Below, piece after piece: positions 1 to 64,000 of a DNA stretch of 64,000 nucleotides. Positions within the stretch are counted from its first letter, which is position 1. Each line of letters begins with the position of its first letter. The stretch is from positions 13,856 through 77,855 of the forward strand of contig WGDC01000083.1 in the NCBI GenBank assembly GCA_015493475.1, read 5' to 3'. The notes below the pieces were generated by a model. That model did no database searches. It had not been told where the DNA came from and saw only the letters and a program-made list of their open reading frames with translations. This DNA is from Deltaproteobacteria bacterium. GTDB lineage: Bacteria > Desulfobacterota > Dissulfuribacteria > Dissulfuribacterales > QOAL01. A program made the position numbers and the translations under genes.

Positions 1-1
1 T

Positions 2-781
2 GAGGCAGACCTCAAGATTACAGAGGGAAAGGTTGCCTTTAAGGCCGCTACAGACGGTCTTTTCAAGGTTAATAAGGATACCCTTTATGAGATCAATCTC
101 CTTGGAGACATAATGATTTCAACCATGCACTGCAACAGCGTCGTAAGTAAGGGAGATAGTGTTGCAGCAGGGAGGGCTATTCCACTAGTCATCAAGCGGG
201 ATGTGCTGAGACGCGCCGAGGAGCTCCTCGAGGGGTCAGGAGGGCTTCTCAGGATAGAGCCGTGGAGGGTCTCCCGCGGAGCTATAGTTGTTACCGGCAG
301 GGAGGTGTATGAGGGCCGTATCAAGGACGCCTTCGGCCCTGCCATGATTAAAAAACTGGATTCCCTTGGTGTGGAGGTTATTTTCTTTGAAAAGGTGCCG
401 GACGATGCCGCTCTTATCGGTATCACAATTAAAAAGGCAGTTGAGTACGGCGCGCAGCTTGTCCTTTGCACCGGTGGGATGTCGGTTGATCCCGATGATG
501 TTACAAGAAAGGGCATTGCCCTTTCCGGGGCAACCGGCATAACGTATGGCAGCCCGGTATTGCCTGGCGCCATGTTTCTAGTAAGCTATATGGGAGACGT
601 ACCCGTGCTTGGTATCCCGGCGTGCGGAATGTATTTCAGGACCACCGTGCTGGATCTGGTCCTTCCGCGCGTTCTTGCCGGGGAGAAGATAGGCAGGAAA
701 GAAATAGCTGAGATGGGGCACGGGGGATTTTGTCTCTCGTGTAAGAAGTGTCACTACCCGGTCTGTCCATTTGGCAAATAA
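2..781 (+). CDS. Molybdopterin-binding (MoaB/MogA/CinA-type) domain protein, 5'-partial
   Basis: The frame is open from base 2 with no stop before track ORF 113..781, so the gene enters from upstream. 'LVLCTGGMSVDPDDVT' and 'PGAMFLV' resemble the MoCF-biosynthesis fold. Cys-rich tail CLSCKKCHYPVCP. Confidence 0.5.
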   Translation, partial: EADLKITEGKVAFKAATDGLFKVNKDTLYEINLLGDIMISTMHCNSVVSKGDSVAAGRAIPLVIKRDVLRRAEELLEGSGGLLRIEPWRVSRGAIVVTGREVYEGRIKDAFGPAMIKKLDSLGVEVIFFEKVPDDAALIGITIKKAVEYGAQLVLCTGGMSVDPDDVTRKGIALSGATGITYGSPVLPGAMFLVSYMGDVPVLGIPACGMYFRTTVLDLVLPRVLAGEKIGRKEIAEMGHGGFCLSCKKCHYPVCPFGK

Positions 782-801
782 ACGGCAAAAGGGAGCAGGA
801 T

Positions 802-1101
802 ATGTTCATACTAAGCAATTTCATAAAGTCACTCGCCACCATCATTCATATACTCCTCAATCTTTACATGTGGGTGTTTATCATACGCGCCCTTATTTCG
901 TGGGTCAGTCCCGACCCCTACAATCCTATAGTTCGTTTTCTTTATAACGTGACCGATCCAGTTATGAACAGGGTAAGGAGGTATCTGCCGCTTTATTTTG
1001 GCGGCATCGACCTCACGCCCATGGTGATAATTATAGCCCTGATCTTTCTTGACAGTTTTCTTGTGCCAAGCCTTTACGAGCTTGCCATGAGACTTTCCTG
1101 A
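802..1101 (+). CDS. yggT: YggT family membrane protein
   Basis: ATG at 802 is preceded by GGGAGCAGGA. 'IIRALISWVSPDPYNPIVRFLYNVTDPVMNRVRR' is the YggT signature. It lies next to divIVA, as at the end of dcw clusters. Confidence 0.8.
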   Translation: MFILSNFIKSLATIIHILLNLYMWVFIIRALISWVSPDPYNPIVRFLYNVTDPVMNRVRRYLPLYFGGIDLTPMVIIIALIFLDSFLVPSLYELAMRLS

Positions 1102-1114
1102 TGGAGGCCGTACT

Positions 1115-1825
1115 ATGTCCATTACGCCCAACGAGATATTGGAAAAGGAATTCCAGACGGGATTCAGGGGATATGATAAGGAAGATGTCCGAGCCTTTCT
1201 CGAAGAGGTGGCGAACTACCTCGCCTCAGTCATCAGGGAAAGGAACGAGCTGAAGGACAGGGTCATGTCCTTTAAGAAACAGATCGCCATTTTGAAGCAG
1301 CAGGAAACGGAGTTCAGACGGGCGCTTACAGCAGCCCACGAGACGGCGGAGAAGATGAAATCAGGGGCAAAGAAGGAGGCTGCGCTCATTGTGGAAAGGG
1401 CCAAACTTGATGCGGACAGGATAGTCCAGGATGCTCATCAGGAGGCGGTTGAGCTCGAAGATCGGATAAGGAGGCTTCGCATGAAGCAGCGAGAGACCGT
1501 GTTCAAGATACGTACTTCCTTCGAGGGTTTCCTTCGCCTTATGGACGAGGAAATGGCCCTTCCTCCCGAGGAGATGGACGAGACGCTCAAGATAACGGCA
1601 AGGGAGGTCATGGCTATACAGGAAGAGGAGAGGCCTGATAGAGGGAAGGAAGATTCGGATACTGCAACTGCGTCTGCCCGGGAGGTCATCGAGGCAGAGG
1701 AGGTGACAGGTCAGGCAAAGGACGAGATAAAGGAAATAGAAATGGAGCTGTCCGACCTTGAAAAGAAGGAGCAACTGAAGGAGCGTTTCGGATTCGAGCC
1801 TTCAAAGCTTTGGCCTGATGAGTAA
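1115..1825 (+). CDS. divIVA: DivIVA domain cell-division protein
   Basis: The N-terminus 'MSITPNEILEKEFQTGFRGYDKEDVRAFLEEV' is the canonical DivIVA lipid-binding domain, followed by coiled-coil sequence. GGAGG lies 8 nt upstream. Confidence 0.85.
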   Translation: MSITPNEILEKEFQTGFRGYDKEDVRAFLEEVANYLASVIRERNELKDRVMSFKKQIAILKQQETEFRRALTAAHETAEKMKSGAKKEAALIVERAKLDADRIVQDAHQEAVELEDRIRRLRMKQRETVFKIRTSFEGFLRLMDEEMALPPEEMDETLKITAREVMAIQEEERPDRGKEDSDTATASAREVIEAEEVTGQAKDEIKEIEMELSDLEKKEQLKERFGFEPSKLWPDE

Positions 1826-1856
1826 GCGGAAGGCCCGGCTTTCTCTCCCGCATTTC

Positions 1857-2840
1857 TCAGGAAGTGGCGTTGAACAAAGATGCTGCAAGGTTTTTCAGCT
1901 CATTAATGCCCCCGACTTTAAAAAGTCTGTCTCTGAATGCAGCGCTGTTGCGCATGCCCCTTGAGTACCATGCCAGGTGTTTTCGTGCCGATTTTACGGC
2001 AACTTGTTTGTCATAGAAATTTTCTATGGTATCGAGATGAAAGAGGATAACCTCCAGTTTTTTTGCAGGGCCATGAGGAGCAATTTCTCGTGTTCCGGCA
2101 AGTGATGCTGAAATGTTCCCTACTGTCCATGGCCTGCCCATGGCACCCCGACCCACCATGATTCCGTCTGATTTGGAGGCCTTGAGACACCTCTTTGCGT
2201 CAGCGGCTGAACAGACATCTCCGTTTGCAATAACAGGAATGGATACCGCCTCTTTTACCCTGCTAATTTCTTTCCAGTCAGCCCTGCCTGAAAACATCTG
2301 GTTCCTCGTCCTTGCGTGAACGGTTATCATGGAAGCTCCCGCTTCTTCCATCCGTCTTGCAAAGGCGGGGGCGTTTAGGTCACTTCTGCTCCATCCGAGC
2401 CGTATCTTGCATGTCACAGGCACGCAAACCCTTGATGCAACTTCGCGAACGATTTTTTCTGCTGTCTCAGGCTGAAGCATCAGGGCCGCGCCTGCCCCGG
2501 TTTTTATTACCTTTTTCTCTGGGCATCCCATGTTTATATCGATGAGGGTTGCGCCCATCTCCTGACACACAACCGCGGCATCCGCCATGATTTCAGGCTG
2601 CGAACCGAATATCTGTACGGCTATAGGCTGTTCTTCCGGGAGCCTCGATATCATGAAAAGGGTCTTGAGGTTCCCAAAAACCAGGCCATTCGCTGAGACT
2701 ATCTCGGTGAAGGTGAGCTCCGCGCCGCACATCCTCGCGGTTTCCCTGAAGGGAAAATCCGTTATTCCGGCAAGTGGCGCAAGAATGACGTTTTTTTTGA
2801 CAAATACGCTTCCGCCTATCTCTATGGGGGAGGTTTTCAT
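1857..2840 (-). CDS. dus: tRNA-dihydrouridine synthase (DusB/NifR3 family)
   Basis: 'ILAPLAGITDFPFR', 'IDINMGCP' and 'VTVHARTR' are Dus family motifs; 327 aa. Confidence 0.85.
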   Translation of the reverse strand: MKTSPIEIGGSVFVKKNVILAPLAGITDFPFRETARMCGAELTFTEIVSANGLVFGNLKTLFMISRLPEEQPIAVQIFGSQPEIMADAAVVCQEMGATLIDINMGCPEKKVIKTGAGAALMLQPETAEKIVREVASRVCVPVTCKIRLGWSRSDLNAPAFARRMEEAGASMITVHARTRNQMFSGRADWKEISRVKEAVSIPVIANGDVCSAADAKRCLKASKSDGIMVGRGAMGRPWTVGNISASLAGTREIAPHGPAKKLEVILFHLDTIENFYDKQVAVKSARKHLAWYSRGMRNSAAFRDRLFKVGGINELKNLAASLFNATS

Positions 2841-2994
2841 CTCGTAAAAGCGGCGACAGCTCGGTCTGCGGCCTGGTACACTATGGGGTTTTTTGACCGT
2901 CTATAGCCGGGCCCTTTTCTACTTTTTCCTTTTTCATTGGATATGCTACCGGCAACATCCAGCCGGATGCTGCTGCGAAAGTGAAAAGGGCTGC

Positions 2995-3858
2995 CTAAGC
3001 TCGAAATTTTTCTATGTATCCTATTATTTTATAAATGAGGCGCGCGCAAGTAAACTCCGGAAAGTGAAGCCCTGGAACCGGCGCAAGCTCCACAATGTCA
3101 AATCCTATGATGTTGAACCGAGCTGCAGCCTGTTTAAGGATGTGAGTAAGCTCGAACCAGTCAAGGCCTCCCGGTTCCGGGGTTCCGGTGGCGGGCATTA
3201 TGGAAGGGTCTAAGCAGTCCACGTCTATGGTGACATAAATGTTTTTGCCGCTTATCCTGTTCATAATATCCTCGGTGGCCGAGCGGATATCATTTCTGAT
3301 TTCCGCCGCAGTTACAGGAATGCTGTTTGATGCCTTGATAAGGTTCCACTCCTCCTCTGAGCAGGAACGTACTCCCGCCTGGACTATGCTGCAAAGCTCG
3401 CTCGCCCGCCTTGCAACACATGCGTGGCTCAGGCGACTTCCCTGGTATTCCCGCCGCATGTCTGTATGCGCATCAAGATGCAGGACCGTAAGGTCATGGA
3501 AGATACCTGCCGCTGCCTCGATCACCCCGATGCTCGTGGAATGATCCCCTCCAATAAAAACAGGTATCACATTCCGTTTCAGGATGCCTTCGGCGGTCTT
3601 GCGGGCCAGTTTTTTGGCCTTCTCTGGTTCAATGGGCACGTCGGGGAATGGAAGTGTGTGTATGCCGGCCCTGCAGGGAAGCATTTGAAGCTCTTCGTCA
3701 AAGAGTTCAAGCTGACTGGACGCCTCTATTATCCTGCATGGGCCAAGCCTTGCCCCTGTGCCGTAGCTTGCCGTGGCGTCATAAGGAAAGGGGCTGATAA
3801 CGAAACGGGCATCGTATAGTTCCGCGCCATTGGCGGAGCCGAGGAAGTTCATGCCCAT
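2995..3858 (-). CDS. speB: Agmatinase / ureohydrolase family
   Basis: Mn-binding motifs of the arginase family are present: 'GGDHSTS', 'HLDAHTDM' and 'VTIDVDCLDPS'. It is adjacent to speD. Confidence 0.8.
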   Translation of the reverse strand: MGMNFLGSANGAELYDARFVISPFPYDATASYGTGARLGPCRIIEASSQLELFDEELQMLPCRAGIHTLPFPDVPIEPEKAKKLARKTAEGILKRNVIPVFIGGDHSTSIGVIEAAAGIFHDLTVLHLDAHTDMRREYQGSRLSHACVARRASELCSIVQAGVRSCSEEEWNLIKASNSIPVTAAEIRNDIRSATEDIMNRISGKNIYVTIDVDCLDPSIMPATGTPEPGGLDWFELTHILKQAAARFNIIGFDIVELAPVPGLHFPEFTCARLIYKIIGYIEKFRA

Positions 3859-3865
3859 AGCGGTT

Positions 3866-4303
3866 CTACACTGTCATGTGGCTTCGTTCGGCTTTCATGA
3901 ACTGCTGCACATTTCTTATGACATTGGGGAATTCCTGCCCCCTGGTCAGTAATTTTATTTCCATCTTTTCAATGGAAAAAATATTTTTTATCCGTTTTAT
4001 GGCTATTTCGGCCTCAAAGTGCTTGCAGGAAAATATGTCAAGACTCAGGTAGAGCTTGTCAGGAAAGGTGTGGATGCTTATGTGGCTTTCTGCAATTAGT
4101 ACAAAACCGGATATGCCCCAATCTTCAGGTACCTTACCGGAATATTTAAAGACGTAGGGGGGCATAATTTTTGTCATGTTTATCTCATCAGGGTATCTAC
4201 TCAGGAAGTCGTAGATGCCGTTAAGGTCCATGAGTTTTTCACGATCGCATCCATAGCCGTCGAGCATAAGGTGCTGACCAAATCCGTATTCTATCTCAGC
4301 CAT
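3866..4303 (-). CDS. speD: S-adenosylmethionine decarboxylase proenzyme (small pyruvoyl type)
   Basis: 'AESHISIHTFPD' contains the Glu-Ser self-cleavage site. The ATG at 4303 sits 7 nt after GGAGGG, so the longer track ORF start (4348) is unlikely. Confidence 0.8.
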   Translation of the reverse strand: MAEIEYGFGQHLMLDGYGCDREKLMDLNGIYDFLSRYPDEINMTKIMPPYVFKYSGKVPEDWGISGFVLIAESHISIHTFPDKLYLSLDIFSCKHFEAEIAIKRIKNIFSIEKMEIKLLTRGQEFPNVIRNVQQFMKAERSHMTV

Positions 4304-4526
4304 TTTCATGCCCTCCTTTTTGATAACCTGGTGCGAAAGCCAGGGCATTTTGGGTAAAAACAGATTGTTACCTGATTGACAGGAATATAGAAAATCGGGT
4401 TTGTCTTTTCCGTATTATCAGGTAAAATCCCAAACGGCCTACACTTATCCACGCAAAGATGCAGGCAAGTCAGCAAATATACATTAGCCCAAAAAAAACC
4501 GCCACCATTTTTTAAAGAAACTTGTT

Positions 4527-5942
4527 GTGAAAAGAGACAAAATTATAATAGCAAACAGGGGCGAGATCGCCATAAGGATAATGGGGGCCTGCAGGCAGCT
4601 TGGCCTCGACTATGTGGTGGTGTATACCGAGGAAGACAGGGATTCCGGGCACGTTAAGACCGCCGCCGCAGAGAAGGGAAATGACGCCGTCTTCAGGATA
4701 GCGAACTATAAAGACCCGAACGAGATCTTTGCAGTTGCAGACTACTGCGGCGCCACAGCTGTGCACCCAGGTTACGGCTTCTTCTCGGAGGATTTTCGTT
4801 TTGCCCGTAGGGCAGCTATCAGGAATCGTCCCATCGCCTTCATAGGGCCGAGATGGGAGGTCATAAGGGATCTCGGCAGCAAGATAAACACCAAGCGGAT
4901 TGCCAAGTCCCTCAATATCCCTGTGATCCCCGGTTCGGACGAGCCAATATACAGCGAGATAGAGGCGGAGGCCTTGGCGGAGGAGCTGTTTCAAAAACAG
5001 AGGGACGATGGCATACGGAGGCCATCCATTCTGGTAAAGGCCTCGGCTGGCGGCGGAGGCATGGGAATAGAGGAGGTAACCCGCTTAGACGTGTTCCGTC
5101 AGGTTTACAGACGGATACAGAACTACGCCAAGAGGCAGTTCGGAGATGAAGGGGTGCTTATCGAGCAGTGTATGAAGGGTTACCATCACCTTGAGGTGCA
5201 GCTTCTTTGCAGCAGACACAAAGAGGTGGTGCATTTTGGCACAAGAAATTGTACCATCCAGAGTACGGGGCGCCAGAAGCGTATAGAGGTGGCGCCGGGT
5301 TTTGACCCTGAATACGTGGCTTATCCCTTTGACGCCTACCGTGTACTCGAGCAGATAGTCAACTATTCCATTCGTCTTGCAAGGGAGGTGGAGTATGACA
5401 ACGTGGGCACCTGGGAATGGATTGTCACCAGGGATGGCAGGCCGTACCTACTTGAGGTCAATACGCGTATCCAGGTAGAAAACGAGGTGTCTGCGTGTAT
5501 ATCTAGGATTTCCAAGCATAAGAGACCTGTAAACCTCATACGGGAGCAGATAAGAACGGCCCTTGGGGAAAAACTGCGGTATTCTCAGAAGCATATTTTT
5601 TTTGATGGCACAAGCATAGAACTCAGGATAGTTGCGGAGGATGTAAAGAGGGGCTTTGCTCCCTGGTGCGGAACCATCACGAGATTCGAGTTTCCCGAGG
5701 AACCATGGCTGCGTGTCTACACCCATGTTCCCCGGGACGTGGCTTATGAAATTCCAACGGAGTACGACCCCAATCTTGCCCTTGCCATTGTATGGGGGCA
5801 GGATAGCGAGGAGGCCAAGGCGCGTGCCAGGCAGTTTCTATCCCGTACGATCATAGAAGGCGTGGACAGCCTTGGCCAACCAATCGTCACCAATCTCGGT
5901 TATCTTTATGAAAGGGTAAACGACATTCTGAGGTTCGTATAG
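4527..5942 (+). CDS. accC: Biotin carboxylase (ATP-grasp)
   Basis: GTG start. 'KIIIANRGEIAIRI' N-terminus, ATP-grasp core and 'EVNTRIQVE'. Confidence 0.85.
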   Translation: MKRDKIIIANRGEIAIRIMGACRQLGLDYVVVYTEEDRDSGHVKTAAAEKGNDAVFRIANYKDPNEIFAVADYCGATAVHPGYGFFSEDFRFARRAAIRNRPIAFIGPRWEVIRDLGSKINTKRIAKSLNIPVIPGSDEPIYSEIEAEALAEELFQKQRDDGIRRPSILVKASAGGGGMGIEEVTRLDVFRQVYRRIQNYAKRQFGDEGVLIEQCMKGYHHLEVQLLCSRHKEVVHFGTRNCTIQSTGRQKRIEVAPGFDPEYVAYPFDAYRVLEQIVNYSIRLAREVEYDNVGTWEWIVTRDGRPYLLEVNTRIQVENEVSACISRISKHKRPVNLIREQIRTALGEKLRYSQKHIFFDGTSIELRIVAEDVKRGFAPWCGTITRFEFPEEPWLRVYTHVPRDVAYEIPTEYDPNLALAIVWGQDSEEAKARARQFLSRTIIEGVDSLGQPIVTNLGYLYERVNDILRFV

Positions 5943-5974
5943 GCGAAGAAGATTATAGCTTCTATAAAAGATAG

Positions 5975-8245
5975 ATGGATCAAAAAAGGCTTTTAGACAG
6001 CGGAAAGTATATCAGCGAGCTTACCGATCGAATAAATTATATAGCCGATATAAAGGGTGGTATCGAGTGGGGAAGCCTGCGGGACCTTCTTGATCGGGTC
6101 CAGGCGGTTAGAAAGAAGATGTTCGATCTCCAGGAAGACGAACTTTTCGTGGAGCTTGACCAGGTGGACAGAAGGCTGGAGTTTCTGGAAGATCAGGTCG
6201 CCCAGGACCTTTCTCCCATAGAGACGGTAAATATCGTGAGAAGCCCTCAACGATTTACCCTTCAAGATATCCTGGAAAATTGCTATGACTCCTATACGGA
6301 GCTTGGCGGTGAGGGCGAGTGCAATATTGATCCTGCTGTCGTGGTAGCCAGGGCCACGATAACCCGCAGGGTGAAGAATAAGCTTTATTACCACCAGGTG
6401 ATGGTAATCGGCCACGAGAAGGGCTTTGGTGAGGAATTCAGGAACGGGGGATGTGCAAAGCCGTGGGGGAATGAAAAGGCCCTTCGTTATATGAAGGTAG
6501 CGGAAATCGAGGGAATTCCCATTCACAGTTACATATTCACGCCAGGTGCCTATCCTGTAGAAGACTATCCAGGCGCTGCCCAACAGATAGCAAGAAACCT
6601 GTTTCGCATGTCGAGGATTACGGTCCCTATAGTGGCCTTTGTATCCGAGGGCGGCTCAGGCGGAGCGGAGGCTATGGGTCTTGCCGACCTGCGCTTGATG
6701 GCTTCAAGGGGCTATTATTCTGTTATTTCGCCAGAGGGGGCGGCGGCCATAGAGGGCAGGATAAAGGAGGGGGGGAAGGTTCCGAGGGAGCTTGTGGAGC
6801 ACTGCGCCGATCAGTTGAAGATGACCGCCGAGGACAACCTCAGGCTCAAGACCATAGACCGGATAATAGAGGAACCACCACTCGGCGCAAGGCGCGGGGA
6901 TTTCAAGTTCTTCAGGCGCTTGCGCTACGAGATGGTCAAGGCGACGGACGAGGTGGTCCTTGAGACAAAGAGTTTCCGGATGTTCAGATCATACGCCCTG
7001 AAGAGGCAGAGCCAGGAGAGGTCCAATGGTTTCCATGACGAGTTTGACATACATATTAAGTGGTCTCTTACGGATTCCGAGAAAAAACGGCTCATAGAGC
7101 TTCGATCCAGAAAATACAGGGCCATGGGCAAGGGTTACAAGGAGCTCAGGCAGTCCATCGGCAGCCGGTTGTCCGAGGCGGTGGAAACTGTGAGGCAGAA
7201 TTACTACGACATACGTTACGGCCTTCTGAGGCAGCATTCCAGGCAGGTCCAGAAGCTCATTGAAGAGGTCTCGAGCGAGGGTTCCGTATTCCTGAAGACT
7301 GTTACTGAACCCGTGAGGGCGACCTATGACTTCGTTCTGCCCAAGCCCAAGGTGACAAACGGAATAAACCAGCAGGATATCTTCAGAAGGTCCATATTCA
7401 TGCAGGACTGGGAGCAGTATATCAGCCCCCTTGCCAACGAGGACAAGACGGTCAGTTGTCCCAATTCGGAAAAGTATGGTTGCAGGGACCTTTGGGTGCC
7501 TGATCTTTACGGAGAGTTTTGCGGGGTTTGCCCAACTTGCGGCCACCACTTCCCCTTGGAATACCAGTGGTATCTTGAGAACCTGTTTGATCCAGGTTCA
7601 GTCCGGGAGTTCAACAACCACATAATCTCTGCAAATCCTCTTAAGTTCCAGGGTTTTGACGAGAAACTTAAAAAGGCCATAAAACGTACTGGAAGACGTT
7701 CTGCCATTATCACCTTTGATGCATCGGTTTTTGACATAAAGATAGTGGTGGCCATGCTCTACAGCGACTTCAGGAGTGGAACCGTGGGATCGGCGGAAGG
7801 TGAGAAGTTCATTAGGGCCTGCGACAGGGCAAGGGTGACAAGACGCCCTTTTCTGGCATACATTCACACCACCGGTGGAATAAGGATACATGAGGGAACC
7901 CTCGGGGTAATCCAGATGCCGAGGTGCACTTTGGTGGTTAGGGAATACATTGACAGCGGCGGTCTCTATATAGTGGTTTACGACAACAACTCATATGCCG
8001 GGCCTGTGGCAAGCTTTCTCGGCTGTTCTTCCTACCAGGTGGGCATAAGGTCTTCCAGGATAGGTTTTGCCGGGCCAAGGGTCATTAGGGAAACCACTGG
8101 AGCGGACGTGCCTCCCGATTATCACAGCGCTAAAAACGCCTTGAAGCGTGGCCATATACAGGGTATCTGGGACAGGAGGGAGTTCAGGAAAAATCTGTTC
8201 GAGGCCCTCATGACCATGGGCGGCCCCCATTTGTATTACAAGTAG
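5975..8245 (+). CDS. Fused carboxyltransferase: AccA-like N-half, ~170-aa linker, AccD-like C-half
   Basis: aa ~130-330 carry 'VMVIGHEKG...FTPGAYP...SEGGSGGAEAMG...SVISPEGAAAI', which is AccA-like. aa ~506-756 carry a Zn ribbon 'CPNSEKYGC...CGVCPTCGHH' followed by 'GGIRIHEGTLGVIQM...IGFAGPRVI', which is AccD-like. Confidence 0.8.
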   Translation: MDQKRLLDSGKYISELTDRINYIADIKGGIEWGSLRDLLDRVQAVRKKMFDLQEDELFVELDQVDRRLEFLEDQVAQDLSPIETVNIVRSPQRFTLQDILENCYDSYTELGGEGECNIDPAVVVARATITRRVKNKLYYHQVMVIGHEKGFGEEFRNGGCAKPWGNEKALRYMKVAEIEGIPIHSYIFTPGAYPVEDYPGAAQQIARNLFRMSRITVPIVAFVSEGGSGGAEAMGLADLRLMASRGYYSVISPEGAAAIEGRIKEGGKVPRELVEHCADQLKMTAEDNLRLKTIDRIIEEPPLGARRGDFKFFRRLRYEMVKATDEVVLETKSFRMFRSYALKRQSQERSNGFHDEFDIHIKWSLTDSEKKRLIELRSRKYRAMGKGYKELRQSIGSRLSEAVETVRQNYYDIRYGLLRQHSRQVQKLIEEVSSEGSVFLKTVTEPVRATYDFVLPKPKVTNGINQQDIFRRSIFMQDWEQYISPLANEDKTVSCPNSEKYGCRDLWVPDLYGEFCGVCPTCGHHFPLEYQWYLENLFDPGSVREFNNHIISANPLKFQGFDEKLKKAIKRTGRRSAIITFDASVFDIKIVVAMLYSDFRSGTVGSAEGEKFIRACDRARVTRRPFLAYIHTTGGIRIHEGTLGVIQMPRCTLVVREYIDSGGLYIVVYDNNSYAGPVASFLGCSSYQVGIRSSRIGFAGPRVIRETTGADVPPDYHSAKNALKRGHIQGIWDRREFRKNLFEALMTMGGPHLYYK

Positions 8246-8251
8246 GCTGTT

Positions 8252-8896
8252 ATGGAAATAAATCTCAAGGACCTTCTCAAAAAATACAAGTCCCATCCCT
8301 ATGAGGATCACGAGATCAAGACCGCTCACACGGGCATTGTTCATCTTAATGTGGAAGACGGGCAGGAGGTGAGCGGTCCCACAGGCCGGTGGAAGCACAG
8401 GCCTGGTACCCTTCTTTACGTGCTTGAAAGGGAGGGTAATCCGAAAAGGATTACGTCTATGTACACAGGTTTTGTTACGGGTCTCAGGAAGGAGCTCGAC
8501 TCCAATTTTGTTCAGGCCGGGGTGCCAGTTATGGTTATCCGCCACAGCCTTAACAAGGATGAAATCATTGACAGGATACTGCGAGAGGTACTTTACGTAT
8601 TCCCTGCCCCCCAAAGGGCCAGGTACTTTTTTACCCCCGAGGTGGCTGCGGCCATGGAAAAAGAGGGGGCAAACATTCTGAACATCAAGGATGGAGATGA
8701 GATCGTTATCATGTCTCTGATGAAAAGGGATACACTCCTTTCTTATCTCGGTCCTCCTGGCGTTCTATACAAGGTGTATTTCAGGCATGGAGACCTGATT
8801 GAGCAGGGTGCTCCCTTGCTTGGTATCTGTTCACCGGAAAGGCTGCCCTTTGTGGAAAGGATGATTCAGAGAATTAGGACTGAATGGGATGATTGA
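8252..8896 (+). CDS. Biotinyl/lipoyl-like carrier protein with non-canonical motif
   Basis: The C-terminal half 'IKDGDEIVIMSLMKRDTLLSY...GVLYKVYFRHGDLIEQGAPLLGI' fits the BCCP beta-hairpin pattern, but has SLMK instead of (E)AMKM. The N-terminal half looks like a second, Lys-less copy. It is the third gene of the acc-like operon. Confidence 0.5.
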   Translation: MEINLKDLLKKYKSHPYEDHEIKTAHTGIVHLNVEDGQEVSGPTGRWKHRPGTLLYVLEREGNPKRITSMYTGFVTGLRKELDSNFVQAGVPVMVIRHSLNKDEIIDRILREVLYVFPAPQRARYFFTPEVAAAMEKEGANILNIKDGDEIVIMSLMKRDTLLSYLGPPGVLYKVYFRHGDLIEQGAPLLGICSPERLPFVERMIQRIRTEWDD

Positions 8897-8914
8897 GATG
8901 CCGGAGGAAACGTC

Positions 8915-9664
8915 ATAAGAAGCTTTGTACTCGCCCTCCAGTTTCTTACTATAATAACCGTAGTTCCCAGGCTCGAGGTTACACGCGATGACCTATGCGC
9001 TTCCCTTGCCTATTTTCCTCTCGTCGGGCTGATCCTTGGCGGAATAATTGCCTTTCTTTACTCGGCATTGTCATCGCTGCTACCTCCCGAGCCTTTGTCA
9101 GCCGTCTTGGTTGTAAGCCTTGCCTTCCTAACCAGGGCGCTTCATCTCGATGGTCTCTGCGACACGGCCGACGCCATTGGCAGCAGGGCCGAAAGGTCCA
9201 GGGCACTCGAGATCATGAAGGACAGTGCCGCAGGGTCCCTCGGAGTAGTCGCCGTGGTGAGTGCCATGTTGCTAAAAGCTGGCTCGGCAGTGAGCCTGTG
9301 TAGGTGTTCAGGGTGGCAGTTTTTCATCCTTATCCCTTGCTTGTCGAGGTGGTCTCTGGATTGTCTTGCCTCCATGAGCAGGTACGCCAGGGAAGAGGGA
9401 GGGCTTGGCTCTCCCTTTTGCGGCCGTCAGGGCCGTGCCTCCGTTCTGACGGCCGCACTTTGCAGTATAGCGGCATCCTGGTTCCTTGTTGGGGTCAAGG
9501 GCCTTTACCTATTTGCTGCTAGCACAGTACTCGCGGCGGTTTCGGCTGCCTACTTCAGGTCCAGGTTCGGCGGGGTTACCGGTGACTGCCTTGGTGCGCA
9601 CCTCGAATCGGTTGAAACCCTCCTTTTCATCTCGGGGGCTATTCTTTGTCCATGGACAGGGTAG
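8915..9664 (+). CDS. cobS: Adenosylcobinamide-GDP ribazoletransferase (cobalamin synthase); start unresolved
   Basis: 'HLDGLCDTADA' and 'GGVTGDCLGA' are CobS motifs. The conserved N-terminus 'IRSFVLALQFLTIITVVPRL...YFPLVGLILGG' is in frame upstream of the track TTG start (9068), but no ATG/GTG/TTG precedes it in frame. Confidence 0.75.
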   Translation: MRSFVLALQFLTIITVVPRLEVTRDDLCASLAYFPLVGLILGGIIAFLYSALSSLLPPEPLSAVLVVSLAFLTRALHLDGLCDTADAIGSRAERSRALEIMKDSAAGSLGVVAVVSAMLLKAGSAVSLCRCSGWQFFILIPCLSRWSLDCLASMSRYAREEGGLGSPFCGRQGRASVLTAALCSIAASWFLVGVKGLYLFAASTVLAAVSAAYFRSRFGGVTGDCLGAHLESVETLLFISGAILCPWTG

Positions 9665-10269
9665 TCCTTTTTCTCGTAAGGCATGGAGAGGTGGATTTCC
9701 CCGAAGGGGTCTTTTACGGGCAGATGGACATCCCTCTGTCAGACCGGGGCAGAGAGCAGAGCAGGCTTGTTGCGAGAAGGCTCGATGGCCTCGGTCTTGA
9801 TTCAGTGATAACGAGTGATCTTTCAAGATGCAGGTACATTGTCCAATCAATGGAGAGTTTGTCGCAGGAGCGTATTTTGACGGAGCCAGCGCTTAGGGAG
9901 ATCAATTTCGGCCTCTGGCAGGGCCTTTCCTGGAAGGAGATAGAGGAGGCGTGGCCGGGTCGTATGGAGCAAAGGATGAAACACCTTTCGTCCTACCGGC
10001 CCCCTGATGGAGAAAGCCTTACTGATCTGTGGAACCGGAGCCGGTGCGTCTTTTCAGAATGTCTTGAGGGCATGTATGGGAAAAGGGTAGCCATTATAGC
10101 CCATGGCGGCATAAACCGGGTATTCATCTGCAAACTCCTTGGTATGGAGCTTCAGAACCTTTTCCGTCTCCATCAGGATCACGCTTGTATAAACCGGGTG
10201 GATTCATATCCCGACTCCGTGAGGGTTTTGAGGTTTTTAAACTGTACGTGTCATCTCGGGGACACCTGA
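9652..10269 (+). CDS. cobC: Histidine phosphatase family (alpha-ribazole phosphatase-like)
   Basis: 'LFLVRHGE' (RHG motif) and 'IIAHGG'. The ATG at 9652 overlaps the cobS stop. Confidence 0.75.
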   Translation: MDRVVLFLVRHGEVDFPEGVFYGQMDIPLSDRGREQSRLVARRLDGLGLDSVITSDLSRCRYIVQSMESLSQERILTEPALREINFGLWQGLSWKEIEEAWPGRMEQRMKHLSSYRPPDGESLTDLWNRSRCVFSECLEGMYGKRVAIIAHGGINRVFICKLLGMELQNLFRLHQDHACINRVDSYPDSVRVLRFLNCTCHLGDT

Positions 10270-10288
10270 GAAACTGTCAAGTGGTTTC

Positions 10289-13270
10289 ATGGATGCATCA
10301 TCGGTTTCTGAGTATCTGAGTTCTTTTAGAAAATCAAGGACCCTTGGCGAGCTTATTGCCTATTCCCACGCAGAAAAGGGGCAGAAGGCGTGCTACAGGG
10401 CCCTTTCCACCCCCCTTCCGCACGGGTTAGAAAGCGCCCTTGGTTCCTGCGGTATAGAGAGGCTTTTCAGCCATCAGGCCAGGGCCATTGATTTTGTCAG
10501 AGGTGGCAGGAATGTTGTTGTAGCAACACCTACGGCAAGTGGCAAGTCCCTCATTTACAACATCCCCATACTGGAGCGCATGATGATGGAAGGGGAAGCA
10601 CGGGCACTTTACCTTTTCCCCTTGAAGGCACTGGCCCATGACCAGTTAAAGGTCCTTGACAGGTTGACCAGGAATCTTGACGGTGCCGAGATTACCCATG
10701 CCATCTACGATGGCGATACCACCTCTTACAGGCGGGGAAAGATACGGCAGGACCCACCAAATTGCCTTTTTACCAACCCGGACATGCTCCATCTTTCCAT
10801 CCTGCCCTATCACGACGCATGGTCTACCTTCTGGAAGGGGCTGAAGTTCGTGGTGGTGGACGAGGTACATACCTACCGTGGCATAATGGGAAGCAACATG
10901 GGCTGGGTGTTCAGGAGGCTCAGGCGCATCTGCAGCCTTTACGGCTCAGACCCGACCTTTATCCTGAGTTCGGCCACAGTGGGCAACCCTCATGAGCTTG
11001 CTATGGAGCTTATCGGCCTTGATTTCAAGGTGGTTACGCAGAGTGGTGCACCAAAGGGCAAACGGCACCTCATCCTGGTTGATCCAAAGGGGGCAGGGGC
11101 GGCCCAGACGGCTGTGCTCCTGATTCTTGCTGCACTAAAGAGGGGGCTCAGGACCATCTGCTACACCCAGTCAAGAAAGCTTACCGAGCTTGTAAGCCTC
11201 TGGGTCGGCCAGAGGGCTGGAGGTCTTGCGGATAAGGTCTCGGCTTACAGGGCTGGTTTCTTGCCGGAGGAGAGGCGCTTGGTCGAGAAGCAGCTTTCAG
11301 GGGGTGATCTCCTTGCAGTCATCTCCACCAGTGCCCTTGAGCTTGGCATAGACATCGGGGTGCTGGATCTTTGCATTCTCGTTGGATATCCGGGCACGCT
11401 CATGTCGCTCAGGCAGAGAGGTGGACGGGTGGGAAGAAGCAGCAGGGAGTCTGCGGTAATAATGGTCTCTGGCGAGGACGCCCTTGATCAGTATTTTGTA
11501 AACAATCCTAGGGAGCTTGTTGAACGGCCTTCTGAAAAGGCCGTGGTGAATGTCTTTAACGAGAAGGTGGTTGGAAAACATCTTGTATGCGCGGCAAGCG
11601 AATCTCCCATAGGACTTAACGAGCAGGTGTTAAAACCAAGGGTTGTGAGGGAAAAAGCCAGCAGGCTGGTTGAGGCGGGAAGGCTCTTTTTAAGTGCAGA
11701 CGGGGAAAAGATCATCTCAATGAGAAAATATCCCCAGAAGGACGTGGATCTTCGCGGCACTGGCAGCTCCTACCAGATAGTGAACCTGGAAGACGGCAAG
11801 ACCATAGGCTCCATAGACGGGTTTCGTGCGCTCAGGGAGACACACCCAGGGGCGGTATATCTCCACCGCGGCCAGAGTTTTCAGGTGGCAAGGCTTGATA
11901 TTGAGACAAGGCGCGTGGAGGTGAGGCCGGCCAGGGTGGACTACTTTACGAGGGTCAGGGCTTCAAAGGATACGGAGATTCTCGATGTGGAAAGGAGCAG
12001 GCCGCTCTTCGGTACAATGTGTTATTGGGGCAGGCTTCTTGTCACAGATCAGGTAACGGGTTACGACGTTCTACAGATACGGGGGCAGAAGCTCATAAAC
12101 AGGGTGGAGCTTGATTTGCCGCCCCAGCGTTTTGAGACGGAAGGCCTCTGGATAGAGATACCAGCCATAGTGAAGGCAGCCTGCGAAAAGGCGCTTTACC
12201 ACTTTATGGGAGGAATACATGCCCTTGAGCACGCGTGCATTGGTGTCATGCCCCTTTTCGTGCTCTGTGATAGGAATGATCTCGGGGGTATCTCCACAAC
12301 TTTTCATCCCCAGCTTTCCGCTGGTGGCATATTCGTTTATGACGGTATTCCTGGTGGCGTGGGCCTTACAGAGGCTGCCTTTGAACGGTGTGACGAGCTC
12401 TTGGATCTCACCCACACCACTATTTCTTCATGCAGGTGTGAAAACGGCTGTCCATCATGCGTGCACTCCCCGAAGTGTGGTTCAGGAAACAGGCCCATAG
12501 ACAAGGAGGCAGCGCTTTTTCTGTTGAGGGATCTTAAAGGCTCTCTTTCTGCTACTGGAGCGAAAGCGGTAGCCCGGACTGGAGAAACTGTAATGAGGGG
12601 TGGCGGGTTGACAAGAAATCCTGCGGCTGATTCCGGGGTTGCTCAAAAGTCCCTGATAGGGGGGGCTGGTCGCAGGGTAAAAAGGCCTTTTCTGGTTGTT
12701 TCGGAAATACGCTTTGGGGTGCTCGACATTGAGACCCAGCTCTCGGCCAAGGAGGTGGGAGGATGGCACAGGGCCGAGCGCATGAGGGTGAGTTGTGCCG
12801 TTCTTTGGGATTCTATGACTCGTTCCTACGCTGTTTTCAGGGAGAAGCAGCTTCCCTTCCTGTTCAGCCTTATGGAAAAATTGGACCTGATAGTGGGTTT
12901 TAATATCAAGCGTTTTGACTACAGGGTGCTTTCTGCCTATACAAAGGAGCAGCTTTCTCTCCTGCCGACTCTCGACATGCTCGAGCACGTCCACAAAAGG
13001 CTTGGCTACAGGCTTTCGCTTGATCTGCTGGCATCTTCCACCCTTGGAACGAAAAAGAGTGCAAACGGCCTCCTGGCCCTGAAGTGGTGGAAGGAGGGCA
13101 AAATCAGGAAGATAATCGACTATTGTAAAAGGGACGTTGCAATAACGAGGGACCTTTTCCTTTTTGGCAGCAAGGAGGGTTTTCTGCTTTTCAGGAACAA
13201 GGAGGGCTCCATAGTGCGCCTTCCGGTTGACTGGAACCGTGACCATCCTCTGAAAAAGCATTTTGAATAG
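10289..13270 (+). CDS. DEXH-box helicase with DUF1998 Zn-Cys domain fused to a C-terminal RNase H-fold (DEDD) exonuclease domain
   Basis: Helicase motifs: motif I 'ATPTASGKS', motif II 'VVVDEVH', 'SSAT' and motif VI 'QRGGRVGR'. The DUF1998-type cluster is 'CRCENGCPSCVHSPKCGSGN'. The last ~190 aa carry 'VLDIETQ', 'GFNIKRFDYRVL' and 'YCKRDVAITRDLF'. Confidence 0.8.
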   Translation: MDASSVSEYLSSFRKSRTLGELIAYSHAEKGQKACYRALSTPLPHGLESALGSCGIERLFSHQARAIDFVRGGRNVVVATPTASGKSLIYNIPILERMMMEGEARALYLFPLKALAHDQLKVLDRLTRNLDGAEITHAIYDGDTTSYRRGKIRQDPPNCLFTNPDMLHLSILPYHDAWSTFWKGLKFVVVDEVHTYRGIMGSNMGWVFRRLRRICSLYGSDPTFILSSATVGNPHELAMELIGLDFKVVTQSGAPKGKRHLILVDPKGAGAAQTAVLLILAALKRGLRTICYTQSRKLTELVSLWVGQRAGGLADKVSAYRAGFLPEERRLVEKQLSGGDLLAVISTSALELGIDIGVLDLCILVGYPGTLMSLRQRGGRVGRSSRESAVIMVSGEDALDQYFVNNPRELVERPSEKAVVNVFNEKVVGKHLVCAASESPIGLNEQVLKPRVVREKASRLVEAGRLFLSADGEKIISMRKYPQKDVDLRGTGSSYQIVNLEDGKTIGSIDGFRALRETHPGAVYLHRGQSFQVARLDIETRRVEVRPARVDYFTRVRASKDTEILDVERSRPLFGTMCYWGRLLVTDQVTGYDVLQIRGQKLINRVELDLPPQRFETEGLWIEIPAIVKAACEKALYHFMGGIHALEHACIGVMPLFVLCDRNDLGGISTTFHPQLSAGGIFVYDGIPGGVGLTEAAFERCDELLDLTHTTISSCRCENGCPSCVHSPKCGSGNRPIDKEAALFLLRDLKGSLSATGAKAVARTGETVMRGGGLTRNPAADSGVAQKSLIGGAGRRVKRPFLVVSEIRFGVLDIETQLSAKEVGGWHRAERMRVSCAVLWDSMTRSYAVFREKQLPFLFSLMEKLDLIVGFNIKRFDYRVLSAYTKEQLSLLPTLDMLEHVHKRLGYRLSLDLLASSTLGTKKSANGLLALKWWKEGKIRKIIDYCKRDVAITRDLFLFGSKEGFLLFRNKEGSIVRLPVDWNRDHPLKKHFE

Positions 13271-13465
13271 AGACCTCTAAATAGATTCTGTAGTTCTATG
13301 TCTTAGAGGCATGATCCCACCCCGATTTTGTGCAGCATTATCTCGGATATTTTGGTAGGCTGTTTGTCCTTAATGATCCCTTTTGATAATGGAGGTTGAC
13401 ACAGGGGGGCATTATACAAGAAAGGATTTCGATTATTGAAGGTAAAGGAATCCTTTCTTGGCATC

Positions 13466-14969
13466 CAACGGTGTCCGGAAGCATTCATATATACCGCTTC
13501 AGCATAGGCCATAATTCTACCTCTAATAACCCGTAGTGCATTGTTTTTAAAAAACAATACCTAAAAAACCTTATCACCTGCCTGCTGACCTTGGAGGTAA
13601 AACGGAACAGGTCATGTAAAAAGAGACGACATGCGGGACGATTGTCTTTCCTATTCTCGGATTCTACTTGCATTCTTTTATCTTGTTTGGCAAGAGCCTT
13701 TTCATCCTTGATGCCATGTTGCTCAGCATGTTCACGGAGAAATATGGCAATTAATAGGCTAGTGATAATCGCCAGTAATGCTTGATTTTCTATACTAACC
13801 CTCTTGTACCTCCAGGCCTTGCTTGCTGATAGATCATTCTTCCAGGTATCAAAACATTTCTCTTCGTCCCAGCGACGAAGAAAAAGAAATGCTATCATGC
13901 CGGGTTCCAGAACAAGCTCATTGGTAAGAAAGAGGAATTCTCTTCCGTTAGGAGCACAGTACGTTATCCTCCGCCATGTTGCGGTACCGCCTGACCTCAA
14001 TACTATATGCTCATCTTTCAGCACTCCCTGATTTTCTCTAATGGCGGCTACCGGCTGTTCTTCTGAAGATTCCACAACCAATGAGGCTTTCATGCGGCTT
14101 ATCATGGTGATGCCATATTTTGTCTTCTTGCTGTTCCAGTAGGAAGCATCTATAAAACCTCTGTCCACCAGAAAAAGAGCATTCCTTTTATATAATCTCT
14201 GAAAATTGCAGGATTTCAATACATTGATCTCATGCGTAGTATCTGTTTCCACCACGACATCTACTGGACAACCCAGCCGAGCATCAAAAAAGGTCAACAA
14301 CCCATGTCCCTTGGGGTTGTCTTTACCTCCTTGGCGAGGAGTTACTTTCCTGTAATGGCAACTTTCTTTCTGATAAGTGCCATCCACTGCGTACACTGAT
14401 CTGCCTGCCAAACAGGAAAAATTCTCAAGCCGATCAGTAACATTTCTTGAGGCCACATCTTGCAGTCTCCGTATAACTCCCCTTAAGATTATCTCTACGA
14501 TTAACAGAGGCCATAGCATCTGACCAGGTAGATCTGGCCAGTGGGGGACCGTCAATCGGATCGAGATGAAAGAGTTCCTGTACTTGATCTCTAAGAGAGG
14601 TTTGTCCCTTAATGTGTCGAAGTACTCCAAGGGTGATAAAACTTTCCATATCCAATGTCTTGAATATGCCAGGTTTGAATCTGACATATTCAAGAGCCTC
14701 TATGGCAGGATTGATAAAAGTTCCCAAGACTGTATTTTGGGTCAGCGTTTTCATAATGTTAAAGAGGCGGTTGGTATTGTGAGGCATGGTCTTATCTCCT
14801 TAACTAATTGATATCAATGCTATTTTTCAGACCAGCCTTGTCAATATCTGTCAAGCACTTTTTTGAATTTTTTCTCTATTTTCTCCTATAAGCAAGAATA
14901 AGAGCCGTTACAGCCCTTCCTTGCACATATAAAATTTGGTTGTCGCCCTGCTATTTCGGACACCGTTGA
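13466..14969 (-). mobile_element. IS4-family insertion sequence (~1.5 kb) with target-site duplication
   Basis: The terminal inverted repeats are CAACGGTGTCCGGAAGC (13466-) and the reverse complement of ...CGGACACCGTTGA (-14969). They are flanked by an identical 8-bp direct repeat TTGGCATC at 13458-13465 and 14970-14977. The element encloses a DDE transposase. Confidence 0.8.
13485..14787 (-). pseudogene. IS4-family DDE transposase, frameshifted
   Basis: The catalytic residues sit in 'YAVDGTY', 'LVDRGFIDASY' and F-x2-R-x3-E-x6-K ('FLRRWDEEKCFDTWK', the YREK signature). The N-terminal 117 aa (ORF 14434..14787, '...ARSTWSDAMASVNRR') are in another frame and overlap the main ORF, which implies a frameshift near 14470-14510. 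Confidence 0.75.
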
Positions 14970-15030
14970 TTGGCATCTTAAAAGTCTGGCGTTATCCAAG
15001 GCGATGGAGACGGATCCAGGCTTTGGTGCT

Positions 15031-16332
15031 TTACAGGTTCAGGCCATAGTGGAGCGCCGCTTTTGGAACTGCCTGCCCTGTAAGCGGCTCCACAAGCTCG
15101 TTTCTTTCCTTTTTAAAGGGAATAAAAAATAGCCTTATCTCCTTTATCCGTATCTTGGTTTTGTCTGCAGCTTCAACCATTTTTTTTCTCTTTTTCAAAA
15201 GGGACATGAAGAGGAAGGTAAGGGACTGGATGGCAGTACCCACTCCTATGTTGATACAGTGGGCATCTGGCACTGTGGCTGCGTCCCTGCTCTTTAAGGT
15301 AAGAAAGGGGAGTTGCGAGCTGCTCATTCTTTTTCCAAGCCGGATGAAAAGAGACGGGTTTACACTGAAGGCAGGAATGACGAGTTGTACGGGCTCTTTT
15401 GAAAAGTTTTCCGGAAACTGCCTGTAGGGGTAAAGATGTGATAGGAAGGCCCTTCTGTCCGGGAAGGGGAAACCTTGCAGCTTAAGGCTAAAGTGGTAAA
15501 AGGGCAGAAATTTCATGCCTCTTTCCACGTTCCTGGTAAGGATGTGGGCCTTTTGGGGCAGAAAGCGGCTGTTCCCAAGGCCCCAGAGCCTCTTGCACGC
15601 CTTGCAAAAAAGGACCGATGCCATGGAAAGGGCGGGAAGATCGGTTCCACATTCTGGGCATATCAAGGGCATAAAGCTTACTGCCATATTTGAAGCTGGT
15701 CCTTTCCCCTGGTCCACATCGTTAAGGGAGATCTTTTTAACAAGGCTCTCTAAAGGCCCGTTCCTTTTTACCTTAAAAAAATGTCGTCTCTTCTCCCAAA
15801 GGGGGCTTAGTAGAAGCTTTTCATCCCTTTCAACAAGCTCAAAGGGCGCACTTATTATGGTGATCTTTTCGCTCAGAATGAAGCTTGAAACAGGACTTTC
15901 CCTGAGCCCCGCCTCGATTCGCATGTCCACCTTCCTGATGGCATCCTGGGGGGCAAGAAACGATCTGCCCAGTTGAAGGGGGCCGGTATCAAGACGCATG
16001 TCCGAAAGCTGTGTTGCAAGGCCAAGGGAAGGAAGGCCATCTAGGCCAGAAAGTGCTGGGATGGTTGAGTCAACAAGGCTTGTTTTTACGCTCTTGTCAT
16101 GAAAGAGGCGAAAGCGAAAGCCCTTGAATCTCCAGTAAGGCAGAAAGACCCTGCTTCCTTGAAGAGGTGTTGCAGAATCAATGGGAGAGAGTATGTAGCT
16201 GAATATGCCGCTTTGAGGCACAATGTAGAGGCTGGTCTTACAAAAGGCGCACCTTAAAAGAGGGTCTCCAACCTCAAGATCAACCTTGCCTCCGCACTGC
16301 GGGCAAAAGCCCCATGCCTTTTCCGGGGCCAT
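15031..16332 (-). CDS. Hypothetical protein with two zinc ribbons (internal duplication)
   Basis: The ATG at 16332 overlaps the upstream stop (TAATG). There are two units: 'CPQCGG..(13)..CAFCK ... FLPYWRF' and 'CPECGT..(13)..CKACK ... FLPFYHF'. I recognise no enzymatic motif or clear TM helix. Confidence 0.6.
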   Translation of the reverse strand: MAPEKAWGFCPQCGGKVDLEVGDPLLRCAFCKTSLYIVPQSGIFSYILSPIDSATPLQGSRVFLPYWRFKGFRFRLFHDKSVKTSLVDSTIPALSGLDGLPSLGLATQLSDMRLDTGPLQLGRSFLAPQDAIRKVDMRIEAGLRESPVSSFILSEKITIISAPFELVERDEKLLLSPLWEKRRHFFKVKRNGPLESLVKKISLNDVDQGKGPASNMAVSFMPLICPECGTDLPALSMASVLFCKACKRLWGLGNSRFLPQKAHILTRNVERGMKFLPFYHFSLKLQGFPFPDRRAFLSHLYPYRQFPENFSKEPVQLVIPAFSVNPSLFIRLGKRMSSSQLPFLTLKSRDAATVPDAHCINIGVGTAIQSLTFLFMSLLKKRKKMVEAADKTKIRIKEIRLFFIPFKKERNELVEPLTGQAVPKAALHYGLNL

Positions 16333-17483
16333 TACCTGACGGGCTTGCCGCACTGGTTACAAAAGGATGCCTGGGGAAGGTTCTCGGCTCCACAGTGAGG
16401 GCACTTCTGGGGCAGGGGTTCACTGCCTGCCGGGGTTCCGCAGCTTGGGCAAAAGCTTGCCTTGGGAGTGAGATTCTTGCCGCATTTTGCACACCGTCTA
16501 TAGACAAGGATCTGGTGGCCACAGTTTGGGCAAAAGCGGGCGTCGCCGTTTATGTCCGCCCCGCATTCCGGGCACTTCTGAGTTGTCTTTCCTGGTGGCG
16601 TTGGCCCTCCATTAGGAGGTGGGTTTGTTGAGCCAAAAAGTCCCATGGAGCCAAGAAGCCCTGGTACCATGAGTCCAAGCCCCATGCCGATGCCGCCCTG
16701 GGCCATGGACTGGCCCTGTGCGGACTTTTCAAGGGCCATGGCCGCCTTCATCTTAACAAGGTCGGGGAGATCGCCACCAAGAAGCTCGAGTCTTGTCCTG
16801 TCATCTATTGCCGCCTGTACCTCGGCAGGAGGGGTAATGGCGTTTATAAAGAGGTCTTTAAGGGCTATGCCGTAGTTGGAAAAATCCCTTGCAAGCTCCC
16901 TGGAAAGGCCCTCGGCAAACTCGGTGTACTGGCTTGGAAGGTCCAGGAGGGTGTCCAGTTGTTCTCCAAGATAGTCGTTGAGCCTGGAAACGATAACCTG
17001 GCTCAGGTAGTCTTCCAGTTCATCTATGAAAAAGGAGGGCTTTGTGCCCACAAGGGAGTTCACAAAGAGCACGGGCTGGTTGATCTGGATATTAAAGATG
17101 CCGTGTGCCCTGAGCCGCACCAGGCCAAGTTCCTTGTCCCTGAAGGCCACAGGGTCCCTTGTACCCCACTTGAGGCTCGTAAAGACCTTCATGTTTACAA
17201 AGTATATCTCCGCCCTTATGGGGCTTGTAAAACCCCAGGGAAGGGAAAGGAGCTTTGTGAGTATGGGGATGTTCAAGGTGGAAATTGTGTGCCTGCCAGG
17301 TCCCAAGGCGTCACAGGCAACACCCTGGGAGTAGAATACCGCTGCCTGGTTTTGTCTGACTATTGCCTGGGCACCCAGCTTGAATTCTCCGGAACCCTTT
17401 TCCGGAAGCCTGTGGCAGACCTCGTTTCCAGACTGGTCAAGCCATTCCAGGACCTCTAAAAAAATGACGTTGTTGGTAGACAT
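16332..17483 (-). CDS. SPFH/band-7 domain protein with three C-terminal zinc ribbons
   Basis: 'VIFLEVLEW...GAQAIVRQNQAAVFYSQG...IYFVNMKVFTSLKWGT' matches the COG4260-type SPFH family. This is followed by the Gly-rich segment 'GGIGMGLGLMVPGLLGSMGLFG' and then three CxxC-N(10-12)-CxxC ribbons. Probable start is the ATG at 17483 (MSTNNV), downstream of AAGGAGG. Confidence 0.75.
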   Translation of the reverse strand: MSTNNVIFLEVLEWLDQSGNEVCHRLPEKGSGEFKLGAQAIVRQNQAAVFYSQGVACDALGPGRHTISTLNIPILTKLLSLPWGFTSPIRAEIYFVNMKVFTSLKWGTRDPVAFRDKELGLVRLRAHGIFNIQINQPVLFVNSLVGTKPSFFIDELEDYLSQVIVSRLNDYLGEQLDTLLDLPSQYTEFAEGLSRELARDFSNYGIALKDLFINAITPPAEVQAAIDDRTRLELLGGDLPDLVKMKAAMALEKSAQGQSMAQGGIGMGLGLMVPGLLGSMGLFGSTNPPPNGGPTPPGKTTQKCPECGADINGDARFCPNCGHQILVYRRCAKCGKNLTPKASFCPSCGTPAGSEPLPQKCPHCGAENLPQASFCNQCGKPVR

Positions 17484-17506
17484 GGAAGAACTGGGCCTCC
17501 TTTTTT

Positions 17507-17695
17507 TTAGAGAGTAAAGAGATAACACCTCTGGTGTTCTGGTTCTCTTTTTCTAAACGGAAAAATATGCGCGTTACTTGAGGAAGTGATGTTTGGGCAT
17601 TCCTGTATTCCGGTATGCCTTTTGTAAAGCGTGGTGGAGTGGATCTCCAGATCTCTGGCCACCTCAGCAATAGATTGGTTGCTGCCGGTTATCAT
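17507..17695 (-). pseudogene. IS3-family OrfA (HTH) fragment
   Basis: 'SIAEVARDLEIHSTTLYKR' resembles the HTH of IS3 OrfA transposase subunits. Only ~30 aa are recognisable and no OrfB follows. Confidence 0.5.
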
Positions 17696-17753
17696 ATTAA
17701 CCTTCTCTACTTTTGGGGCAGGACTCTGGTGTGATCAGAAAGAGCGAGCTAGC

Positions 17754-18429
17754 CTATGCCAGCGAGCTATTGCTGCTCACTTCAACTCCATCTATGAACT
17801 TCACACCCTTTATGAGCTTGGCAAGATAGTGGAATCCTCGGATCCTGTGCCAGCGCTTCTCTGCACTCATTCCCAGCTTGTAAATCATCGCCAGCATGGT
17901 GTTCCGGCTTACACATCCCTTGGTTTGGTCCGTCCGACGACGAACCGTGGCAAAGGTAGACTCGATCGGGTTCGTCGTCCGTATTCAGACGACTGATCAC
18001 CCCAGCAGACAGACCTTTCGCCTCGGGGCCGACCAGTACCTCCAAAGCCTCTTGCATTTGCCCAGTAGCTATGCCCTTCAAATACAGCCATGGCAATGCC
18101 GCCTCCACACGCCTAGCCTTCCTCACATACGGCGGCACCAGAGAGGATCGAAATACCACCGGCTCTCCCGTCCGGCTCCTCACCTTGGGTACCTTCACCG
18201 GCACCGGTCCTACGCCGGTCAGAATCTCCCGTTCCGGCAGGTATCCATTGCGCACCACCGCCTTCCGGCCTTGTTCGTCCACTTGCCCTTCATATCGCTC
18301 AAGCAGCTCTGCCAGCTCCGCCTCTACTGCCTTCTGAATCAACCGCTTGGCCCCACTCCGTAACAGCTCCGTTAATGGATCCTCAATTCCCTCTGGTGAT
18401 CTAATGGAAACTACGTTATCCTTACTCAT
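17754..18429 (-). pseudogene. IS256-family (mutator-type) transposase remnant with internal deletion
   Basis: The N-terminal ~150 aa ('...LAELLERYEG...RNGYLPEREILTGVGPVPVKVPKVR...LPWLYLKGIATGQMQEAL') are intact. At ~17985 the frame changes directly into the C-terminal tail 'RTTNPIESTFATVRRRTDQTKGC...LAKLIKGVKFIDGVEV' (my own translation of the minus strand). The DDE core is missing. Confidence 0.75.
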
Positions 18430-18529
18430 GGTGGCGTACCTCCTTTGCTGTCTCAGTTATCCAAAACCGATTTCAGCAGGGTACGCCGCCTTAGTCAATC
18501 ACTCCCCTACACCAAATTAGAGCATAACT

Positions 18530-18573
18530 CATATAAAAATTTCGTTGCCGTCCTACCATGTCGGACACCGTTG
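18530..18573 (+). repeat. Solo copy of the IS4-type right end
   Basis: 18530-18573 (CATATAAAAATTTCGTTGCCGTCCTACCATGTCGGACACCGTTG) aligns with 14926-14969, the inner right end of the IS4 element, with about 5 mismatches and 1 indel. The terminal 13-mer is identical. Confidence 0.65.
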
Positions 18574-18769
18574 CTACGGCAGTATTCCATATGCCTGAGA
18601 GAAGTCTTAATGGTGCATTATGGATGGTCTGTACGAGTATGGGACATGGTCTATGAACGGGCTGAAAAACGGTTGTTTTTGAACCAACTTCTTTTAGATT
18701 ACCCGTTGTCCAGTTTGATATTTATGATTACTTCTCATGGAAGGACCTTATATCTTGGGAGATGATGAA

Positions 18770-19333
18770 ATGGTCTTTTTTGAAAGGGCTGGACGAGGAA
18801 ACACTGCTGACACACTTGAAGCTGCCTTTGAGTTTGCTATGGGGCACGCCATTGGCAGCGTTGTACTGGCCTCCACCTACGGTGATACGGCATTAAAGGC
18901 GGTTAAGCTCAGGCAGGAAAGGGGCATGGATATCCTGGAACTTGTCGTGATTACACATAATTTCGGCTTCGGGGGCGAGCCTGCTCTTGAAATGATCGTA
19001 GAGACGAGAAGGGAACTGGAGCATAACAATGTCACCGTTTACACGGGAACCATGCCCTTCAGGAACATCGGCACCGCCATAAGGGAAAATATGGGCTATT
19101 CTCAACAGGACCTTGTGGCCAATACCCTGCGCCTTTTGGGCCAGGGTGTCAAGGTGTGCGTGGAGATCGCCCTTATGGCCTTTGATGCAGGTCTTGTGGG
19201 AAGAGAAGATATTATGACAGTCGCCGGTACCCGAAGGGGTGCGGATACGGCATGCGTCATATTGCCCGCCCCTTCAAACAGGCTGTTTGATCTAAAGATA
19301 CGGCAGATAGTAGCCAAGCCCCTTGACTGGTAA
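18770..19333 (+). CDS. Pyruvate kinase C-terminal (alpha/beta) domain-like protein
   Basis: 'VVLASTYGDTALK...VTHNFGFG...VAGTRRGADTA' resembles the stand-alone PK_C-like family. The start could be 18737 or 18770; the latter follows GGGAG. Confidence 0.5.
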   Translation: MVFFERAGRGNTADTLEAAFEFAMGHAIGSVVLASTYGDTALKAVKLRQERGMDILELVVITHNFGFGGEPALEMIVETRRELEHNNVTVYTGTMPFRNIGTAIRENMGYSQQDLVANTLRLLGQGVKVCVEIALMAFDAGLVGREDIMTVAGTRRGADTACVILPAPSNRLFDLKIRQIVAKPLDW

Positions 19334-19354
19334 GGCTCGCTGTGCTGCAGGGAA

Positions 19355-19822
19355 TTGATTATGAGCAGGGAAGACATCAGGATAATAAGTCAGAATCGCA
19401 AGGCGAGGCACGAGTATCATATCATTGACACGCTCGAGGCGGGGATAGTGCTACTTGGGCCAGAGGTAAAATCCATCCGCGATGGCCGGGTCAACATAAA
19501 GGATGGTTACGTGGAGATCCGGGGCGGGGAGGCCTGGCTCCATAATGTTCACATTTCTCCCTATCCATTTGCAAATAACACTGCAAGGCCCGATCCTCTG
19601 CGGCCCAGGAAGCTTCTTCTCCACGGGCGGGAGATCAAGAGGCTATCCGGAAAGGTGAAGGAGAGGGGATTTACCCTTATTCCCTTGAGGCTGTACCTTT
19701 CGAGGGGCAAGGTAAAGGTGGAGATCGCCCTTGCAAAGGGAAAAAAGCTATATGATAAGAGGGAGACGCTCAAACGAAAGACTATGAACAGGGAGTTTGA
19801 ACGGAGGTTTAAGATCCACTGA
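19355..19822 (+). CDS. smpB: SsrA-binding protein
   Basis: 'NRKARHEYHI', 'GIVLLGPEVKSIR' and 'RPRKLLLHGREI' are canonical SmpB sequence; 155 aa. Confidence 0.9.
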   Translation: MIMSREDIRIISQNRKARHEYHIIDTLEAGIVLLGPEVKSIRDGRVNIKDGYVEIRGGEAWLHNVHISPYPFANNTARPDPLRPRKLLLHGREIKRLSGKVKERGFTLIPLRLYLSRGKVKVEIALAKGKKLYDKRETLKRKTMNREFERRFKIH

Positions 19823-19828
19823 CAGCAA

Positions 19829-19855
19829 AGAGGGCCTCAAGAGGAGGCCCTTTCG
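19829..19855 (+). terminator. Hairpin after smpB (weak intrinsic terminator)
   Basis: GGGCCTC (19832-38), a 5-nt loop and GAGGCCC (19844-50), followed by a short T3 tract only. Confidence 0.4.
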
Positions 19856-19917
19856 CACATGGTGTGGCAGCAGCCTGCCAAGAGAGGGGCGTTGGAAAAC
19901 AACTTCTCTGACGTCTC

Positions 19918-21324
19918 TTAGAAGTCTATCTGGCTCCTGACCCCCCATATATAAATGTCATCCATCCTTGTGTCCCCTCCTGCATTTTTTATCCACTGAA
20001 AGTCTCCGGTCAGGGCGAAGCGGCTAACGATACCGAGACGGTAATATGCCTCTATGTATTTTTCTCCTGCGGTGTGATTTCGCGTTTTCTCGTAACCATG
20101 GGAAAGCAGGGTCTCGGCGAATCCGAGGCCGAAGGCGTCTCCGCCGCGGTTCCACAGACCTCCATCGAGCTGGAACCCCACGGACCAGCTCCCTTCTACC
20201 GGGAGTATCTCCCATTTATTGTCATCCCAGTTCCAGGTCACCCTATCGTTAGTAATGGTCTGGCTGAATCGTGCAAAGCCGGTGATGCCGGTAAGAAGCT
20301 CCTGGTCAAAGGAAAGCCCCCAGCCATAGAGAGAGTTGTCAGCAAACCTGTGTCCCGCCTCATGACTCAATTCAGGAAGCTTAGAAAGCTCATTAACCTT
20401 CATGTAGCGCCTTTTGTCGAGCCAGCTGTAGAACCTGTAATTGCCTTTTCGGCCGAAGAGGCCCGGCATGATATTCATCTGTCCGATAATCATTCCATTG
20501 TCAAATGGGTCTGTCCACACGGAGTCGTCTCCGTGCTCGGCCACCCCTGCCCCTATTATTCTGAATTCTACCATGTCTGTCGGGTTTGCCCTGAGCATGA
20601 ACGCGGGGCAGTAAAAGCTGTCTGGCTCGGGAATATTAACCCCCATGCTCTTTACAAAGATGTTTGAAAGGAACTCAGTGGTTTCATCACCTGCTGCCTC
20701 GTTTTGGTCAAACAGCACGCTGATGTCCATCTTGCCAACATCCATTCCGAATTTGTTATCGAGAAAGGAGAATTCGTAAAAGGCCTCGGAGATGGTCAGG
20801 GCTGCCTGGTCAAGGCCGATGGTGGTCTTGTACGCATCATAGTTAGGCACGCTGAAGCTTGGCACGTCGTTGTTAAGACCGTCTCCGTCTCCTCCTTCAA
20901 AGTGGACAAAAAACCTGCCCCACCTTGCGAAGTCGGCGTTCACGTTGAAGTCTATGGTGTAAGAGGCATCCTGTGTCGAATGGACCCTGTCCATGCTGTT
21001 CGCATCTCCGAGTGTGCCCATAAGGATTCCGGTAACGTCGCCGCTAAGGCTGAACCGTTTGTACCACTGTTCCGCCTCGCCCTGTTCCTCCTGTTCGCCA
21101 CCCTCTGTTTCTGCTGGTTCCTTTTTGGCATAGGCCTGTCGCTTCTTGAGGGTGGCAAGTTCCTTTTCTACGTTCGCAAGCCTGCTATTCAGCTGCCTGT
21201 TTTCCTTGATAAGTTCCCTGACAAGCTGCTCGAGCCGCTGCTGCTTTGCTCCGTCGCCTGCTGAGGCAGGGGCTGTGAAAAACAGCAGCGCAGCCATGAG
21301 GGCAAAAATGACCATTATTCTCAT
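19918..21324 (-). CDS. Outer-membrane porin with N-terminal coiled coil
   Basis: It has a signal peptide 'ALLFFTAPASA' and a heptad-like stretch 'QQRLEQLVRELIKENRQLNSRLANVEKELATLKKRQ'. The body has alternating, aromatic-rich beta-strand character and ends in '...WGVRSQIDF' with a C-terminal Phe, as in OprB-like porins. Confidence 0.6.
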   Translation of the reverse strand: MRIMVIFALMAALLFFTAPASAGDGAKQQRLEQLVRELIKENRQLNSRLANVEKELATLKKRQAYAKKEPAETEGGEQEEQGEAEQWYKRFSLSGDVTGILMGTLGDANSMDRVHSTQDASYTIDFNVNADFARWGRFFVHFEGGDGDGLNNDVPSFSVPNYDAYKTTIGLDQAALTISEAFYEFSFLDNKFGMDVGKMDISVLFDQNEAAGDETTEFLSNIFVKSMGVNIPEPDSFYCPAFMLRANPTDMVEFRIIGAGVAEHGDDSVWTDPFDNGMIIGQMNIMPGLFGRKGNYRFYSWLDKRRYMKVNELSKLPELSHEAGHRFADNSLYGWGLSFDQELLTGITGFARFSQTITNDRVTWNWDDNKWEILPVEGSWSVGFQLDGGLWNRGGDAFGLGFAETLLSHGYEKTRNHTAGEKYIEAYYRLGIVSRFALTGDFQWIKNAGGDTRMDDIYIWGVRSQIDF

Positions 21325-21347
21325 GCTTTCCCTCCCTGGTGATGCTA

Positions 21348-22292
21348 TTATGAAAAATCTTCAAGAGCCTGTTTTATATGCTCAATGATTATCTCGTTGG
21401 TGACCTTGTAGAGGCCGAGCCCTTTGTAGAGTTTCACTCCTTCTACGCTGGTTTGTGGGCATGACACCTTCTTGCCGGCGGCCTCTAGTTCCATTGCCCA
21501 GGATTTCTCTCCCTCTTTATTGACCTTTTTGCCCATGATGTCGTGCATCACATGGTCGCCGGCTACAAGCATTAACGGGATGATCCTCACGTTTTTGCCC
21601 TTGTATTTTTCTGCCCTTTGCAACGCGTCTGCTTTGTCTGGCACTCCCTCCACGCTTCCAAGAAAACAGTTGGGATAATGGACACTGAGTAGGCGGTCAA
21701 ATGCAAGGTAGACTGCCGTTGACGGGGCTGCATAGGTGTTGGGAGAACCATGGCCCGCCATGACGTTACAGCCCTGGTCAGGCTTCAGAAACTCTCCTGA
21801 TATGCCCTGAAGCACCTTTTTTGCATCTTCCCAGGTAGCCATTACCGGTTCTCCGATGGCAATATGCAACCCAGGCATCTTGGCTTGGTCTATCATGTGC
21901 ATGTATTCCTCGCCAGGGAAGATGTGAAGGGACTGGACCACGACTTTGGTATAGCCATTAGCCTCGAGTGAGGCCAAGACCTGGGGTAGACTGTAGAGCG
22001 TCCTGTTTATTTTCTTTTTCCTGTAAATATTGTTCATCTTATCCCTGATTATATCCGAGGTAAACGCCCAGCGGATTTCATGGCCAGGAAATGCAGCTCT
22101 AATCTGTTTGTCAATGAATTCAAAGGTTTTCTGTGCCTTGGTGCTTGTCCCAAAGGCGGTAAGTACGATTGCAGGTTTGAGGTTTTTCTTTACCGGTTTC
22201 AGGAATCTGAGGATATGCGCGCTTGAAGGCGCTGGGGCTGAAAAGAATGCCGTAAAAAGGATCACGCAAAAAAGGCAAAAAAAACGTTTCAT
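21348..22292 (-). CDS. cbiK: Sirohydrochlorin cobaltochelatase CbiK-type, with signal peptide (periplasmic form)
   Basis: CbiK fold motifs 'VLTAFGTS', 'VVVQSLHIFPGEEY', 'MAGHGS' and 'LMLVAGDHV' are present. The N-terminal signal is 'FCVILFTAFFSAPAPSSA'. AGGAGG RBS. Confidence 0.75.
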   Translation of the reverse strand: MKRFFCLFCVILFTAFFSAPAPSSAHILRFLKPVKKNLKPAIVLTAFGTSTKAQKTFEFIDKQIRAAFPGHEIRWAFTSDIIRDKMNNIYRKKKINRTLYSLPQVLASLEANGYTKVVVQSLHIFPGEEYMHMIDQAKMPGLHIAIGEPVMATWEDAKKVLQGISGEFLKPDQGCNVMAGHGSPNTYAAPSTAVYLAFDRLLSVHYPNCFLGSVEGVPDKADALQRAEKYKGKNVRIIPLMLVAGDHVMHDIMGKKVNKEGEKSWAMELEAAGKKVSCPQTSVEGVKLYKGLGLYKVTNEIIIEHIKQALEDFS

Positions 22293-22346
22293 CTTTCTCC
22301 TCCTAAATTTTTTTGGGGGACTTAAAGTGAAATTCGGCCGGAAAAT

Positions 22347-22388
22347 AAAAACGCCCGCATCCTGTCTTGGAACAGGATGTGGGCGCCC
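22347..22388 (-). terminator. Riboswitch expression-platform terminator
   Basis: The minus strand reads GGGCGCCCACAUCCUGUuccaagACAGGAUGCGGGCGUUUUUAUUUU, about 55 nt upstream of the cbiK ATG. Confidence 0.8.
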
Positions 22389-22449
22389 GTCTTTCCCACA
22401 GCCTTTCTCCCATTGCCAGGTCCCCGCTGGCCTATGGAGATTTTTTTGG

Positions 22450-22605
22450 TCTTGTGCAGGTATCCTGACTTGCGGATCTTCCTACTCCCTGAGCCTTCCC
22501 ATAGCGACAAACGCTACAGTGGCGTATCTCAGGTTTCGTCCCCGCTTACAGTGGCGGGCCCGTTCTGGATTTTCACCAGATTCCCTGCAACGGACTGGAT
22601 AACGA
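22450..22605 (-). promoter_or_regulatory. Cobalamin (B12) riboswitch aptamer
   Basis: The minus strand reads ...GGGAAUCUGGUGAAAAUCCAGAACGGGCCCGCCACUGUAAGCGGGGACGAAACC...CGCCACUGUAG...GGGAAGGCUCAGGG...AAGUCAGGAUACCUGCAC. This includes the conserved GGUGAAAAUCC, CCCGCCACUGU, B12-box GCCACUG, GGGAAGGC and AGUCAGGAUACCUGC elements. Confidence 0.9.
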
Positions 22606-22759
22606 TTCTATTAATAAAAGAAGGTGGTTGTTGTCAACTGCCAATTGTCACTATGCCCCAATGACAAATGGAGTCCATGCCTAACAAGGCCACGTGGTAA
22701 ACCTCGATGAGCCCCTATACGGAAAGCGCCCACCGGACTGCCACTAAGAAGGTGACACC

Positions 22760-23419
22760 TTACAGCCCAACCTCTTTTTTAAATTCCTCGACCCCGATTT
22801 TCTTGATGACCTTTTCAAGCCTCGATTTTTTCTTAACGTTTTCCCTGAAAAACTTGGCGATCCTGCGGACAAGCTTTACTGCCTCTTTGCTGTTGGTGAT
22901 CATACCCATTTTTTCTCCAATGGCCGGGCGTGCTCCCCCGTGTCCTCCTATTAGTACCTGGAAGCCGCTTTTCACTCCAACGAATCCCACATCCACCATG
23001 TTAGCCCAGGAGCAACTTGCGGGGCATCCTGCAACTGCAACCTTTATCTTTCTCGCTATAGGCTCTCTCGCTGTCTTGTCCATCAGCTCCTCTGCAAAGG
23101 GAAAGGTCTCCTGGAGGGCAAGCCTGCAATAAGGTCTGCCCACGCAGACCCTCGGCTGGGACAAGTCCATGGCCTTTTTGGCGTTAAGCCCTGTCCCGGA
23201 GATGAGTTCCATGGCCCTTTTCCCGGTTTCATCGTTAAGGTCAAGAATAAGGAATTTCTGGGCTGTCGTAAGGTGAACCCTGCATCCCAATTCATCCATC
23301 ATGTTGGCAAGGGCCTTTAGGTCGGCCGCTTTGGGGCAGGCCCCTTCAGGAACCTCCACGTATATGGCAAAAGAGCCGTCTTTCTGGGGAAGAAGGCCAG
23401 GAATGGTGGCTTGTGACAT
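22760..23419 (-). CDS. Small sulfite/nitrite reductase-like sirohaem-[4Fe-4S] protein (assimilatory type)
   Basis: Cys motif C-x5-C ('CVGRPYC') ... C-x3-C ('CPASC'), typical of NiR/SiR 4Fe-4S/sirohaem domains. At 219 aa it is similar in size to low-molecular-weight aSiR of sulfate reducers. Confidence 0.65.
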   Translation of the reverse strand: MSQATIPGLLPQKDGSFAIYVEVPEGACPKAADLKALANMMDELGCRVHLTTAQKFLILDLNDETGKRAMELISGTGLNAKKAMDLSQPRVCVGRPYCRLALQETFPFAEELMDKTAREPIARKIKVAVAGCPASCSWANMVDVGFVGVKSGFQVLIGGHGGARPAIGEKMGMITNSKEAVKLVRRIAKFFRENVKKKSRLEKVIKKIGVEEFKKEVGL

Positions 23420-23634
23420 CTTTTTCAGTTCCTCCTTGCAAGTTATATTTGTTGAAAAAAGAAATGTTGCTTTTCAGTAATTTTCATATTAGCGCCTCTT
23501 GTAATCAATGCCTTGACTAATATCAATAAGTCTTAACTATAGTAATACCTAAGTAATACCTAAAGAGGCCGCTTCAAATGTTCTTTGAACAAAACTTTTG
23601 CAAGTGGTTATCCTCTTTATTAAACTCATGTTCC

Positions 23635-24558
23635 ATGGAATCACCACTTGGTAGGGTATTCCCCCTCTTGCTTCTCGCGTCTTTTCTGTCTTCGTGTGCG
23701 CTTCTTCCGAGGAACGAGTTCAGGCCGGTTGAAAAGGGTGAAAACTGGCGGGTGAGGCTGACGAAGTTTGTCTCTGGTTCCGATATTGTCAGTAAAGGCG
23801 GCTTCGATCATCCGCATACTTTCACCCTCGTGAGGCTGAATCGTATACTCGGCGCTGTCTATTACAAGGACAATGACGTTCTCGGAAAATCAAGGAAGTC
23901 TCAGGTTTTCAACAAGCGGGTCAGGAAGAAACTTCTGAGGCCGATCCAGAAGGCCTTTTCCATGGCGCAACCCGATGAAGTGGTGGATTTTTCTTTCATG
24001 TTGAAGAAACAGGTGCTATTTTTCTTCTCCAACGATTTCTTTACGAGCGGCATAATGTTTATCAAGGATGGCAGGCTCAACATCGTCTTCAGGACCATAA
24101 ATTTCAAGGGGGCGAATTACTCCGAGGCCATTCGCCAGTTCGTGGGCGACCCCACCAATCGCCCCATAGTCAATTCATGGCGGCTTGTGACCGAGCAGGG
24201 GCAGTCCCTGAAAAAGGCTGCAAGGAAATCCTTTTCTTTCTTCGGGCAGCCCTATTATACTAACTGGTTGATAGTGGACCTGAACTACGATTTCAAGCCT
24301 CCCCCCCTGAAGAGGAGGCATAAGCGGCTCCGGAGGCAGCCCATACAGGAGCTGACTCCCCGGGGCGAGGCCCCTCGGATCAGGTTTGAGCGGCCATTCT
24401 CCAATGTCGGCGCTGTTTACTACGGAAGGTCGGTAAAAGACTCTGTTAAAGCCCGAGAGGTGAGGAAAAAGATCGAGGTGTTGCGGGACCTCTACAACCG
24501 TGGTGAGATAAGCAGGTCAACCTACGAGCGGAAAAAGGAAGAGCTGCTTGCGCCGTAA
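23635..24558 (+). CDS. Lipoprotein of unknown function with SHOCT-like C-terminus
   Basis: The lipobox 'LLLASFLSSC' follows the ATG at 23635. The C-terminal 'IEVLRDLYNRGEISRSTYERKKEELL' resembles the SHOCT short C-terminal domain. Confidence 0.55.
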   Translation: MESPLGRVFPLLLLASFLSSCALLPRNEFRPVEKGENWRVRLTKFVSGSDIVSKGGFDHPHTFTLVRLNRILGAVYYKDNDVLGKSRKSQVFNKRVRKKLLRPIQKAFSMAQPDEVVDFSFMLKKQVLFFFSNDFFTSGIMFIKDGRLNIVFRTINFKGANYSEAIRQFVGDPTNRPIVNSWRLVTEQGQSLKKAARKSFSFFGQPYYTNWLIVDLNYDFKPPPLKRRHKRLRRQPIQELTPRGEAPRIRFERPFSNVGAVYYGRSVKDSVKAREVRKKIEVLRDLYNRGEISRSTYERKKEELLAP

Positions 24559-24577
24559 TGGCCCTTTTTTCCATGTC

Positions 24578-26317
24578 TCAGTAGGTGACTCTGAGTATTT
24601 CGTCGAGGGTTGTGATTCCCTTGAGCATCTTCGTGCAGGCGTCAAACTTGAGTGTTTTCATCCCTTCCCTGATGGCATTCTTTTTTATCTCCGCCTCGGA
24701 ACGGCCCTTGTGTATCATTTCCTTTATCCGGGGCGAGACAGACAAGACCTCGTATATCCCTATCCTTCCATAGTATCCCGTTGAACGGCAGATGTTGCAC
24801 CCTTTGCCGTAAAATACGGGGGCGCGGTCGTTTTTGAGCTTGCATCCAAAGGGTTCGAGTTCATCCGACGAGATCCATTTTTGACGTTTGCATTCGGGGC
24901 AGATAGTGCGGACAAGTCTCTGGGCAACAACACCGAGCAGGGTGGAGGCAATGAGATAGGGCTCGAGTCCCAGGTCAAGGAGCCTGGTGACCGCTCCAGC
25001 CGCGTCGTTTGTATGCAGGGTGGAAAAGACCAAATGGCCGGTTAGAGCGGCCTGCACTGCGTAACTCGCAGTCTCTGCATCACGTATTTCCCCTATCATT
25101 ACGATGTCCGGGTCCTGTCTCAGTATGTTTCTAAGGATGGTGGAGAAAGTAACGTCTATCTGGGGCTGTACCGCTATCTGGTTGAAATCCTCGTAAACCA
25201 TCTCTATGGGGTCTTCAATGGTGACAATGTTTACCCCCGGACTGCTTAGATAGCGTAACGTGGAATAAAGGGTTGTGGATTTTCCAGACCCTGTTGGACC
25301 CGTCATGAGTATCATGCCGTTAGTATTTTTGAGAAACCTGGTGTATCTATGAAAATCCTGCATTGAAAAGCCGAGGCTGTCCAGATCGGTCATAAGGATT
25401 TCCGCGCTTTGCAGCCTGAGTACCACCTTTTCACCAAATGCAACAGGAATGGTGGAGACCCTGACCTCGGCGTCGCCGTTTTTCCACGAAAGCTTTATCC
25501 TCCCGTCCTGCGGGCGTCTTTTTTCCGCTATGTCAAGGCGCGAAAGGGCCTTTATCCTGGTGCACATGGCGTCGTGAACAACCCTTGGAAGGCGGTAGAT
25601 GGTATGCAGTACCCCGTCTATCCTGAACCTGATAACACACTCCTTTCTTTTTGGCTCTATGTGTATGTCACTGGCCCTCTCGTTAAGCGCATATTGTAAG
25701 AGGTGGTCAACGGCCTTGTTGATATGCTTGTCACTGGCGTGTAGGTCCTTGCCCGAAAGCTTTACATATTGTTCAAGGTTGGATATGTCTACTTCAGGCG
25801 CGCTTAGGAAGTCCTGGGCAGCCGCAATGGAACGCCTGAAATCGAAAAATTCCTCAATGACCCTTTCTATGTCTCCTTTGGGGCTTATTACAAAGGTTAC
25901 CTGCGCTTTGCACACCCTTTCAATATCGTCTTTTATCTCCTGCTGCTTGGGATAGTATGATGCTATTTCAAGGACGTTGCCGTGCCATTCCAGGGGAAGG
26001 ACAAGCCTCGTTCTTGCAAAGGAGGCGGGTATGGTCCTGGTAACGACCTCCATGTCTAGCTCCAACGGGTCTAACCTCTTGAACCTCCATCCCTGTTTTC
26101 TGCATACCAGTTCCAGTATGTCGGCCTCGGTCAGGAATTTTTCCGGCGCATCCGCCCTCTTTAGGGAAAGTGAGTCGATCCACTGGACCAGGTCGATTCC
26201 CTTTCTCACAGCTATGTGGTGTTTTTCTTTAATGTACGCATGGTCTTTTTCCGAAACGAGTCCGTTTTTTATGAGAAGCCCTAAAATAAAACCTTTGTCC
26301 CTGTAAATATCGTCCAT
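24578..26317 (-). CDS. GspE/PilB-family secretion ATPase (orphan)
   Basis: Walker A 'GPTGSGKSTTLY', 'IVMIGEIRD', 'TGHLVFSTLHTND' and a tetra-Cys cluster 'CPEC...CNIC'. The N-terminal T2SSE_N/MshEN-like segment is 'GFILGLLIKNGLVSEKD'. The start is 26317 or 26371. Confidence 0.85.
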   Translation of the reverse strand: MDDIYRDKGFILGLLIKNGLVSEKDHAYIKEKHHIAVRKGIDLVQWIDSLSLKRADAPEKFLTEADILELVCRKQGWRFKRLDPLELDMEVVTRTIPASFARTRLVLPLEWHGNVLEIASYYPKQQEIKDDIERVCKAQVTFVISPKGDIERVIEEFFDFRRSIAAAQDFLSAPEVDISNLEQYVKLSGKDLHASDKHINKAVDHLLQYALNERASDIHIEPKRKECVIRFRIDGVLHTIYRLPRVVHDAMCTRIKALSRLDIAEKRRPQDGRIKLSWKNGDAEVRVSTIPVAFGEKVVLRLQSAEILMTDLDSLGFSMQDFHRYTRFLKNTNGMILMTGPTGSGKSTTLYSTLRYLSSPGVNIVTIEDPIEMVYEDFNQIAVQPQIDVTFSTILRNILRQDPDIVMIGEIRDAETASYAVQAALTGHLVFSTLHTNDAAGAVTRLLDLGLEPYLIASTLLGVVAQRLVRTICPECKRQKWISSDELEPFGCKLKNDRAPVFYGKGCNICRSTGYYGRIGIYEVLSVSPRIKEMIHKGRSEAEIKKNAIREGMKTLKFDACTKMLKGITTLDEILRVTY

Positions 26318-26404
26318 GGATTGAAGTTGTAATCTTGTCCCTATGGGAATACCCTGTTTTGAAGTCCACACGTTTCACCCGTATTATCGGAAAAAGGACA
26401 GGTT

Positions 26405-27322
26405 ATGATAAGCATTGAAGAAAATAAAAAACTCTGGATAGAGCTCCTTTTAGAGTGTAGGAGGGAGGTGCAGGAGCCCCTGTGCGATTTTCTTGTCTCT
26501 GAACTGCGACGGGGGGTGATAATCGAGGAGGCGCCCCAATCCGGGGACACACTTTTCATAAAGGCTTACCTCAGTCGGGAAGACCTTGAATCGGGTGCGT
26601 TGTCTGTCATAAAGAATTACATGGAAGAGCTTTCCAAGCTCTATCCGGACTCGGTTGCCAGGATCAAGAGCGAAGAGGTTATCGAGGAGGATTGGCATGA
26701 CAAATGGAAACGGTTTTTCAGGCCTTTGAGAATCGGCGGCAGCCTGGTGGTGAAGCCTACATGGGAAGAGTATGTGCCCTCAGTTGAGGACGTGGTGATA
26801 GAGATGGACCCTGGGCGGGCCTTCGGAGTGGGAAGCCACGCCTCCACAAGGCTTGTTCTAGAAAGGCTCGATGAGTTGGGCCGTGATGACAGGCTTGGGG
26901 GGCTCCATGTTCTCGACGTTGGTACCGGTTCCGGGATACTCGCCATCGCGGCGGCAAAGCTCGGGGCAGAAAGCGTCCTCGCCATAGACGTTGACCAGGA
27001 TGCAGTGGAGACAGCGAGGAAAAATGTCCATCTCAATGACGTCCATGACAGGGTTTCCGTAAGCACTACCCCTGTCTGGGAGGTAGAAGGGCCCTTTGAT
27101 CTTGTCCTTGCGAACATAGACAGGGACACGCTTCTTTTCCTGTCTATGGATATTGCAAAGCAGGTTTCATGCGGGGGACGGCTCATTCTCAGCGGGATAC
27201 TGCGCGAACATGCAGAGACTGTCAGGGATTCCTTTAGCAAAAGGGGCCTTGAATTCGTGGCTTTGAAACCTGACAAGAAGGACAGCCAATGGGTATTGCT
27301 GGAGATGCAAGGCGCTTCATAG
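26405..27322 (+). CDS. prmA: Ribosomal protein L11 methyltransferase
   Basis: 'EDWHDKWKRFFRPLRIG', 'IEMDPGRAFGVGSHASTRL', 'VLDVGTGSGILAIAA' and 'ANI'. Confidence 0.85.
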   Translation: MISIEENKKLWIELLLECRREVQEPLCDFLVSELRRGVIIEEAPQSGDTLFIKAYLSREDLESGALSVIKNYMEELSKLYPDSVARIKSEEVIEEDWHDKWKRFFRPLRIGGSLVVKPTWEEYVPSVEDVVIEMDPGRAFGVGSHASTRLVLERLDELGRDDRLGGLHVLDVGTGSGILAIAAAKLGAESVLAIDVDQDAVETARKNVHLNDVHDRVSVSTTPVWEVEGPFDLVLANIDRDTLLFLSMDIAKQVSCGGRLILSGILREHAETVRDSFSKRGLEFVALKPDKKDSQWVLLEMQGAS

Positions 27323-28077
27323 GCCTGCCTCAATTTGTTGTTGAAAGGGGTTTGTTGACGTCATCCGGACAGGTGATGCTTGAGGGTGCGGAGGCGGCCC
27401 ATTTGTCTATCTCAAGGAGGCTAAGGAAGGGGCAGGTGGTCAGGCTCGCCGACGGGAGCGGGAGGGTGGTTGTGGCACGGATCGAAAGGATATCGAGAGC
27501 GGGAGTGTATCTTGATGTGATACACGAGCTTGGTGAGCGTGATGACCTCATACCATGCGTCTTTCTGCTATCAATCTTTAAGCGCGACAGGTTCGAACTG
27601 TCCGTTGCAAAGCTCGCTGAGATCGGCATAGCAGCTATTCAGCCCGTCCTTAGCAGAAGGAGTATGGTTTCAGGGAAGGAACCTGACAGGCTCAAGAAGC
27701 GTGCCCGGCGATGGCAGAAGATATGCATCGAAGGCCTGAAACAGTCACGGGGTTTCAAGGCAACCCGTGTTTATCCCCCGCTTGGGCTGGCGGATGCAAC
27801 GGAAAGGCTTGGCAATACCGCGTGCAGGGTTGCCCTCCTTGCTGGAGAAAGGGGGAGGGGCCTTCTTGACAAACTCTCTGGCATAGAAGAGATTTTCCCC
27901 TGTGCTGTGGCCGTTGGCCCGGAGGGCGGATTCGACCCGGAGGAAAAAAGATTATTGGCCTCTATGGGTTTTGTGGCCGGGGGCCTTGGAAGCCGCATAT
28001 TGAGGAGTGAGACGGCTGCTGTCTACTCGGCGGCCCTGTTATCTGAAATGTTTTTAAGCACAAGGTGCATCCTGTGA
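27289..28077 (+). CDS. rsmE: 16S rRNA (uracil1498-N3)-methyltransferase
   Basis: 'AHLSISRRLRKGQVVRLADG', 'KRDRFELSVAKLAEIG' and 'VGPEGGFDPEE...LGSRILRSETA' are RsmE motifs. It overlaps the end of prmA. Confidence 0.8.
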   Translation: MGIAGDARRFIGLPQFVVERGLLTSSGQVMLEGAEAAHLSISRRLRKGQVVRLADGSGRVVVARIERISRAGVYLDVIHELGERDDLIPCVFLLSIFKRDRFELSVAKLAEIGIAAIQPVLSRRSMVSGKEPDRLKKRARRWQKICIEGLKQSRGFKATRVYPPLGLADATERLGNTACRVALLAGERGRGLLDKLSGIEEIFPCAVAVGPEGGFDPEEKRLLASMGFVAGGLGSRILRSETAAVYSAALLSEMFLSTRCIL

Positions 28078-29192
28078 AATCAAATTTCCACGCCCTGATA
28101 CTTGCTGGTGGAATCGGTGCGAGACTTTGGCCCAAGAGCCGTATAAACAGGCCGAAGCAGTTTCTGAAGCTCGGGGGCAGGCGAAGCCTACTTTCTAAGA
28201 CCATGGAACGGGCAAAGGCCATTTTCCATAGGGACCATATATGGGTGGTCTGCAAGCCGTACCAGTTTGAGGAGGTAAAGCGCCAGCTACCACAGGTTAA
28301 AGAGTCTAATATAATCATTGAGCCTGTTCCCAAGGGCACGGCGGCAGCGGTCCTTTTGGGCTCCATTTTGATAGAAGGGAGGAATCCCGGGGCTGTGGTG
28401 TCTGTATTTCCATCGGATCATTCCATAAGTCCAGTGGAGAGGTTTGCTGATATAATAAGGGCAGGGATGGAATGGGCCCGCGCCAATAATTCCGTTGTGA
28501 TTTACGGGATCAGGCCGGACCGTCCTGAAACTGCCTACGGTTACATAGAGGCAGGCAGTACCGTGGGCCAGTGCAGCAGATGGCACTGCATGGAGGTCAC
28601 GAGCTTTCATGAGAAGCCCGACCCGGCAACCGCCGTAGCCTACTTCCGTTCTAACAGGTTTCTATGGAACAGCGGGATTCTTTCTTTTTCCGTGGCTGTT
28701 ATAGGGCAAATCATCTCTGATGAGTCTTTTGAGGTCTGGCAGCCCCTGATAGAGGTTAGCGACCCTGCCATGGACACGGGTGGGGAGAAGATGCGCCGGA
28801 TATACGAGGCATTGCCCGATGATGCCTTTGACACGGCCGTTCTTGAAAAACTCGCAAGGTGTCTCGGAAAGCCCAAAGCTGAGCGCCCTGTTTCACTCGT
28901 GGTGTTTCCTTGTGATTTTGAATGGTATGATCTCGGGGTCTGGGAGAGCTATTACCGCATGCTCCCCAAGGATGAAGCTGGAAACGCCCTTTCCGGGATG
29001 GTCAAGGTAGTTGACAGCAGGGGCTGCCTTGTGCTCTCTGAGGGTAATACCTTTGTAGGTGTCATAGGCCTTGAGGACATGGTTGTGGTTTGCGTTGATG
29101 ATGCAGTGCTTGTATGCCCGCGGAAGGAGCTTGCCAGGGTGAGGGAACTTGTTGAATCTCTCGAAAATGGCGATTATGAAGCATACCTCTGA
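28065..29192 (+). CDS. manC: Mannose-1-phosphate guanylyltransferase-like nucleotidyltransferase
   Basis: 'ALILAGGIGARLWPKSRINRPKQFL', 'FPSDH' and 'YGYIE'. GTG start. There is no C-terminal PMI/cupin domain. Confidence 0.75.
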   Translation: MHPVKSNFHALILAGGIGARLWPKSRINRPKQFLKLGGRRSLLSKTMERAKAIFHRDHIWVVCKPYQFEEVKRQLPQVKESNIIIEPVPKGTAAAVLLGSILIEGRNPGAVVSVFPSDHSISPVERFADIIRAGMEWARANNSVVIYGIRPDRPETAYGYIEAGSTVGQCSRWHCMEVTSFHEKPDPATAVAYFRSNRFLWNSGILSFSVAVIGQIISDESFEVWQPLIEVSDPAMDTGGEKMRRIYEALPDDAFDTAVLEKLARCLGKPKAERPVSLVVFPCDFEWYDLGVWESYYRMLPKDEAGNALSGMVKVVDSRGCLVLSEGNTFVGVIGLEDMVVVCVDDAVLVCPRKELARVRELVESLENGDYEAYL

Positions 29193-29236
29193 TATGATAC
29201 CGGAGTTTTTAATGGTAATGTTACTTTCCCTTGTAA

Positions 29237-29800
29237 ATGGTTTCCATGGCTGTTATCGGTTTTGATACCACCGTCTTTCCAAGGCTTGATTACAGGGACC
29301 CGGACGCGTTCTGGCGGCAGATAGAGGCCATTTCAGCCTTCTTTGCAGAATATGAAAGTCGGCTTGGAACGGTCTTTAAAAACGCACCGGCCTTGATGGC
29401 GGCATTTGAAAAGCTCGATCCTCTCATCGACTCTTATACGAATAGGGTATGTCCCTATTGCGGGACAGTATGCTGCGCCAACAAGTTCGGGTTCCCAGAG
29501 TTCGCAGACGTGGTTGGTTTCATTGCCCTCGGCCTTGAAATCCCAGGGTATGACCTCAATGTGGATGAAAACGAGGTATGCCAGTTCATAGGGGAAAAGG
29601 GTTGCGTGCTCCCTCGTCCACAGCGGCCATACAGGTGTACATGGTATTTTTGCGATCCCCTGCTTGTACAGCTTGAGATAGGTCCTGCGAGGGACTACCG
29701 TAATTTTATCAGTGACCTTCAGGAGCTGAGCAGGGCAAGGGGGGAGGTTCTTAGAAGCTTTTTCCAGGTATGGGAAGAAAAAGGCACTGACAGAAGATGA
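29237..29800 (+). CDS. YkgJ-type CxxCxxCC zinc/iron-chelating domain protein
   Basis: 'CPYCGTVCC' matches the CxxCxxCC signature, with further Cys in 'CQFIGEKGC' and 'CTWYFC'. The stop overlaps the next start (ATGA). Confidence 0.5.
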   Translation: MVSMAVIGFDTTVFPRLDYRDPDAFWRQIEAISAFFAEYESRLGTVFKNAPALMAAFEKLDPLIDSYTNRVCPYCGTVCCANKFGFPEFADVVGFIALGLEIPGYDLNVDENEVCQFIGEKGCVLPRPQRPYRCTWYFCDPLLVQLEIGPARDYRNFISDLQELSRARGEVLRSFFQVWEEKGTDRR

Positions 29801-30840
29801 GGATGACCGCCAACCAGATAACCACCCTGCGGATAGTGCTTCTTCCGCTGCCGCTCTTTCTGATATATGGAGGGCCGGTTTCCCGCCTCGTGGCCATCCT
29901 TATCTTGTCGGTCCTCGGACTGACGGATTACTTGGATGGAGTGCTGGCTAGAAAGTACGGCTCCACCTCACTTGGAAGGCTTCTCGATCCGATAGCAGAC
30001 AAGATATTCATAGCGGTGACTTTGGTTCCTCTATCAGATCTGAACATACTGCCAATGTGGATTGTCTGGCCCATATTCTTCAGGGAGTTTCTGGTAACCG
30101 AGATGAGGCGTTTCATGACCCCTGGCGAAAAGGGATTAAGGGTAACGGAGCTTGCTAAAATAAAAACCACCCTCCAGATGACTGGCGTGGGACTTATCCT
30201 CCTTACCAATACCTTTCCGGACAAGCTTGCCACCATCTTTTTCCTGGCGGGCCTTCTTCTTGCCACCACGTTTCTGTCTGTGGCCATATTCTCGAAAAGC
30301 GGGGATCTTACAGGCAGGCTGAAGAGCGCGCTGGTCCTCGAGGCCATGGGCCTTGTAATAGCGGTGGTCTTTCCTGCGAGGCAGGTAGAGATTATCTATG
30401 GCCTGGTGCTCCTTGTGGTGACTCTTGCCTCGGGCGCACAGTATGTCACTGCCTGCTTCCCGAGGGTGTTTGAACAGGGGCTCCCGGCCGTTGTGGACCT
30501 GTTTCTGTCTTTGATAGGTCCACTTTTTGCCTTGGCGATACTGCCCTTTTCGCCTGGGAAATCGCATCTGCTTGTGGTCATGATCCTGGCTGTGGAATTT
30601 GCGGCTCAGGGCATAGACATGTGGGCCGTTCAGGAAGGGAAAACGGATCTTTCCATGTTCAAGAAGAGATTTTTCTTACCCTTTCTCCTGGCGGTATTTT
30701 TTGCAATGTTGGCCTCTGGCGCCGGGCTTCGCGGTGCTTCGGCGACCTTTCTGGTCCTTTGCAGCTTCGGTTCTCTCCTTTACCTTGCCCTTGATATGTG
30801 GTTTCACAGGGAGCTATTCAAGAGGGGAGAATTTTTTTAA
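29797..30840 (+). CDS. CDP-alcohol phosphatidyltransferase with extra ~170-aa polytopic C-terminal extension
   Basis: 'DYLDGVLARKYGSTSLGRLLDPIADK' matches D-x2-DG-x2-AR-x8-G-x3-D-x3-D. At 347 aa it is about twice the length of typical PgsA-like enzymes, and the C-half is hydrophobic. Confidence 0.75.
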   Translation: MRMTANQITTLRIVLLPLPLFLIYGGPVSRLVAILILSVLGLTDYLDGVLARKYGSTSLGRLLDPIADKIFIAVTLVPLSDLNILPMWIVWPIFFREFLVTEMRRFMTPGEKGLRVTELAKIKTTLQMTGVGLILLTNTFPDKLATIFFLAGLLLATTFLSVAIFSKSGDLTGRLKSALVLEAMGLVIAVVFPARQVEIIYGLVLLVVTLASGAQYVTACFPRVFEQGLPAVVDLFLSLIGPLFALAILPFSPGKSHLLVVMILAVEFAAQGIDMWAVQEGKTDLSMFKKRFFLPFLLAVFFAMLASGAGLRGASATFLVLCSFGSLLYLALDMWFHRELFKRGEFF

Positions 30841-30993
30841 TATCCGCCCCGGCATGCCTCCGTAACTCGAGGGCCTTCCCGAGTCGGGCAATGGATAGCA
30901 TACGTGGACTTTGCGGCTTCAGAGGCCATCCGTTTGGACTTTTACCCCCTTTATATATTGCCTGCGACTTTCATAAAAGTTATAACAAACAAC

Positions 30994-32097
30994 ATGTATA
31001 TTGATTCCGGAACCGGTTTAAAAGTCAAAGGCTCACTTACGGTCAGGGATGAACTTGAGTTCAGGGAAGAGCAGATTTTGAGCCCCTACGCGTGCCTGAG
31101 TAAAAATACTAAGGGCAGGCGGTTTAAGACCACTCCCTGCTTCATCAGGACTGCGTTTCAGCGCGACAGGGACCGGATCGTTTATTCCAAGGCCTTTAGG
31201 AGGCTCAAGCACAAGACTCAGGTTTTTCTTTCTCCCATGGGCGATCATTACCGGACAAGGCTGACCCATACACTTGAGGTGGCGGAAATCGCACGGACAA
31301 TCGCCCGGGCGTTGCGGCTCAACGAAGACCTTACAGAGGCAATAGCGCTTGGTCATGACCTTGGCCATACGCCCTTCGGACATGCTGGTGAAACCGTACT
31401 GAACGACATAGTTCCCGGCGGTTTCAGCCATTGCCGCCAGAGCCTGAGAGTAGTGGACGTTTTAGAAAACGGCGGCAGGGGACTTAATCTCACCTGCGAG
31501 GTCAGGGACGGGATACTCAAACACTCAAAGGGTTTTGGAAACATCATACCAAAAGAGCCTGGGGAGTCAGCCAGGACCGTTGAAGGCAGGATAGTCAGGA
31601 TAGCAGACGTCATCGCCTATCTAAGCCATGATCTCGACGATTCCATAAGAAGCGGGGTCATAAAACAGTCCTTGGTCCCAGAGGATGTCACGAGGGTGCT
31701 CGGGGCCACCCATAGCAGCAGGATATCCTCCATGATAAAGGACGTTATTCGCACAACAAGGGTAACCAACGGGGGCATCGAGCTTGATATAAGTCCACAG
31801 ATGCTGGAAACAATGCTGGATCTCAGGGCATTTTTGTACGACAATGTTTACCGTGCTCCCCAGGTCCACAGGGAGTTTGAAAAGGCTAGGAAGATACTCT
31901 TTGAGCTTTACGAGTATTTCGTCAGGGATAAGGATTCCTTTTTACGCGAACGGAAGAGGTTGTTTGAGGAAGAAAGTGTCATTGAGGATGGCAGAACCCC
32001 CTATGAGAGACGGGTTTGCGACTTTATAGCGGGCATGACTGATAGATATGCTCAGAACCTCTATAACAAGATTTTTATGCCGTCTTCGGTGGTATGA
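30994..32097 (+). CDS. dgt: dGTPase-like HD-domain triphosphohydrolase
   Basis: 'FQRDRDRIVYSKAFRRLKHKTQVF', 'RTRLTHTLEVA', 'LGHDLGHTPFGHAGE' and 'DFIAGMTDRYA'. Confidence 0.85.
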   Translation: MYIDSGTGLKVKGSLTVRDELEFREEQILSPYACLSKNTKGRRFKTTPCFIRTAFQRDRDRIVYSKAFRRLKHKTQVFLSPMGDHYRTRLTHTLEVAEIARTIARALRLNEDLTEAIALGHDLGHTPFGHAGETVLNDIVPGGFSHCRQSLRVVDVLENGGRGLNLTCEVRDGILKHSKGFGNIIPKEPGESARTVEGRIVRIADVIAYLSHDLDDSIRSGVIKQSLVPEDVTRVLGATHSSRISSMIKDVIRTTRVTNGGIELDISPQMLETMLDLRAFLYDNVYRAPQVHREFEKARKILFELYEYFVRDKDSFLRERKRLFEEESVIEDGRTPYERRVCDFIAGMTDRYAQNLYNKIFMPSSVV

Positions 32098-32098
32098 G

Positions 32099-34270
32099 AT
32101 GGCCCTGAGCGGTAGAAAAAGAATTTCCTTAGCCTTGTTGTATGCCCTTTGTATTTTTCTCGAGTTGTTTTTATGCCAAAGCCTTTATGCACGTGTCAAG
32201 CACAGGGAGCCGTGGGAAATAAAGGCCGAGAAGCTTGTCTTTTTTCACAACTCAAAGGTTGTAATCGGCCAGGGGTCCGTGGAGGTCAGGCGCGGCAACC
32301 TTAAGGTCTATGCAGACAAGATTATCTATGATCAGGGTGAAGGAAAAATTTACGCCAGTGGCCATGTTGTCATACATCTTGGCCAGGACATACTCCGGGG
32401 CTCCCGCGGGAGCCTCGATCTCAAGACCTCAACAGGGCAGGTCGAAGACGCATTCTTGTACCTCAAGAGAAACAATATTCATCTTACGGCAAAAAGACTT
32501 GTAAAGACCGGTCCCGAAGAGTACCACGCCAGGGAAGCCACGGTAAGCACATGCCCCATGCCGAAACAGGACTGGAGATTTAAGTGCAAGGAACTGACGC
32601 TTACTGTGGATGGAGAGGCAAAGGCAAAGAATACATTTTTTGAGATAAGGGATGTGCCGGTTCTTTTTACCCCGTGGCTGTACGTGCCCATCAACAGGTA
32701 CCGTAAGACCGGTTTCCTGATTCCGGAATACACTTCGTCGAGAAGAAACGGCATAGGGATCAACGTCCCTTTCTTCCTGGCCCTGAATGACTCCATGGAT
32801 CTTACCTTTTACCAGCATCCCATGTCGAGCAGGGGCTGGATGGAGGGGGTGGAGTACAGGCACGTATTTTCCATGTCAGACAAGGCAATAGTCAGGTACA
32901 ACTTTCTTAACGACGACAAGGATGACCACGACTTTAACGGCGACGGCCATACAAGGGGCAATGATTTCAGGTGGTGGCTCAGAGGCAAGGTTAACCAGGC
33001 GCTGCCGCTTGGTTTTGAGGGCAAGTTCGATGTTGATCTAATGAGTGACATGGACTACCTCCAGGAGTTTGACTCTGGGCTCATGGGGTTTTCCAAGAGT
33101 GACGAGGCGTTCAGAAAGTGGTTTCACAGGAACCTGGCCGAGGATACTGACAAAATAAGACCCTCTGTGGCCCAGGTAACGAAAGAGACCTCGGATATGT
33201 TCGTGGGCCTCCACGGCAGGTACAACGACAACCATTTTTTCGGCCGAAGGGGTTTTACGGTCCAGACCCTGCCGAGTGTCTTTCTTCACTCTTTTAAACA
33301 GCCTCTTTGGGGCCGCCATCTCTATTACGATTTTGACTTTGATTATACCGACTACTGGAGGGAGCAGGGTACAAAAGAGCACCGGATTAGGCTGAATCCC
33401 GCCCTTTCTGCGCCCCTGAATATCTTTAACTGGGCGGACCTTGTTGTAAGTGGAACCTTGGAAGACAGTGTTTACGTGGCCTACGGTCGGGACGAGGTAA
33501 ACAAAGGGAATCCCGACGACACGGCAAACCGGTTCCGTTATTCAGTATTGGCGGACATGAGCAAGACCTTTGCTAAGAATTACGTCCACGGAAACAGCCT
33601 GTGGCGTCACTATATTACGCCGCGTATCAGGTACGTTTATTCGCCCTACAGGAGCAGCCGGGATATTCCCACCATTGATAACCGTGACCTCTATCCTGAA
33701 AGGAACAAGGTCATATTCAGTCTTCTTTCCTTTGTGAGCAGTAAACGGGCCCTCGGTGGCAGTAGGTACTCCTACTCGGATCTTTTCCGTTTGAAGCTCC
33801 GTGAATCATACAACTTTCACAAGGAACCCACGGTCCTATCGGCCCAGGAGTTTGCGAGAAAAAGGCTGTCAGACCTGTACGGCGAGTTTGATTTCACCCC
33901 ATTTCCAAGTTTCTGGTTCCGCTACGATACCAAGTACAACTTTTATGGCGACGGGTTCAGAACCCACAATGTCAGGTGGCGGTATGTCGGATACAGGGGC
34001 AGCACCTTTGATCTTGACTACAGGTACCATAAGCTCGAGGATATAAACGAGCTAAATTTTGATATGAACGCCATTTTGACGGCTGCGTGGTCTTTCAGGT
34101 TCCATATCAAACAGGATTTTGAAAGAAACAGGCAGATTGAGTCCAAATATGCGCTCCGTTACAAGTCAAGTTGCTGGGCCATTGAGGGAAAGATCAAGAC
34201 TGATTCGGATGACACCTCCGTACTGGTCAACTTGGAGCTTCTCGGAATAGGAGGTTGGACTCCGAGATAG
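32099..34270 (+). CDS. lptD: LPS-assembly protein LptD (OstA family)
   Basis: The ATG at 32099 comes just after the dgt stop, and a signal-like 'LALLYALCIFLELFLCQSLYA' follows. It has an OstA_N-like N-domain, 'RKTGFLIPEY' and a large aromatic-rich barrel. Confidence 0.8.
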   Translation: MALSGRKRISLALLYALCIFLELFLCQSLYARVKHREPWEIKAEKLVFFHNSKVVIGQGSVEVRRGNLKVYADKIIYDQGEGKIYASGHVVIHLGQDILRGSRGSLDLKTSTGQVEDAFLYLKRNNIHLTAKRLVKTGPEEYHAREATVSTCPMPKQDWRFKCKELTLTVDGEAKAKNTFFEIRDVPVLFTPWLYVPINRYRKTGFLIPEYTSSRRNGIGINVPFFLALNDSMDLTFYQHPMSSRGWMEGVEYRHVFSMSDKAIVRYNFLNDDKDDHDFNGDGHTRGNDFRWWLRGKVNQALPLGFEGKFDVDLMSDMDYLQEFDSGLMGFSKSDEAFRKWFHRNLAEDTDKIRPSVAQVTKETSDMFVGLHGRYNDNHFFGRRGFTVQTLPSVFLHSFKQPLWGRHLYYDFDFDYTDYWREQGTKEHRIRLNPALSAPLNIFNWADLVVSGTLEDSVYVAYGRDEVNKGNPDDTANRFRYSVLADMSKTFAKNYVHGNSLWRHYITPRIRYVYSPYRSSRDIPTIDNRDLYPERNKVIFSLLSFVSSKRALGGSRYSYSDLFRLKLRESYNFHKEPTVLSAQEFARKRLSDLYGEFDFTPFPSFWFRYDTKYNFYGDGFRTHNVRWRYVGYRGSTFDLDYRYHKLEDINELNFDMNAILTAAWSFRFHIKQDFERNRQIESKYALRYKSSCWAIEGKIKTDSDDTSVLVNLELLGIGGWTPR

Positions 34271-34692
34271 TGCTCTGGTGTTCTATGAATCAGCCGGGAG
34301 GGCGTCACTATGCTGCTCGGGCCGCCGTGCAGTAACATCATTTTCCAGGCATATTCCCTCCGCCGGTTTTAGTGGATATGTTCAATACTTGACATAGGGG
34401 CGGGTGTTTATCTCCTGGGCTTTGACGCTTGGTTCATGAGTGGGTTTCAATCAGGTGACCTTAAGGCATGCACTACGTTCATTGGCCTTTGAAAAACAGC
34501 ATTTTCTTTGCCAAAGGAAGGCACTGGTTTGCTGTTTTATGTAAATAGGGCCCGAATGAAAAATTTCATATTGACTGTAATTAAATGGTGGTCTAACCTC
34601 CTGTTTTAATAAGCAGAGGAGAGGAGAAGTGAAATTTTATAATAAAGGGTAGTTTCTACCGCATATGTAATTATTCAGCTTAAGGAGGGAAA

Positions 34693-34983
34693 ATGTCTAT
34701 TGTTCTTGCATTTGTGGCTATTGGGCTGAGCATCTTTGGTATCCTGGCATACCGGAGGCTAAAGGCCCTGGACGAGGACCTCAGGGAAATGAAGCTGGCC
34801 CTTGAAGGCGGTAAACTTCGGGGGCCAAAGGGCGATCCAGGACCACAGGGACCGCCAGGACCACAGGGACCGCCTGGTCCAAAGGGCGATACAGGTCCGG
34901 AAGGGCCAAGGGGACCGCGAGGACCGCGTGGGCCAAAGGGGACTGCGGCTACAAAGTCTTCCAAGGCGAAGGCCAAGAAATAG
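34693..34983 (+). CDS. Small membrane-anchored collagen-triple-helix-repeat protein
   Basis: AAGGAGGG lies 5 nt before the ATG. The N-terminal TM is '[18 protein letters not shown]'. 14 uninterrupted G-X-Y triplets (aa 44-85; nt 34822-34947) are followed by a Lys-rich tail. The gene is followed by a strong terminator. Confidence 0.7.
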
Positions 34984-34998
34984 TAGAAGAAGGCATCC

Positions 34999-35040
34999 GG
35001 GGACAGGAGGCCGCTGGCCTGCCTGTCCCTTTTAATTTTT
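34999..35040 (+). terminator. Intrinsic terminator (bidirectional context)
   Basis: GGGGACAGG (34999-35007), a 14-nt loop and CCTGTCCC (35022-29), followed by TTTTAATTTTTT. Confidence 0.75.
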
Positions 35041-35043
35041 TCC

Positions 35044-35883
35044 CTATGCTTTTACCGCTATTCCGACCGAGGCGTGAAAGAAACGGTCTCCAAGGATTGA
35101 GGCAAGTCGTGCAGAATTAGCGAGGCCAGTGCAGTGGGATGCGCCGAGCCTTTTTATTTCAAAGGCCTGGAGTTCCTTTACTGTGCGTTCAAATTGTGTG
35201 TCCTTGGCAAATCCGAGGTGGGTTCCTCCTATCACGGTGTCTATCTTCTTGCCGGGCAGGTTTCTGCGTACATGTAGCAGGATATTTATCAACCCGGCAT
35301 GGGCGCAGCCAAGAACCACCAATAGTCCTCTTGGGGTATCCAGAATGAGGGAAAGGTCATCCCTCAGAGGGTCCTGAATACGCTTCCCGCCGCTTTCTAT
35401 CTCCATGTGGGGGTCCATGGATTCAAAGTCCGTGATTCTCGGCACCTCTCCGGTTATGAATACCCCCGGGAGGATTTCCGTAAATTCAGAATATAGACAG
35501 AACCGGCAACCAAGAGACTCAAGATATTCACGCCTGTGGACCATGCCGATAAATCTCTCGTTGCCGTCCTTTACCCAGTAACGGGGCAGGAATACATCCC
35601 CATGGCACATTACTTCAAGACCGTTGTTTAGCCCCGCAACCTCTGGAATGCCCGAAGTATGGTCATAGTGGCCATGGCTCAGGACGAGCATGTCTATGTT
35701 CGAAAGGTCCTTCCCTAGTCGCATGCTGTTATTCATGATGCCAAGGCCCTGGCCCGTATCAAAGAGTATCTTTCTACCCCTTATCTCCGCCAGTAATGAC
35801 CAGCCGTGTTCACCAATGAGTCCAAAGGGACCGTCCACGCTGTTTTCACAAAGCACGGTTAGTTGCGTTCGAGCTATTTTCAT
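35044..35883 (-). CDS. MBL-fold metallo-hydrolase
   Basis: '[12 protein letters not shown]' (HxHxDH motif) and 'GCAHAG'; 279 aa. Confidence 0.75.
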
Positions 35884-36319
35884 ATCTTGTTTCCTCTTTT
35901 ATAAGCAGTGTGCACGGATCATCTTTCCGCACAGTCGACTTCTTACATGCGCTGGAAAGTTGGGGGGGAATACAGGGAACATATTCATGCAGTAACTTTA
36001 AGGGCGTCTGTCGCTGCTTGGTAAGCCCAAGGGTAGCAAGGATCAAAATGCCCCATTATTTGCTGTTGTTGTCGTCCTGGTTTTTCAAGGCCCGCTTTTT
36101 CTCGCGTTCCCTTTCTTTTTCCATGAAGTATATTATGCAGGCGGTCCTGTGACTGCAGAAATCCTTTGGATGTAGGCACCCTTTACTTGCATCGGTTTGG
36201 CGGTTATCTTTTGCACAGAAATAATCCATATTGAAGCTTACCTCGCAGCCTGTTTTGATTCCATTAAGTAACCTGGAAACGATATTGTCAAGGAGGAACT
36301 AGTGAAACCAAAGGAGAGA

Positions 36320-37675
36320 ATGGCTATACCACGCCAGAAGCCAAGGGAGCTTTCTGCAGAGGAGAGGAAAACCAATTTCAACGAGATCATATCGGGTTTT
36401 GACGAGAAAACAGCCAAGCTTGAGGCAGAGCGATGCTTGCAGTGTAAGAAGCCAGGCTGCATTCAGGGTTGCCCTCTTCACAATGATATTCCGGCCTTTA
36501 TAAAACTGTTGAGGGAAGACAAGGTGGAAGAAGCGTACTGGATCATAAGACGCACGAGCTCGCTCCCTGCGGTGTGTTCCCGGGTCTGTCCCCAGGAATT
36601 TCAGTGCGAGGGCGGTTGTATCAGGGGGAAGAAGGGCGAACCGGTTGCAATTGGGCTTCTCGAGCGGTTCGTGGTGGACTGGATGGTGGGTCATTCCAAA
36701 AACCTCATGGAACCATGCGCCCTTCCAACAGGGCAGAAGGTTGCTATAGTCGGTTCCGGGCCTGCGGGCATGACCGTAGCCTACAACCTGGCCCATAGGG
36801 GCATAAAGTGCACCATCTATGACAACCTGCCGGTTCTTGGTGGAATGCTATCCGTGGGGATTCCACCCTTCCGTCTTCCGAGAGACATCATAAAGGCCGA
36901 GTTTGACGCCCTTAAGAGCTGTGGTGTCGAAATTATTGACGGGATAGCCATAGGCAAGGACAAGACACTCGAGGAGCTCAAGGACGAAGACTACGGCGCT
37001 GTATTTCTCGGGGTAGGTGCTCATGAGAGTAGGAAACTCGGCATCCCCGGGGAAGAACTCGTGGGGGTACTTCATGGAGTCGATTACCTAAGAGACGTAA
37101 ATCTCGGAAAGGAGGTAGATCTCGGTAGGCGGGTGGTGGTGGTAGGTGGAGGAAATGTCGCCATCGACGTCGCCAGGACCGCACTGAGGCTTGGCTCCAC
37201 GGACGTTTTCATTCTTTATCGCAGGACGAGAAAGGAGATGCCCGCATCCGGGTCCGAGATTCATCACATGGAGGAAGAAGGGGTAAGGCTGGAGTTCCTC
37301 GCCGCTCCTGTAGCAGTTCATGGTGAAAATGGGAGGCTTAAAAAGATTGAATGCATAAGGATGGAACTCGGAGAGCCTGACGAGTCTGGAAGGCGTAGGC
37401 CCATGCCTGTTGAAGGTTCGAACTTCTTCATAGATGCAGACGCAGTGGTGGCAGCCATAAGCCAGAGGGTGGACCCGACCGTGGTCCATGGGATAGACAT
37501 AAAGCGTACCCCCTGGGGGACTTTTGAGGTAAACCCGGAGACCCTCCAGACGTCTGTCCCGTGGATATTCGCCGGGGGAGACGACGTACTCGGACCACAG
37601 ACCGTTGCCAAGGCTGCGTATCAGGGCCGCATCGCCTCCGAGTCCATCTCAAGGTTCCTGAACGGCGAACTTTGA
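36320..37675 (+). CDS. gltD: Glutamate synthase small-subunit-like NAD(P)H oxidoreductase (GltD/SudA family)
   Basis: The N-terminal Fe-S motif is 'CLQCKKPGCIQGCPLHNDIPAF...CSRVCP...CEGGC', followed by 'VAIVGSGPAGMT' and 'VVVGGGNVAID'. The ATG at 36320 follows AAAGGAGAG. Confidence 0.8.
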   Translation: MAIPRQKPRELSAEERKTNFNEIISGFDEKTAKLEAERCLQCKKPGCIQGCPLHNDIPAFIKLLREDKVEEAYWIIRRTSSLPAVCSRVCPQEFQCEGGCIRGKKGEPVAIGLLERFVVDWMVGHSKNLMEPCALPTGQKVAIVGSGPAGMTVAYNLAHRGIKCTIYDNLPVLGGMLSVGIPPFRLPRDIIKAEFDALKSCGVEIIDGIAIGKDKTLEELKDEDYGAVFLGVGAHESRKLGIPGEELVGVLHGVDYLRDVNLGKEVDLGRRVVVVGGGNVAIDVARTALRLGSTDVFILYRRTRKEMPASGSEIHHMEEEGVRLEFLAAPVAVHGENGRLKKIECIRMELGEPDESGRRRPMPVEGSNFFIDADAVVAAISQRVDPTVVHGIDIKRTPWGTFEVNPETLQTSVPWIFAGGDDVLGPQTVAKAAYQGRIASESISRFLNGEL

Positions 37676-37735
37676 TACCTGCCTTTTTCACGGGCAGCCC
37701 GGAACGGAGGCTGCCCGAGCCGGAGGCCTTTATTG

Positions 37736-38695
37736 ATGCATGAATCCACGGGTTCTATCCTGCCTCGGAAAAATCGTCCGGCAGGCAGCGGACCCGTAAT
37801 CCTTTTTGACTGTCTTGACCAGGAAAAGGGACGCCTCTATTCCCTTGTTTTGACCTCGAGGCACATTCCTCATGCCTTGCGGCCCTGTACTGACAATACC
37901 GTTAGCCTACTCGTTCAGCCAGAAAATGGACGCGAAGCACTCAGAGAAATAGCGCTTTACAACCAGGAAAACCGGGATTTTTTTCCAGCCAGGAAACCTG
38001 CCCTCCGGCATTTCAGGCATCTCAGGGCCTCCGTAACAAGTATTGTGCTTGTAGCGAGTGTTATGTCCGCCATGTTCCGGTACGATGTGAGAGAGATTTT
38101 ACTCAGCGCCGGCGCAGCCGATTCATCGAAGATCATTCATGGCGAGGTATGGCGCACCGTAACCTCTCTCTTTCTCCATGCAGATCCGGCTCACTTTTTG
38201 AGCAACATTGTAATGGGCGGGGTATTTTTCGTTATCCTTTTCGAGGAGACCGGTGTGGGGCTCGGCTGGTTCCTCGTGCTTGCAGGCGGTGCTGCGGGCA
38301 ATTACCTAAACGCCCTCATGTATGGATATGGGCATGTTTCAATCGGACTTTCTACAGCCGTATTTTCAAGCATTGGAACCTACTGTGCGATAAGGGCTTT
38401 TGGTTCCGGGTTTCGGGGAGTGAAAGAGGGATTCGAGGTATTCCTTTCCGGCCTTGCCCTCCTCGGCCTACTCGGGACAGGTAGTGGCAGGGTTGACATC
38501 TCGGCCCACATGTATGGTTTTATCTGCGGACTCGCAGCAGGTTGTGTCACTTGGCTTCTGAAACGATTCGCCCCAGTAAGGGCGCCGGGAAAGGGCCTGT
38601 TTTTCGGAGCCCTATCCATTGCCTTGGCAGCAGGTTCCTGGATTCTTGCATTGCTGCATAGTCCCTCCGTAACCGGTCTTGCCGATCTGTTCTGA
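37736..38695 (+). CDS. Rhomboid-family intramembrane serine protease
   Basis: 'WRTVTSLFLHADPAHFLSN', 'GLSTAVFSSIG' (GxSxxxF-like) and 'AHMYGFICGLAAG' (HxxGxxxG). It has an extra ~100-aa N-terminal domain. Confidence 0.7.
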   Translation: MHESTGSILPRKNRPAGSGPVILFDCLDQEKGRLYSLVLTSRHIPHALRPCTDNTVSLLVQPENGREALREIALYNQENRDFFPARKPALRHFRHLRASVTSIVLVASVMSAMFRYDVREILLSAGAADSSKIIHGEVWRTVTSLFLHADPAHFLSNIVMGGVFFVILFEETGVGLGWFLVLAGGAAGNYLNALMYGYGHVSIGLSTAVFSSIGTYCAIRAFGSGFRGVKEGFEVFLSGLALLGLLGTGSGRVDISAHMYGFICGLAAGCVTWLLKRFAPVRAPGKGLFFGALSIALAAGSWILALLHSPSVTGLADLF

Positions 38696-38791
38696 AGGGG
38701 AGGGGATGATGCCGCTGACTACTGTTAAGACAAAGGTTGTTGGGTTAAAACAGAAACGGTTGCTACCGCCGTTGGCAATGGATGGAACGGT

Positions 38792-39583
38792 ATGGAAAAA
38801 TTCAGTGAAATGGAAACAGTTCTTGATATTTTGAAGCAAACGAAAAAAGATAACTGCGGCAAATGCGGTTATCCTACCTGCATGGCTTTTGCGGCAGCGG
38901 TTCACACGGGTGCATGTCCAAAGTCTTCATGTCCCTTTGTGGAGGCGGATGAGGAAGGCCTTCCCGCTGCCATGCACGATCCCGAAACCGCCCTTGCCAT
39001 GGAGCTCAAGGGGAAGGTACGAAATGTTGATCTTGAAAAACGTGCTATGGGCCTTGGAGGCAGGGTCGTTGCGACAGGATCCGGCATGGCCCTGCGCCTC
39101 AGGTATCTCGGCAGGGACGTATTCATCAGTCCCGATAGGGTGTTCGCAGAAGATGGCTCCGAGCTTGAAACGAGGGACCAGATACTCCTTTACAATTACC
39201 TCTTTTTTGGAGGCAAGGGCCGGCTTAGCGGCGAGTGGACTGGACTCGAGTCGTTTCCCAATTCCATTTCCAAGGTAACTACCCTCAGACGTTACACAGA
39301 GGAGAAGATAGCGCGGTGTTTTGCGGGTAAACCTATACAGTTTCTAAAGAGGTGCAAGGAATTTGGAGGCCGGGAGGTTGAAGGGTGCCATGCAGACGCA
39401 TGCGTTACCGTGTTCGTGCTTCCAAAGGTGCCCATCAGGCTCAATTTCTGGGATGAGGACAGGGAAGACGGCTTGCCTCCGGAGGTAAAGGCCCTTTTTG
39501 ACAGGAGAGCCCTTGATTTTCTTGATATAGAGTCCCTCATTTTCGCTGCTGAAAGGCTATCGGAGACCATCACTATGGAATGA
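38792..39583 (+). CDS. Fe-S-binding N-terminal domain plus DUF3786-like protein
   Basis: 'KKDNCGKCGYPTCMAFAAAVHTGACPKSSCPF' resembles the RnfB/CdhD-type 'putative Fe-S cluster' N-domain. The remainder resembles DUF3786 proteins of anaerobes. Confidence 0.55.
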   Translation: MEKFSEMETVLDILKQTKKDNCGKCGYPTCMAFAAAVHTGACPKSSCPFVEADEEGLPAAMHDPETALAMELKGKVRNVDLEKRAMGLGGRVVATGSGMALRLRYLGRDVFISPDRVFAEDGSELETRDQILLYNYLFFGGKGRLSGEWTGLESFPNSISKVTTLRRYTEEKIARCFAGKPIQFLKRCKEFGGREVEGCHADACVTVFVLPKVPIRLNFWDEDREDGLPPEVKALFDRRALDFLDIESLIFAAERLSETITME

Positions 39584-40046
39584 TCCTTTCCAATGCCTGC
39601 TTCATTGCCTTGGGAAACCTGCACATCAGCCTATTCTCTTCAAGTGCAAGGGCCACTCCAAGGAAGTGCCTGTCCATGCTGACTATCACGTAACCGGGAA
39701 CCTGGACCTTTTTTGAAAGTAGGGGCAAGCTGATTTCTCCATTGCGGCATAGTCCCGTAACTGTTTCGAGATTAAGAGGCAGGACGTTTTTCCGGGCATG
39801 GCCGCCGAACCTCTGTACGAACACGGTGGTAGGTTTCAAAAAACCTGCAACATTCCGGGCAAAGGGAAGGCCGCACCTCACGAACGCCCTTTGAGGCCAA
39901 TCGATACGGCGTGCCTGTCTGCGGACGAGGAACGCCTGCCTTGAAAATGCGAACATTTCGAAGCTATCAAAGACCTGCCGGGGAAAACGGAATCTTTCCG
40001 AGAAGAAGTCAAGGAGTAGCTTTCTCTGGCGCTCCCTTAACAATCT
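39573..40046 (-). CDS. RsmF C-terminal-domain-like protein (separate ORF or frameshifted tail of the upstream methyltransferase)
   Basis: The frame overlaps the end of the methyltransferase gene. In-frame TTG codons lie near 40035-40046 and the first ATG lies only at 39959. '...RCGLPFARNVAGFLKPT' resembles the RsmF C-terminal domain. Confidence 0.4.
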   Translation of the reverse strand, partial: RLLRERQRKLLLDFFSERFRFPRQVFDSFEMFAFSRQAFLVRRQARRIDWPQRAFVRCGLPFARNVAGFLKPTTVFVQRFGGHARKNVLPLNLETVTGLCRNGEISLPLLSKKVQVPGYVIVSMDRHFLGVALALEENRLMCRFPKAMKQALERIIP

Positions 40047-40977
40047 TGGCAATGAAGAATCCCACTGAGTCGATCTCGTGGGGATAAAAACGTTTAGCAA
40101 GTCGGATTTGCTCGTCATACTCCTTTCCTCTGAAACTAATAATCCCTGGCTGGCCTTGCAGTGGCAGGTCAATAGGCATCAGGGAGGCCCTCCTCTTTTC
40201 TAAAAGGAACTGAATGACCTCTTCGTTTTCCTCGATATTAAGTGTGCAGGTTGAATATACAAGTATCCCGCCAGGCTTCAGGATGTCAAATGCCCTTTTT
40301 ATCAGGGCCTTCTGGATGGCGGGAAGGTTTGTTTTGCCTATTACCTCGTGTTTAACCGTTCCGCTGTCGGGGTCTATACGGTATTTTCCCTGGCCACTGC
40401 AGGGTGCGTCCACGAGTATCCTGTCAAAGGTGCAGGGAAGACAGAGGTGTTCACCCCTTCCCTGTGTAACTATGGTGTTGGTGATCCCGAGCCTTTTTAC
40501 GTTTGCAAGAAGGGACGTGATTCTTCCCCGTGTCCTGTCATTTGCAACGAGAAATCCTTCGTCACTCATTTTCTGTGCCATGAAGGTGGCCTTTCCTCCG
40601 GGAGCGGCGCAAAGATCTAGAACGGCGCATTCCGGGTTTACCTCAAGGGCTAGCACCGGCAGACAGGAAGAAAGAGCCTGAGGATAGATGTAACCGAGAT
40701 GGTAGCTGAGAAGGGGTCTTGAGTGATCATGGCGGGTTACCTTAACGACCTCAGCCACCTCGGTTTGGAGAAACTCCACCCCCTCTTTTTCAAGTAGTTT
40801 TTTTGCGCTGTCAATGGAAGTTTTCAGGGTGTTTATGCGGAAATATACGGGCAATGGCCTCTTGAGGTGTTCCATGAGGTGATCAGGAAAGGGTATCACG
40901 TTCCTGTACTCTTTAAGTATCTTTAAAAAGGGTGGGGCATTATGGAGGTGTTCCGGCAGGTAAAACCTATCTCCCAT
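40009..40977 (-). CDS. RsmB/RsmF-family rRNA cytosine-C5 methyltransferase (NOL1/NOP2/Sun)
   Basis: 'VLDLCAAPGGKATFMA', 'DRILVDAPCSGQG' and 'LVYSTCTL' are the SAM and catalytic Cys motifs. Start candidates are 40977, 41025 and 41052. Confidence 0.8.
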   Translation of the reverse strand: MGDRFYLPEHLHNAPPFLKILKEYRNVIPFPDHLMEHLKRPLPVYFRINTLKTSIDSAKKLLEKEGVEFLQTEVAEVVKVTRHDHSRPLLSYHLGYIYPQALSSCLPVLALEVNPECAVLDLCAAPGGKATFMAQKMSDEGFLVANDRTRGRITSLLANVKRLGITNTIVTQGRGEHLCLPCTFDRILVDAPCSGQGKYRIDPDSGTVKHEVIGKTNLPAIQKALIKRAFDILKPGGILVYSTCTLNIEENEEVIQFLLEKRRASLMPIDLPLQGQPGIISFRGKEYDEQIRLAKRFYPHEIDSVGFFIAKIVKGAPEKATP

Positions 40978-41614
40978 CGGCCTTTTTCTTTTTATGCCGC
41001 CTCTTCCCGATTTTTTTTGGGGCATGGCAGGGGCTGTTGAGGATACCGTCAAGGAAAAAGTGACTGATTTGCCTCGCAGCGGTTTTCACGCAGTATTTTT
41101 TTTTGGAGGAAAGGACCCAGAACCGGGACATCTCGTCGAGGGCTCCAAAAAAGGCCCTCTTGAATATACCAGGCATGACTTCCTTCCGGAACAGTTCCTT
41201 TTCCTGGCCCTCCCTTACAATGTTGGAGATTATCTGTAGATATTCGGCGAACTTCCTGTTCCTGTATTCCTTCATGAACTTGCTGCTTTGGCGTAGCTCT
41301 ACCTGTATTATCTCTGCAAGGTCCCTGTCCTTTTCAACAAGGCTGAGGTGTTGAAAGGCGAATATCTCGAGTTTTTCGCACGGATCCTCGGTGGAAGCGA
41401 GTTTTTGCTTTACGCTTGCGATAATCTTGCCCATCTCTTCCTCGAATATGGTTATGAGGATGTCGTACTTGTTGTTGAAATAGAGGTAGATGGTTCCGTC
41501 TGCAACGTTGGCCTCTTTTGCTATCTCAGAGATTCTTGAGTTGAAGAACCCGTTTCTGGCAAATACCTTTATGGCGGCCTGGATTATTCTGCCGTGTTTA
41601 TCTGCTACCTTCAT
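40967..41614 (-). CDS. TetR/AcrR-family transcriptional regulator
   Basis: N-terminal HTH 'IIQAAIKVFARNGFFNSRISEIAKEANVADGTIYLYF'. Confidence 0.85.
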   Translation of the reverse strand: MKVADKHGRIIQAAIKVFARNGFFNSRISEIAKEANVADGTIYLYFNNKYDILITIFEEEMGKIIASVKQKLASTEDPCEKLEIFAFQHLSLVEKDRDLAEIIQVELRQSSKFMKEYRNRKFAEYLQIISNIVREGQEKELFRKEVMPGIFKRAFFGALDEMSRFWVLSSKKKYCVKTAARQISHFFLDGILNSPCHAPKKIGKRRHKKKKADGR

Positions 41615-41712
41615 AAGGTGTTTTCTCTCTTTGCTGCAATGTTGGTAGAAAGCGGAGGTACTCGGGCCACGAGGAATCCAAGTTCACAATATACAGCCAA
41701 GCCTGCAAAAAA

Positions 41713-41730
41713 TGAATGCATGTTCATTCA
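41713..41730. promoter_or_regulatory. Candidate TetR operator palindrome
   Basis: TGAATG-catgtt-CATTCA (6-6-6 inverted repeat) lies ~100 nt upstream of the TetR start, in the TetR/MCP divergent region. Confidence 0.3.
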
Positions 41731-41950
41731 GATATTATATTTAACTGTATGTTGTCAAGGGAAAACAATCACACGCTTTCACATTTTTCCTGAATTTGGT
41801 CTTTTGGCAGGTATCATGGACAGCCCCGTTTTTTTTACGTGGAAACCGCCTTTAATTTTCCGCGCATTTTTCTGGTAGCTCTTTAACCTTTTCATGATCG
41901 AGTCGATAAGGATAATGATCGAGCCAGTTTAAAAAAGCAGGAGGAAAGAA

Positions 41951-43495
41951 ATGAAATTCTCTTTCAGCAGTATTCAGGGAAAGATAGTCTCGGTGATGAT
42001 CTCCCTTTTGATGATCAACGTCATTACTGTAGGGGCCACGTTCTATAAGCTGTCCAAGCAAGAAAAGGACGGGCTTTACATCGACATTGCCGGGCGTCAG
42101 CGCATGTTCACCCAGAAGATGACCAAGGAGGCATACCTTTACGCCCTCACCAAGGACAAAAAATGGCGGGAGGCCCTTTCAAATACAGAGGAGATATTCC
42201 AAAAGAGCCTCAATGTCCTTAGAAACGGTGACAGCTCCATGGGGCTTCCGCCTACCACCAACGAAAAGGTCCTTTCCGAGCTCGACAAGCTCGAGTCGGC
42301 GTGGAAGGATTTCATGAGCCAGGTGGACCAGGTGGAAAACTCGGCCCTTGGCTCAACGAGTAGCAATAACGCCCTTGACTACCTTTCAAAGTATAACATT
42401 CCCCTTTTGAAACAGGCCAACGTGGTGACCCAGGCCTATAAGCAGATGGCAATAAATTCTGTGAACCAGCTCAAGGAGGTTGAGCTTATGCTGCTTGCAG
42501 CAGGTGTCTGTATCTTTTTCTTCTCCGTCTGGTTCATGCATGTGGAGGTCCTGAGACCCCTCAGCAAGCTCTTTCCAATGATAGAGAGTATCGCCGGCGG
42601 GGATCTCAAGGCCCGGGTGCACATCAGGGTTAAGGGCGAGCTGCGCGAGCTTGGCGAGGCGCTTAACAGGATGGCGGAGAGACTCAACAGGATGGTCAAG
42701 AATATCCAGCATGATTCCACGGAGATCAAGGGGGCGTCTGAAAAGCTCGACGATATAGGCCAGACCGTCTTTGACAGGGCAACCTCAATGGACGAGATAG
42801 TGACGGAGGTGGTTCAAGCGGCGGAGTCCGTGGATGACAGGATAATGTCTGTGACCAGGGCGTCCCAAGAGCTTACCGAGGCCACCACGGAGATTGCCCA
42901 GAGTGTGGCACATACGGCCTCCATTACTAACGACGCTCAGGAAAAGGCCCACAAGGCCAACGAGGTCATCCAGAGGCTCGGAGAGAGTTCCGACAAGATA
43001 GGCAGCATTATTCAGGTCATTAATACCATCGCGGAGCAGACCAACCTCCTTGCCCTGAACGCAACCATTGAGGCCGCAAGGGCCGGGGAGGCCGGTAAGG
43101 GATTCGCCGTTGTTGCAAACGAGATCAAGGAGCTTGCGAGGCAGACCAGCGAGGCAACCGACGAGATAACAAGTATGATTCAAGCTATTCAGGAAGAGAC
43201 CGGCGTGGCTGTAACCTCGGTTGAAGAGATTACAAACATAGTGGGCCAGATCAATGACCTGGCAAACACTATTGCGTCCGCAGCGGAGGAACAGACCGCC
43301 ACGGTTTCGGAAATAAGTGTAAACATGGAAGAGGCGGAGGTAGAGGTGAGAGGTGTAAAGGAAAAGAGTACAGGAACCGCAGACCTTGCAGGTTCTGTCA
43401 AGTCTGTTGCCGAGGAAACGGCAAGATATTCAAAGAAACTAAGCGGCCTTGCCACAGGTCTTGAAGAGATGATGAAAAGTTTCAAGACCACCTGA
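41951..43495 (+). CDS. Methyl-accepting chemotaxis protein with PilJ/NarX-type periplasmic sensor
   Basis: '[15 protein letters not shown]' (P-box-like), a second TM, a HAMP domain ('[17 protein letters not shown]') and the signalling hairpin '[28 protein letters not shown]'. Confidence 0.85.
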
Positions 43496-43522
43496 CGTAA
43501 CAGGTAAATGACCGTGGGAAAG

Positions 43523-43551
43523 AAAAAAGGGGAGCGAAACGCTCCCCTTTT
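43523..43551. terminator. Bidirectional intrinsic terminator between the MCP gene and gltB
   Basis: AAAAAAGGGGAGCGaaaCGCTCCCCTTTT is a perfect 8-bp GC-rich stem with A/T tracts on both sides. Confidence 0.85.
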
Positions 43552-43577
43552 AGTTGATCTCAGAACCGGTAGAAGGG

Positions 43578-46500
43578 CTACCCGGCCGATTTTGGCCTGA
43601 AGCCCTTTGGAACAACCATTATGAATCGCTCCCCCGCGTTTTTCATGATCTCTTCCACTGCTTCCGCCTCTTCCATCTGGAACGTGGAGCGCAGTTCTTC
43701 TATGTAAAGGCCAAGGAGCTCTTCTATGTCCCTTATGCCCTCCTTTGTAAGTTTTTCTATCTTGACTATGGCCCCCCTTGCAAGGCGCCTCTTAATCGAG
43801 GATACATCGAAGTTGAATTCCGGGTAGAGGCACTGGTATATTATGCCGCCTGTCATCCCCGCGCACATCCATGGTCCCGGGTCACCGAGGACCACGGCCC
43901 TTCCGCCTGTCATGTATTCGAAGGCGAAGCCCTTTAGGAACGCCTTGTGGGCGATGTTGCCCCTTGAATCGTCAACCGGCTCCGTTATGCGCCTTCCAAA
44001 CACGACGTCCGCCCCTGAAAAACGTATGCATGCCCTGGAGTCGGCCATGTTTTGTATCAGGAAGGTTCCCTTTATTGCGCCGTAGGCAAAACTCTTGCCT
44101 GTGGAGCCGTCCACCCTGTTACCGAGGTAGTTCACACCCTTGAACACGCCGACTACGCCCCCGTAACTCCCCTTTACCGTGCCGTCCTGCGCGCCTCCCA
44201 TTATGCTGGCGTCAACGGCCTTGATGTTGAAGGCGCAAAGGCCGTTTCCAGGAGCGGATGATACGAGCCTTAACCTCGCCTTCTTGTCCGTGGTTATGCC
44301 GTATCTCCTCACTATCTCGCCGGACAGGTAGGTAGCCATGGCTCTGTCTGTACTTTTTATTCCCTGTTCCTTGAATCTGACTACCTTTTTCCCGTCTTCG
44401 AATTCACCTATTATGAGATCGCTTATTAGCTTGGTCAGATAGTTAAGGGGCAGCCTGATGCTCTTTTCCTGGCCGACATCCTGGGGGATTGTAGACACAT
44501 CCGGCCTATCCAGGACCCCTGTCGTATCGAGCCTGTCAAAGAACCTGTACTGCTCAAGGAGATCCGTTCTGCCAACCATGGCCTGGAGATTAGTTTCCCC
44601 GATATCGGCAAGTACCTGGCGTACCTCGTCCCCAAGGGCGCGCAGGAGCCTTGCAAGGTTTTCCGCCTCTATATCCACCTTTCTAGGTGAAAATCCCTTT
44701 ACGCCCCTTTCCTCTGCTTGTTCCTTGGTCTGAAGCTGTGTTGAGATGCCCCTTGGGCAGCGGTCAAGGTGGCACCTGTGACAGCTTATGCACCCAACTC
44801 CCATGAGGGCCACAGTGCCCATTCCGACACGGTTTGCGCCAAGTAGTATCATTTTCACCACGTCGGTCCCGCTTCTGAGTCCTCCATCGGCCCAGACCTC
44901 AACCTTGTCCCTGAGGTTGGATTCACATAGTGCCCTGTGAGCCTCTGAAACTCCCACCTCTATGGGCAGCCCAACGTAGCGTTTGGCGTGTTCCCTGGCG
45001 GCTCCCGTGCCCCCTTCAAAACCGCTCAGATTGACTATATCCGCCCCGGCCTTGGCTATGCCGACCGCTATGGTTCCCACGCCGCTTGTTACAGGTATTT
45101 TCACCGAGACCTTGGCATCAGGGTTTGCGGTCTTAAGCTCCGTGACTATCTGGGCAAGGTCTTCGATGGAGTAAATGTCGTGCTGGTTAGATGGAGATAT
45201 AAGGGGGATACCCGGTTTGCAGTGGCGGGCCTTGGCCACCTGTTCCGAGACCTTCTGCCCCGGCAGGTGACCTCCTTCCCCGGGCTTTGCCCCCTGGCCT
45301 ATCTTGATCTCGAGGTAGTCTGCTGAATTTAGAAGTTCCATATACACACCGAAGCGGCCTGATGCTATCTGTTGCCCCCGGTTTTTCCTGTATTTGCCCA
45401 GCATATCAGGGATCTCTCCGCCTTCCCCGTTCATGCAGATTATGTTTACCTTCTTTGCCGCCTCCGCGTAACTCCTGAAGGAGTTTTCGCCCTGGGAGCC
45501 GAAGCTCATGGCCGCAATTACAATGGGCATGTCATGGTGGCCTATGGATATGTCCACCTGGTCCATTGTGATACGCTTGTTTTCTTCAGCCAGTACGGGT
45601 CTGAGAAGGTGCCTTATGCCAACTGGCATATCTTCGTCTACCTTTGCAATACCCCTTGAAAGTTCAATGTAACCCTTTTTGCCCTCGGCGGTCTTCCTGA
45701 TGATGCGGCCTACCTTGGCGTTCCTGTTGGGATCACCGTAAAGAGGCTGTTCCTCCTCCTGCATCGCCCTCTTGATGCGTTTCTTTGCCAGTGTTTCCAT
45801 GAGGGAATAACCAAGGCCCACATCCTCAGACTTGCAGAAACATGGGACCTTAAAGATTTCCTCAAATTCCCTCGTTATTCCGATTCCGGCGAATATCCTT
45901 CCGTATCCGCAAAGCTCATGGATGCCCATTGTTGACATGACCTTTTCCATGCCCTTCTGGAATACGTCCATGGTGTTCGAGATGGCCTGTGCCGCGTCCA
46001 CTTTTTCGGTGGAAAAAGAGGTCACGGTTTGCCACAGCTTATACGGGTTAAGCGCATCTGTGCCCATTCCGAGCAGGAACATGATGTCGTGGAGGTTCCT
46101 GATGGCGCCTGAGCGAACAATGATGCTGCACCGCCTTCTGAGGTGTTTTTCTTCGAGTTTTTGGTTTAGACAGGCCACGCAAAGGGCCGGATCCATGAAC
46201 GACTCTCCTCCTGCAAAGGCGCCGCTGTCGTCAAGGAGCAGGATTACCGCCCCGTTTCCAACTGCATCAACGGCCTCAGAGCACATGGTTTCAAGACTAT
46301 TCCTGAGACCCTCTTCCGGGCTGAAAAGGCAGTTCAAAACCTTTACCCTTGAAGCATCAATGCCGTTGGCCGAAAAGTGGGAAAGTATATCTTCAAGGAC
46401 CACCGAGCCGTGTTTCCTGGCGAGATGGTCTACCGTGACCCTTCCCAATTCCTTTTCAAGACCCTGGTAATCAAGAAGAAGTGGGCATAGTATCTCAAGG

Positions 46501-48140
46501 CCGGTGGGGGCTTTTTCTTGCTCAACGAGGAGACACGGCCTGTCGCCGAGGATTACCCTTGTTGTGAAGTGTTCAGCTTCCCTTTCCCTGTCTATCGCCG
46601 GGTTAGTGACAACCGCCACGTTTTCCTTGAAAAATTCAGATGCATTCGGCAGGGCCTCCGGCATAAGGGCCGCCAAGGGGCCTGTATGCCCCATGGAGCC
46701 AATAATGTCTATGCCTTCAAGGGCAATCCTTTTTCTCATGTCCATGTCGTACTTTTGCCAGCCAAAGGCACCGAGCAGGTTGATCTCCCTGATGAACCCC
46801 GCATGGGCCTTTCCAGTATTGCCCCCAAGTTTTTCCATGATGGCGAAATCCCCGGGTCTTACGGAGTCGGCGCGCACAAGGCCGTGGAGGAGCTCCATCT
46901 TCGTACCCCTCTGGAGCATGAGCTCCTTGATTCTCTCCTGGAAGGCCGTGTGCCTGTAAACCTTGGCCTTTTGCCCGAGACAAGCCTCTATGGCGACCTT
47001 TTCGCCCGGGGCAAGAGGGATGGGATCAGTCATGGTGTTTTCTAAGTTTACTACTCCCTTCTCGGATGACAGGAAGTACTCATAGTCACTTTCACCGAAC
47101 CAGAGGGGTCTCAATCCTAAGGCGTCCACGCTTCCCATGCAAATGTTTGAATACCTTGCGACAACTGCGGCAGGCCCCTGGGCAGAGCTTGGGAAAAACC
47201 AGCGGTAGAAGTCGAAGACCCTTTGCAGGTCTTTTTCATAGTATTCGACCTCGCTGTGAATCGCCGGGAAGACCATCTCTATGGCCTCCATGGGGTCAAG
47301 CTGGTACATGTTTATAAGGCCCTCTATTATCCTGTTCAGATCCTGCGAGTCACTGCCTCCTGGTACAGGTTCTATGCCAAGTATACGGCCGGTGCTCCGG
47401 AGCCTTTCTATGGTGTTTATCTCGCCGTTGTGGCAGAGTATGGAGAAGGGTTGGGCCCTTTCCATGGTGGGGAGCGTGTTCGTAGAGTACCTGCTGTGGC
47501 CAAGGCTTATCATGGAGGTAAGGTCCCTGTCCATGAGTTCCGGGAAGACCCTGGGGAGAAGGTCTGGGGTGCCCCTGAGCTTGTAGACCACAGAATCAGG
47601 ACTCAGGGAGGCGATGTGTATCTCTGGTATCTCTTTTTCTATCTCCATCTGTACCATGAAAAGGCTTTTCTGGGCCTCTTGGATGGAGGCGAAGTCGAGC
47701 ATTCCAGCTATCTGCCAGAAAAGGGGCGCCTCGGCTAGGGCGCGTGGGCCAAGTTCCTCGTTCCTGGTGTTACCTTTTACCTCCAATAGTATCTTTATGG
47801 ATTCTTTTTCGAAAATCCCCCGGATCTTTTCCAGTACGCTTTTCTCATCCTTCACTATGGAACAGGGCAGTAGAAAATGGCCTACGAAAAAGTTCTTGCT
47901 GTCGGCAAGGTGCCTGCTCAGCCCGGCCTTTTCAAGGCGTTTCGCCCATACCTTTTTGGGGAGGTCGCAGAGGATTCCGCAACCATCACCTTCTCCGTCT
48001 ATGTCACCAGAGCGGTGCCCCATCTTTTGAAGGGCCTCTATGGTCTTAGCGATATTTGCATGGGTGCTCTTGCCTCTTTTATCCACGAAGGCGATAATGG
48101 CGCATGCGTCTTCTTCCCGATGGCTTTTATAGTTTTCCAT
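43578..48140 (-). CDS. gltB: Glutamate synthase large subunit
   Basis: 1520 aa. It has the N-terminal Ntn-amidotransferase 'EEDACAIIAF' and 'HSRYSTNT...HNGEINT'. It has the FMN/Fe-S domain 'SPSNQHDIYSIEDLAQ' and 'CISCHRCHLDRCP', and a C-terminal GXGXG-type domain. Confidence 0.9.
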   Translation of the reverse strand: MENYKSHREEDACAIIAFVDKRGKSTHANIAKTIEALQKMGHRSGDIDGEGDGCGILCDLPKKVWAKRLEKAGLSRHLADSKNFFVGHFLLPCSIVKDEKSVLEKIRGIFEKESIKILLEVKGNTRNEELGPRALAEAPLFWQIAGMLDFASIQEAQKSLFMVQMEIEKEIPEIHIASLSPDSVVYKLRGTPDLLPRVFPELMDRDLTSMISLGHSRYSTNTLPTMERAQPFSILCHNGEINTIERLRSTGRILGIEPVPGGSDSQDLNRIIEGLINMYQLDPMEAIEMVFPAIHSEVEYYEKDLQRVFDFYRWFFPSSAQGPAAVVARYSNICMGSVDALGLRPLWFGESDYEYFLSSEKGVVNLENTMTDPIPLAPGEKVAIEACLGQKAKVYRHTAFQERIKELMLQRGTKMELLHGLVRADSVRPGDFAIMEKLGGNTGKAHAGFIREINLLGAFGWQKYDMDMRKRIALEGIDIIGSMGHTGPLAALMPEALPNASEFFKENVAVVTNPAIDREREAEHFTTRVILGDRPCLLVEQEKAPTGLEILCPLLLDYQGLEKELGRVTVDHLARKHGSVVLEDILSHFSANGIDASRVKVLNCLFSPEEGLRNSLETMCSEAVDAVGNGAVILLLDDSGAFAGGESFMDPALCVACLNQKLEEKHLRRRCSIIVRSGAIRNLHDIMFLLGMGTDALNPYKLWQTVTSFSTEKVDAAQAISNTMDVFQKGMEKVMSTMGIHELCGYGRIFAGIGITREFEEIFKVPCFCKSEDVGLGYSLMETLAKKRIKRAMQEEEQPLYGDPNRNAKVGRIIRKTAEGKKGYIELSRGIAKVDEDMPVGIRHLLRPVLAEENKRITMDQVDISIGHHDMPIVIAAMSFGSQGENSFRSYAEAAKKVNIICMNGEGGEIPDMLGKYRKNRGQQIASGRFGVYMELLNSADYLEIKIGQGAKPGEGGHLPGQKVSEQVAKARHCKPGIPLISPSNQHDIYSIEDLAQIVTELKTANPDAKVSVKIPVTSGVGTIAVGIAKAGADIVNLSGFEGGTGAAREHAKRYVGLPIEVGVSEAHRALCESNLRDKVEVWADGGLRSGTDVVKMILLGANRVGMGTVALMGVGCISCHRCHLDRCPRGISTQLQTKEQAEERGVKGFSPRKVDIEAENLARLLRALGDEVRQVLADIGETNLQAMVGRTDLLEQYRFFDRLDTTGVLDRPDVSTIPQDVGQEKSIRLPLNYLTKLISDLIIGEFEDGKKVVRFKEQGIKSTDRAMATYLSGEIVRRYGITTDKKARLRLVSSAPGNGLCAFNIKAVDASIMGGAQDGTVKGSYGGVVGVFKGVNYLGNRVDGSTGKSFAYGAIKGTFLIQNMADSRACIRFSGADVVFGRRITEPVDDSRGNIAHKAFLKGFAFEYMTGGRAVVLGDPGPWMCAGMTGGIIYQCLYPEFNFDVSSIKRRLARGAIVKIEKLTKEGIRDIEELLGLYIEELRSTFQMEEAEAVEEIMKNAGERFIMVVPKGFRPKSAG

Positions 48141-48320
48141 AAGAAGCGAGGTCTCCTTATCTTGTGATTTTTGCGGTATTTAGCCTGTCCTGCAATTAAC
48201 TGCACGTGGCCCGGGCCAGGATGAATTTTTGTTCAGACAGCAAGGAAACATATACTTTTCGACAGGATATGCCAAGGGGCAATGGCCAACTATGTGTTTT
48301 TCTGTTCCATTAAAGGGCTT

Positions 48321-49076
48321 TTATTCTCCAAGGTAAGCCGCGACCACCTCCGGGTTTTCCTGTATATCTTTCGGTGCGCCATGGGCCAGGAGTTTCCCGT
48401 AGTTCAGGACGAGGACCTTGTCGGATATCTCCATTACAAGGCTCATGTTGTGTTCCACGAGAAGCACGGTTATGCCAGAGTCGCGAATCTGTCTTATGAG
48501 GCCACACAACTCGGTTGTCTCCGTATCGTTGAGCCCGGCGGCAGGTTCGTCCATGAGAAGGAGCCTTGGCTTCGAGGCAAGGGACCTCGCTACCTCGAGC
48601 TTCTTCAAAAGACCGTATGGAAGCCCTGCGGCGGGTTTGTGTGAAAATTCAGAAAGCCCGCAGAATTCCAGGGCCTTTTCCGCCATGCGCCTGACCTCCT
48701 TTTCTTCCCGAATCACGGAAGGTAACCTTATGGCAGAGGCCATGAGGCCGGATTTTGAGCGAAGATGGCATCCCACCATCACGTTCTCAATGGCGCTCAT
48801 GTTAAGAAAGACCTGGAGGTTCTGGAATGTCCTGCTGATTCCAAGCCGTGCTATACGGTAGGGAGGCATTCTTGTTATCTCCCGGCCATTATAAAAAATG
48901 GAACCCGAGGTTGGCGGATATATATTCGTTAGCAGGTTGAAGAGGGTGGTCTTGCCGGCACCGTTTGGCCCGATGATGGAAAAGATGATGTTCTCCGGCA
49001 CTGAAAAACTGAGATCAGAAATGGCCTTTAGGCCCCCGAACTTTTTTCCAAGGTTTTTCACATCAAGAAGAGCCAT
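48321..49076 (-). CDS. livG: Branched-chain amino acid ABC transporter ATP-binding protein
   Basis: Walker A 'GPNGAGKTT', signature 'LPYGLLKKLEVARSL' and Walker B 'LLLMDEPAAG'. Confidence 0.85.
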   Translation of the reverse strand: MALLDVKNLGKKFGGLKAISDLSFSVPENIIFSIIGPNGAGKTTLFNLLTNIYPPTSGSIFYNGREITRMPPYRIARLGISRTFQNLQVFLNMSAIENVMVGCHLRSKSGLMASAIRLPSVIREEKEVRRMAEKALEFCGLSEFSHKPAAGLPYGLLKKLEVARSLASKPRLLLMDEPAAGLNDTETTELCGLIRQIRDSGITVLLVEHNMSLVMEISDKVLVLNYGKLLAHGAPKDIQENPEVVAAYLGE

Positions 49077-50029
49077 CAGGATTCACCAAGCCTCCTTGAC
49101 AAAAGCATGGTAGCCTTGTTTCTGAGGGCCACGAAGAGTCCTTCCGGGAGAAAGATCATTATGACAATCAGAATCGCGCCAAAGATAAGCACCTCGAAGT
49201 CCTCAAACACGATTAGCACCTCTGGAAGTATAGAAAGGAGGAAGGCGCCTATGACAGCTCCGAAGGTGGAGCCTAGCCCTCCAAGGACCACCATGGTGAC
49301 AAGCTCTATGGAAAAAAAGAAGCTGAATGATTCGGGGCTTACGAAGTTCTGCTGGTGAGCGAAGAGGCTTCCTGCCACGGACGCCATGAGGGCGGAAAAG
49401 ACGAAGATATGGGATTTTACCTTTGAGGTGTTTATGCCCATGGTCTCGGCGGCGATATCGCTTCCATGGATTGCCGAAAGGGCCCTGCCAGCCCGGGAAT
49501 CAGCAATGTTCAGGGAGAATAGAACGCTGAGTAGCATGTACGAACACAGTACCCAGTACCATTTCATGTCGGAGTCTATGGGAACTCCGAAGAGGGACAG
49601 GGTCGGCAGACCCGATATCCCGTCTGGCCCACCGGTAAGCTGGTCAGCCTGGACAAAGAAAATGTGAACAATGATTCCAAGGCCAAGTGTGGCCATGGCG
49701 AGGTAATGACCCTTGAGTCGCAGAATGGGCCTTGCGAGAACGTATGATAGTACAAGTACAAACAGTGCCCCTGCGGCCATAGCTGCCCAGGGATTTACCC
49801 CGTACTTTATGGTAAGGATCGCGGAAGAATAGGCGCCAAGGCCGAAGAATGCTGCATGGCCAAGGGATATCTGGCCCGCGTAACCCATGAGCAGGTTCAG
49901 GCTCACTGCAAGGATGATGTTAACGAAAATAGTGAGTCCCACCACTGTAACGTAGTAGTTATCCGGGAAAATGAAGGGCGTGGCGATACAGGCCAATGCG
50001 AAAAGGACGAATCCAGAAAGCCTCTTCAT
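49076..50029 (-). CDS. livM: Branched-chain amino acid ABC transporter permease
   Basis: 'GYAGQISLGHAAFFGLGAY' is LivM-type. The ends overlap livH and livG. Confidence 0.85.
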   Translation of the reverse strand: MKRLSGFVLFALACIATPFIFPDNYYVTVVGLTIFVNIILAVSLNLLMGYAGQISLGHAAFFGLGAYSSAILTIKYGVNPWAAMAAGALFVLVLSYVLARPILRLKGHYLAMATLGLGIIVHIFFVQADQLTGGPDGISGLPTLSLFGVPIDSDMKWYWVLCSYMLLSVLFSLNIADSRAGRALSAIHGSDIAAETMGINTSKVKSHIFVFSALMASVAGSLFAHQQNFVSPESFSFFFSIELVTMVVLGGLGSTFGAVIGAFLLSILPEVLIVFEDFEVLIFGAILIVIMIFLPEGLFVALRNKATMLLSRRLGES

Positions 50030-50898
50030 ACCCTTTCCGCCTCTTCTTTCCCTAGGATTCCGCTCGGCTTAACGAAAAGTACTATCAGAATTACGAAGAA
50101 GGCGATGGCATCCTTGTAACCTGACGATATGAATCCCGCTCCAACAGTTTCTATGATTCCAAGCAGTAACCCGCCCAGGACGGCTCCCATGGAGTTTCCC
50201 ATGCCACCAAGTATGGCTGCGCAGAATCCCTTGAGTCCAAGCATCACCCCGGAACCGTAGGACATGAAGGTTATGGGGGTTACAAGTAGCCCGGCGGCGG
50301 CGCCGAGGGCAGCCGAGAGTCCGTAGGATACAAGGAGCATTCTTTTAACGTTTATACCCACAAGGTAGGCGGCCTTTTTGTTGAACGAGCACGCTAGTAT
50401 GGCCTTGCCCATCCTCGTGCGATCAAAGAAGTATTTTACGGCGAGGACGGCTACTGCGGTTCCGAGCATTACCCAAAGATTTTGTGGCAGTATGGTGGCG
50501 TTGCCTATCCTGATGGGGTTGTTGGATGTAAAGGGAGGGAGCCCGTATATCTCCTTGCCCCATATCAAGAGGGCGGCTCCACGCAGGAATATGGAGGCTC
50601 CAATGGTGATTATTATGGTGGTTACCACGGTAGCGTTCTTTGCAGGTTCTATGGCGAATTTTTCCAGGGCGAGTCCCACTGCCGCAGTAAGGGCTATGGA
50701 TAGGAAAGCAGCCACGGGATAGGAAAGGCCTGCTTTCAGCATGAAAATGGCGCTCATGGCGCCGATCATAACGAATTCGCCCTGTGCGAAGTTCACCACG
50801 TCTGACGCGTTGTATATTATGGAGAAACCAAGGGCCACAAGGGCGTAAATGGATCCCACTGTCAGCCCGCTTATGAGAAACTGTAGTAACTGGTCCAT
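50026..50898 (-). CDS. livH: Branched-chain amino acid ABC transporter permease
   Basis: 'LISGLTVGSIYALVALGFSIIYNASDVVNFAQGEF' is LivH-type. Confidence 0.85.
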   Translation of the reverse strand: MDQLLQFLISGLTVGSIYALVALGFSIIYNASDVVNFAQGEFVMIGAMSAIFMLKAGLSYPVAAFLSIALTAAVGLALEKFAIEPAKNATVVTTIIITIGASIFLRGAALLIWGKEIYGLPPFTSNNPIRIGNATILPQNLWVMLGTAVAVLAVKYFFDRTRMGKAILACSFNKKAAYLVGINVKRMLLVSYGLSAALGAAAGLLVTPITFMSYGSGVMLGLKGFCAAILGGMGNSMGAVLGGLLLGIIETVGAGFISSGYKDAIAFFVILIVLFVKPSGILGKEEAERV

Positions 50899-51090
50899 TT
50901 TATCGGCCCCTCTATGGTCATAAAGATTGCATAGTGATTTTTCTTAAAAACAAATGTCTTTTCCGAAAGCAAGGCGCAAGAGGCCGCAAAAGGCGGAAGG
51001 CCACGGCCACGTGGGAGGTTGTCCGCAACACGTACACCGCTACTGAGCAACAAAATTGTCCTTCAATGGCATCATAACACAACACAAGGG

Positions 51091-51129
51091 CAAAAATTAC
51101 CCCCGTCCAGATGCCTGAAACGGGGGTAA
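51091..51129 (-). terminator. Intra-operon intrinsic terminator between livK and livH
   Basis: The minus strand reads UUACCCCCGU-loop(13)-ACGGGGGUAA followed by UUUUUG, immediately after the livK stop. Confidence 0.75.
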
Positions 51130-51150
51130 TGTCTTGTTATTTCAGCCTCT

Positions 51151-52311
51151 TTAATAGAGCAGTTTCCAATTGCCGTTTTGTATTTCGATCATCTTGAAGG
51201 CGCTAAGGTTCAGGCCGAGGTGGTCCGTTGGGCTCATGTTAAAAATGCCTCCTGTACCCACAAACCCGTGCGTTTTTTCTATTTCGTCCCTTATCTTGGC
51301 CCTGTCTATGGAGCCCGCCCTCTTTACCGCGTCAACTGTTATGAAAAGGGCATCGTAGGCATGGCCTCCAAAGGTGGAAACCGGGCCGTATTTTGCCTCG
51401 AACTTCTTTTTGTAGGCAAGCAGAACCTTTTTCTGGGGATCGTTGGCGGGAAGCTGGTCTGCAACTATCAGGGCGGCGGCAGGGAGCCTGATCCCATTTG
51501 CTGCTGCTCCTGCAAGCTCAATGAATTTCTTGGAGGCTACTCCGTGGGATTCATAAACTGGAAGTTTTATCCCAAGTTGCTTGATATTCTTCGCAACGAT
51601 GGCAGGGGCCTTTCCGAAGCCGAAATTGAGGATGGCTTGGGCGTCAGTCGCCCTTATCTTGGTAAGTTGGGTCGTCATATCCGTATCGGCGTTGTCATAC
51701 TGCTCATCCGCAACGATCTTGATTCCGTATTTGGGGGCCATGGCGAGGCACTGGGCGCGTCCCGACTTGTCGAAACCGCCGTTTCCGGTGATGAGGGCGA
51801 CCTTCTTTATGCCGCGTTTCTTCATGTCCGTAAATATCTTTTCCGCAGCCATCTTGTCGGTATGTGGTGTCTTGAAGACCCATTTCTTAACTGGTTCTAC
51901 TATCTTGATGGAACCGGCTAAGGATATGAAAGGAACCTTCGCCCTCTGGACCAAGTCTATAACGGCAAGGCTGTTGCCCGATGTGGTGCCGCCGATGATT
52001 ATATCCACCTTGTCTTTCTTGATGAGGCGGTTGACAAAGTTCTTGGCCTCCTTGGCCTTGCCCTTGGTGTCGTAGTGAACAAACTCGATCTTGTGACCGT
52101 TTATTCCGCCCTTGGCGTTTATTTCCGCAATATACATCTTTAGGGTCTTGAGTTCCGGATCACCGAGAAAGGACGCCGGACCAGTGACGGCCAATATGGA
52201 TCCTATTTTTAGTGGCTTGGCTTTAGCCTTAGCCTGGGCCATGGTGGTTCCAGTAAGGAATATCATTGAAAAAACGGACAGTAAGGTGATGATGTTTTTA
52301 AAGAAACGCAT
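51151..52311 (-). CDS. livK: LIV-type periplasmic amino-acid-binding protein
   Basis: The ATG at 52311 follows GGGAGGAG. It has a signal peptide 'LLSVFSMIFLTGTTMAQA' and a type-I PBP pattern 'IGSILAVTGPASFLG'. Confidence 0.8.
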   Translation of the reverse strand: MRFFKNIITLLSVFSMIFLTGTTMAQAKAKAKPLKIGSILAVTGPASFLGDPELKTLKMYIAEINAKGGINGHKIEFVHYDTKGKAKEAKNFVNRLIKKDKVDIIIGGTTSGNSLAVIDLVQRAKVPFISLAGSIKIVEPVKKWVFKTPHTDKMAAEKIFTDMKKRGIKKVALITGNGGFDKSGRAQCLAMAPKYGIKIVADEQYDNADTDMTTQLTKIRATDAQAILNFGFGKAPAIVAKNIKQLGIKLPVYESHGVASKKFIELAGAAANGIRLPAAALIVADQLPANDPQKKVLLAYKKKFEAKYGPVSTFGGHAYDALFITVDAVKRAGSIDRAKIRDEIEKTHGFVGTGGIFNMSPTDHLGLNLSAFKMIEIQNGNWKLLY

Positions 52312-52498
52312 TTTGCTCCTCCCTCTAAAGATTTTATAACGTTGACTAATACACAAAAAGAGAGCATTTATCAACGCAAAAACCGATTGTGGAGGTTGTT
52401 ATGAAGGAATATGACCGCTTTTTTGTCCGGACTGGTTATGAAAGACAGAAAATGATAGTGTGTTTACAAATTATATAGAATGTAAGGGCTGCAAGTTC

Positions 52499-53233
52499 AT
52501 GCTTCACATAAAGAATCTAAACGCCAGTTATGGTCCTATTCAAGTCCTGAAGAACTGTTCCATTCACGTGGACCAGGGAGAGATCGTTTCCATAATCGGG
52601 GCCAACGGCGCAGGAAAGACCACGCTGCTTTTGTCGGTATCGGGCCTAATCGGTTCCCTGTCCGGCGAGGTCAGCTTCGAGGGCAGTTCCATAATGGGCC
52701 TGTCTCCTGACAGGATAGTTGGTCTTGGCATTGCCCACTGCCCTGAGGGCAGGCAGCTCTTCAGCCCTCTTTCCGTTTACGAGAACCTCCTGCTCGGTGC
52801 CTATGCCAGGAAAAAGGTGGACCAAAAGACCTTAGAACAAGAACTGGAGCAGATATTTGAGCTCTTTCCCAGGCTCAAGGAGCGCATGGGCCAGACGGCA
52901 GGCACCCTCAGCGGCGGCGAGCAACAGATGCTGGCCATTGGGAGAGCCCTCATGGCAAGCCCGAGGCTCCTCCTTCTTGACGAGCCTTCTCTCGGGCTTG
53001 CACCGCAGCTTGTGGAAACCATCATCAGGACTATCGTGGATCTCAATTCGAGGGGCATGACGGTCCTGCTCGTGGAACAGAATGCCAGGAAGGCGCTGGA
53101 GATATCGCACAGGGCCTATATTCTTGAAACGGGCAGGATAATTTTACAGGGGAGGGCCTCCGATCTTGCTGAAGACAGCGAAATAAGGCGGGCATACCTC
53201 GGTAAGGATTACAAGGAGCTATCAGAAAGGTGA
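52499..53233 (+). CDS. livF: Branched-chain amino acid ABC transporter ATP-binding protein
   Basis: 'GANGAGKTT', 'LSGGEQQMLAIGRAL' and 'LLLLDEPSLGLAP'. It is divergent from livK. Confidence 0.85.
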   Translation: MLHIKNLNASYGPIQVLKNCSIHVDQGEIVSIIGANGAGKTTLLLSVSGLIGSLSGEVSFEGSSIMGLSPDRIVGLGIAHCPEGRQLFSPLSVYENLLLGAYARKKVDQKTLEQELEQIFELFPRLKERMGQTAGTLSGGEQQMLAIGRALMASPRLLLLDEPSLGLAPQLVETIIRTIVDLNSRGMTVLLVEQNARKALEISHRAYILETGRIILQGRASDLAEDSEIRRAYLGKDYKELSER

Positions 53234-53241
53234 GCAAAGAC

Positions 53242-54549
53242 ATGGAACATGACAGGGTGGAATATCTTTCTCCCGAGGCGTGGAGCCAGTGGCACACGGA
53301 ACTCCTGCAGTCCACGGTTAACAGGGCATACGGCAGGGTACCTTTTTACAGGAGAAGGCTTGATGAGACCGGGGTGGGCCCGGACGATATCAGGTCGGCG
53401 GAAGACATCCGCAAGCTCCCATTTACAAGCAGGGAAGATATAGCGGAAAACTATCCCTACGGGCTCTTTTCAGTGCCGTTGAGGGACATAGTTCGTATCC
53501 ATACCCTGCGAAGCGGCCAGGCGAACCCCATTGCCCTTGGATACACGAGGCAGGACCTCAGAAGGCGCACAGAACTTACTGCGAGGTTTTTCCGATCGGC
53601 AGGCGTCGGCAAGGACGACATTGTACAGATATGCCTTGACCCCGGGATGTCACTTCACGGGCAGGATTTAAAGGAGGGGGCCGAATTGCTCGGTGCCCTG
53701 GTCATCCCTCCTGATCCCGTTTCCATCTGGAGCAGGATACGGGTAATGGTGGATTTTAAGACCACTGTCCTTGTCACAACTCCCTCTTACGGCCTTTACC
53801 TTCTTGAGACGTTCAGTGAAGGGAACATGCCCCTTGCCTCACTCAACCTCAAGCGGATGGTCCTGCTTGGAGAGACCCTTGACGACCAGATCAGGGGCAC
53901 CTTTGAAGGAAAGCTTGACGTTGATACAAGGGCTGCCTACGGGCTTTTCGAGGCATCGGGCCCTGCCATGGCTTACGAATGCAGGGAGAAGAACGGTCTT
54001 CACCTCGCCATTGACCATGTGATTCCAGAGATTATAGATCCTGATACCGGCAAGGTTCTTGAGCCAGGGCGGGAGGGCGAACTGGTTATCACCACGGTCA
54101 CGGCCAGGGCGAATCCCTTGCTGCGTTTTCGTACCGGGGACCTGACGCGCCTCCATAAGGACACATGTTTATGTGGGCGTACAACCTGGCGCATGAGCCC
54201 TGTAAGCGGCAGGTGTGACAACATTGTAACAGTAAGGGGTGTGAAGATATCCCCAGATCACGTTAGAAACCTTATTGCGGAGTCAACGGGAGGTAAGGGC
54301 CTGTCGTTTCTTATCGTCCTTGGCAAGAACAGGCATCTGACCGAGGTAGAGATAATAGTTGCCGTTGATGCCTCCTTCTTTAGCGGGAGTCTTCCTCAAC
54401 TTCATAATTGGATAAGGGACACCGAGGACCTTTTTCTTGAGTCCCTGGGACTCAGGTGCAGGATAAAACCAGTAGAGTACAGGTCTATTGCGCCCTTTCT
54501 GGAATCTGGCGAGTTGATAACAGACAGAGAGTGGTTTTTCTCGGAATGA
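53242..54549 (+). CDS. paaK: Phenylacetate-CoA ligase family adenylate-forming enzyme
   Basis: 'LQSTVNRAYGRVPFYRRRLDETGV', 'LPFTSREDI', 'YGLFEASGP' and 'RFRTGDLT' are PaaK/F390-synthetase-like sequence. Confidence 0.75.
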   Translation: MEHDRVEYLSPEAWSQWHTELLQSTVNRAYGRVPFYRRRLDETGVGPDDIRSAEDIRKLPFTSREDIAENYPYGLFSVPLRDIVRIHTLRSGQANPIALGYTRQDLRRRTELTARFFRSAGVGKDDIVQICLDPGMSLHGQDLKEGAELLGALVIPPDPVSIWSRIRVMVDFKTTVLVTTPSYGLYLLETFSEGNMPLASLNLKRMVLLGETLDDQIRGTFEGKLDVDTRAAYGLFEASGPAMAYECREKNGLHLAIDHVIPEIIDPDTGKVLEPGREGELVITTVTARANPLLRFRTGDLTRLHKDTCLCGRTTWRMSPVSGRCDNIVTVRGVKISPDHVRNLIAESTGGKGLSFLIVLGKNRHLTEVEIIVAVDASFFSGSLPQLHNWIRDTEDLFLESLGLRCRIKPVEYRSIAPFLESGELITDREWFFSE

Positions 54550-54756
54550 AAATCGTGTCACTTTGTTTAAGAGTTTTGGACTTGTCCATGACTTATGAAA
54601 CGAAGCCGTTTTTGGCCATGACAGGTAGCCTTAACAGGGCGCGTTGACAGAAGAAAAGCGTTAGCGTCTTCCATGAACGTAAACGCAAAGACATGTAAAA
54701 GAGACGTTTTTCAGAAGCGTCTCTGTAGAAATAACGCCGGGTTGAGGGTATTTGGG

Positions 54757-54780
54757 AAGGTGCCTCGGCCGAGGCACCTT
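54757..54780. terminator. Perfect 24-nt palindromic hairpin downstream of csp
   Basis: AAGGTGCCTCGG/CCGAGGCACCTT is a 12-bp perfect stem with no loop spacer beyond the centre. There is no strong T-tract. Confidence 0.45.
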
Positions 54781-54793
54781 TAGTGCAATCTTG

Positions 54794-54994
54794 TTAAATT
54801 TTTTCGACGTTTACTGCCTGAGGACCTCTGCTGGTTTCCTCGATGTCAAAGGTTACCGCCTCTCCCTCCTTGAGAGACTTGAATCCGTCTGCCTTGATAC
54901 CCGAATAGTGTACGAAGACATCGGATTGGCCTTCGATTTCGATGAAACCATAACCCTTTTTGTCATTGAACCATTTTACCTTTCCTTCTGCCAT
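54794..54994 (-). CDS. cspA: Cold-shock protein (CspA family)
   Basis: '[15 protein letters not shown]' (RNP1) and 'DVFVHYS' (RNP2); 66 aa. Confidence 0.95.
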
Positions 54995-55332
54995 TTAGAG
55001 TAGTGCTCCTTTCGAAAAACTTAAAGATTTCCAAAGAAAGAACTGATCCCTCTAGGAATGGAAATACAAAATTCCCGCCCTCCAGTTGTGAATCGAGTCA
55101 TCTTTGGTTGGCCTATTCATTTTATCTTAGCTTTTACGAATAATAAAGTGTTATTTAGCATAAAATGAAAATTTTCATAATTTTGTGACCGGCACCACTG
55201 GAAAATCCTTGAGAAGCGGGATGCGAATGGTTAAATCATTTGTTTGAAGGGTGGGAGCGGATTTATCGTTGTTGGGCCATGGACGCCTGGTTAGGAAAGA
55301 GAATTTTTACAGCTCAAGGAGGTACAGTTACA

Positions 55333-55836
55333 ATGCCTATATACGAATTTTACTGCCCTGACTGTCATATGATATTCAATTTTTTTTCACGGACGATCGA
55401 CGTGGGAAAGAGGCCTTCATGTCCGAGGTGTGGCAGGGAAGGACTTGAGAAAAAGATGTCTATTTTTTCCATTTCCCGGAACAGGAGCGAGCCTGATGAC
55501 GAAAACCTTCTTGAAGGCATAGACGAGTCAAGACTTGAAAAGGCCATGATGTCCCTGGCATCAGAGGCGGAAAGCATGGACGAGGATGACCCGAGGCAGG
55601 CGGCAAGATTCATGAGAAAGCTGTTTGACTCGGCTGGCCTGGAGGTGGGAGGGTCCATAGAAGAAGCCATAAGCCGAATGGAGGCGGGGGAGGATCCTGA
55701 AAAGATCGAAGAAGAGATGGGGGATATGCTTGACGGAGATGATATTTTCAAGGATATCGGGACGAAAAAGACCATCAGGGGTCTTAAAAGAAAATACCTG
55801 CCGCCCGCTGTGGATGAAACCCTCTACGAGCTTTAG
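55333..55836 (+). CDS. FmdB-family zinc-ribbon protein with acidic C-terminal tail
   Basis: 'MPIYEFYCPDCHMIF...CPRCG' is the FmdB/CxxC_CxxC_SSSS N-terminus. AAGGAGG lies upstream of the ATG at 55333. Confidence 0.7.
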   Translation: MPIYEFYCPDCHMIFNFFSRTIDVGKRPSCPRCGREGLEKKMSIFSISRNRSEPDDENLLEGIDESRLEKAMMSLASEAESMDEDDPRQAARFMRKLFDSAGLEVGGSIEEAISRMEAGEDPEKIEEEMGDMLDGDDIFKDIGTKKTIRGLKRKYLPPAVDETLYEL

Positions 55837-55918
55837 ACTTGTCCCTTAAACACCATCTATAGGCGTTCTCAGCCCACGCCTTTATGTTTGATGCGGGTGA
55901 TGGTTCTGGCGCGCTTTC

Positions 55919-57685
55919 CTATATGATGAGGCGGACCCCTCCGAGCTCTTCTATCCTGTAAGGGAAATGATCTCCCGGGGAGCCTATGAACATAAAGTTT
56001 ATGGGGACTCCCCACTTTCTTGACAGTTTCCTTACAAGCTCGGGGGTGAATTTTCCCTGTATTTTTACAAACTCTATTTCTATGTCCGGGTATTCCCTTT
56101 TCAGAAAGTCTATGTCGTGCTCGAGCTTTTCAAGCAGCTCGGTGTTTTCCTGTTCGAGGACGGTCACGATCTTGATTTTTTTGGTGTGTTCGTTCTGCCT
56201 GATATAGAGAAGGACCCTGTTGAGGTTAGCGATATTGTCTCCCCTCGTGAAGAACACGAATTCCTGCGACTGTATCTTGTCTATGGTCTGGTATATCTTC
56301 TGATTGATCATGGTAACGAATTCAAGAATGGGGACAAATAGAAATTCAATAAAGTTTAGCAGTATTTCGAGCAGCACAATCCGGTTAAGCATGATTCCGA
56401 CAAGCATTATGGTTGGTATGAAATACTCGGCGAATACCACTATGTTGGCAGGCTGGCCAGGTCCGGGCTCCTTGATAATGTTGCCGACCAGGGCAGACAG
56501 GACCGCCATGAGGGCAAGAAAGACTGCTGGCCAGCTTGCCCGCTCTGGCCTTGGAAGGGACCTCCTCCTTAACTTGAGGAGTATGTTGCCTATGGCGAAG
56601 AGCGCCATTACCGAAAGGAACGAGATGGTATAGACCCCGGCGAGCACTTCCACCTGTCCGTTAGTTATGAAAAGGATAGATACGCAGAGAACGAAGAAGG
56701 CGATGATGATCCTGTACGAGCTGCCTCTGCGGTTTTTTTTGAGGAAAAATGCCGGGAATATCCTGTCGAGGGTGATGCGTTCAACGAGACCCGTCACCCC
56801 AACGTAGGAAGTAAGAACAGCACCGCTGAGCACCAGGGCCGCGTCAACGGATATAAGCATTGCGAGCCACTCGCCTCCGGACAGCTCTCCCATATGGGAG
56901 AGTAGGTGCGCCATATGCTCGTGTACTTCCGGTATTGGCACGATTGCAAGTGCGAGAAAGGCCATCAGGGGGTTGAATACGCTAACGGCGATCCACATGT
57001 TTCTGAGTGTTTTAGGGAAAACTCCCCTCTGCTGTTCCTCCACGAAGTTGGCTGAGCTTTCAAAGCCCGAGATGCCGAGCATGGCGGCTGAAAATCCCCA
57101 GTAGAGATCCTTAACCAAACTGCCGTGGGGGGTGGGCAGGTGCCAGTTCATAAGAAATGTACCGAAGCCGTGGTGAAAAAGGTAAAATATCATGGTGCCG
57201 GCGAGCAGAGTCAGGGATGCAAGATGGAATATGAATATGGCTACAGCTACCGCCGCCGACTCCCCAATGCCGAGAATGGTAAGGCCCATGAATATTGCAA
57301 GAAGTCCAATGGTGGCTGGTATCACCGGAAGCGAGGGGATTATGGAGTGCAGATATGCCATCCCCTCAGACGCGGAAATTACGGAGGTGGCGATATAGGA
57401 AAGCAGAGTAAGGCTTGCGGCCAAGGACGCCATGGATTTGCTCGTTGTGTTGAGCAGGGCGTTGTATGCGCCACCGTTAAGGGGAAGGGCGCCAACCACC
57501 TCTCCGTATATTTTTCTGAACAGGTACAGGATCCCGGCCACTATGAGGAGGGCAATCCATGCGTACTTGCCCGAGGCCGCTATGGACAGGGCAGATACGT
57601 AAAGTACCGACGAGGTAATATCATTACCGCAAATGGCGGTAGCAGGTAGCTCCGAGAGTTTTTTTTTCCCTGGGGTATCGGTCAT
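55919..57685 (-). CDS. APC-superfamily amino acid/polyamine transporter with cytoplasmic C-terminal domain
   Basis: About 12 hydrophobic segments, the N-terminal 'AICGNDITSSVLYVS', and a soluble ~150-aa C-terminus. Confidence 0.65.
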   Translation of the reverse strand: MTDTPGKKKLSELPATAICGNDITSSVLYVSALSIAASGKYAWIALLIVAGILYLFRKIYGEVVGALPLNGGAYNALLNTTSKSMASLAASLTLLSYIATSVISASEGMAYLHSIIPSLPVIPATIGLLAIFMGLTILGIGESAAVAVAIFIFHLASLTLLAGTMIFYLFHHGFGTFLMNWHLPTPHGSLVKDLYWGFSAAMLGISGFESSANFVEEQQRGVFPKTLRNMWIAVSVFNPLMAFLALAIVPIPEVHEHMAHLLSHMGELSGGEWLAMLISVDAALVLSGAVLTSYVGVTGLVERITLDRIFPAFFLKKNRRGSSYRIIIAFFVLCVSILFITNGQVEVLAGVYTISFLSVMALFAIGNILLKLRRRSLPRPERASWPAVFLALMAVLSALVGNIIKEPGPGQPANIVVFAEYFIPTIMLVGIMLNRIVLLEILLNFIEFLFVPILEFVTMINQKIYQTIDKIQSQEFVFFTRGDNIANLNRVLLYIRQNEHTKKIKIVTVLEQENTELLEKLEHDIDFLKREYPDIEIEFVKIQGKFTPELVRKLSRKWGVPINFMFIGSPGDHFPYRIEELGGVRLII

Positions 57686-57913
57686 GACTCCTTCCCTTCC
57701 AGTCCCCTTTTATCATGCAGTCATTGAGCTTGCCAATAGGTAGCGAGCTGTTTTTGTGTGAAAAAACAAGAAAAGTAATGAATATGCATGATTTCACGGT
57801 TTAAATTCCATCAGGTCTCAGGCTGATAAACATTTTACTTTTTCCGGGGTGATTTTAAAAATTCCTCAAAGAAAATTCCATGGGTGACGATAAAATGAAT
57901 AAAAAGGCTGACA

Positions 57914-58906
57914 ATGACTGAACAAGCAGGCATGGTTCTTGGAGGATCAGGCCGGGATATTAGGGCCCTGGCCGTGGAGGACGCAGGAGAGAAGAATGTA
58001 CCGCGGGACCTTTCCGGCAGGAACTTTCAGGCCCAGGACCTCGAGGGAGTAAACCTTTCCGGGGCGGACTTGAGCGGTGTCTCCTTTCTGCGTGCCAATC
58101 TGTCAGGAGCCATTCTGATGAACGCCAACATGGACGGGGCGGACCTGAGCGGTGCCTGTCTGAGAGGGGCTCACTTAGAAGGAGCAAAGGCGGAAAAGGC
58201 AAGTTTTGGAATGGCCGACCTTAAAGGGGCCTGCCTCTTTAATGCAAACCTTGCCAACTCAAGTTTTGTCAAGGCCGACCTTGCGGGGGCGGATCTTAGG
58301 TGCGCCGAGCTTCGCGGCGCCAGGCTCAGAGAGGCAAGCCTGCGCAATGTTGACTTTACAGAGGCTAACCTCAAGGGTGCAGACCTGTCCATGTCCGATG
58401 TAGCCGGGGCGTTTTTTACAAACGCTGACATGCGCAATACAAGGCTGAGGCAGGTGAGAGGTTTCAAGACGGCATACTGGATAGGCACCGATCTCAGGAA
58501 CATAAACTTTGCAGGGGCCTATCTACTGCGCCGGTTCGCCGTGGACCAGAATTATATCAAGGAATTCAGGGAATCGGGCAGGGTTTCGAGGCTGCTCTAT
58601 TACCTGTGGCTCGTAAGCAGCGACTGTGGCAGAAGCATGACGAGGTGGTGCTTCTGGATAGTTATTCAGATACTTTTTTTTGCATGGCTGTATTCCATGG
58701 TGGGGGTTGATTACGGACTTCACCCGACACCCATTTCAAGCCTATATCTAAGCGTCGTAACCCTTACCACCCTCGGATTCGGCGATGTAGTCCCGAAGAA
58801 CATGGCTGGCCAGCTCGTTGTCATGTGCGAGGTTATTACCGGTTACATGATGCTCGGTGGCCTGTTGTCCATCTTCAGCAACAAGATGGCGAGAAGAGGA
58901 GAATAA
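57914..58906 (+). CDS. Pentapeptide-repeat domain fused to a 2-TM K+-channel pore
   Basis: aa ~35-200 are A(D/N)LxG-type pentapeptide repeats ('GADLSGVSFLRANLSGAILMNANMDGADLSGACL...'). The C-terminus has TM1, a pore helix with filter 'TLTTLGFGD', and TM2. Confidence 0.8.
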   Translation: MTEQAGMVLGGSGRDIRALAVEDAGEKNVPRDLSGRNFQAQDLEGVNLSGADLSGVSFLRANLSGAILMNANMDGADLSGACLRGAHLEGAKAEKASFGMADLKGACLFNANLANSSFVKADLAGADLRCAELRGARLREASLRNVDFTEANLKGADLSMSDVAGAFFTNADMRNTRLRQVRGFKTAYWIGTDLRNINFAGAYLLRRFAVDQNYIKEFRESGRVSRLLYYLWLVSSDCGRSMTRWCFWIVIQILFFAWLYSMVGVDYGLHPTPISSLYLSVVTLTTLGFGDVVPKNMAGQLVVMCEVITGYMMLGGLLSIFSNKMARRGE

Positions 58907-58907
58907 G

Positions 58908-59777
58908 GTGTCCATTTTTGATTTTTTAAAGAGAAGGAAACAGGATCCTGGGGATCAGCTAAGGGATTTACTCGAGGACTACGAGCTTCCCTCTTTCCCC
59001 GGTTCCGTTATGAAGGTTCTGGAGTTGCTGAGGGACCCAGACGCACCCCTGCCCGAGATATCGCGACTCATAGAGGCCGATCCGGGAATGCATGTACGGG
59101 TGCTCAAGACCGTGAATTCCGCGGCTTACGGCCTTCCGAGAAAGATAGGCAACATACAGCACGCAATAAGCCTGCTTGGGAAAATGCGTCTCGAGGGAAT
59201 AATCCTGCCCATTGCCGTAAAGAATGCCATTCCCAAGACTGAACTCTATTGCCTGAGGCAGCAGGATTTTTGGAAGATTAGCACCAGGAGGGCATGCCTG
59301 GCGAAGGCCATCGCCGAGGTCCTGCATCCCACGCACCAGGAAGAATGCTTTACCGCCGGGCTCTTGCAGGATATGGCCATTCCGGTTCTTATTCACGTGA
59401 AGGAGCAGAAATACTGCATGACTCTTGAGATGTGGAACGAGGACAGGCAGGCAAGCCTTGAAAAGCTCGAAAGGGAGACCTTCGGAGTGGATCATCAGTC
59501 GGTGGGGGCTCTCATGGCCGAAAAGTGGCAATTTCCCGATTACCTGTTGCAGTCCATTCTTCATCACCACGGCGACGGCAGGCAAGGGCGCGTGCCGGAG
59601 GCGGTCATTGCAGTATCCCAAATACGTTACAACCACGCAGTAAGGGAGGAAGGGGAGCAGCGGCAGATGACAGAGATTCTCCGGGAAAGTTTGGATATAG
59701 GCTCCTCCGTTTCATCAAGGATTCTTGAAAGGGCGAAAAACGAGGCTGATGAGTTCTACTCGATCTTTGCAGGGTGA
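58908..59777 (+). CDS. HDOD-domain signalling protein
   Basis: 'LPSFPGSVMKVLELLRDPDAPLPEISRLIEADPGMHVRVLKTVNSAAYGLPRKIGNIQHAISLLG' is the HDOD signature. The GTG at 58908 is 2 nt after the channel stop. Confidence 0.8.
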   Translation: MSIFDFLKRRKQDPGDQLRDLLEDYELPSFPGSVMKVLELLRDPDAPLPEISRLIEADPGMHVRVLKTVNSAAYGLPRKIGNIQHAISLLGKMRLEGIILPIAVKNAIPKTELYCLRQQDFWKISTRRACLAKAIAEVLHPTHQEECFTAGLLQDMAIPVLIHVKEQKYCMTLEMWNEDRQASLEKLERETFGVDHQSVGALMAEKWQFPDYLLQSILHHHGDGRQGRVPEAVIAVSQIRYNHAVREEGEQRQMTEILRESLDIGSSVSSRILERAKNEADEFYSIFAG

Positions 59778-59848
59778 CAAGGCCCTTGTACTCTCAACCA
59801 CCGTCGGTGCCATAAGGGTGGAAAGCGTGTCTCGCATAGGCCAGGCCG

Positions 59849-60967
59849 TTATCGGGATTCCGTCCAGAAATCCTCCTGAAATTTCCTGATGGCCCTTTCC
59901 ATGCTTCCAAGCCTTTCCACGTTTTTTTTGAATATGGAGCTCGTTGGGCCTTCATGCGCCATTTTTTCAAGGACCGGGAGATAGCGGGCAGAGCCAAGCC
60001 GTTGGAAAACCGGCTCTATGACCTTCAAGGTGTGCATGAGCATGTTCTTCATCATCTTTTTTTCAAAACGTTGCTCGTCAACGAATATACCCTTGAGGCC
60101 GTGCCTGGCGGCCTGCCATTTGTTGCTGAGTATGACGGAAATATGCATGGGGAAAAGGGATATGCTGTCTGTCGCTATGGCTACGACAAGTGCCTGTATT
60201 AGGGCGCACAGGGCCATGATCTGCTGGAACCTTGCCGGAATATCGCATATTCTTACCTCTACCGTGCCCAGGTCAGGACTTGGTCTCACATCCCACCAAA
60301 TATCCCTGGGCTCGTTAATAATGGCGCATTTCTTGAGAAGCTCAACAAGACCGCAGTAATTTTCCCAGGAGCCGAGGGCATCAGGCATACCAGAACGTGG
60401 AAGGGCGTCAAACAGCTTGGAACGGAAGGAGGCAAAGCCCGTGTCCCTGCCCTCTAAAAACGGGCTCGATGCGCTCAACGCAAGGAGCATCGGAAGAAAT
60501 GCCCGCAGATTGTCGAAGACCTTTATGGCCGTCTCACCGGAGTCAAGGCCAATGTGGCAGTGAAGTCCCTGGGTTATGAGCCGTTTGCCTATGATTTGAA
60601 GCTCCTCGAGGATTGCCCTATACCTCGGATCTGGATAGAGCTCCTGCTCCTGGTAGCGGGAGAACGGATGAAGGCTCGAGGCAAAGATGGAACATTTGTT
60701 AAGTGTAGCGGCTCCTTGCAGGTACTCAATGGACCCTTTAAGGTCCTGTTCAGCCTGTTGTATGCTGTTGCAGATCCCTGTGTTGACCTCAACCATTGAT
60801 TGGATGAATTCGGGTTTTATGCACGTCTTTAGTTCGCGGGGCAGGGCTGACAATATTTCTGTGGCCCTTGGGCAGAGCCCGAGCCCTGTTTCATCCAGGA
60901 GTTGGAACTCAACCTCGATTCCCACGGTGAACCTTTTGCTTTCCCTGAAAGAAATGGTGTCTGCCAT
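59849..60967 (-). CDS. Carboxylate-amine ligase (glutamate-cysteine ligase family 2, YbdK-like)
   Basis: 'FTVGIEVEFQLLD', 'ASSLHPF', 'GLHCHIG' and 'LALSASSPF' are GCS2 motifs. Confidence 0.75.
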   Translation of the reverse strand: MADTISFRESKRFTVGIEVEFQLLDETGLGLCPRATEILSALPRELKTCIKPEFIQSMVEVNTGICNSIQQAEQDLKGSIEYLQGAATLNKCSIFASSLHPFSRYQEQELYPDPRYRAILEELQIIGKRLITQGLHCHIGLDSGETAIKVFDNLRAFLPMLLALSASSPFLEGRDTGFASFRSKLFDALPRSGMPDALGSWENYCGLVELLKKCAIINEPRDIWWDVRPSPDLGTVEVRICDIPARFQQIMALCALIQALVVAIATDSISLFPMHISVILSNKWQAARHGLKGIFVDEQRFEKKMMKNMLMHTLKVIEPVFQRLGSARYLPVLEKMAHEGPTSSIFKKNVERLGSMERAIRKFQEDFWTESR

Positions 60968-61106
60968 GCGGGTACCATCTCCCTTTGCAAGGCATCTCAA
61001 AGCCTGCTTCTTATGCCCAACGGCCGTGCCCTCGTCATGAAAAGTGGCAAATTGGCTTGGATATGCCCCGCCTCTCTATCTCATAATGTAGCCGCCAAGG
61101 CGCGGT

Positions 61107-62291
61107 CTAAACCATGAGGGCCTCCAACGCACAATTTGCAAAAAAGGCCGCGCCCACAGGGAGGACACGTTCGTCAAAATCGAAGCCCGAGCTGTGGGCA
61201 GGCCAGTCATTGCCCTGCTTCTTTGCTCCAAACCTTACGAAGCAGCCTGGAACCTGTTGAAGGTAGAAGGAAAAATCCTCTCCTCCGAGGCTTGGAACCG
61301 GATAGGGCAGGACTCCTTCCTCGCCGACTATCTCAATGGCCGCCTTCCTCGCTATGGCGGTTGCATCCGGAGTATTGACAACGGGAGGATAGTGCTCAGG
61401 GTAGCTTACCCTTGTGGTTACGCCGAGAGCTTCATCGGTTGCCCGGGCACACGCCTCTATGGTCTGGAAGGTTGCCTTCCGTATCTCCGCGCAAGTGGTT
61501 CTCATGGTGCCCTTAAGGAGCGCCTGTTCGGCAATGGCGTTTGGGGCGTTTCCTGCCTTTATACTGCCAAAGGAGACAAGTGCGGGAAACTGAGGGTTTA
61601 TTCTCTTGTTGATGGCCGCCTGAAGTGTGACGATAAAATTGGATGCGGCGACAATTGCGTCTGCTGCCTCGTGAGGCCGGGCGGCGTGGCCTCCCTTACC
61701 TCTGATCTCCACGCGTACCCTGTCTGCGAAGGCACATATAAGCCCTTCCTGAACGGCCAGCTTGCCAACACCGAAGTGGGTATCTATGTGGCCTCCGAAT
61801 ATGTATCGGCAGTCTGACAGGCATCCCTCCTCCACCATCTTTTTAGCCCCTCCCTGGCCTTCTTCAGCAGGCTGGAACAGAAACCTTACGAGACCGCCAT
61901 GGACCCCGCATTCTTTCAGAAGCCTTGCACAGCCTATAAGCATGGCCGTGTGCCCGTCGTGGCCGCACGCGTGCATCATTGCCTTGATGCGGGAGGAAAA
62001 GTCAAGCCCGGTATTCTCCTCTATGGGAAGCGCGTCCATGTCCGCCCTTATGCATATTACATTGTTGCCCTCCTTTTCCCCTATCTCGGCCACTACGCCC
62101 GTGCGGGCAATGTTGTTTCTGTATTTTATTCCAAGGTCCCTTAGCACGGAACATACGAACCTTGAAGTCTCTTTTTCCTCAAAGGCAGGCTCCGGATGTT
62201 CATGTATGTGCCGCCTTATGGATGCAAGCCATGATGAGAGTGCCTTGGCCCGTGAAAAAAGCCCTTTTGCGCTTGCGCTTTGTCTTTTCAT
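61107..62291 (-). CDS. M20-family amidohydrolase (aminoacylase/hippurate-hydrolase type)
   Basis: 'IRRHIHEHPEPAFEE', 'IRADMDALP', 'HACGHDGH' and 'FQPAEEG'. The ATG at 62291 overlaps the speE stop (ATGA). Confidence 0.8.
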   Translation of the reverse strand: MKRQSASAKGLFSRAKALSSWLASIRRHIHEHPEPAFEEKETSRFVCSVLRDLGIKYRNNIARTGVVAEIGEKEGNNVICIRADMDALPIEENTGLDFSSRIKAMMHACGHDGHTAMLIGCARLLKECGVHGGLVRFLFQPAEEGQGGAKKMVEEGCLSDCRYIFGGHIDTHFGVGKLAVQEGLICAFADRVRVEIRGKGGHAARPHEAADAIVAASNFIVTLQAAINKRINPQFPALVSFGSIKAGNAPNAIAEQALLKGTMRTTCAEIRKATFQTIEACARATDEALGVTTRVSYPEHYPPVVNTPDATAIARKAAIEIVGEEGVLPYPVPSLGGEDFSFYLQQVPGCFVRFGAKKQGNDWPAHSSGFDFDERVLPVGAAFFANCALEALMV

Positions 62292-63136
62292 GAAGTTCCG
62301 ATAGCCTTGATAAAAAAGTTCGGAAGGCAAAAGGATGCCTGTCCAATGTCAAGGTTGAAATATTTGAGCACCTGGTATTCTTCTTCCGGAAGAATGACCC
62401 TCGCGACTTTTTCCCTTTGAAACTTACCGTTTCCCGCCATGACCCACGACCAGTAACCCCCCGGATACGTGGGAACAGGGCTGCAGTAGAAACGGACAAA
62501 GGAGAAACCGGCCGAAAGGAGGCCGCGTTTTATCTCCCTTATGGCAGACAGATGGTACATGGGAGACTCGCTCTGGGCGCAGAGGAGGCCGTGCCTATCC
62601 AGGGCCTTTCTGCACGAGTTGTAAAATTGGTGCGTAAACAGGGCCTTTGCCGCGCCTACGGGGTCAGTGGAATCCACAATTATGATATCAAACTCTCCCT
62701 CCTTGCCCCTGAGGAGTTGGCTTCCGTCAGCAAAAACTATCTCCACCCTGCTGTCATCAAGACCCCTTGATATTTCCGGGAAGAATTTCCTCGAGGCATC
62801 CACAACCTCACTGTCTATCTCGCAGAGGGTAATCTTCCTTACCGAGGGATAGCGAACAAGTTCCCTTACGGCTCCGCCGTCTCCACCACCTACGACAAGG
62901 ATATTTCGTGCGGCGCCATGATAGTGCATGGGCGGGTGCACCAGCATCTCGTGATATATGAACTCGTCTCTTTCAGTGGTCATTACCAGACCGTCAAGCA
63001 GGAGAACGCGTCCGTATTCGTCGCTCTCTATTATGTCTATCCGCTGGTACCTGGTGCGGGTTGAGAAGAGGGTCTTCCTGCACCTTAGCGTAAGCCCGGC
63101 TCCCGGGGTGTGCTTTTCCGTGTACCAGAGTTCCAT
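62288..63136 (-). CDS. speE: Spermidine synthase / aminopropyltransferase
   Basis: 'WYTE', 'GRVLLLDGLVMTTERDEFIYHEML', 'VVGGGDGGAVRE' and 'IIVDSTDPVG'. Confidence 0.9.
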   Translation of the reverse strand: MELWYTEKHTPGAGLTLRCRKTLFSTRTRYQRIDIIESDEYGRVLLLDGLVMTTERDEFIYHEMLVHPPMHYHGAARNILVVGGGDGGAVRELVRYPSVRKITLCEIDSEVVDASRKFFPEISRGLDDSRVEIVFADGSQLLRGKEGEFDIIIVDSTDPVGAAKALFTHQFYNSCRKALDRHGLLCAQSESPMYHLSAIREIKRGLLSAGFSFVRFYCSPVPTYPGGYWSWVMAGNGKFQREKVARVILPEEEYQVLKYFNLDIGQASFCLPNFFIKAIGTS

Positions 63137-63146
63137 TCAGATAGCC

Positions 63147-63416
63147 TCAAGGCCGCGGTTTGGACATCTTATGGCAGAAAAGGCATCGGTACTTGGGCGG
63201 ATGGTTTTTGGGAAGTGGCATCCCCGCCTTCTTGCCGTGGCAACCTGAGCATTTCTTTTCTGCCTCTTTCTTGTGCATCCTGAAGAATATTTTGTGGTTT
63301 TCGTCATAGGGTATCCTTGCCGTTGTCTCCGGAGGGGCCATTGAGAGAAAGATGAGTATCCCCGCAGCCGCAGCGAGGAAAAGCACGTTATAAACCGTGG
63401 CCTTTTTCTTGTTCAT
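63147..63416 (-). CDS. Small membrane-anchored dihaem c-type cytochrome
   Basis: It has an N-terminal TM 'VLFLAAAAGILIFL' and two CxxCH motifs ('CSGCH', 'CLFCH'), plus spare His residues for bis-His ligation. The start overlaps the upstream stop (ATGA). Confidence 0.6.
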   Translation of the reverse strand: MNKKKATVYNVLFLAAAAGILIFLSMAPPETTARIPYDENHKIFFRMHKKEAEKKCSGCHGKKAGMPLPKNHPPKYRCLFCHKMSKPRP

Positions 63417-64000
63417 CTGTTGAGCCTCTCCTTAAGAAGCCTGGAAATCCCTTGCGTTATGGCCTGTTTCTTGTCCCCTGCGGGAAGCCTGCCGAGAATG
63501 GTTTCAATGTAATTTCCTTGGACGATAATCTCGAGTGACTCCTTGAAGTTTATGTCGTATAGCCAGCTAAGACGCATTACCATGAAATCGAGCTGGTTTC
63601 TCACGTGGCCAAGGTTGACTATCCGGCCTGCCTCAAAGTCCCCAATGACATCGTTAGAAATGGAATCGCCGGGCGGGAATCCGAGATTGATTTCTTGGCT
63701 GCCCTTGCCCCTTGTGTAAAACTCGTTAAAGACCCGCCAAATATCTATTTTATCAGCGTCCCTGACGATTTTGGCAAGTGTGAGCCTCAATCCTTCAAAG
63801 TCCCTTGGAATGGAAAACTTGTTATGCACGTAAATAGCATCGAGAACCATTTCTTTTTCCTCGCTATGGAGCCTGCCAAGCACCCCGTGTTCCCTAAGTA
63901 CCTTGACGCTCAGCAAGGCGTGGTCCTCCGATTTCGAGTCGAGGAAGGTCTTGTATTTCCTGAACTGGGGCAGCCTTCCCACATCATGAAAAAGGCCGGA
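63413..64000 (-). CDS. HD-domain phosphohydrolase, 5'-partial (continues beyond the window)
   Basis: The frame is open to the window edge. The minus strand at the edge encodes '...FFHDVGRLPQF' (the HD motif), and 'RDADKIDI' follows later. Confidence 0.65.
   Translation of the reverse strand, partial: SGLFHDVGRLPQFRKYKTFLDSKSEDHALLSVKVLREHGVLGRLHSEEKEMVLDAIYVHNKFSIPRDFEGLRLTLAKIVRDADKIDIWRVFNEFYTRGKGSQEINLGFPPGDSISNDVIGDFEAGRIVNLGHVRNQLDFMVMRLSWLYDINFKESLEIIVQGNYIETILGRLPAGDKKQAITQGISRLLKERLNR

Follow-up and report, generated by a model that had tools for sequence, protein, structure and literature searches.

The MrfA and MrfB proteins of Bacillus subtilis form a two-gene mitomycin-C repair system, and have previously been shown to interact by bacterial two-hybrid and to act together (bioRxiv 10.1101/426304). 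The mode of the MrfA-MrfB interaction is described as still unresolved (PMC7797055, PMC11194089). MrfA is a 3′-5′ DNA helicase, as is SftH (PMC7797055).

Here we analysed a 64,000-nucleotide stretch of a Deltaproteobacteria bacterium contig (hereafter the window), which encodes a protein with this system among its closest known counterparts. The helicase part of the window protein is 34% identical to B. subtilis MrfA from end to end (722 aa, E 2e-149) with the same WH, OB, CON and MZB array. In both cases the helicase is paired with a downstream, same-orientation DEDD 3′-5′ exonuclease of the PF13482 class, and the logic of strand separation and degradation is likely shared. However, MrfA and MrfB are two interacting proteins with a DEDDh nuclease, whereas the window carries one polypeptide with a DEDDy nuclease of about 180 aa. 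M. smegmatis SftH, a biochemically proven 3′-5′ DNA helicase of the same family (TIGR03817), differs in that a C-terminal nuclease is absent from proteins of its type.

MrfA fused to MrfB/YprB homologues has been mentioned twice, by Burby & Simmons (2018/2019, Fig. 6A legend) and in bioRxiv 2025.09.15.676423, the supplements of the latter making no mention of fusions. These published fusions share the architecture class of the window protein, pairing a YprA helicase of the repair branch with a YprB-type nuclease, and may or may not be from the Desulfobacterota clade studied here; the two papers mention them without describing clade, DEDDy character or distribution. The helicase family, its partnership with DEDD exonucleases and the occurrence of fused forms have each been reported before.

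Comparable designs occur in other helicases. WRN combines a 3′-5′ SF2 DNA helicase and a DEDDy 3′-5′ exonuclease for DNA repair and processing in a single polypeptide. Its exonuclease is N-terminal, however, and its helicase is of the RecQ type with RQC and HRDC domains, not DUF1998 (general knowledge), and WRN and the window protein are as wholes analogous, not homologous. In S. aureus DinG (PMC12345164), as in the window protein, a covalent link connects a bacterial SF2 helicase with a DEDD 3′-5′ exonuclease, but the helicase is 5′-3′ and XPD-like and the exonuclease is N-terminal and of another family. The YprA homologues of TALON (bioRxiv 2025.09.15.676423) carry a C-terminal RNase-H-fold domain on a YprA-family helicase, as in the window. 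There the domains are reported to be inactivated and to belong to a defence operon that also encodes a NERD nuclease, TPR-CSD and TBP, whereas the catalytic residues of the window protein are invariant and no operon is found.

Domain organisation of the window protein

The following features were defined, all on the + strand:

10289..13270, +, complete open reading frame of 993 aa (ATG start, no internal stop): MrfA-type helicase, linker and predicted DEDDy exonuclease
10469..11440, +, SF2 helicase core, RecA1 and RecA2 (Pfam DEAD aa 61-234, Helicase_C aa 282-384)
11552..11761, +, winged-helix domain WHD_HRQ1, aa 422-491 (Pfam; alignment to the MrfA structure)
11768..12223, +, beta-rich OB/connector region, about aa 494-645 (unbroken 6znp alignment; AF2 beta-strands)
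12224..12550, +, MZB/DUF1998 zinc-binding domain, aa 646-725, and terminal helix up to aa 754 (PF09369, 78.5 bits)
12551..12691, +, disordered linker, aa 755-801, rich in Gly/Ala/Arg/Ser/Thr (pLDDT <50)
12701..13243, +, predicted DEDDy 3′-5′ exonuclease domain with an RNase H-like fold, aa 805-985 (PF13482, phrog_403, AF2, Foldseek)

The reading frame is continuous, confirming the proposal of the first-pass annotation that one polypeptide combines a helicase and a nuclease. The motifs it had pointed out are correctly placed, with CRCENGCPSCVHSPKC at aa 715-730, VLDIETQ at aa 811, GFNIKRFDY at aa 870 and YCKRDVAITRD at aa 945. Its order of modules also stands, but the end of the helicase, set there at about aa 745, has to be moved, as the structured module runs to about aa 754; the C-terminal nuclease of about 190 aa is retained with limits refined to aa 805-985, after the linker at aa 755-801.

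The protein is present in NCBI as an exact match (P0121), and its top 120 homologues, of about 880-1050 aa and nearly all of 950-1030 aa, have the same architecture. In the databases the protein is named only ‘DEAD/DEAH box helicase’, an annotation that understates its content.

Only aa 755-801 fall below a pLDDT of 50 in the AF2 model. For this linker we found no tblastx similarity even to the closest relative found, a ‘Deltaproteobacteria bacterium’ MAG whose nuclease domain is 89% identical. Furthermore, the spacer between the MZB Cys cluster and ExoI ranges in length between 23 and 277 aa across 156 homologues, with a median of 75.

The N-terminal part is a MrfA-type helicase

Pfam identifies the DEAD domain at aa 61-234 (PF00270, E 9e-29), Helicase_C at aa 282-384 (PF00271, E 1e-10), WHD_HRQ1 at aa 422-491 (PF22982) and MZB/DUF1998 at aa 646-725 (PF09369, E 6e-22). 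The structure of B. subtilis YprA/MrfA (PDB 6znp) aligns with aa 27-727 (E 7e-142), and a Foldseek search with the full-length AF2 model (pLDDT 88.9) returns MrfA on top (E 7e-71, TM 0.75-0.83 across MrfA chains). The region of about aa 494-645 is the counterpart of OB-CON within the MrfA ‘canopy’, using the domain names of PMC7797055. The best NCBIfam match of the helicase part is TIGR03817 (DECH_helic; aa 46-750, E 3e-209), with a score of 696.8 bits against a curated cut-off of 874.1, and the protein is therefore related to this equivalog but not a member of it.

The helicase motifs consist of Walker A (S84-G85-K86), DEVH (D191-E192-x-H194) and motif VI (Q376..G379-R380-x-G382-R383), whose columns are invariant in an alignment of 78 full-length homologues (A3). 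Likewise invariant in these 78 sequences is the Cys cluster of C715, C717, C721, C724 and C730 (nt 12431-12478). The window protein thus has the features of the MrfA/YprA family, namely the SF2 core and the WH, OB, CON and MZB array with the four-Cys zinc cluster. Judged by sequence and structure model, the N-terminal ~750 aa are assigned to the MrfA/YprA-family DUF1998 helicases, and within them to the repair (‘housekeeping’) branch. The suggestion of an N-terminal MrfA/YprA-like DUF1998 helicase made in the first-pass annotation is borne out, with 6znp, MrfA identity and Foldseek in agreement.

The C-terminal part is a predicted DEDDy nuclease

The C-terminal domain displays the DEDDy motif set (D-x-E, D and Y-x3-D) on an RNase H-like fold. 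The catalytic positions are D813 and E815 in ExoI (nt 12725-12733), D877 in ExoII (nt 12917-12919) and Y945-x3-D949 in ExoIII (nt 13121-13135). All five residues are invariant in the 78 full-length homologues of A3; in a set of 70 domain sequences D877, Y945 and D949 are invariant and D813 and E815 are conserved at 90% or more.

PF13482 (RNase_H_2) matches aa 852-956, scoring 24.3 bits when the whole protein is searched and 29 when the domain is taken alone, a borderline pass over the gathering cut-off of 22, and Pfam also gives weak matches to PF01612. The best PHROG of the domain is phrog_403, ‘DNA polymerase exonuclease subunit’ (43 bits, E 5e-11). Using the AF2 model of the domain (pLDDT 93.5), Foldseek retrieves exonuclease domains from the DNA polymerases of family B and of T7 (E 5e-7 to 1e-5, TMq 0.5-0.64), together with small phage RNase-H-like or YprB-like proteins. 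Neither single-sequence nor profile searches against PDB sequences gave a significant match. Searching 50,697 phage genomes by tblastn with the domain returned nothing, giving no support for a recent phage origin.

Collectively, the profile match, the predicted fold and the conserved motifs indicate that the C-terminal ~190 aa form an RNase-H-fold DEDD nuclease of PF13482, the Pfam family containing YprB, and the nuclease assignment of the first-pass annotation holds to this extent.

The fusion is the normal form of the gene in a large clade

Next we examined the 80 best-matching species-level genomes of at least 573 that encode a relative of the nuclease domain. A single fused ORF is present in 67 of these 80, all or nearly all of them Desulfobacterota. 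In seven others the ORF is cut by a contig end with the Cys cluster in frame, which brings the fusion to 67-74 of 80. The first-pass annotation had considered that a stop codon or frameshift might split the ORF; none lies inside it. Because the single ORF recurs in this way, the fusion is far beyond chance and no artefact of assembly. All 156 full-length homologues retain both the Cys cluster and the nuclease motifs, and 149 of them the complete set of helicase motifs, which we read as selection on the fusion.

Five short ‘solo’ nuclease proteins were checked. Two of them (P0097 at L007 and P0029 at L093) are fused genes frameshifted in long-read contigs, and three (P0077, P0013 and P0060) are real solo nuclease genes, none of which adjoins a helicase, suggesting that the nuclease can work without the helicase. 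No adjacent split pair of helicase and DEDDy nuclease was seen among these five. The nuclease module is also found fused to a phage Gam/Gp157-like domain. Given the DEDDy/DEDDh difference and the separable solo genes, the ‘MrfB homologues’ of surveys are not all equivalent.

The fusion is the normal form of the gene in a large Desulfobacterota clade comprising hundreds of sulfate-reducer-type bacteria. It is not rare: being standard in this clade and already in the literature, it is largely ordinary. The discovery value is small, as public databases already contain the large clade to which the protein belongs. Of modest practical value, the fused clade does provide a natural single-chain model for the biochemistry and structure of DNA hand-over from a MrfA-type helicase to a 3′-5′ exonuclease.

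Relationship of the nuclease to MrfB

To compare the window nuclease directly with B. subtilis MrfB, we retrieved the latter through a sequence search with MrfA and a contig look-up. BLASTP gave an E value of 23, hhalign a probability of 0.3% with MrfB alone as the target and 0.8% with three orthologues of MrfB, with an alignment only around ExoII, and local HMM scores did not exceed 12 bits. A profile of the nuclease family did not find MrfB (PDB 8un9) at E<=10. Furthermore, B. subtilis MrfB scores 136.6 bits against PF13482, compared with 24-29 for the window nuclease. At one of the loci inspected (L091), mrfB is absent downstream.

The active sites differ as well, with Y945-x3-D949 (DEDDy) in ExoIII of the window protein versus H258...D262 (DEDDh) in MrfB, whose orthologues retain H..D. 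MrfB has been described as having a TPR domain and DEDDh residues (PMC11194089); in MrfB we found weak, sub-threshold TPR matches at aa 291-359 and a nuclease core starting at about aa 105. The window protein stops 8 residues past the nuclease fold and has no TPR matches. Thus, the window nuclease shares with MrfB the PF13482 match and the genetic linkage to a MrfA-type helicase, here a covalent fusion, and differs from it in direct similarity, the DEDDh set, and the TPR and N-terminal extension. By these sequence comparisons, it appears not to be a MrfB orthologue but to belong to a distantly related DEDDy clade.

Accordingly, the label ‘MrfB-like’ in the first-pass annotation is valid at the broad PF13482 level and fails beyond it, on the DEDDy residues, the missing TPR and N-terminal extension and the lack of direct similarity. 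As the likeness is confined to this broad family level, the fusion lends weaker Rosetta-stone support to MrfA-MrfB coupling than was claimed.

How the nuclease came to be attached may be explained in two ways, each somewhat less likely than not. One is a mobile DEDDy ‘proofreading-type’ module that was recruited independently and is not a fused MrfB; the highly similar domains found alone or joined to Gam-like Gp157 are as expected of such a module. Under this hypothesis, MrfA-type helicases would have gained a 3′-5′ exonuclease partner at least twice, a DEDDh MrfB in trans and a DEDDy module in cis, and the Desulfobacterota enzyme would be a bacterial WRN-like single-chain helicase-exonuclease. 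If some lineages have lost the helicase half and kept the exonuclease in place (L094), the two halves would prove separable.

It is also conceivable, if somewhat doubtful, that adjacent mrfA and mrfB fused and that the MrfB orthologue then lost its TPR and N-terminal extension, exchanged the His base for Tyr and diverged beyond recognition. In Bacillus-type loci mrfA is immediately followed by mrfB in the same orientation, the order that a fusion needs, and the literature names the fused partners MrfB/YprB homologues. The PF13482 match, a phrog_403 match common to MrfB and the window domain, and the reported likeness of the MrfB fold to the DEDDy exonuclease domains of polymerases (PMC11194089), the same neighbours as those of the window nuclease, are consistent with such a history. 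The near-absent pairwise and profile similarity, the low PF13482 score, the Y-x3-D in place of H-x3-D and the independent occurrence of the module argue against it.

Proposed function

We propose that the window protein is a single-chain helicase-nuclease of the MrfA/YprA repair branch, acting as a housekeeping 3′-5′ helicase-exonuclease in DNA repair or end processing, and we give this reading a probability of about 0.7 on the basis of sequence, structure models and analogy. It draws on the domain anatomy, the catalytic conservation in both enzymes, the linker disorder, the fused-ORF conservation and the absent operon computed here, and on family knowledge for the helicase polarity, the choice of DNA over RNA, the exonuclease polarity and the repair role.

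If the N-terminal ATP-driven SF2 translocase/helicase behaves like MrfA of B. subtilis and SftH of M. smegmatis, it would track 3′ to 5′ on single-stranded DNA, and the flexible, poorly conserved linker of ~47 residues would tether a compact two-metal DEDDy exonuclease. This exonuclease is expected to remove nucleotides from 3′ ends, since its fold is that of the DNA-polymerase proofreading domain. Starting from a nick, gap, 3′ tail or lesion, the helicase might open the DNA so that a 3′-ended strand is digested by the nuclease tethered to it, which would amount to a one-polypeptide version of the MrfA-MrfB excision-repair model in which the helicase separates and the exonuclease degrades. As the nuclease cannot be directly linked to MrfB, carrying the MrfAB mitomycin-repair role over to this protein is an extrapolation, and mitomycin specificity is doubtful because the host organisms are anaerobic Desulfobacterota. 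Burby & Simmons reported that B. subtilis mutants were not complemented by distant MrfAB homologues.

Some DEDDy nucleases are RNases, RNase D for example, and NrnC also belongs to the group (PMC11194089), so an RNA helicase with an RNase D-like exoribonuclease that processes RNA is possible in principle, and the weak PF01612 matches and the bare database name would fit it. We consider this improbable, as both MrfA and SftH, the nearest relatives to have been characterised, act on DNA (PMC7797055), and as proofreading domains of DNA polymerases are the nearest structures and an exonuclease subunit of DNA polymerase the best PHROG.

Genomic context and the defence hypothesis

The window gene lies 20 nt downstream of cobS and a cobC-like gene, an order common to the three closest genomes. 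An IS4-type element begins 189 nt past the stop codon. This element is specific to the window genome and absent from the closest relatives, and synteny with them ends at the stop codon. Clustering of the neighbouring ORFs at 80 homologous loci revealed housekeeping genes only (CNNM/CorC, an SH3-like protein and a prephenate-dehydratase-like protein). Beyond the closest genomes these neighbours vary, with a CNNM/CorC-type gene in 20 loci and efp in the three loci with called genes listed (L007, L093 and L094). There is no conserved operon around the fused gene in these 80 loci, and no defence gene (methylase, PLD nuclease, DrmB-like or other) recurs beside them. Promoter and terminator scans around the window gene performed no better than on shuffled sequence.

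On the strength of the neighbouring IS, the first-pass annotation had left room for a defence role, and the PADLOC models BrxHI, SngC, DruE and DrmA do match the protein. These matches cover the generic RecA core only (aa ~55-430), leaving the nuclease domain unmatched. For the YprA-based systems DISARM, Druantia, Dpd, ARMADA, BRIGADE and TALON we sought the defence partners (DrmB/DrmC/methylase; DruH etc.; a BrxHII-like helicase with a PglX-like methylase; a PLD/Vsr/NERD nuclease), and found neither a system-specific partner operon at the 80 loci nor a full-length match to a helicase model. Moreover, defence homologues have been described as carrying large insertions, for which the end-to-end alignment with repair-type MrfA offers no space. 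The spread of nuclease relatives over at least 573 species-level genomes, with all or nearly all of the 80 inspected belonging to one phylum, looks more like vertical descent than like a mobile defence island. A DISARM-, Druantia-, Dpd- or ARMADA-like anti-phage component travelling with mobile DNA is therefore very unlikely; with no partner operon, core-only PADLOC matches and a genome-specific IS, we rejected it, and the IS adjacency carries no weight.

Least probable of all is a catalytically dead C-terminal domain with a structural or regulatory role, for which the inactivated RNase-H-fold domains on TALON YprA homologues in the 2025 survey provide a precedent, and which we rejected given the conservation of all five catalytic residues in the full-length and domain alignments and of the motifs in every full-length homologue.

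Helicase and nuclease domains share one reading frame

We found an uninterrupted ORF of 993 aa with an ATG start at window 10289 to 13270 (plus strand), and all four motifs quoted by the first-pass annotation were located in it: CRCENGCPSCVHSPKC at aa 715-730, VLDIETQ at 811, GFNIKRFDY at 870 and YCKRDVAITRD at 945. Pfam domains of both halves are present as follows.

Pfam domains of the window protein
aa 61-234: DEAD
aa 282-384: Helicase_C
aa 422-491: WHD_HRQ1
aa 646-725: MZB/DUF1998
aa 852-956: RNase_H_2 (PF13482), 24.3 bits for the whole protein and 29 bits for the domain alone

Because the ORF is continuous, the quoted motifs are present and both halves carry their Pfam domains, the earlier observation of a helicase and a nuclease in one polypeptide is confirmed. 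The C-terminal domain was expected to match an RNase-H or YprB-type family, and it does so above the PF13482 gathering score of 22.

The helicase half belongs to the MrfA family: aa 27-727 align with the sequence of the B. subtilis YprA/MrfA crystal structure 6znp (E 7e-142), and identity to the mrfA product of a B. subtilis contig is 34% over 722 residues (E 2e-149). Its top NCBIfam model is TIGR03817 (SftH-type DECH helicase, E 3e-209), with a score that does not reach the equivalog cut-off. Modelled in full by AlphaFold2 from 78 homologues, the protein has a mean pLDDT of 88.9, and the best PDB matches of the model are MrfA chains (E 7e-71, TM 0.75-0.83 normalised to MrfA). Walker A, DEVH, motif VI and the five zinc-cluster cysteines are invariant in these 78 full-length homologues, as are all five catalytic residues of the nuclease.

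In an alignment of 70 nuclease domains, D877, Y945 and D949 are invariant and D813 and E815 are conserved in at least 90%; the site is of the DEDDy type (Y-x3-D) and predicted to be active. AlphaFold2 models the domain with a pLDDT of 93.5, and the structures nearest to it in the PDB are proofreading domains, those of family-B DNA polymerases and of T7 DNA polymerase. Its matches in a viral structure library are DNA polymerases and small phage proteins described as RNase-H-like or “YprB-like”, and among PHROGs the best match is phrog_403 (“DNA polymerase exonuclease subunit”, E 5e-11).

The sole low-confidence stretch of the whole-protein model, aa 755-801, lies between the two halves. No translated similarity was found across it even against the closest relative found, in which the exonuclease domain is 89% identical. 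Among 156 full-length homologues, the spacer from the Cys cluster to ExoI has a median length of 75 residues (range 23-277) and a composition rich in K, R, A, P and S. Judging from the model and these comparisons, the linker behaves as a flexible tether between helicase and nuclease.

The fusion is conserved

NCBI holds the exact window protein (P0121). Each of the best 120 homologues has a length of about 880-1050 aa, nearly all 950-1030, with the same Pfam architecture in nearly all; the named minority among them are Desulfobacterota (Desulfosarcina, Desulfonema, Ca. Magnetomorum, Desulfococcaceae, Thermodesulfatator), together with a few MAGs carrying broader labels.

Next, the nuclease alignment was scanned against one genome per species, and at least 573 genomes encode a relative of the domain. 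Among the best 80 of these loci, 67 have helicase motifs, Cys cluster and nuclease in a single ORF; seven run into a contig end but keep the Cys cluster in frame, in two the in-frame part ahead of the nuclease is shorter, and in four the gene arrangement could not be assigned. Furthermore, the nuclease motifs are kept in 156 of 156 full-length homologues. By these two counts the fusion is the conserved and selected state of the clade, and neither a rarity nor an assembly error.

Apparent frameshifts cut the helicase gene into two or three ORFs at two loci of the fused clade (L007, L093) and at three Bacillus-type mrfA loci (L090, L091, L092). L090 comes from a draft genome and the other contigs from long-read metagenome assemblies. 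Such splits leave MZB or nuclease pieces in protein databases that falsely look like “solo” proteins. Unless the DNA is checked, protein length is no reliable basis for counting fused against split genes. In Paenibacillus sp. L3-i20 (L089, 5001-8536), an mrfA homologue ends prematurely at 652 aa and is directly followed by a serine recombinase gene (Resolvase/Recombinase domains) and a Peptidase_S24 repressor-like gene, as if a prophage or integrative element had entered the 3′ end of mrfA.

The nuclease also occurs outside the fusion

A profile of the nuclease domain gave 3838 matches at E<=1e-3 (517 at E<=1e-30) among 1.84 billion representative proteins. Of the best 150 of the 3838 matches, 26 are fusions of full length. 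Another 25 are shorter but have the Cys cluster ahead of the nuclease and so count as truncated fusions, and 31 shorter ones have over 60 aa ahead of the nuclease without the cluster and are likely fragments. The nuclease stands alone in 53 proteins with a Met start (candidate solo genes) and in 11 fragments without one, and it is N-terminal in four.

Five short proteins were inspected in their genomic context. Two come from fused genes that frameshifts interrupt on long-read contigs, and three are genuine solo nuclease genes, none adjoining a helicase (L001-L004, 6001-6555; L005-L006, 6001-6660; L094, 5001-5558); their identity to the window domain is 57-62%. An arginase-family gene precedes one of the three and an HD/HD_assoc gene another, and the third occupies the usual efp-CNNM/CorC locus but lacks the helicase half. 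No adjacent split pair of helicase and DEDDy nuclease genes was seen around these five. Because real solo genes exist, and are nested among fused ones in a rough neighbour-joining tree without support values, the DEDDy nuclease is a separable module.

Two of the four proteins with an N-terminal nuclease, P0334 (464 aa) and P0354 (356 aa), both matched by the profile at E ~1e-54 to 1e-55, carry a Siphovirus Gp157/Mu Gam-like end-protection domain (Sipho_Gp157) as their C-terminal half, a hint that the nuclease module also exists in a phage or prophage form. A tblastn search of the nuclease domain against 50,697 phage genomes gave no match.

Relation to MrfB

B. subtilis MrfB was recovered as a 413-aa protein encoded directly downstream of mrfA (contig L088), identical over aa 33-279 to PDB 8un9. 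It scores 136.6 bits against PF13482, versus 24-29 bits for the window domain, a borderline member. Comparison of the two gave E 23 with BLASTP, a probability of 0.3% with hhalign (0.8% with three aligned MrfB orthologues, confined to the surroundings of ExoII) and at most 12 bits with local HMMs in both directions; a PDB search with the nuclease-domain profile retrieved no MrfB chain at E<=10. Furthermore, MrfB is a DEDDh enzyme (H258/D262; PMC11194089), whereas the window nuclease is DEDDy, and MrfB has an N-terminal extension of about 100 aa and a C-terminal TPR domain, both of which the window domain lacks. Orthology is unsupported by every test applied. It is plausible that both belong to one broad group, because MrfB also matches phrog_403 (27 bits) and the structural neighbours published for it are these polymerase exonuclease domains as well (PMC11194089). 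The term “MrfB-like” therefore holds loosely, through PF13482 and phrog_403, and fails as a statement of orthology.

Proposed activity

Two intact catalytic modules on a disordered tether are conserved together. By analogy with MrfA and SftH, the helicase half would be an ATP-driven 3′-5′ ssDNA translocase that opens duplex DNA, and DEDDy enzymology suggests that the nuclease half would be a two-metal exonuclease trimming 3′ ends; together they may processively resect or excise a damaged strand. MrfA and MrfB interact in a two-hybrid assay (Burby & Simmons, 10.1101/426304), and no characterisation of the fused enzyme was found in the literature searched. MrfA joined to MrfB/YprB homologues is noted both by Burby & Simmons (2018) and in a 2025 survey of the YprA family (bioRxiv 2025.09.15.676423). 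The fusion is thus common and already known in outline, and the first-pass annotation recognised it correctly in the window.

Genomic neighbourhood

Upstream of the helicase gene lie genes for a biotin carboxylase, a fused ACC carboxyltransferase and a biotinyl-domain protein, then cobS and a cobC-like phosphatase gene that ends 20 nt before the helicase start. The order cobS, cobC-like, helicase is common to the three closest genomes (L008-L010), and similarity with them ends exactly at the helicase stop codon. Mobile elements follow.

Mobile elements downstream of the helicase gene
13459-14975: IS4-family element, starting 189 nt after the helicase stop codon
13485-14693, minus strand: its DDE_Tnp_1 transposase ORF
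13459-13480 and 14954-14975: its 22-nt imperfect inverted repeats
17782-18429, minus strand: Mutator-family transposase fragment (truncated ORF)

The adjacency of the IS had been said to leave open a defence-type role. We reject this role because neither the IS4-type element nor the Mutator-family fragment was found in the relatives' loci, the recurrent neighbours across 80 loci are housekeeping genes only (CNNM/CorC in 20 loci, an SH3-like protein in 11, a prephenate-dehydratase-like protein in 10), and PADLOC matches are confined to the generic helicase core; the defence reading is without support.

A 38-nt direct repeat (84% identity; 14931-14968 and 18536-18573) overlaps the right end of the IS with one copy and adjoins the truncated Mutator-family ORF with the other. 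The copies bracket genes for a zinc-ribbon protein (15031-16353) and an SPFH/Band-7 protein with several zinc ribbons (16332-17528), and the whole may be a mobile region of composite or rearranged structure.

The acetyl-CoA-carboxylase-like cluster (4527-8896) is unusual; it and the largest ORF of the window are given below.

Other features of the window
4527-5942: biotin carboxylase
5975-8245: single 756-aa protein with an AccA-like (ACCA) and a second carboxyltransferase domain
8252-8896: 214-aa protein with a weak biotinyl/lipoyl domain
43578-48140, minus strand: 1520-aa ORF, the largest in the window
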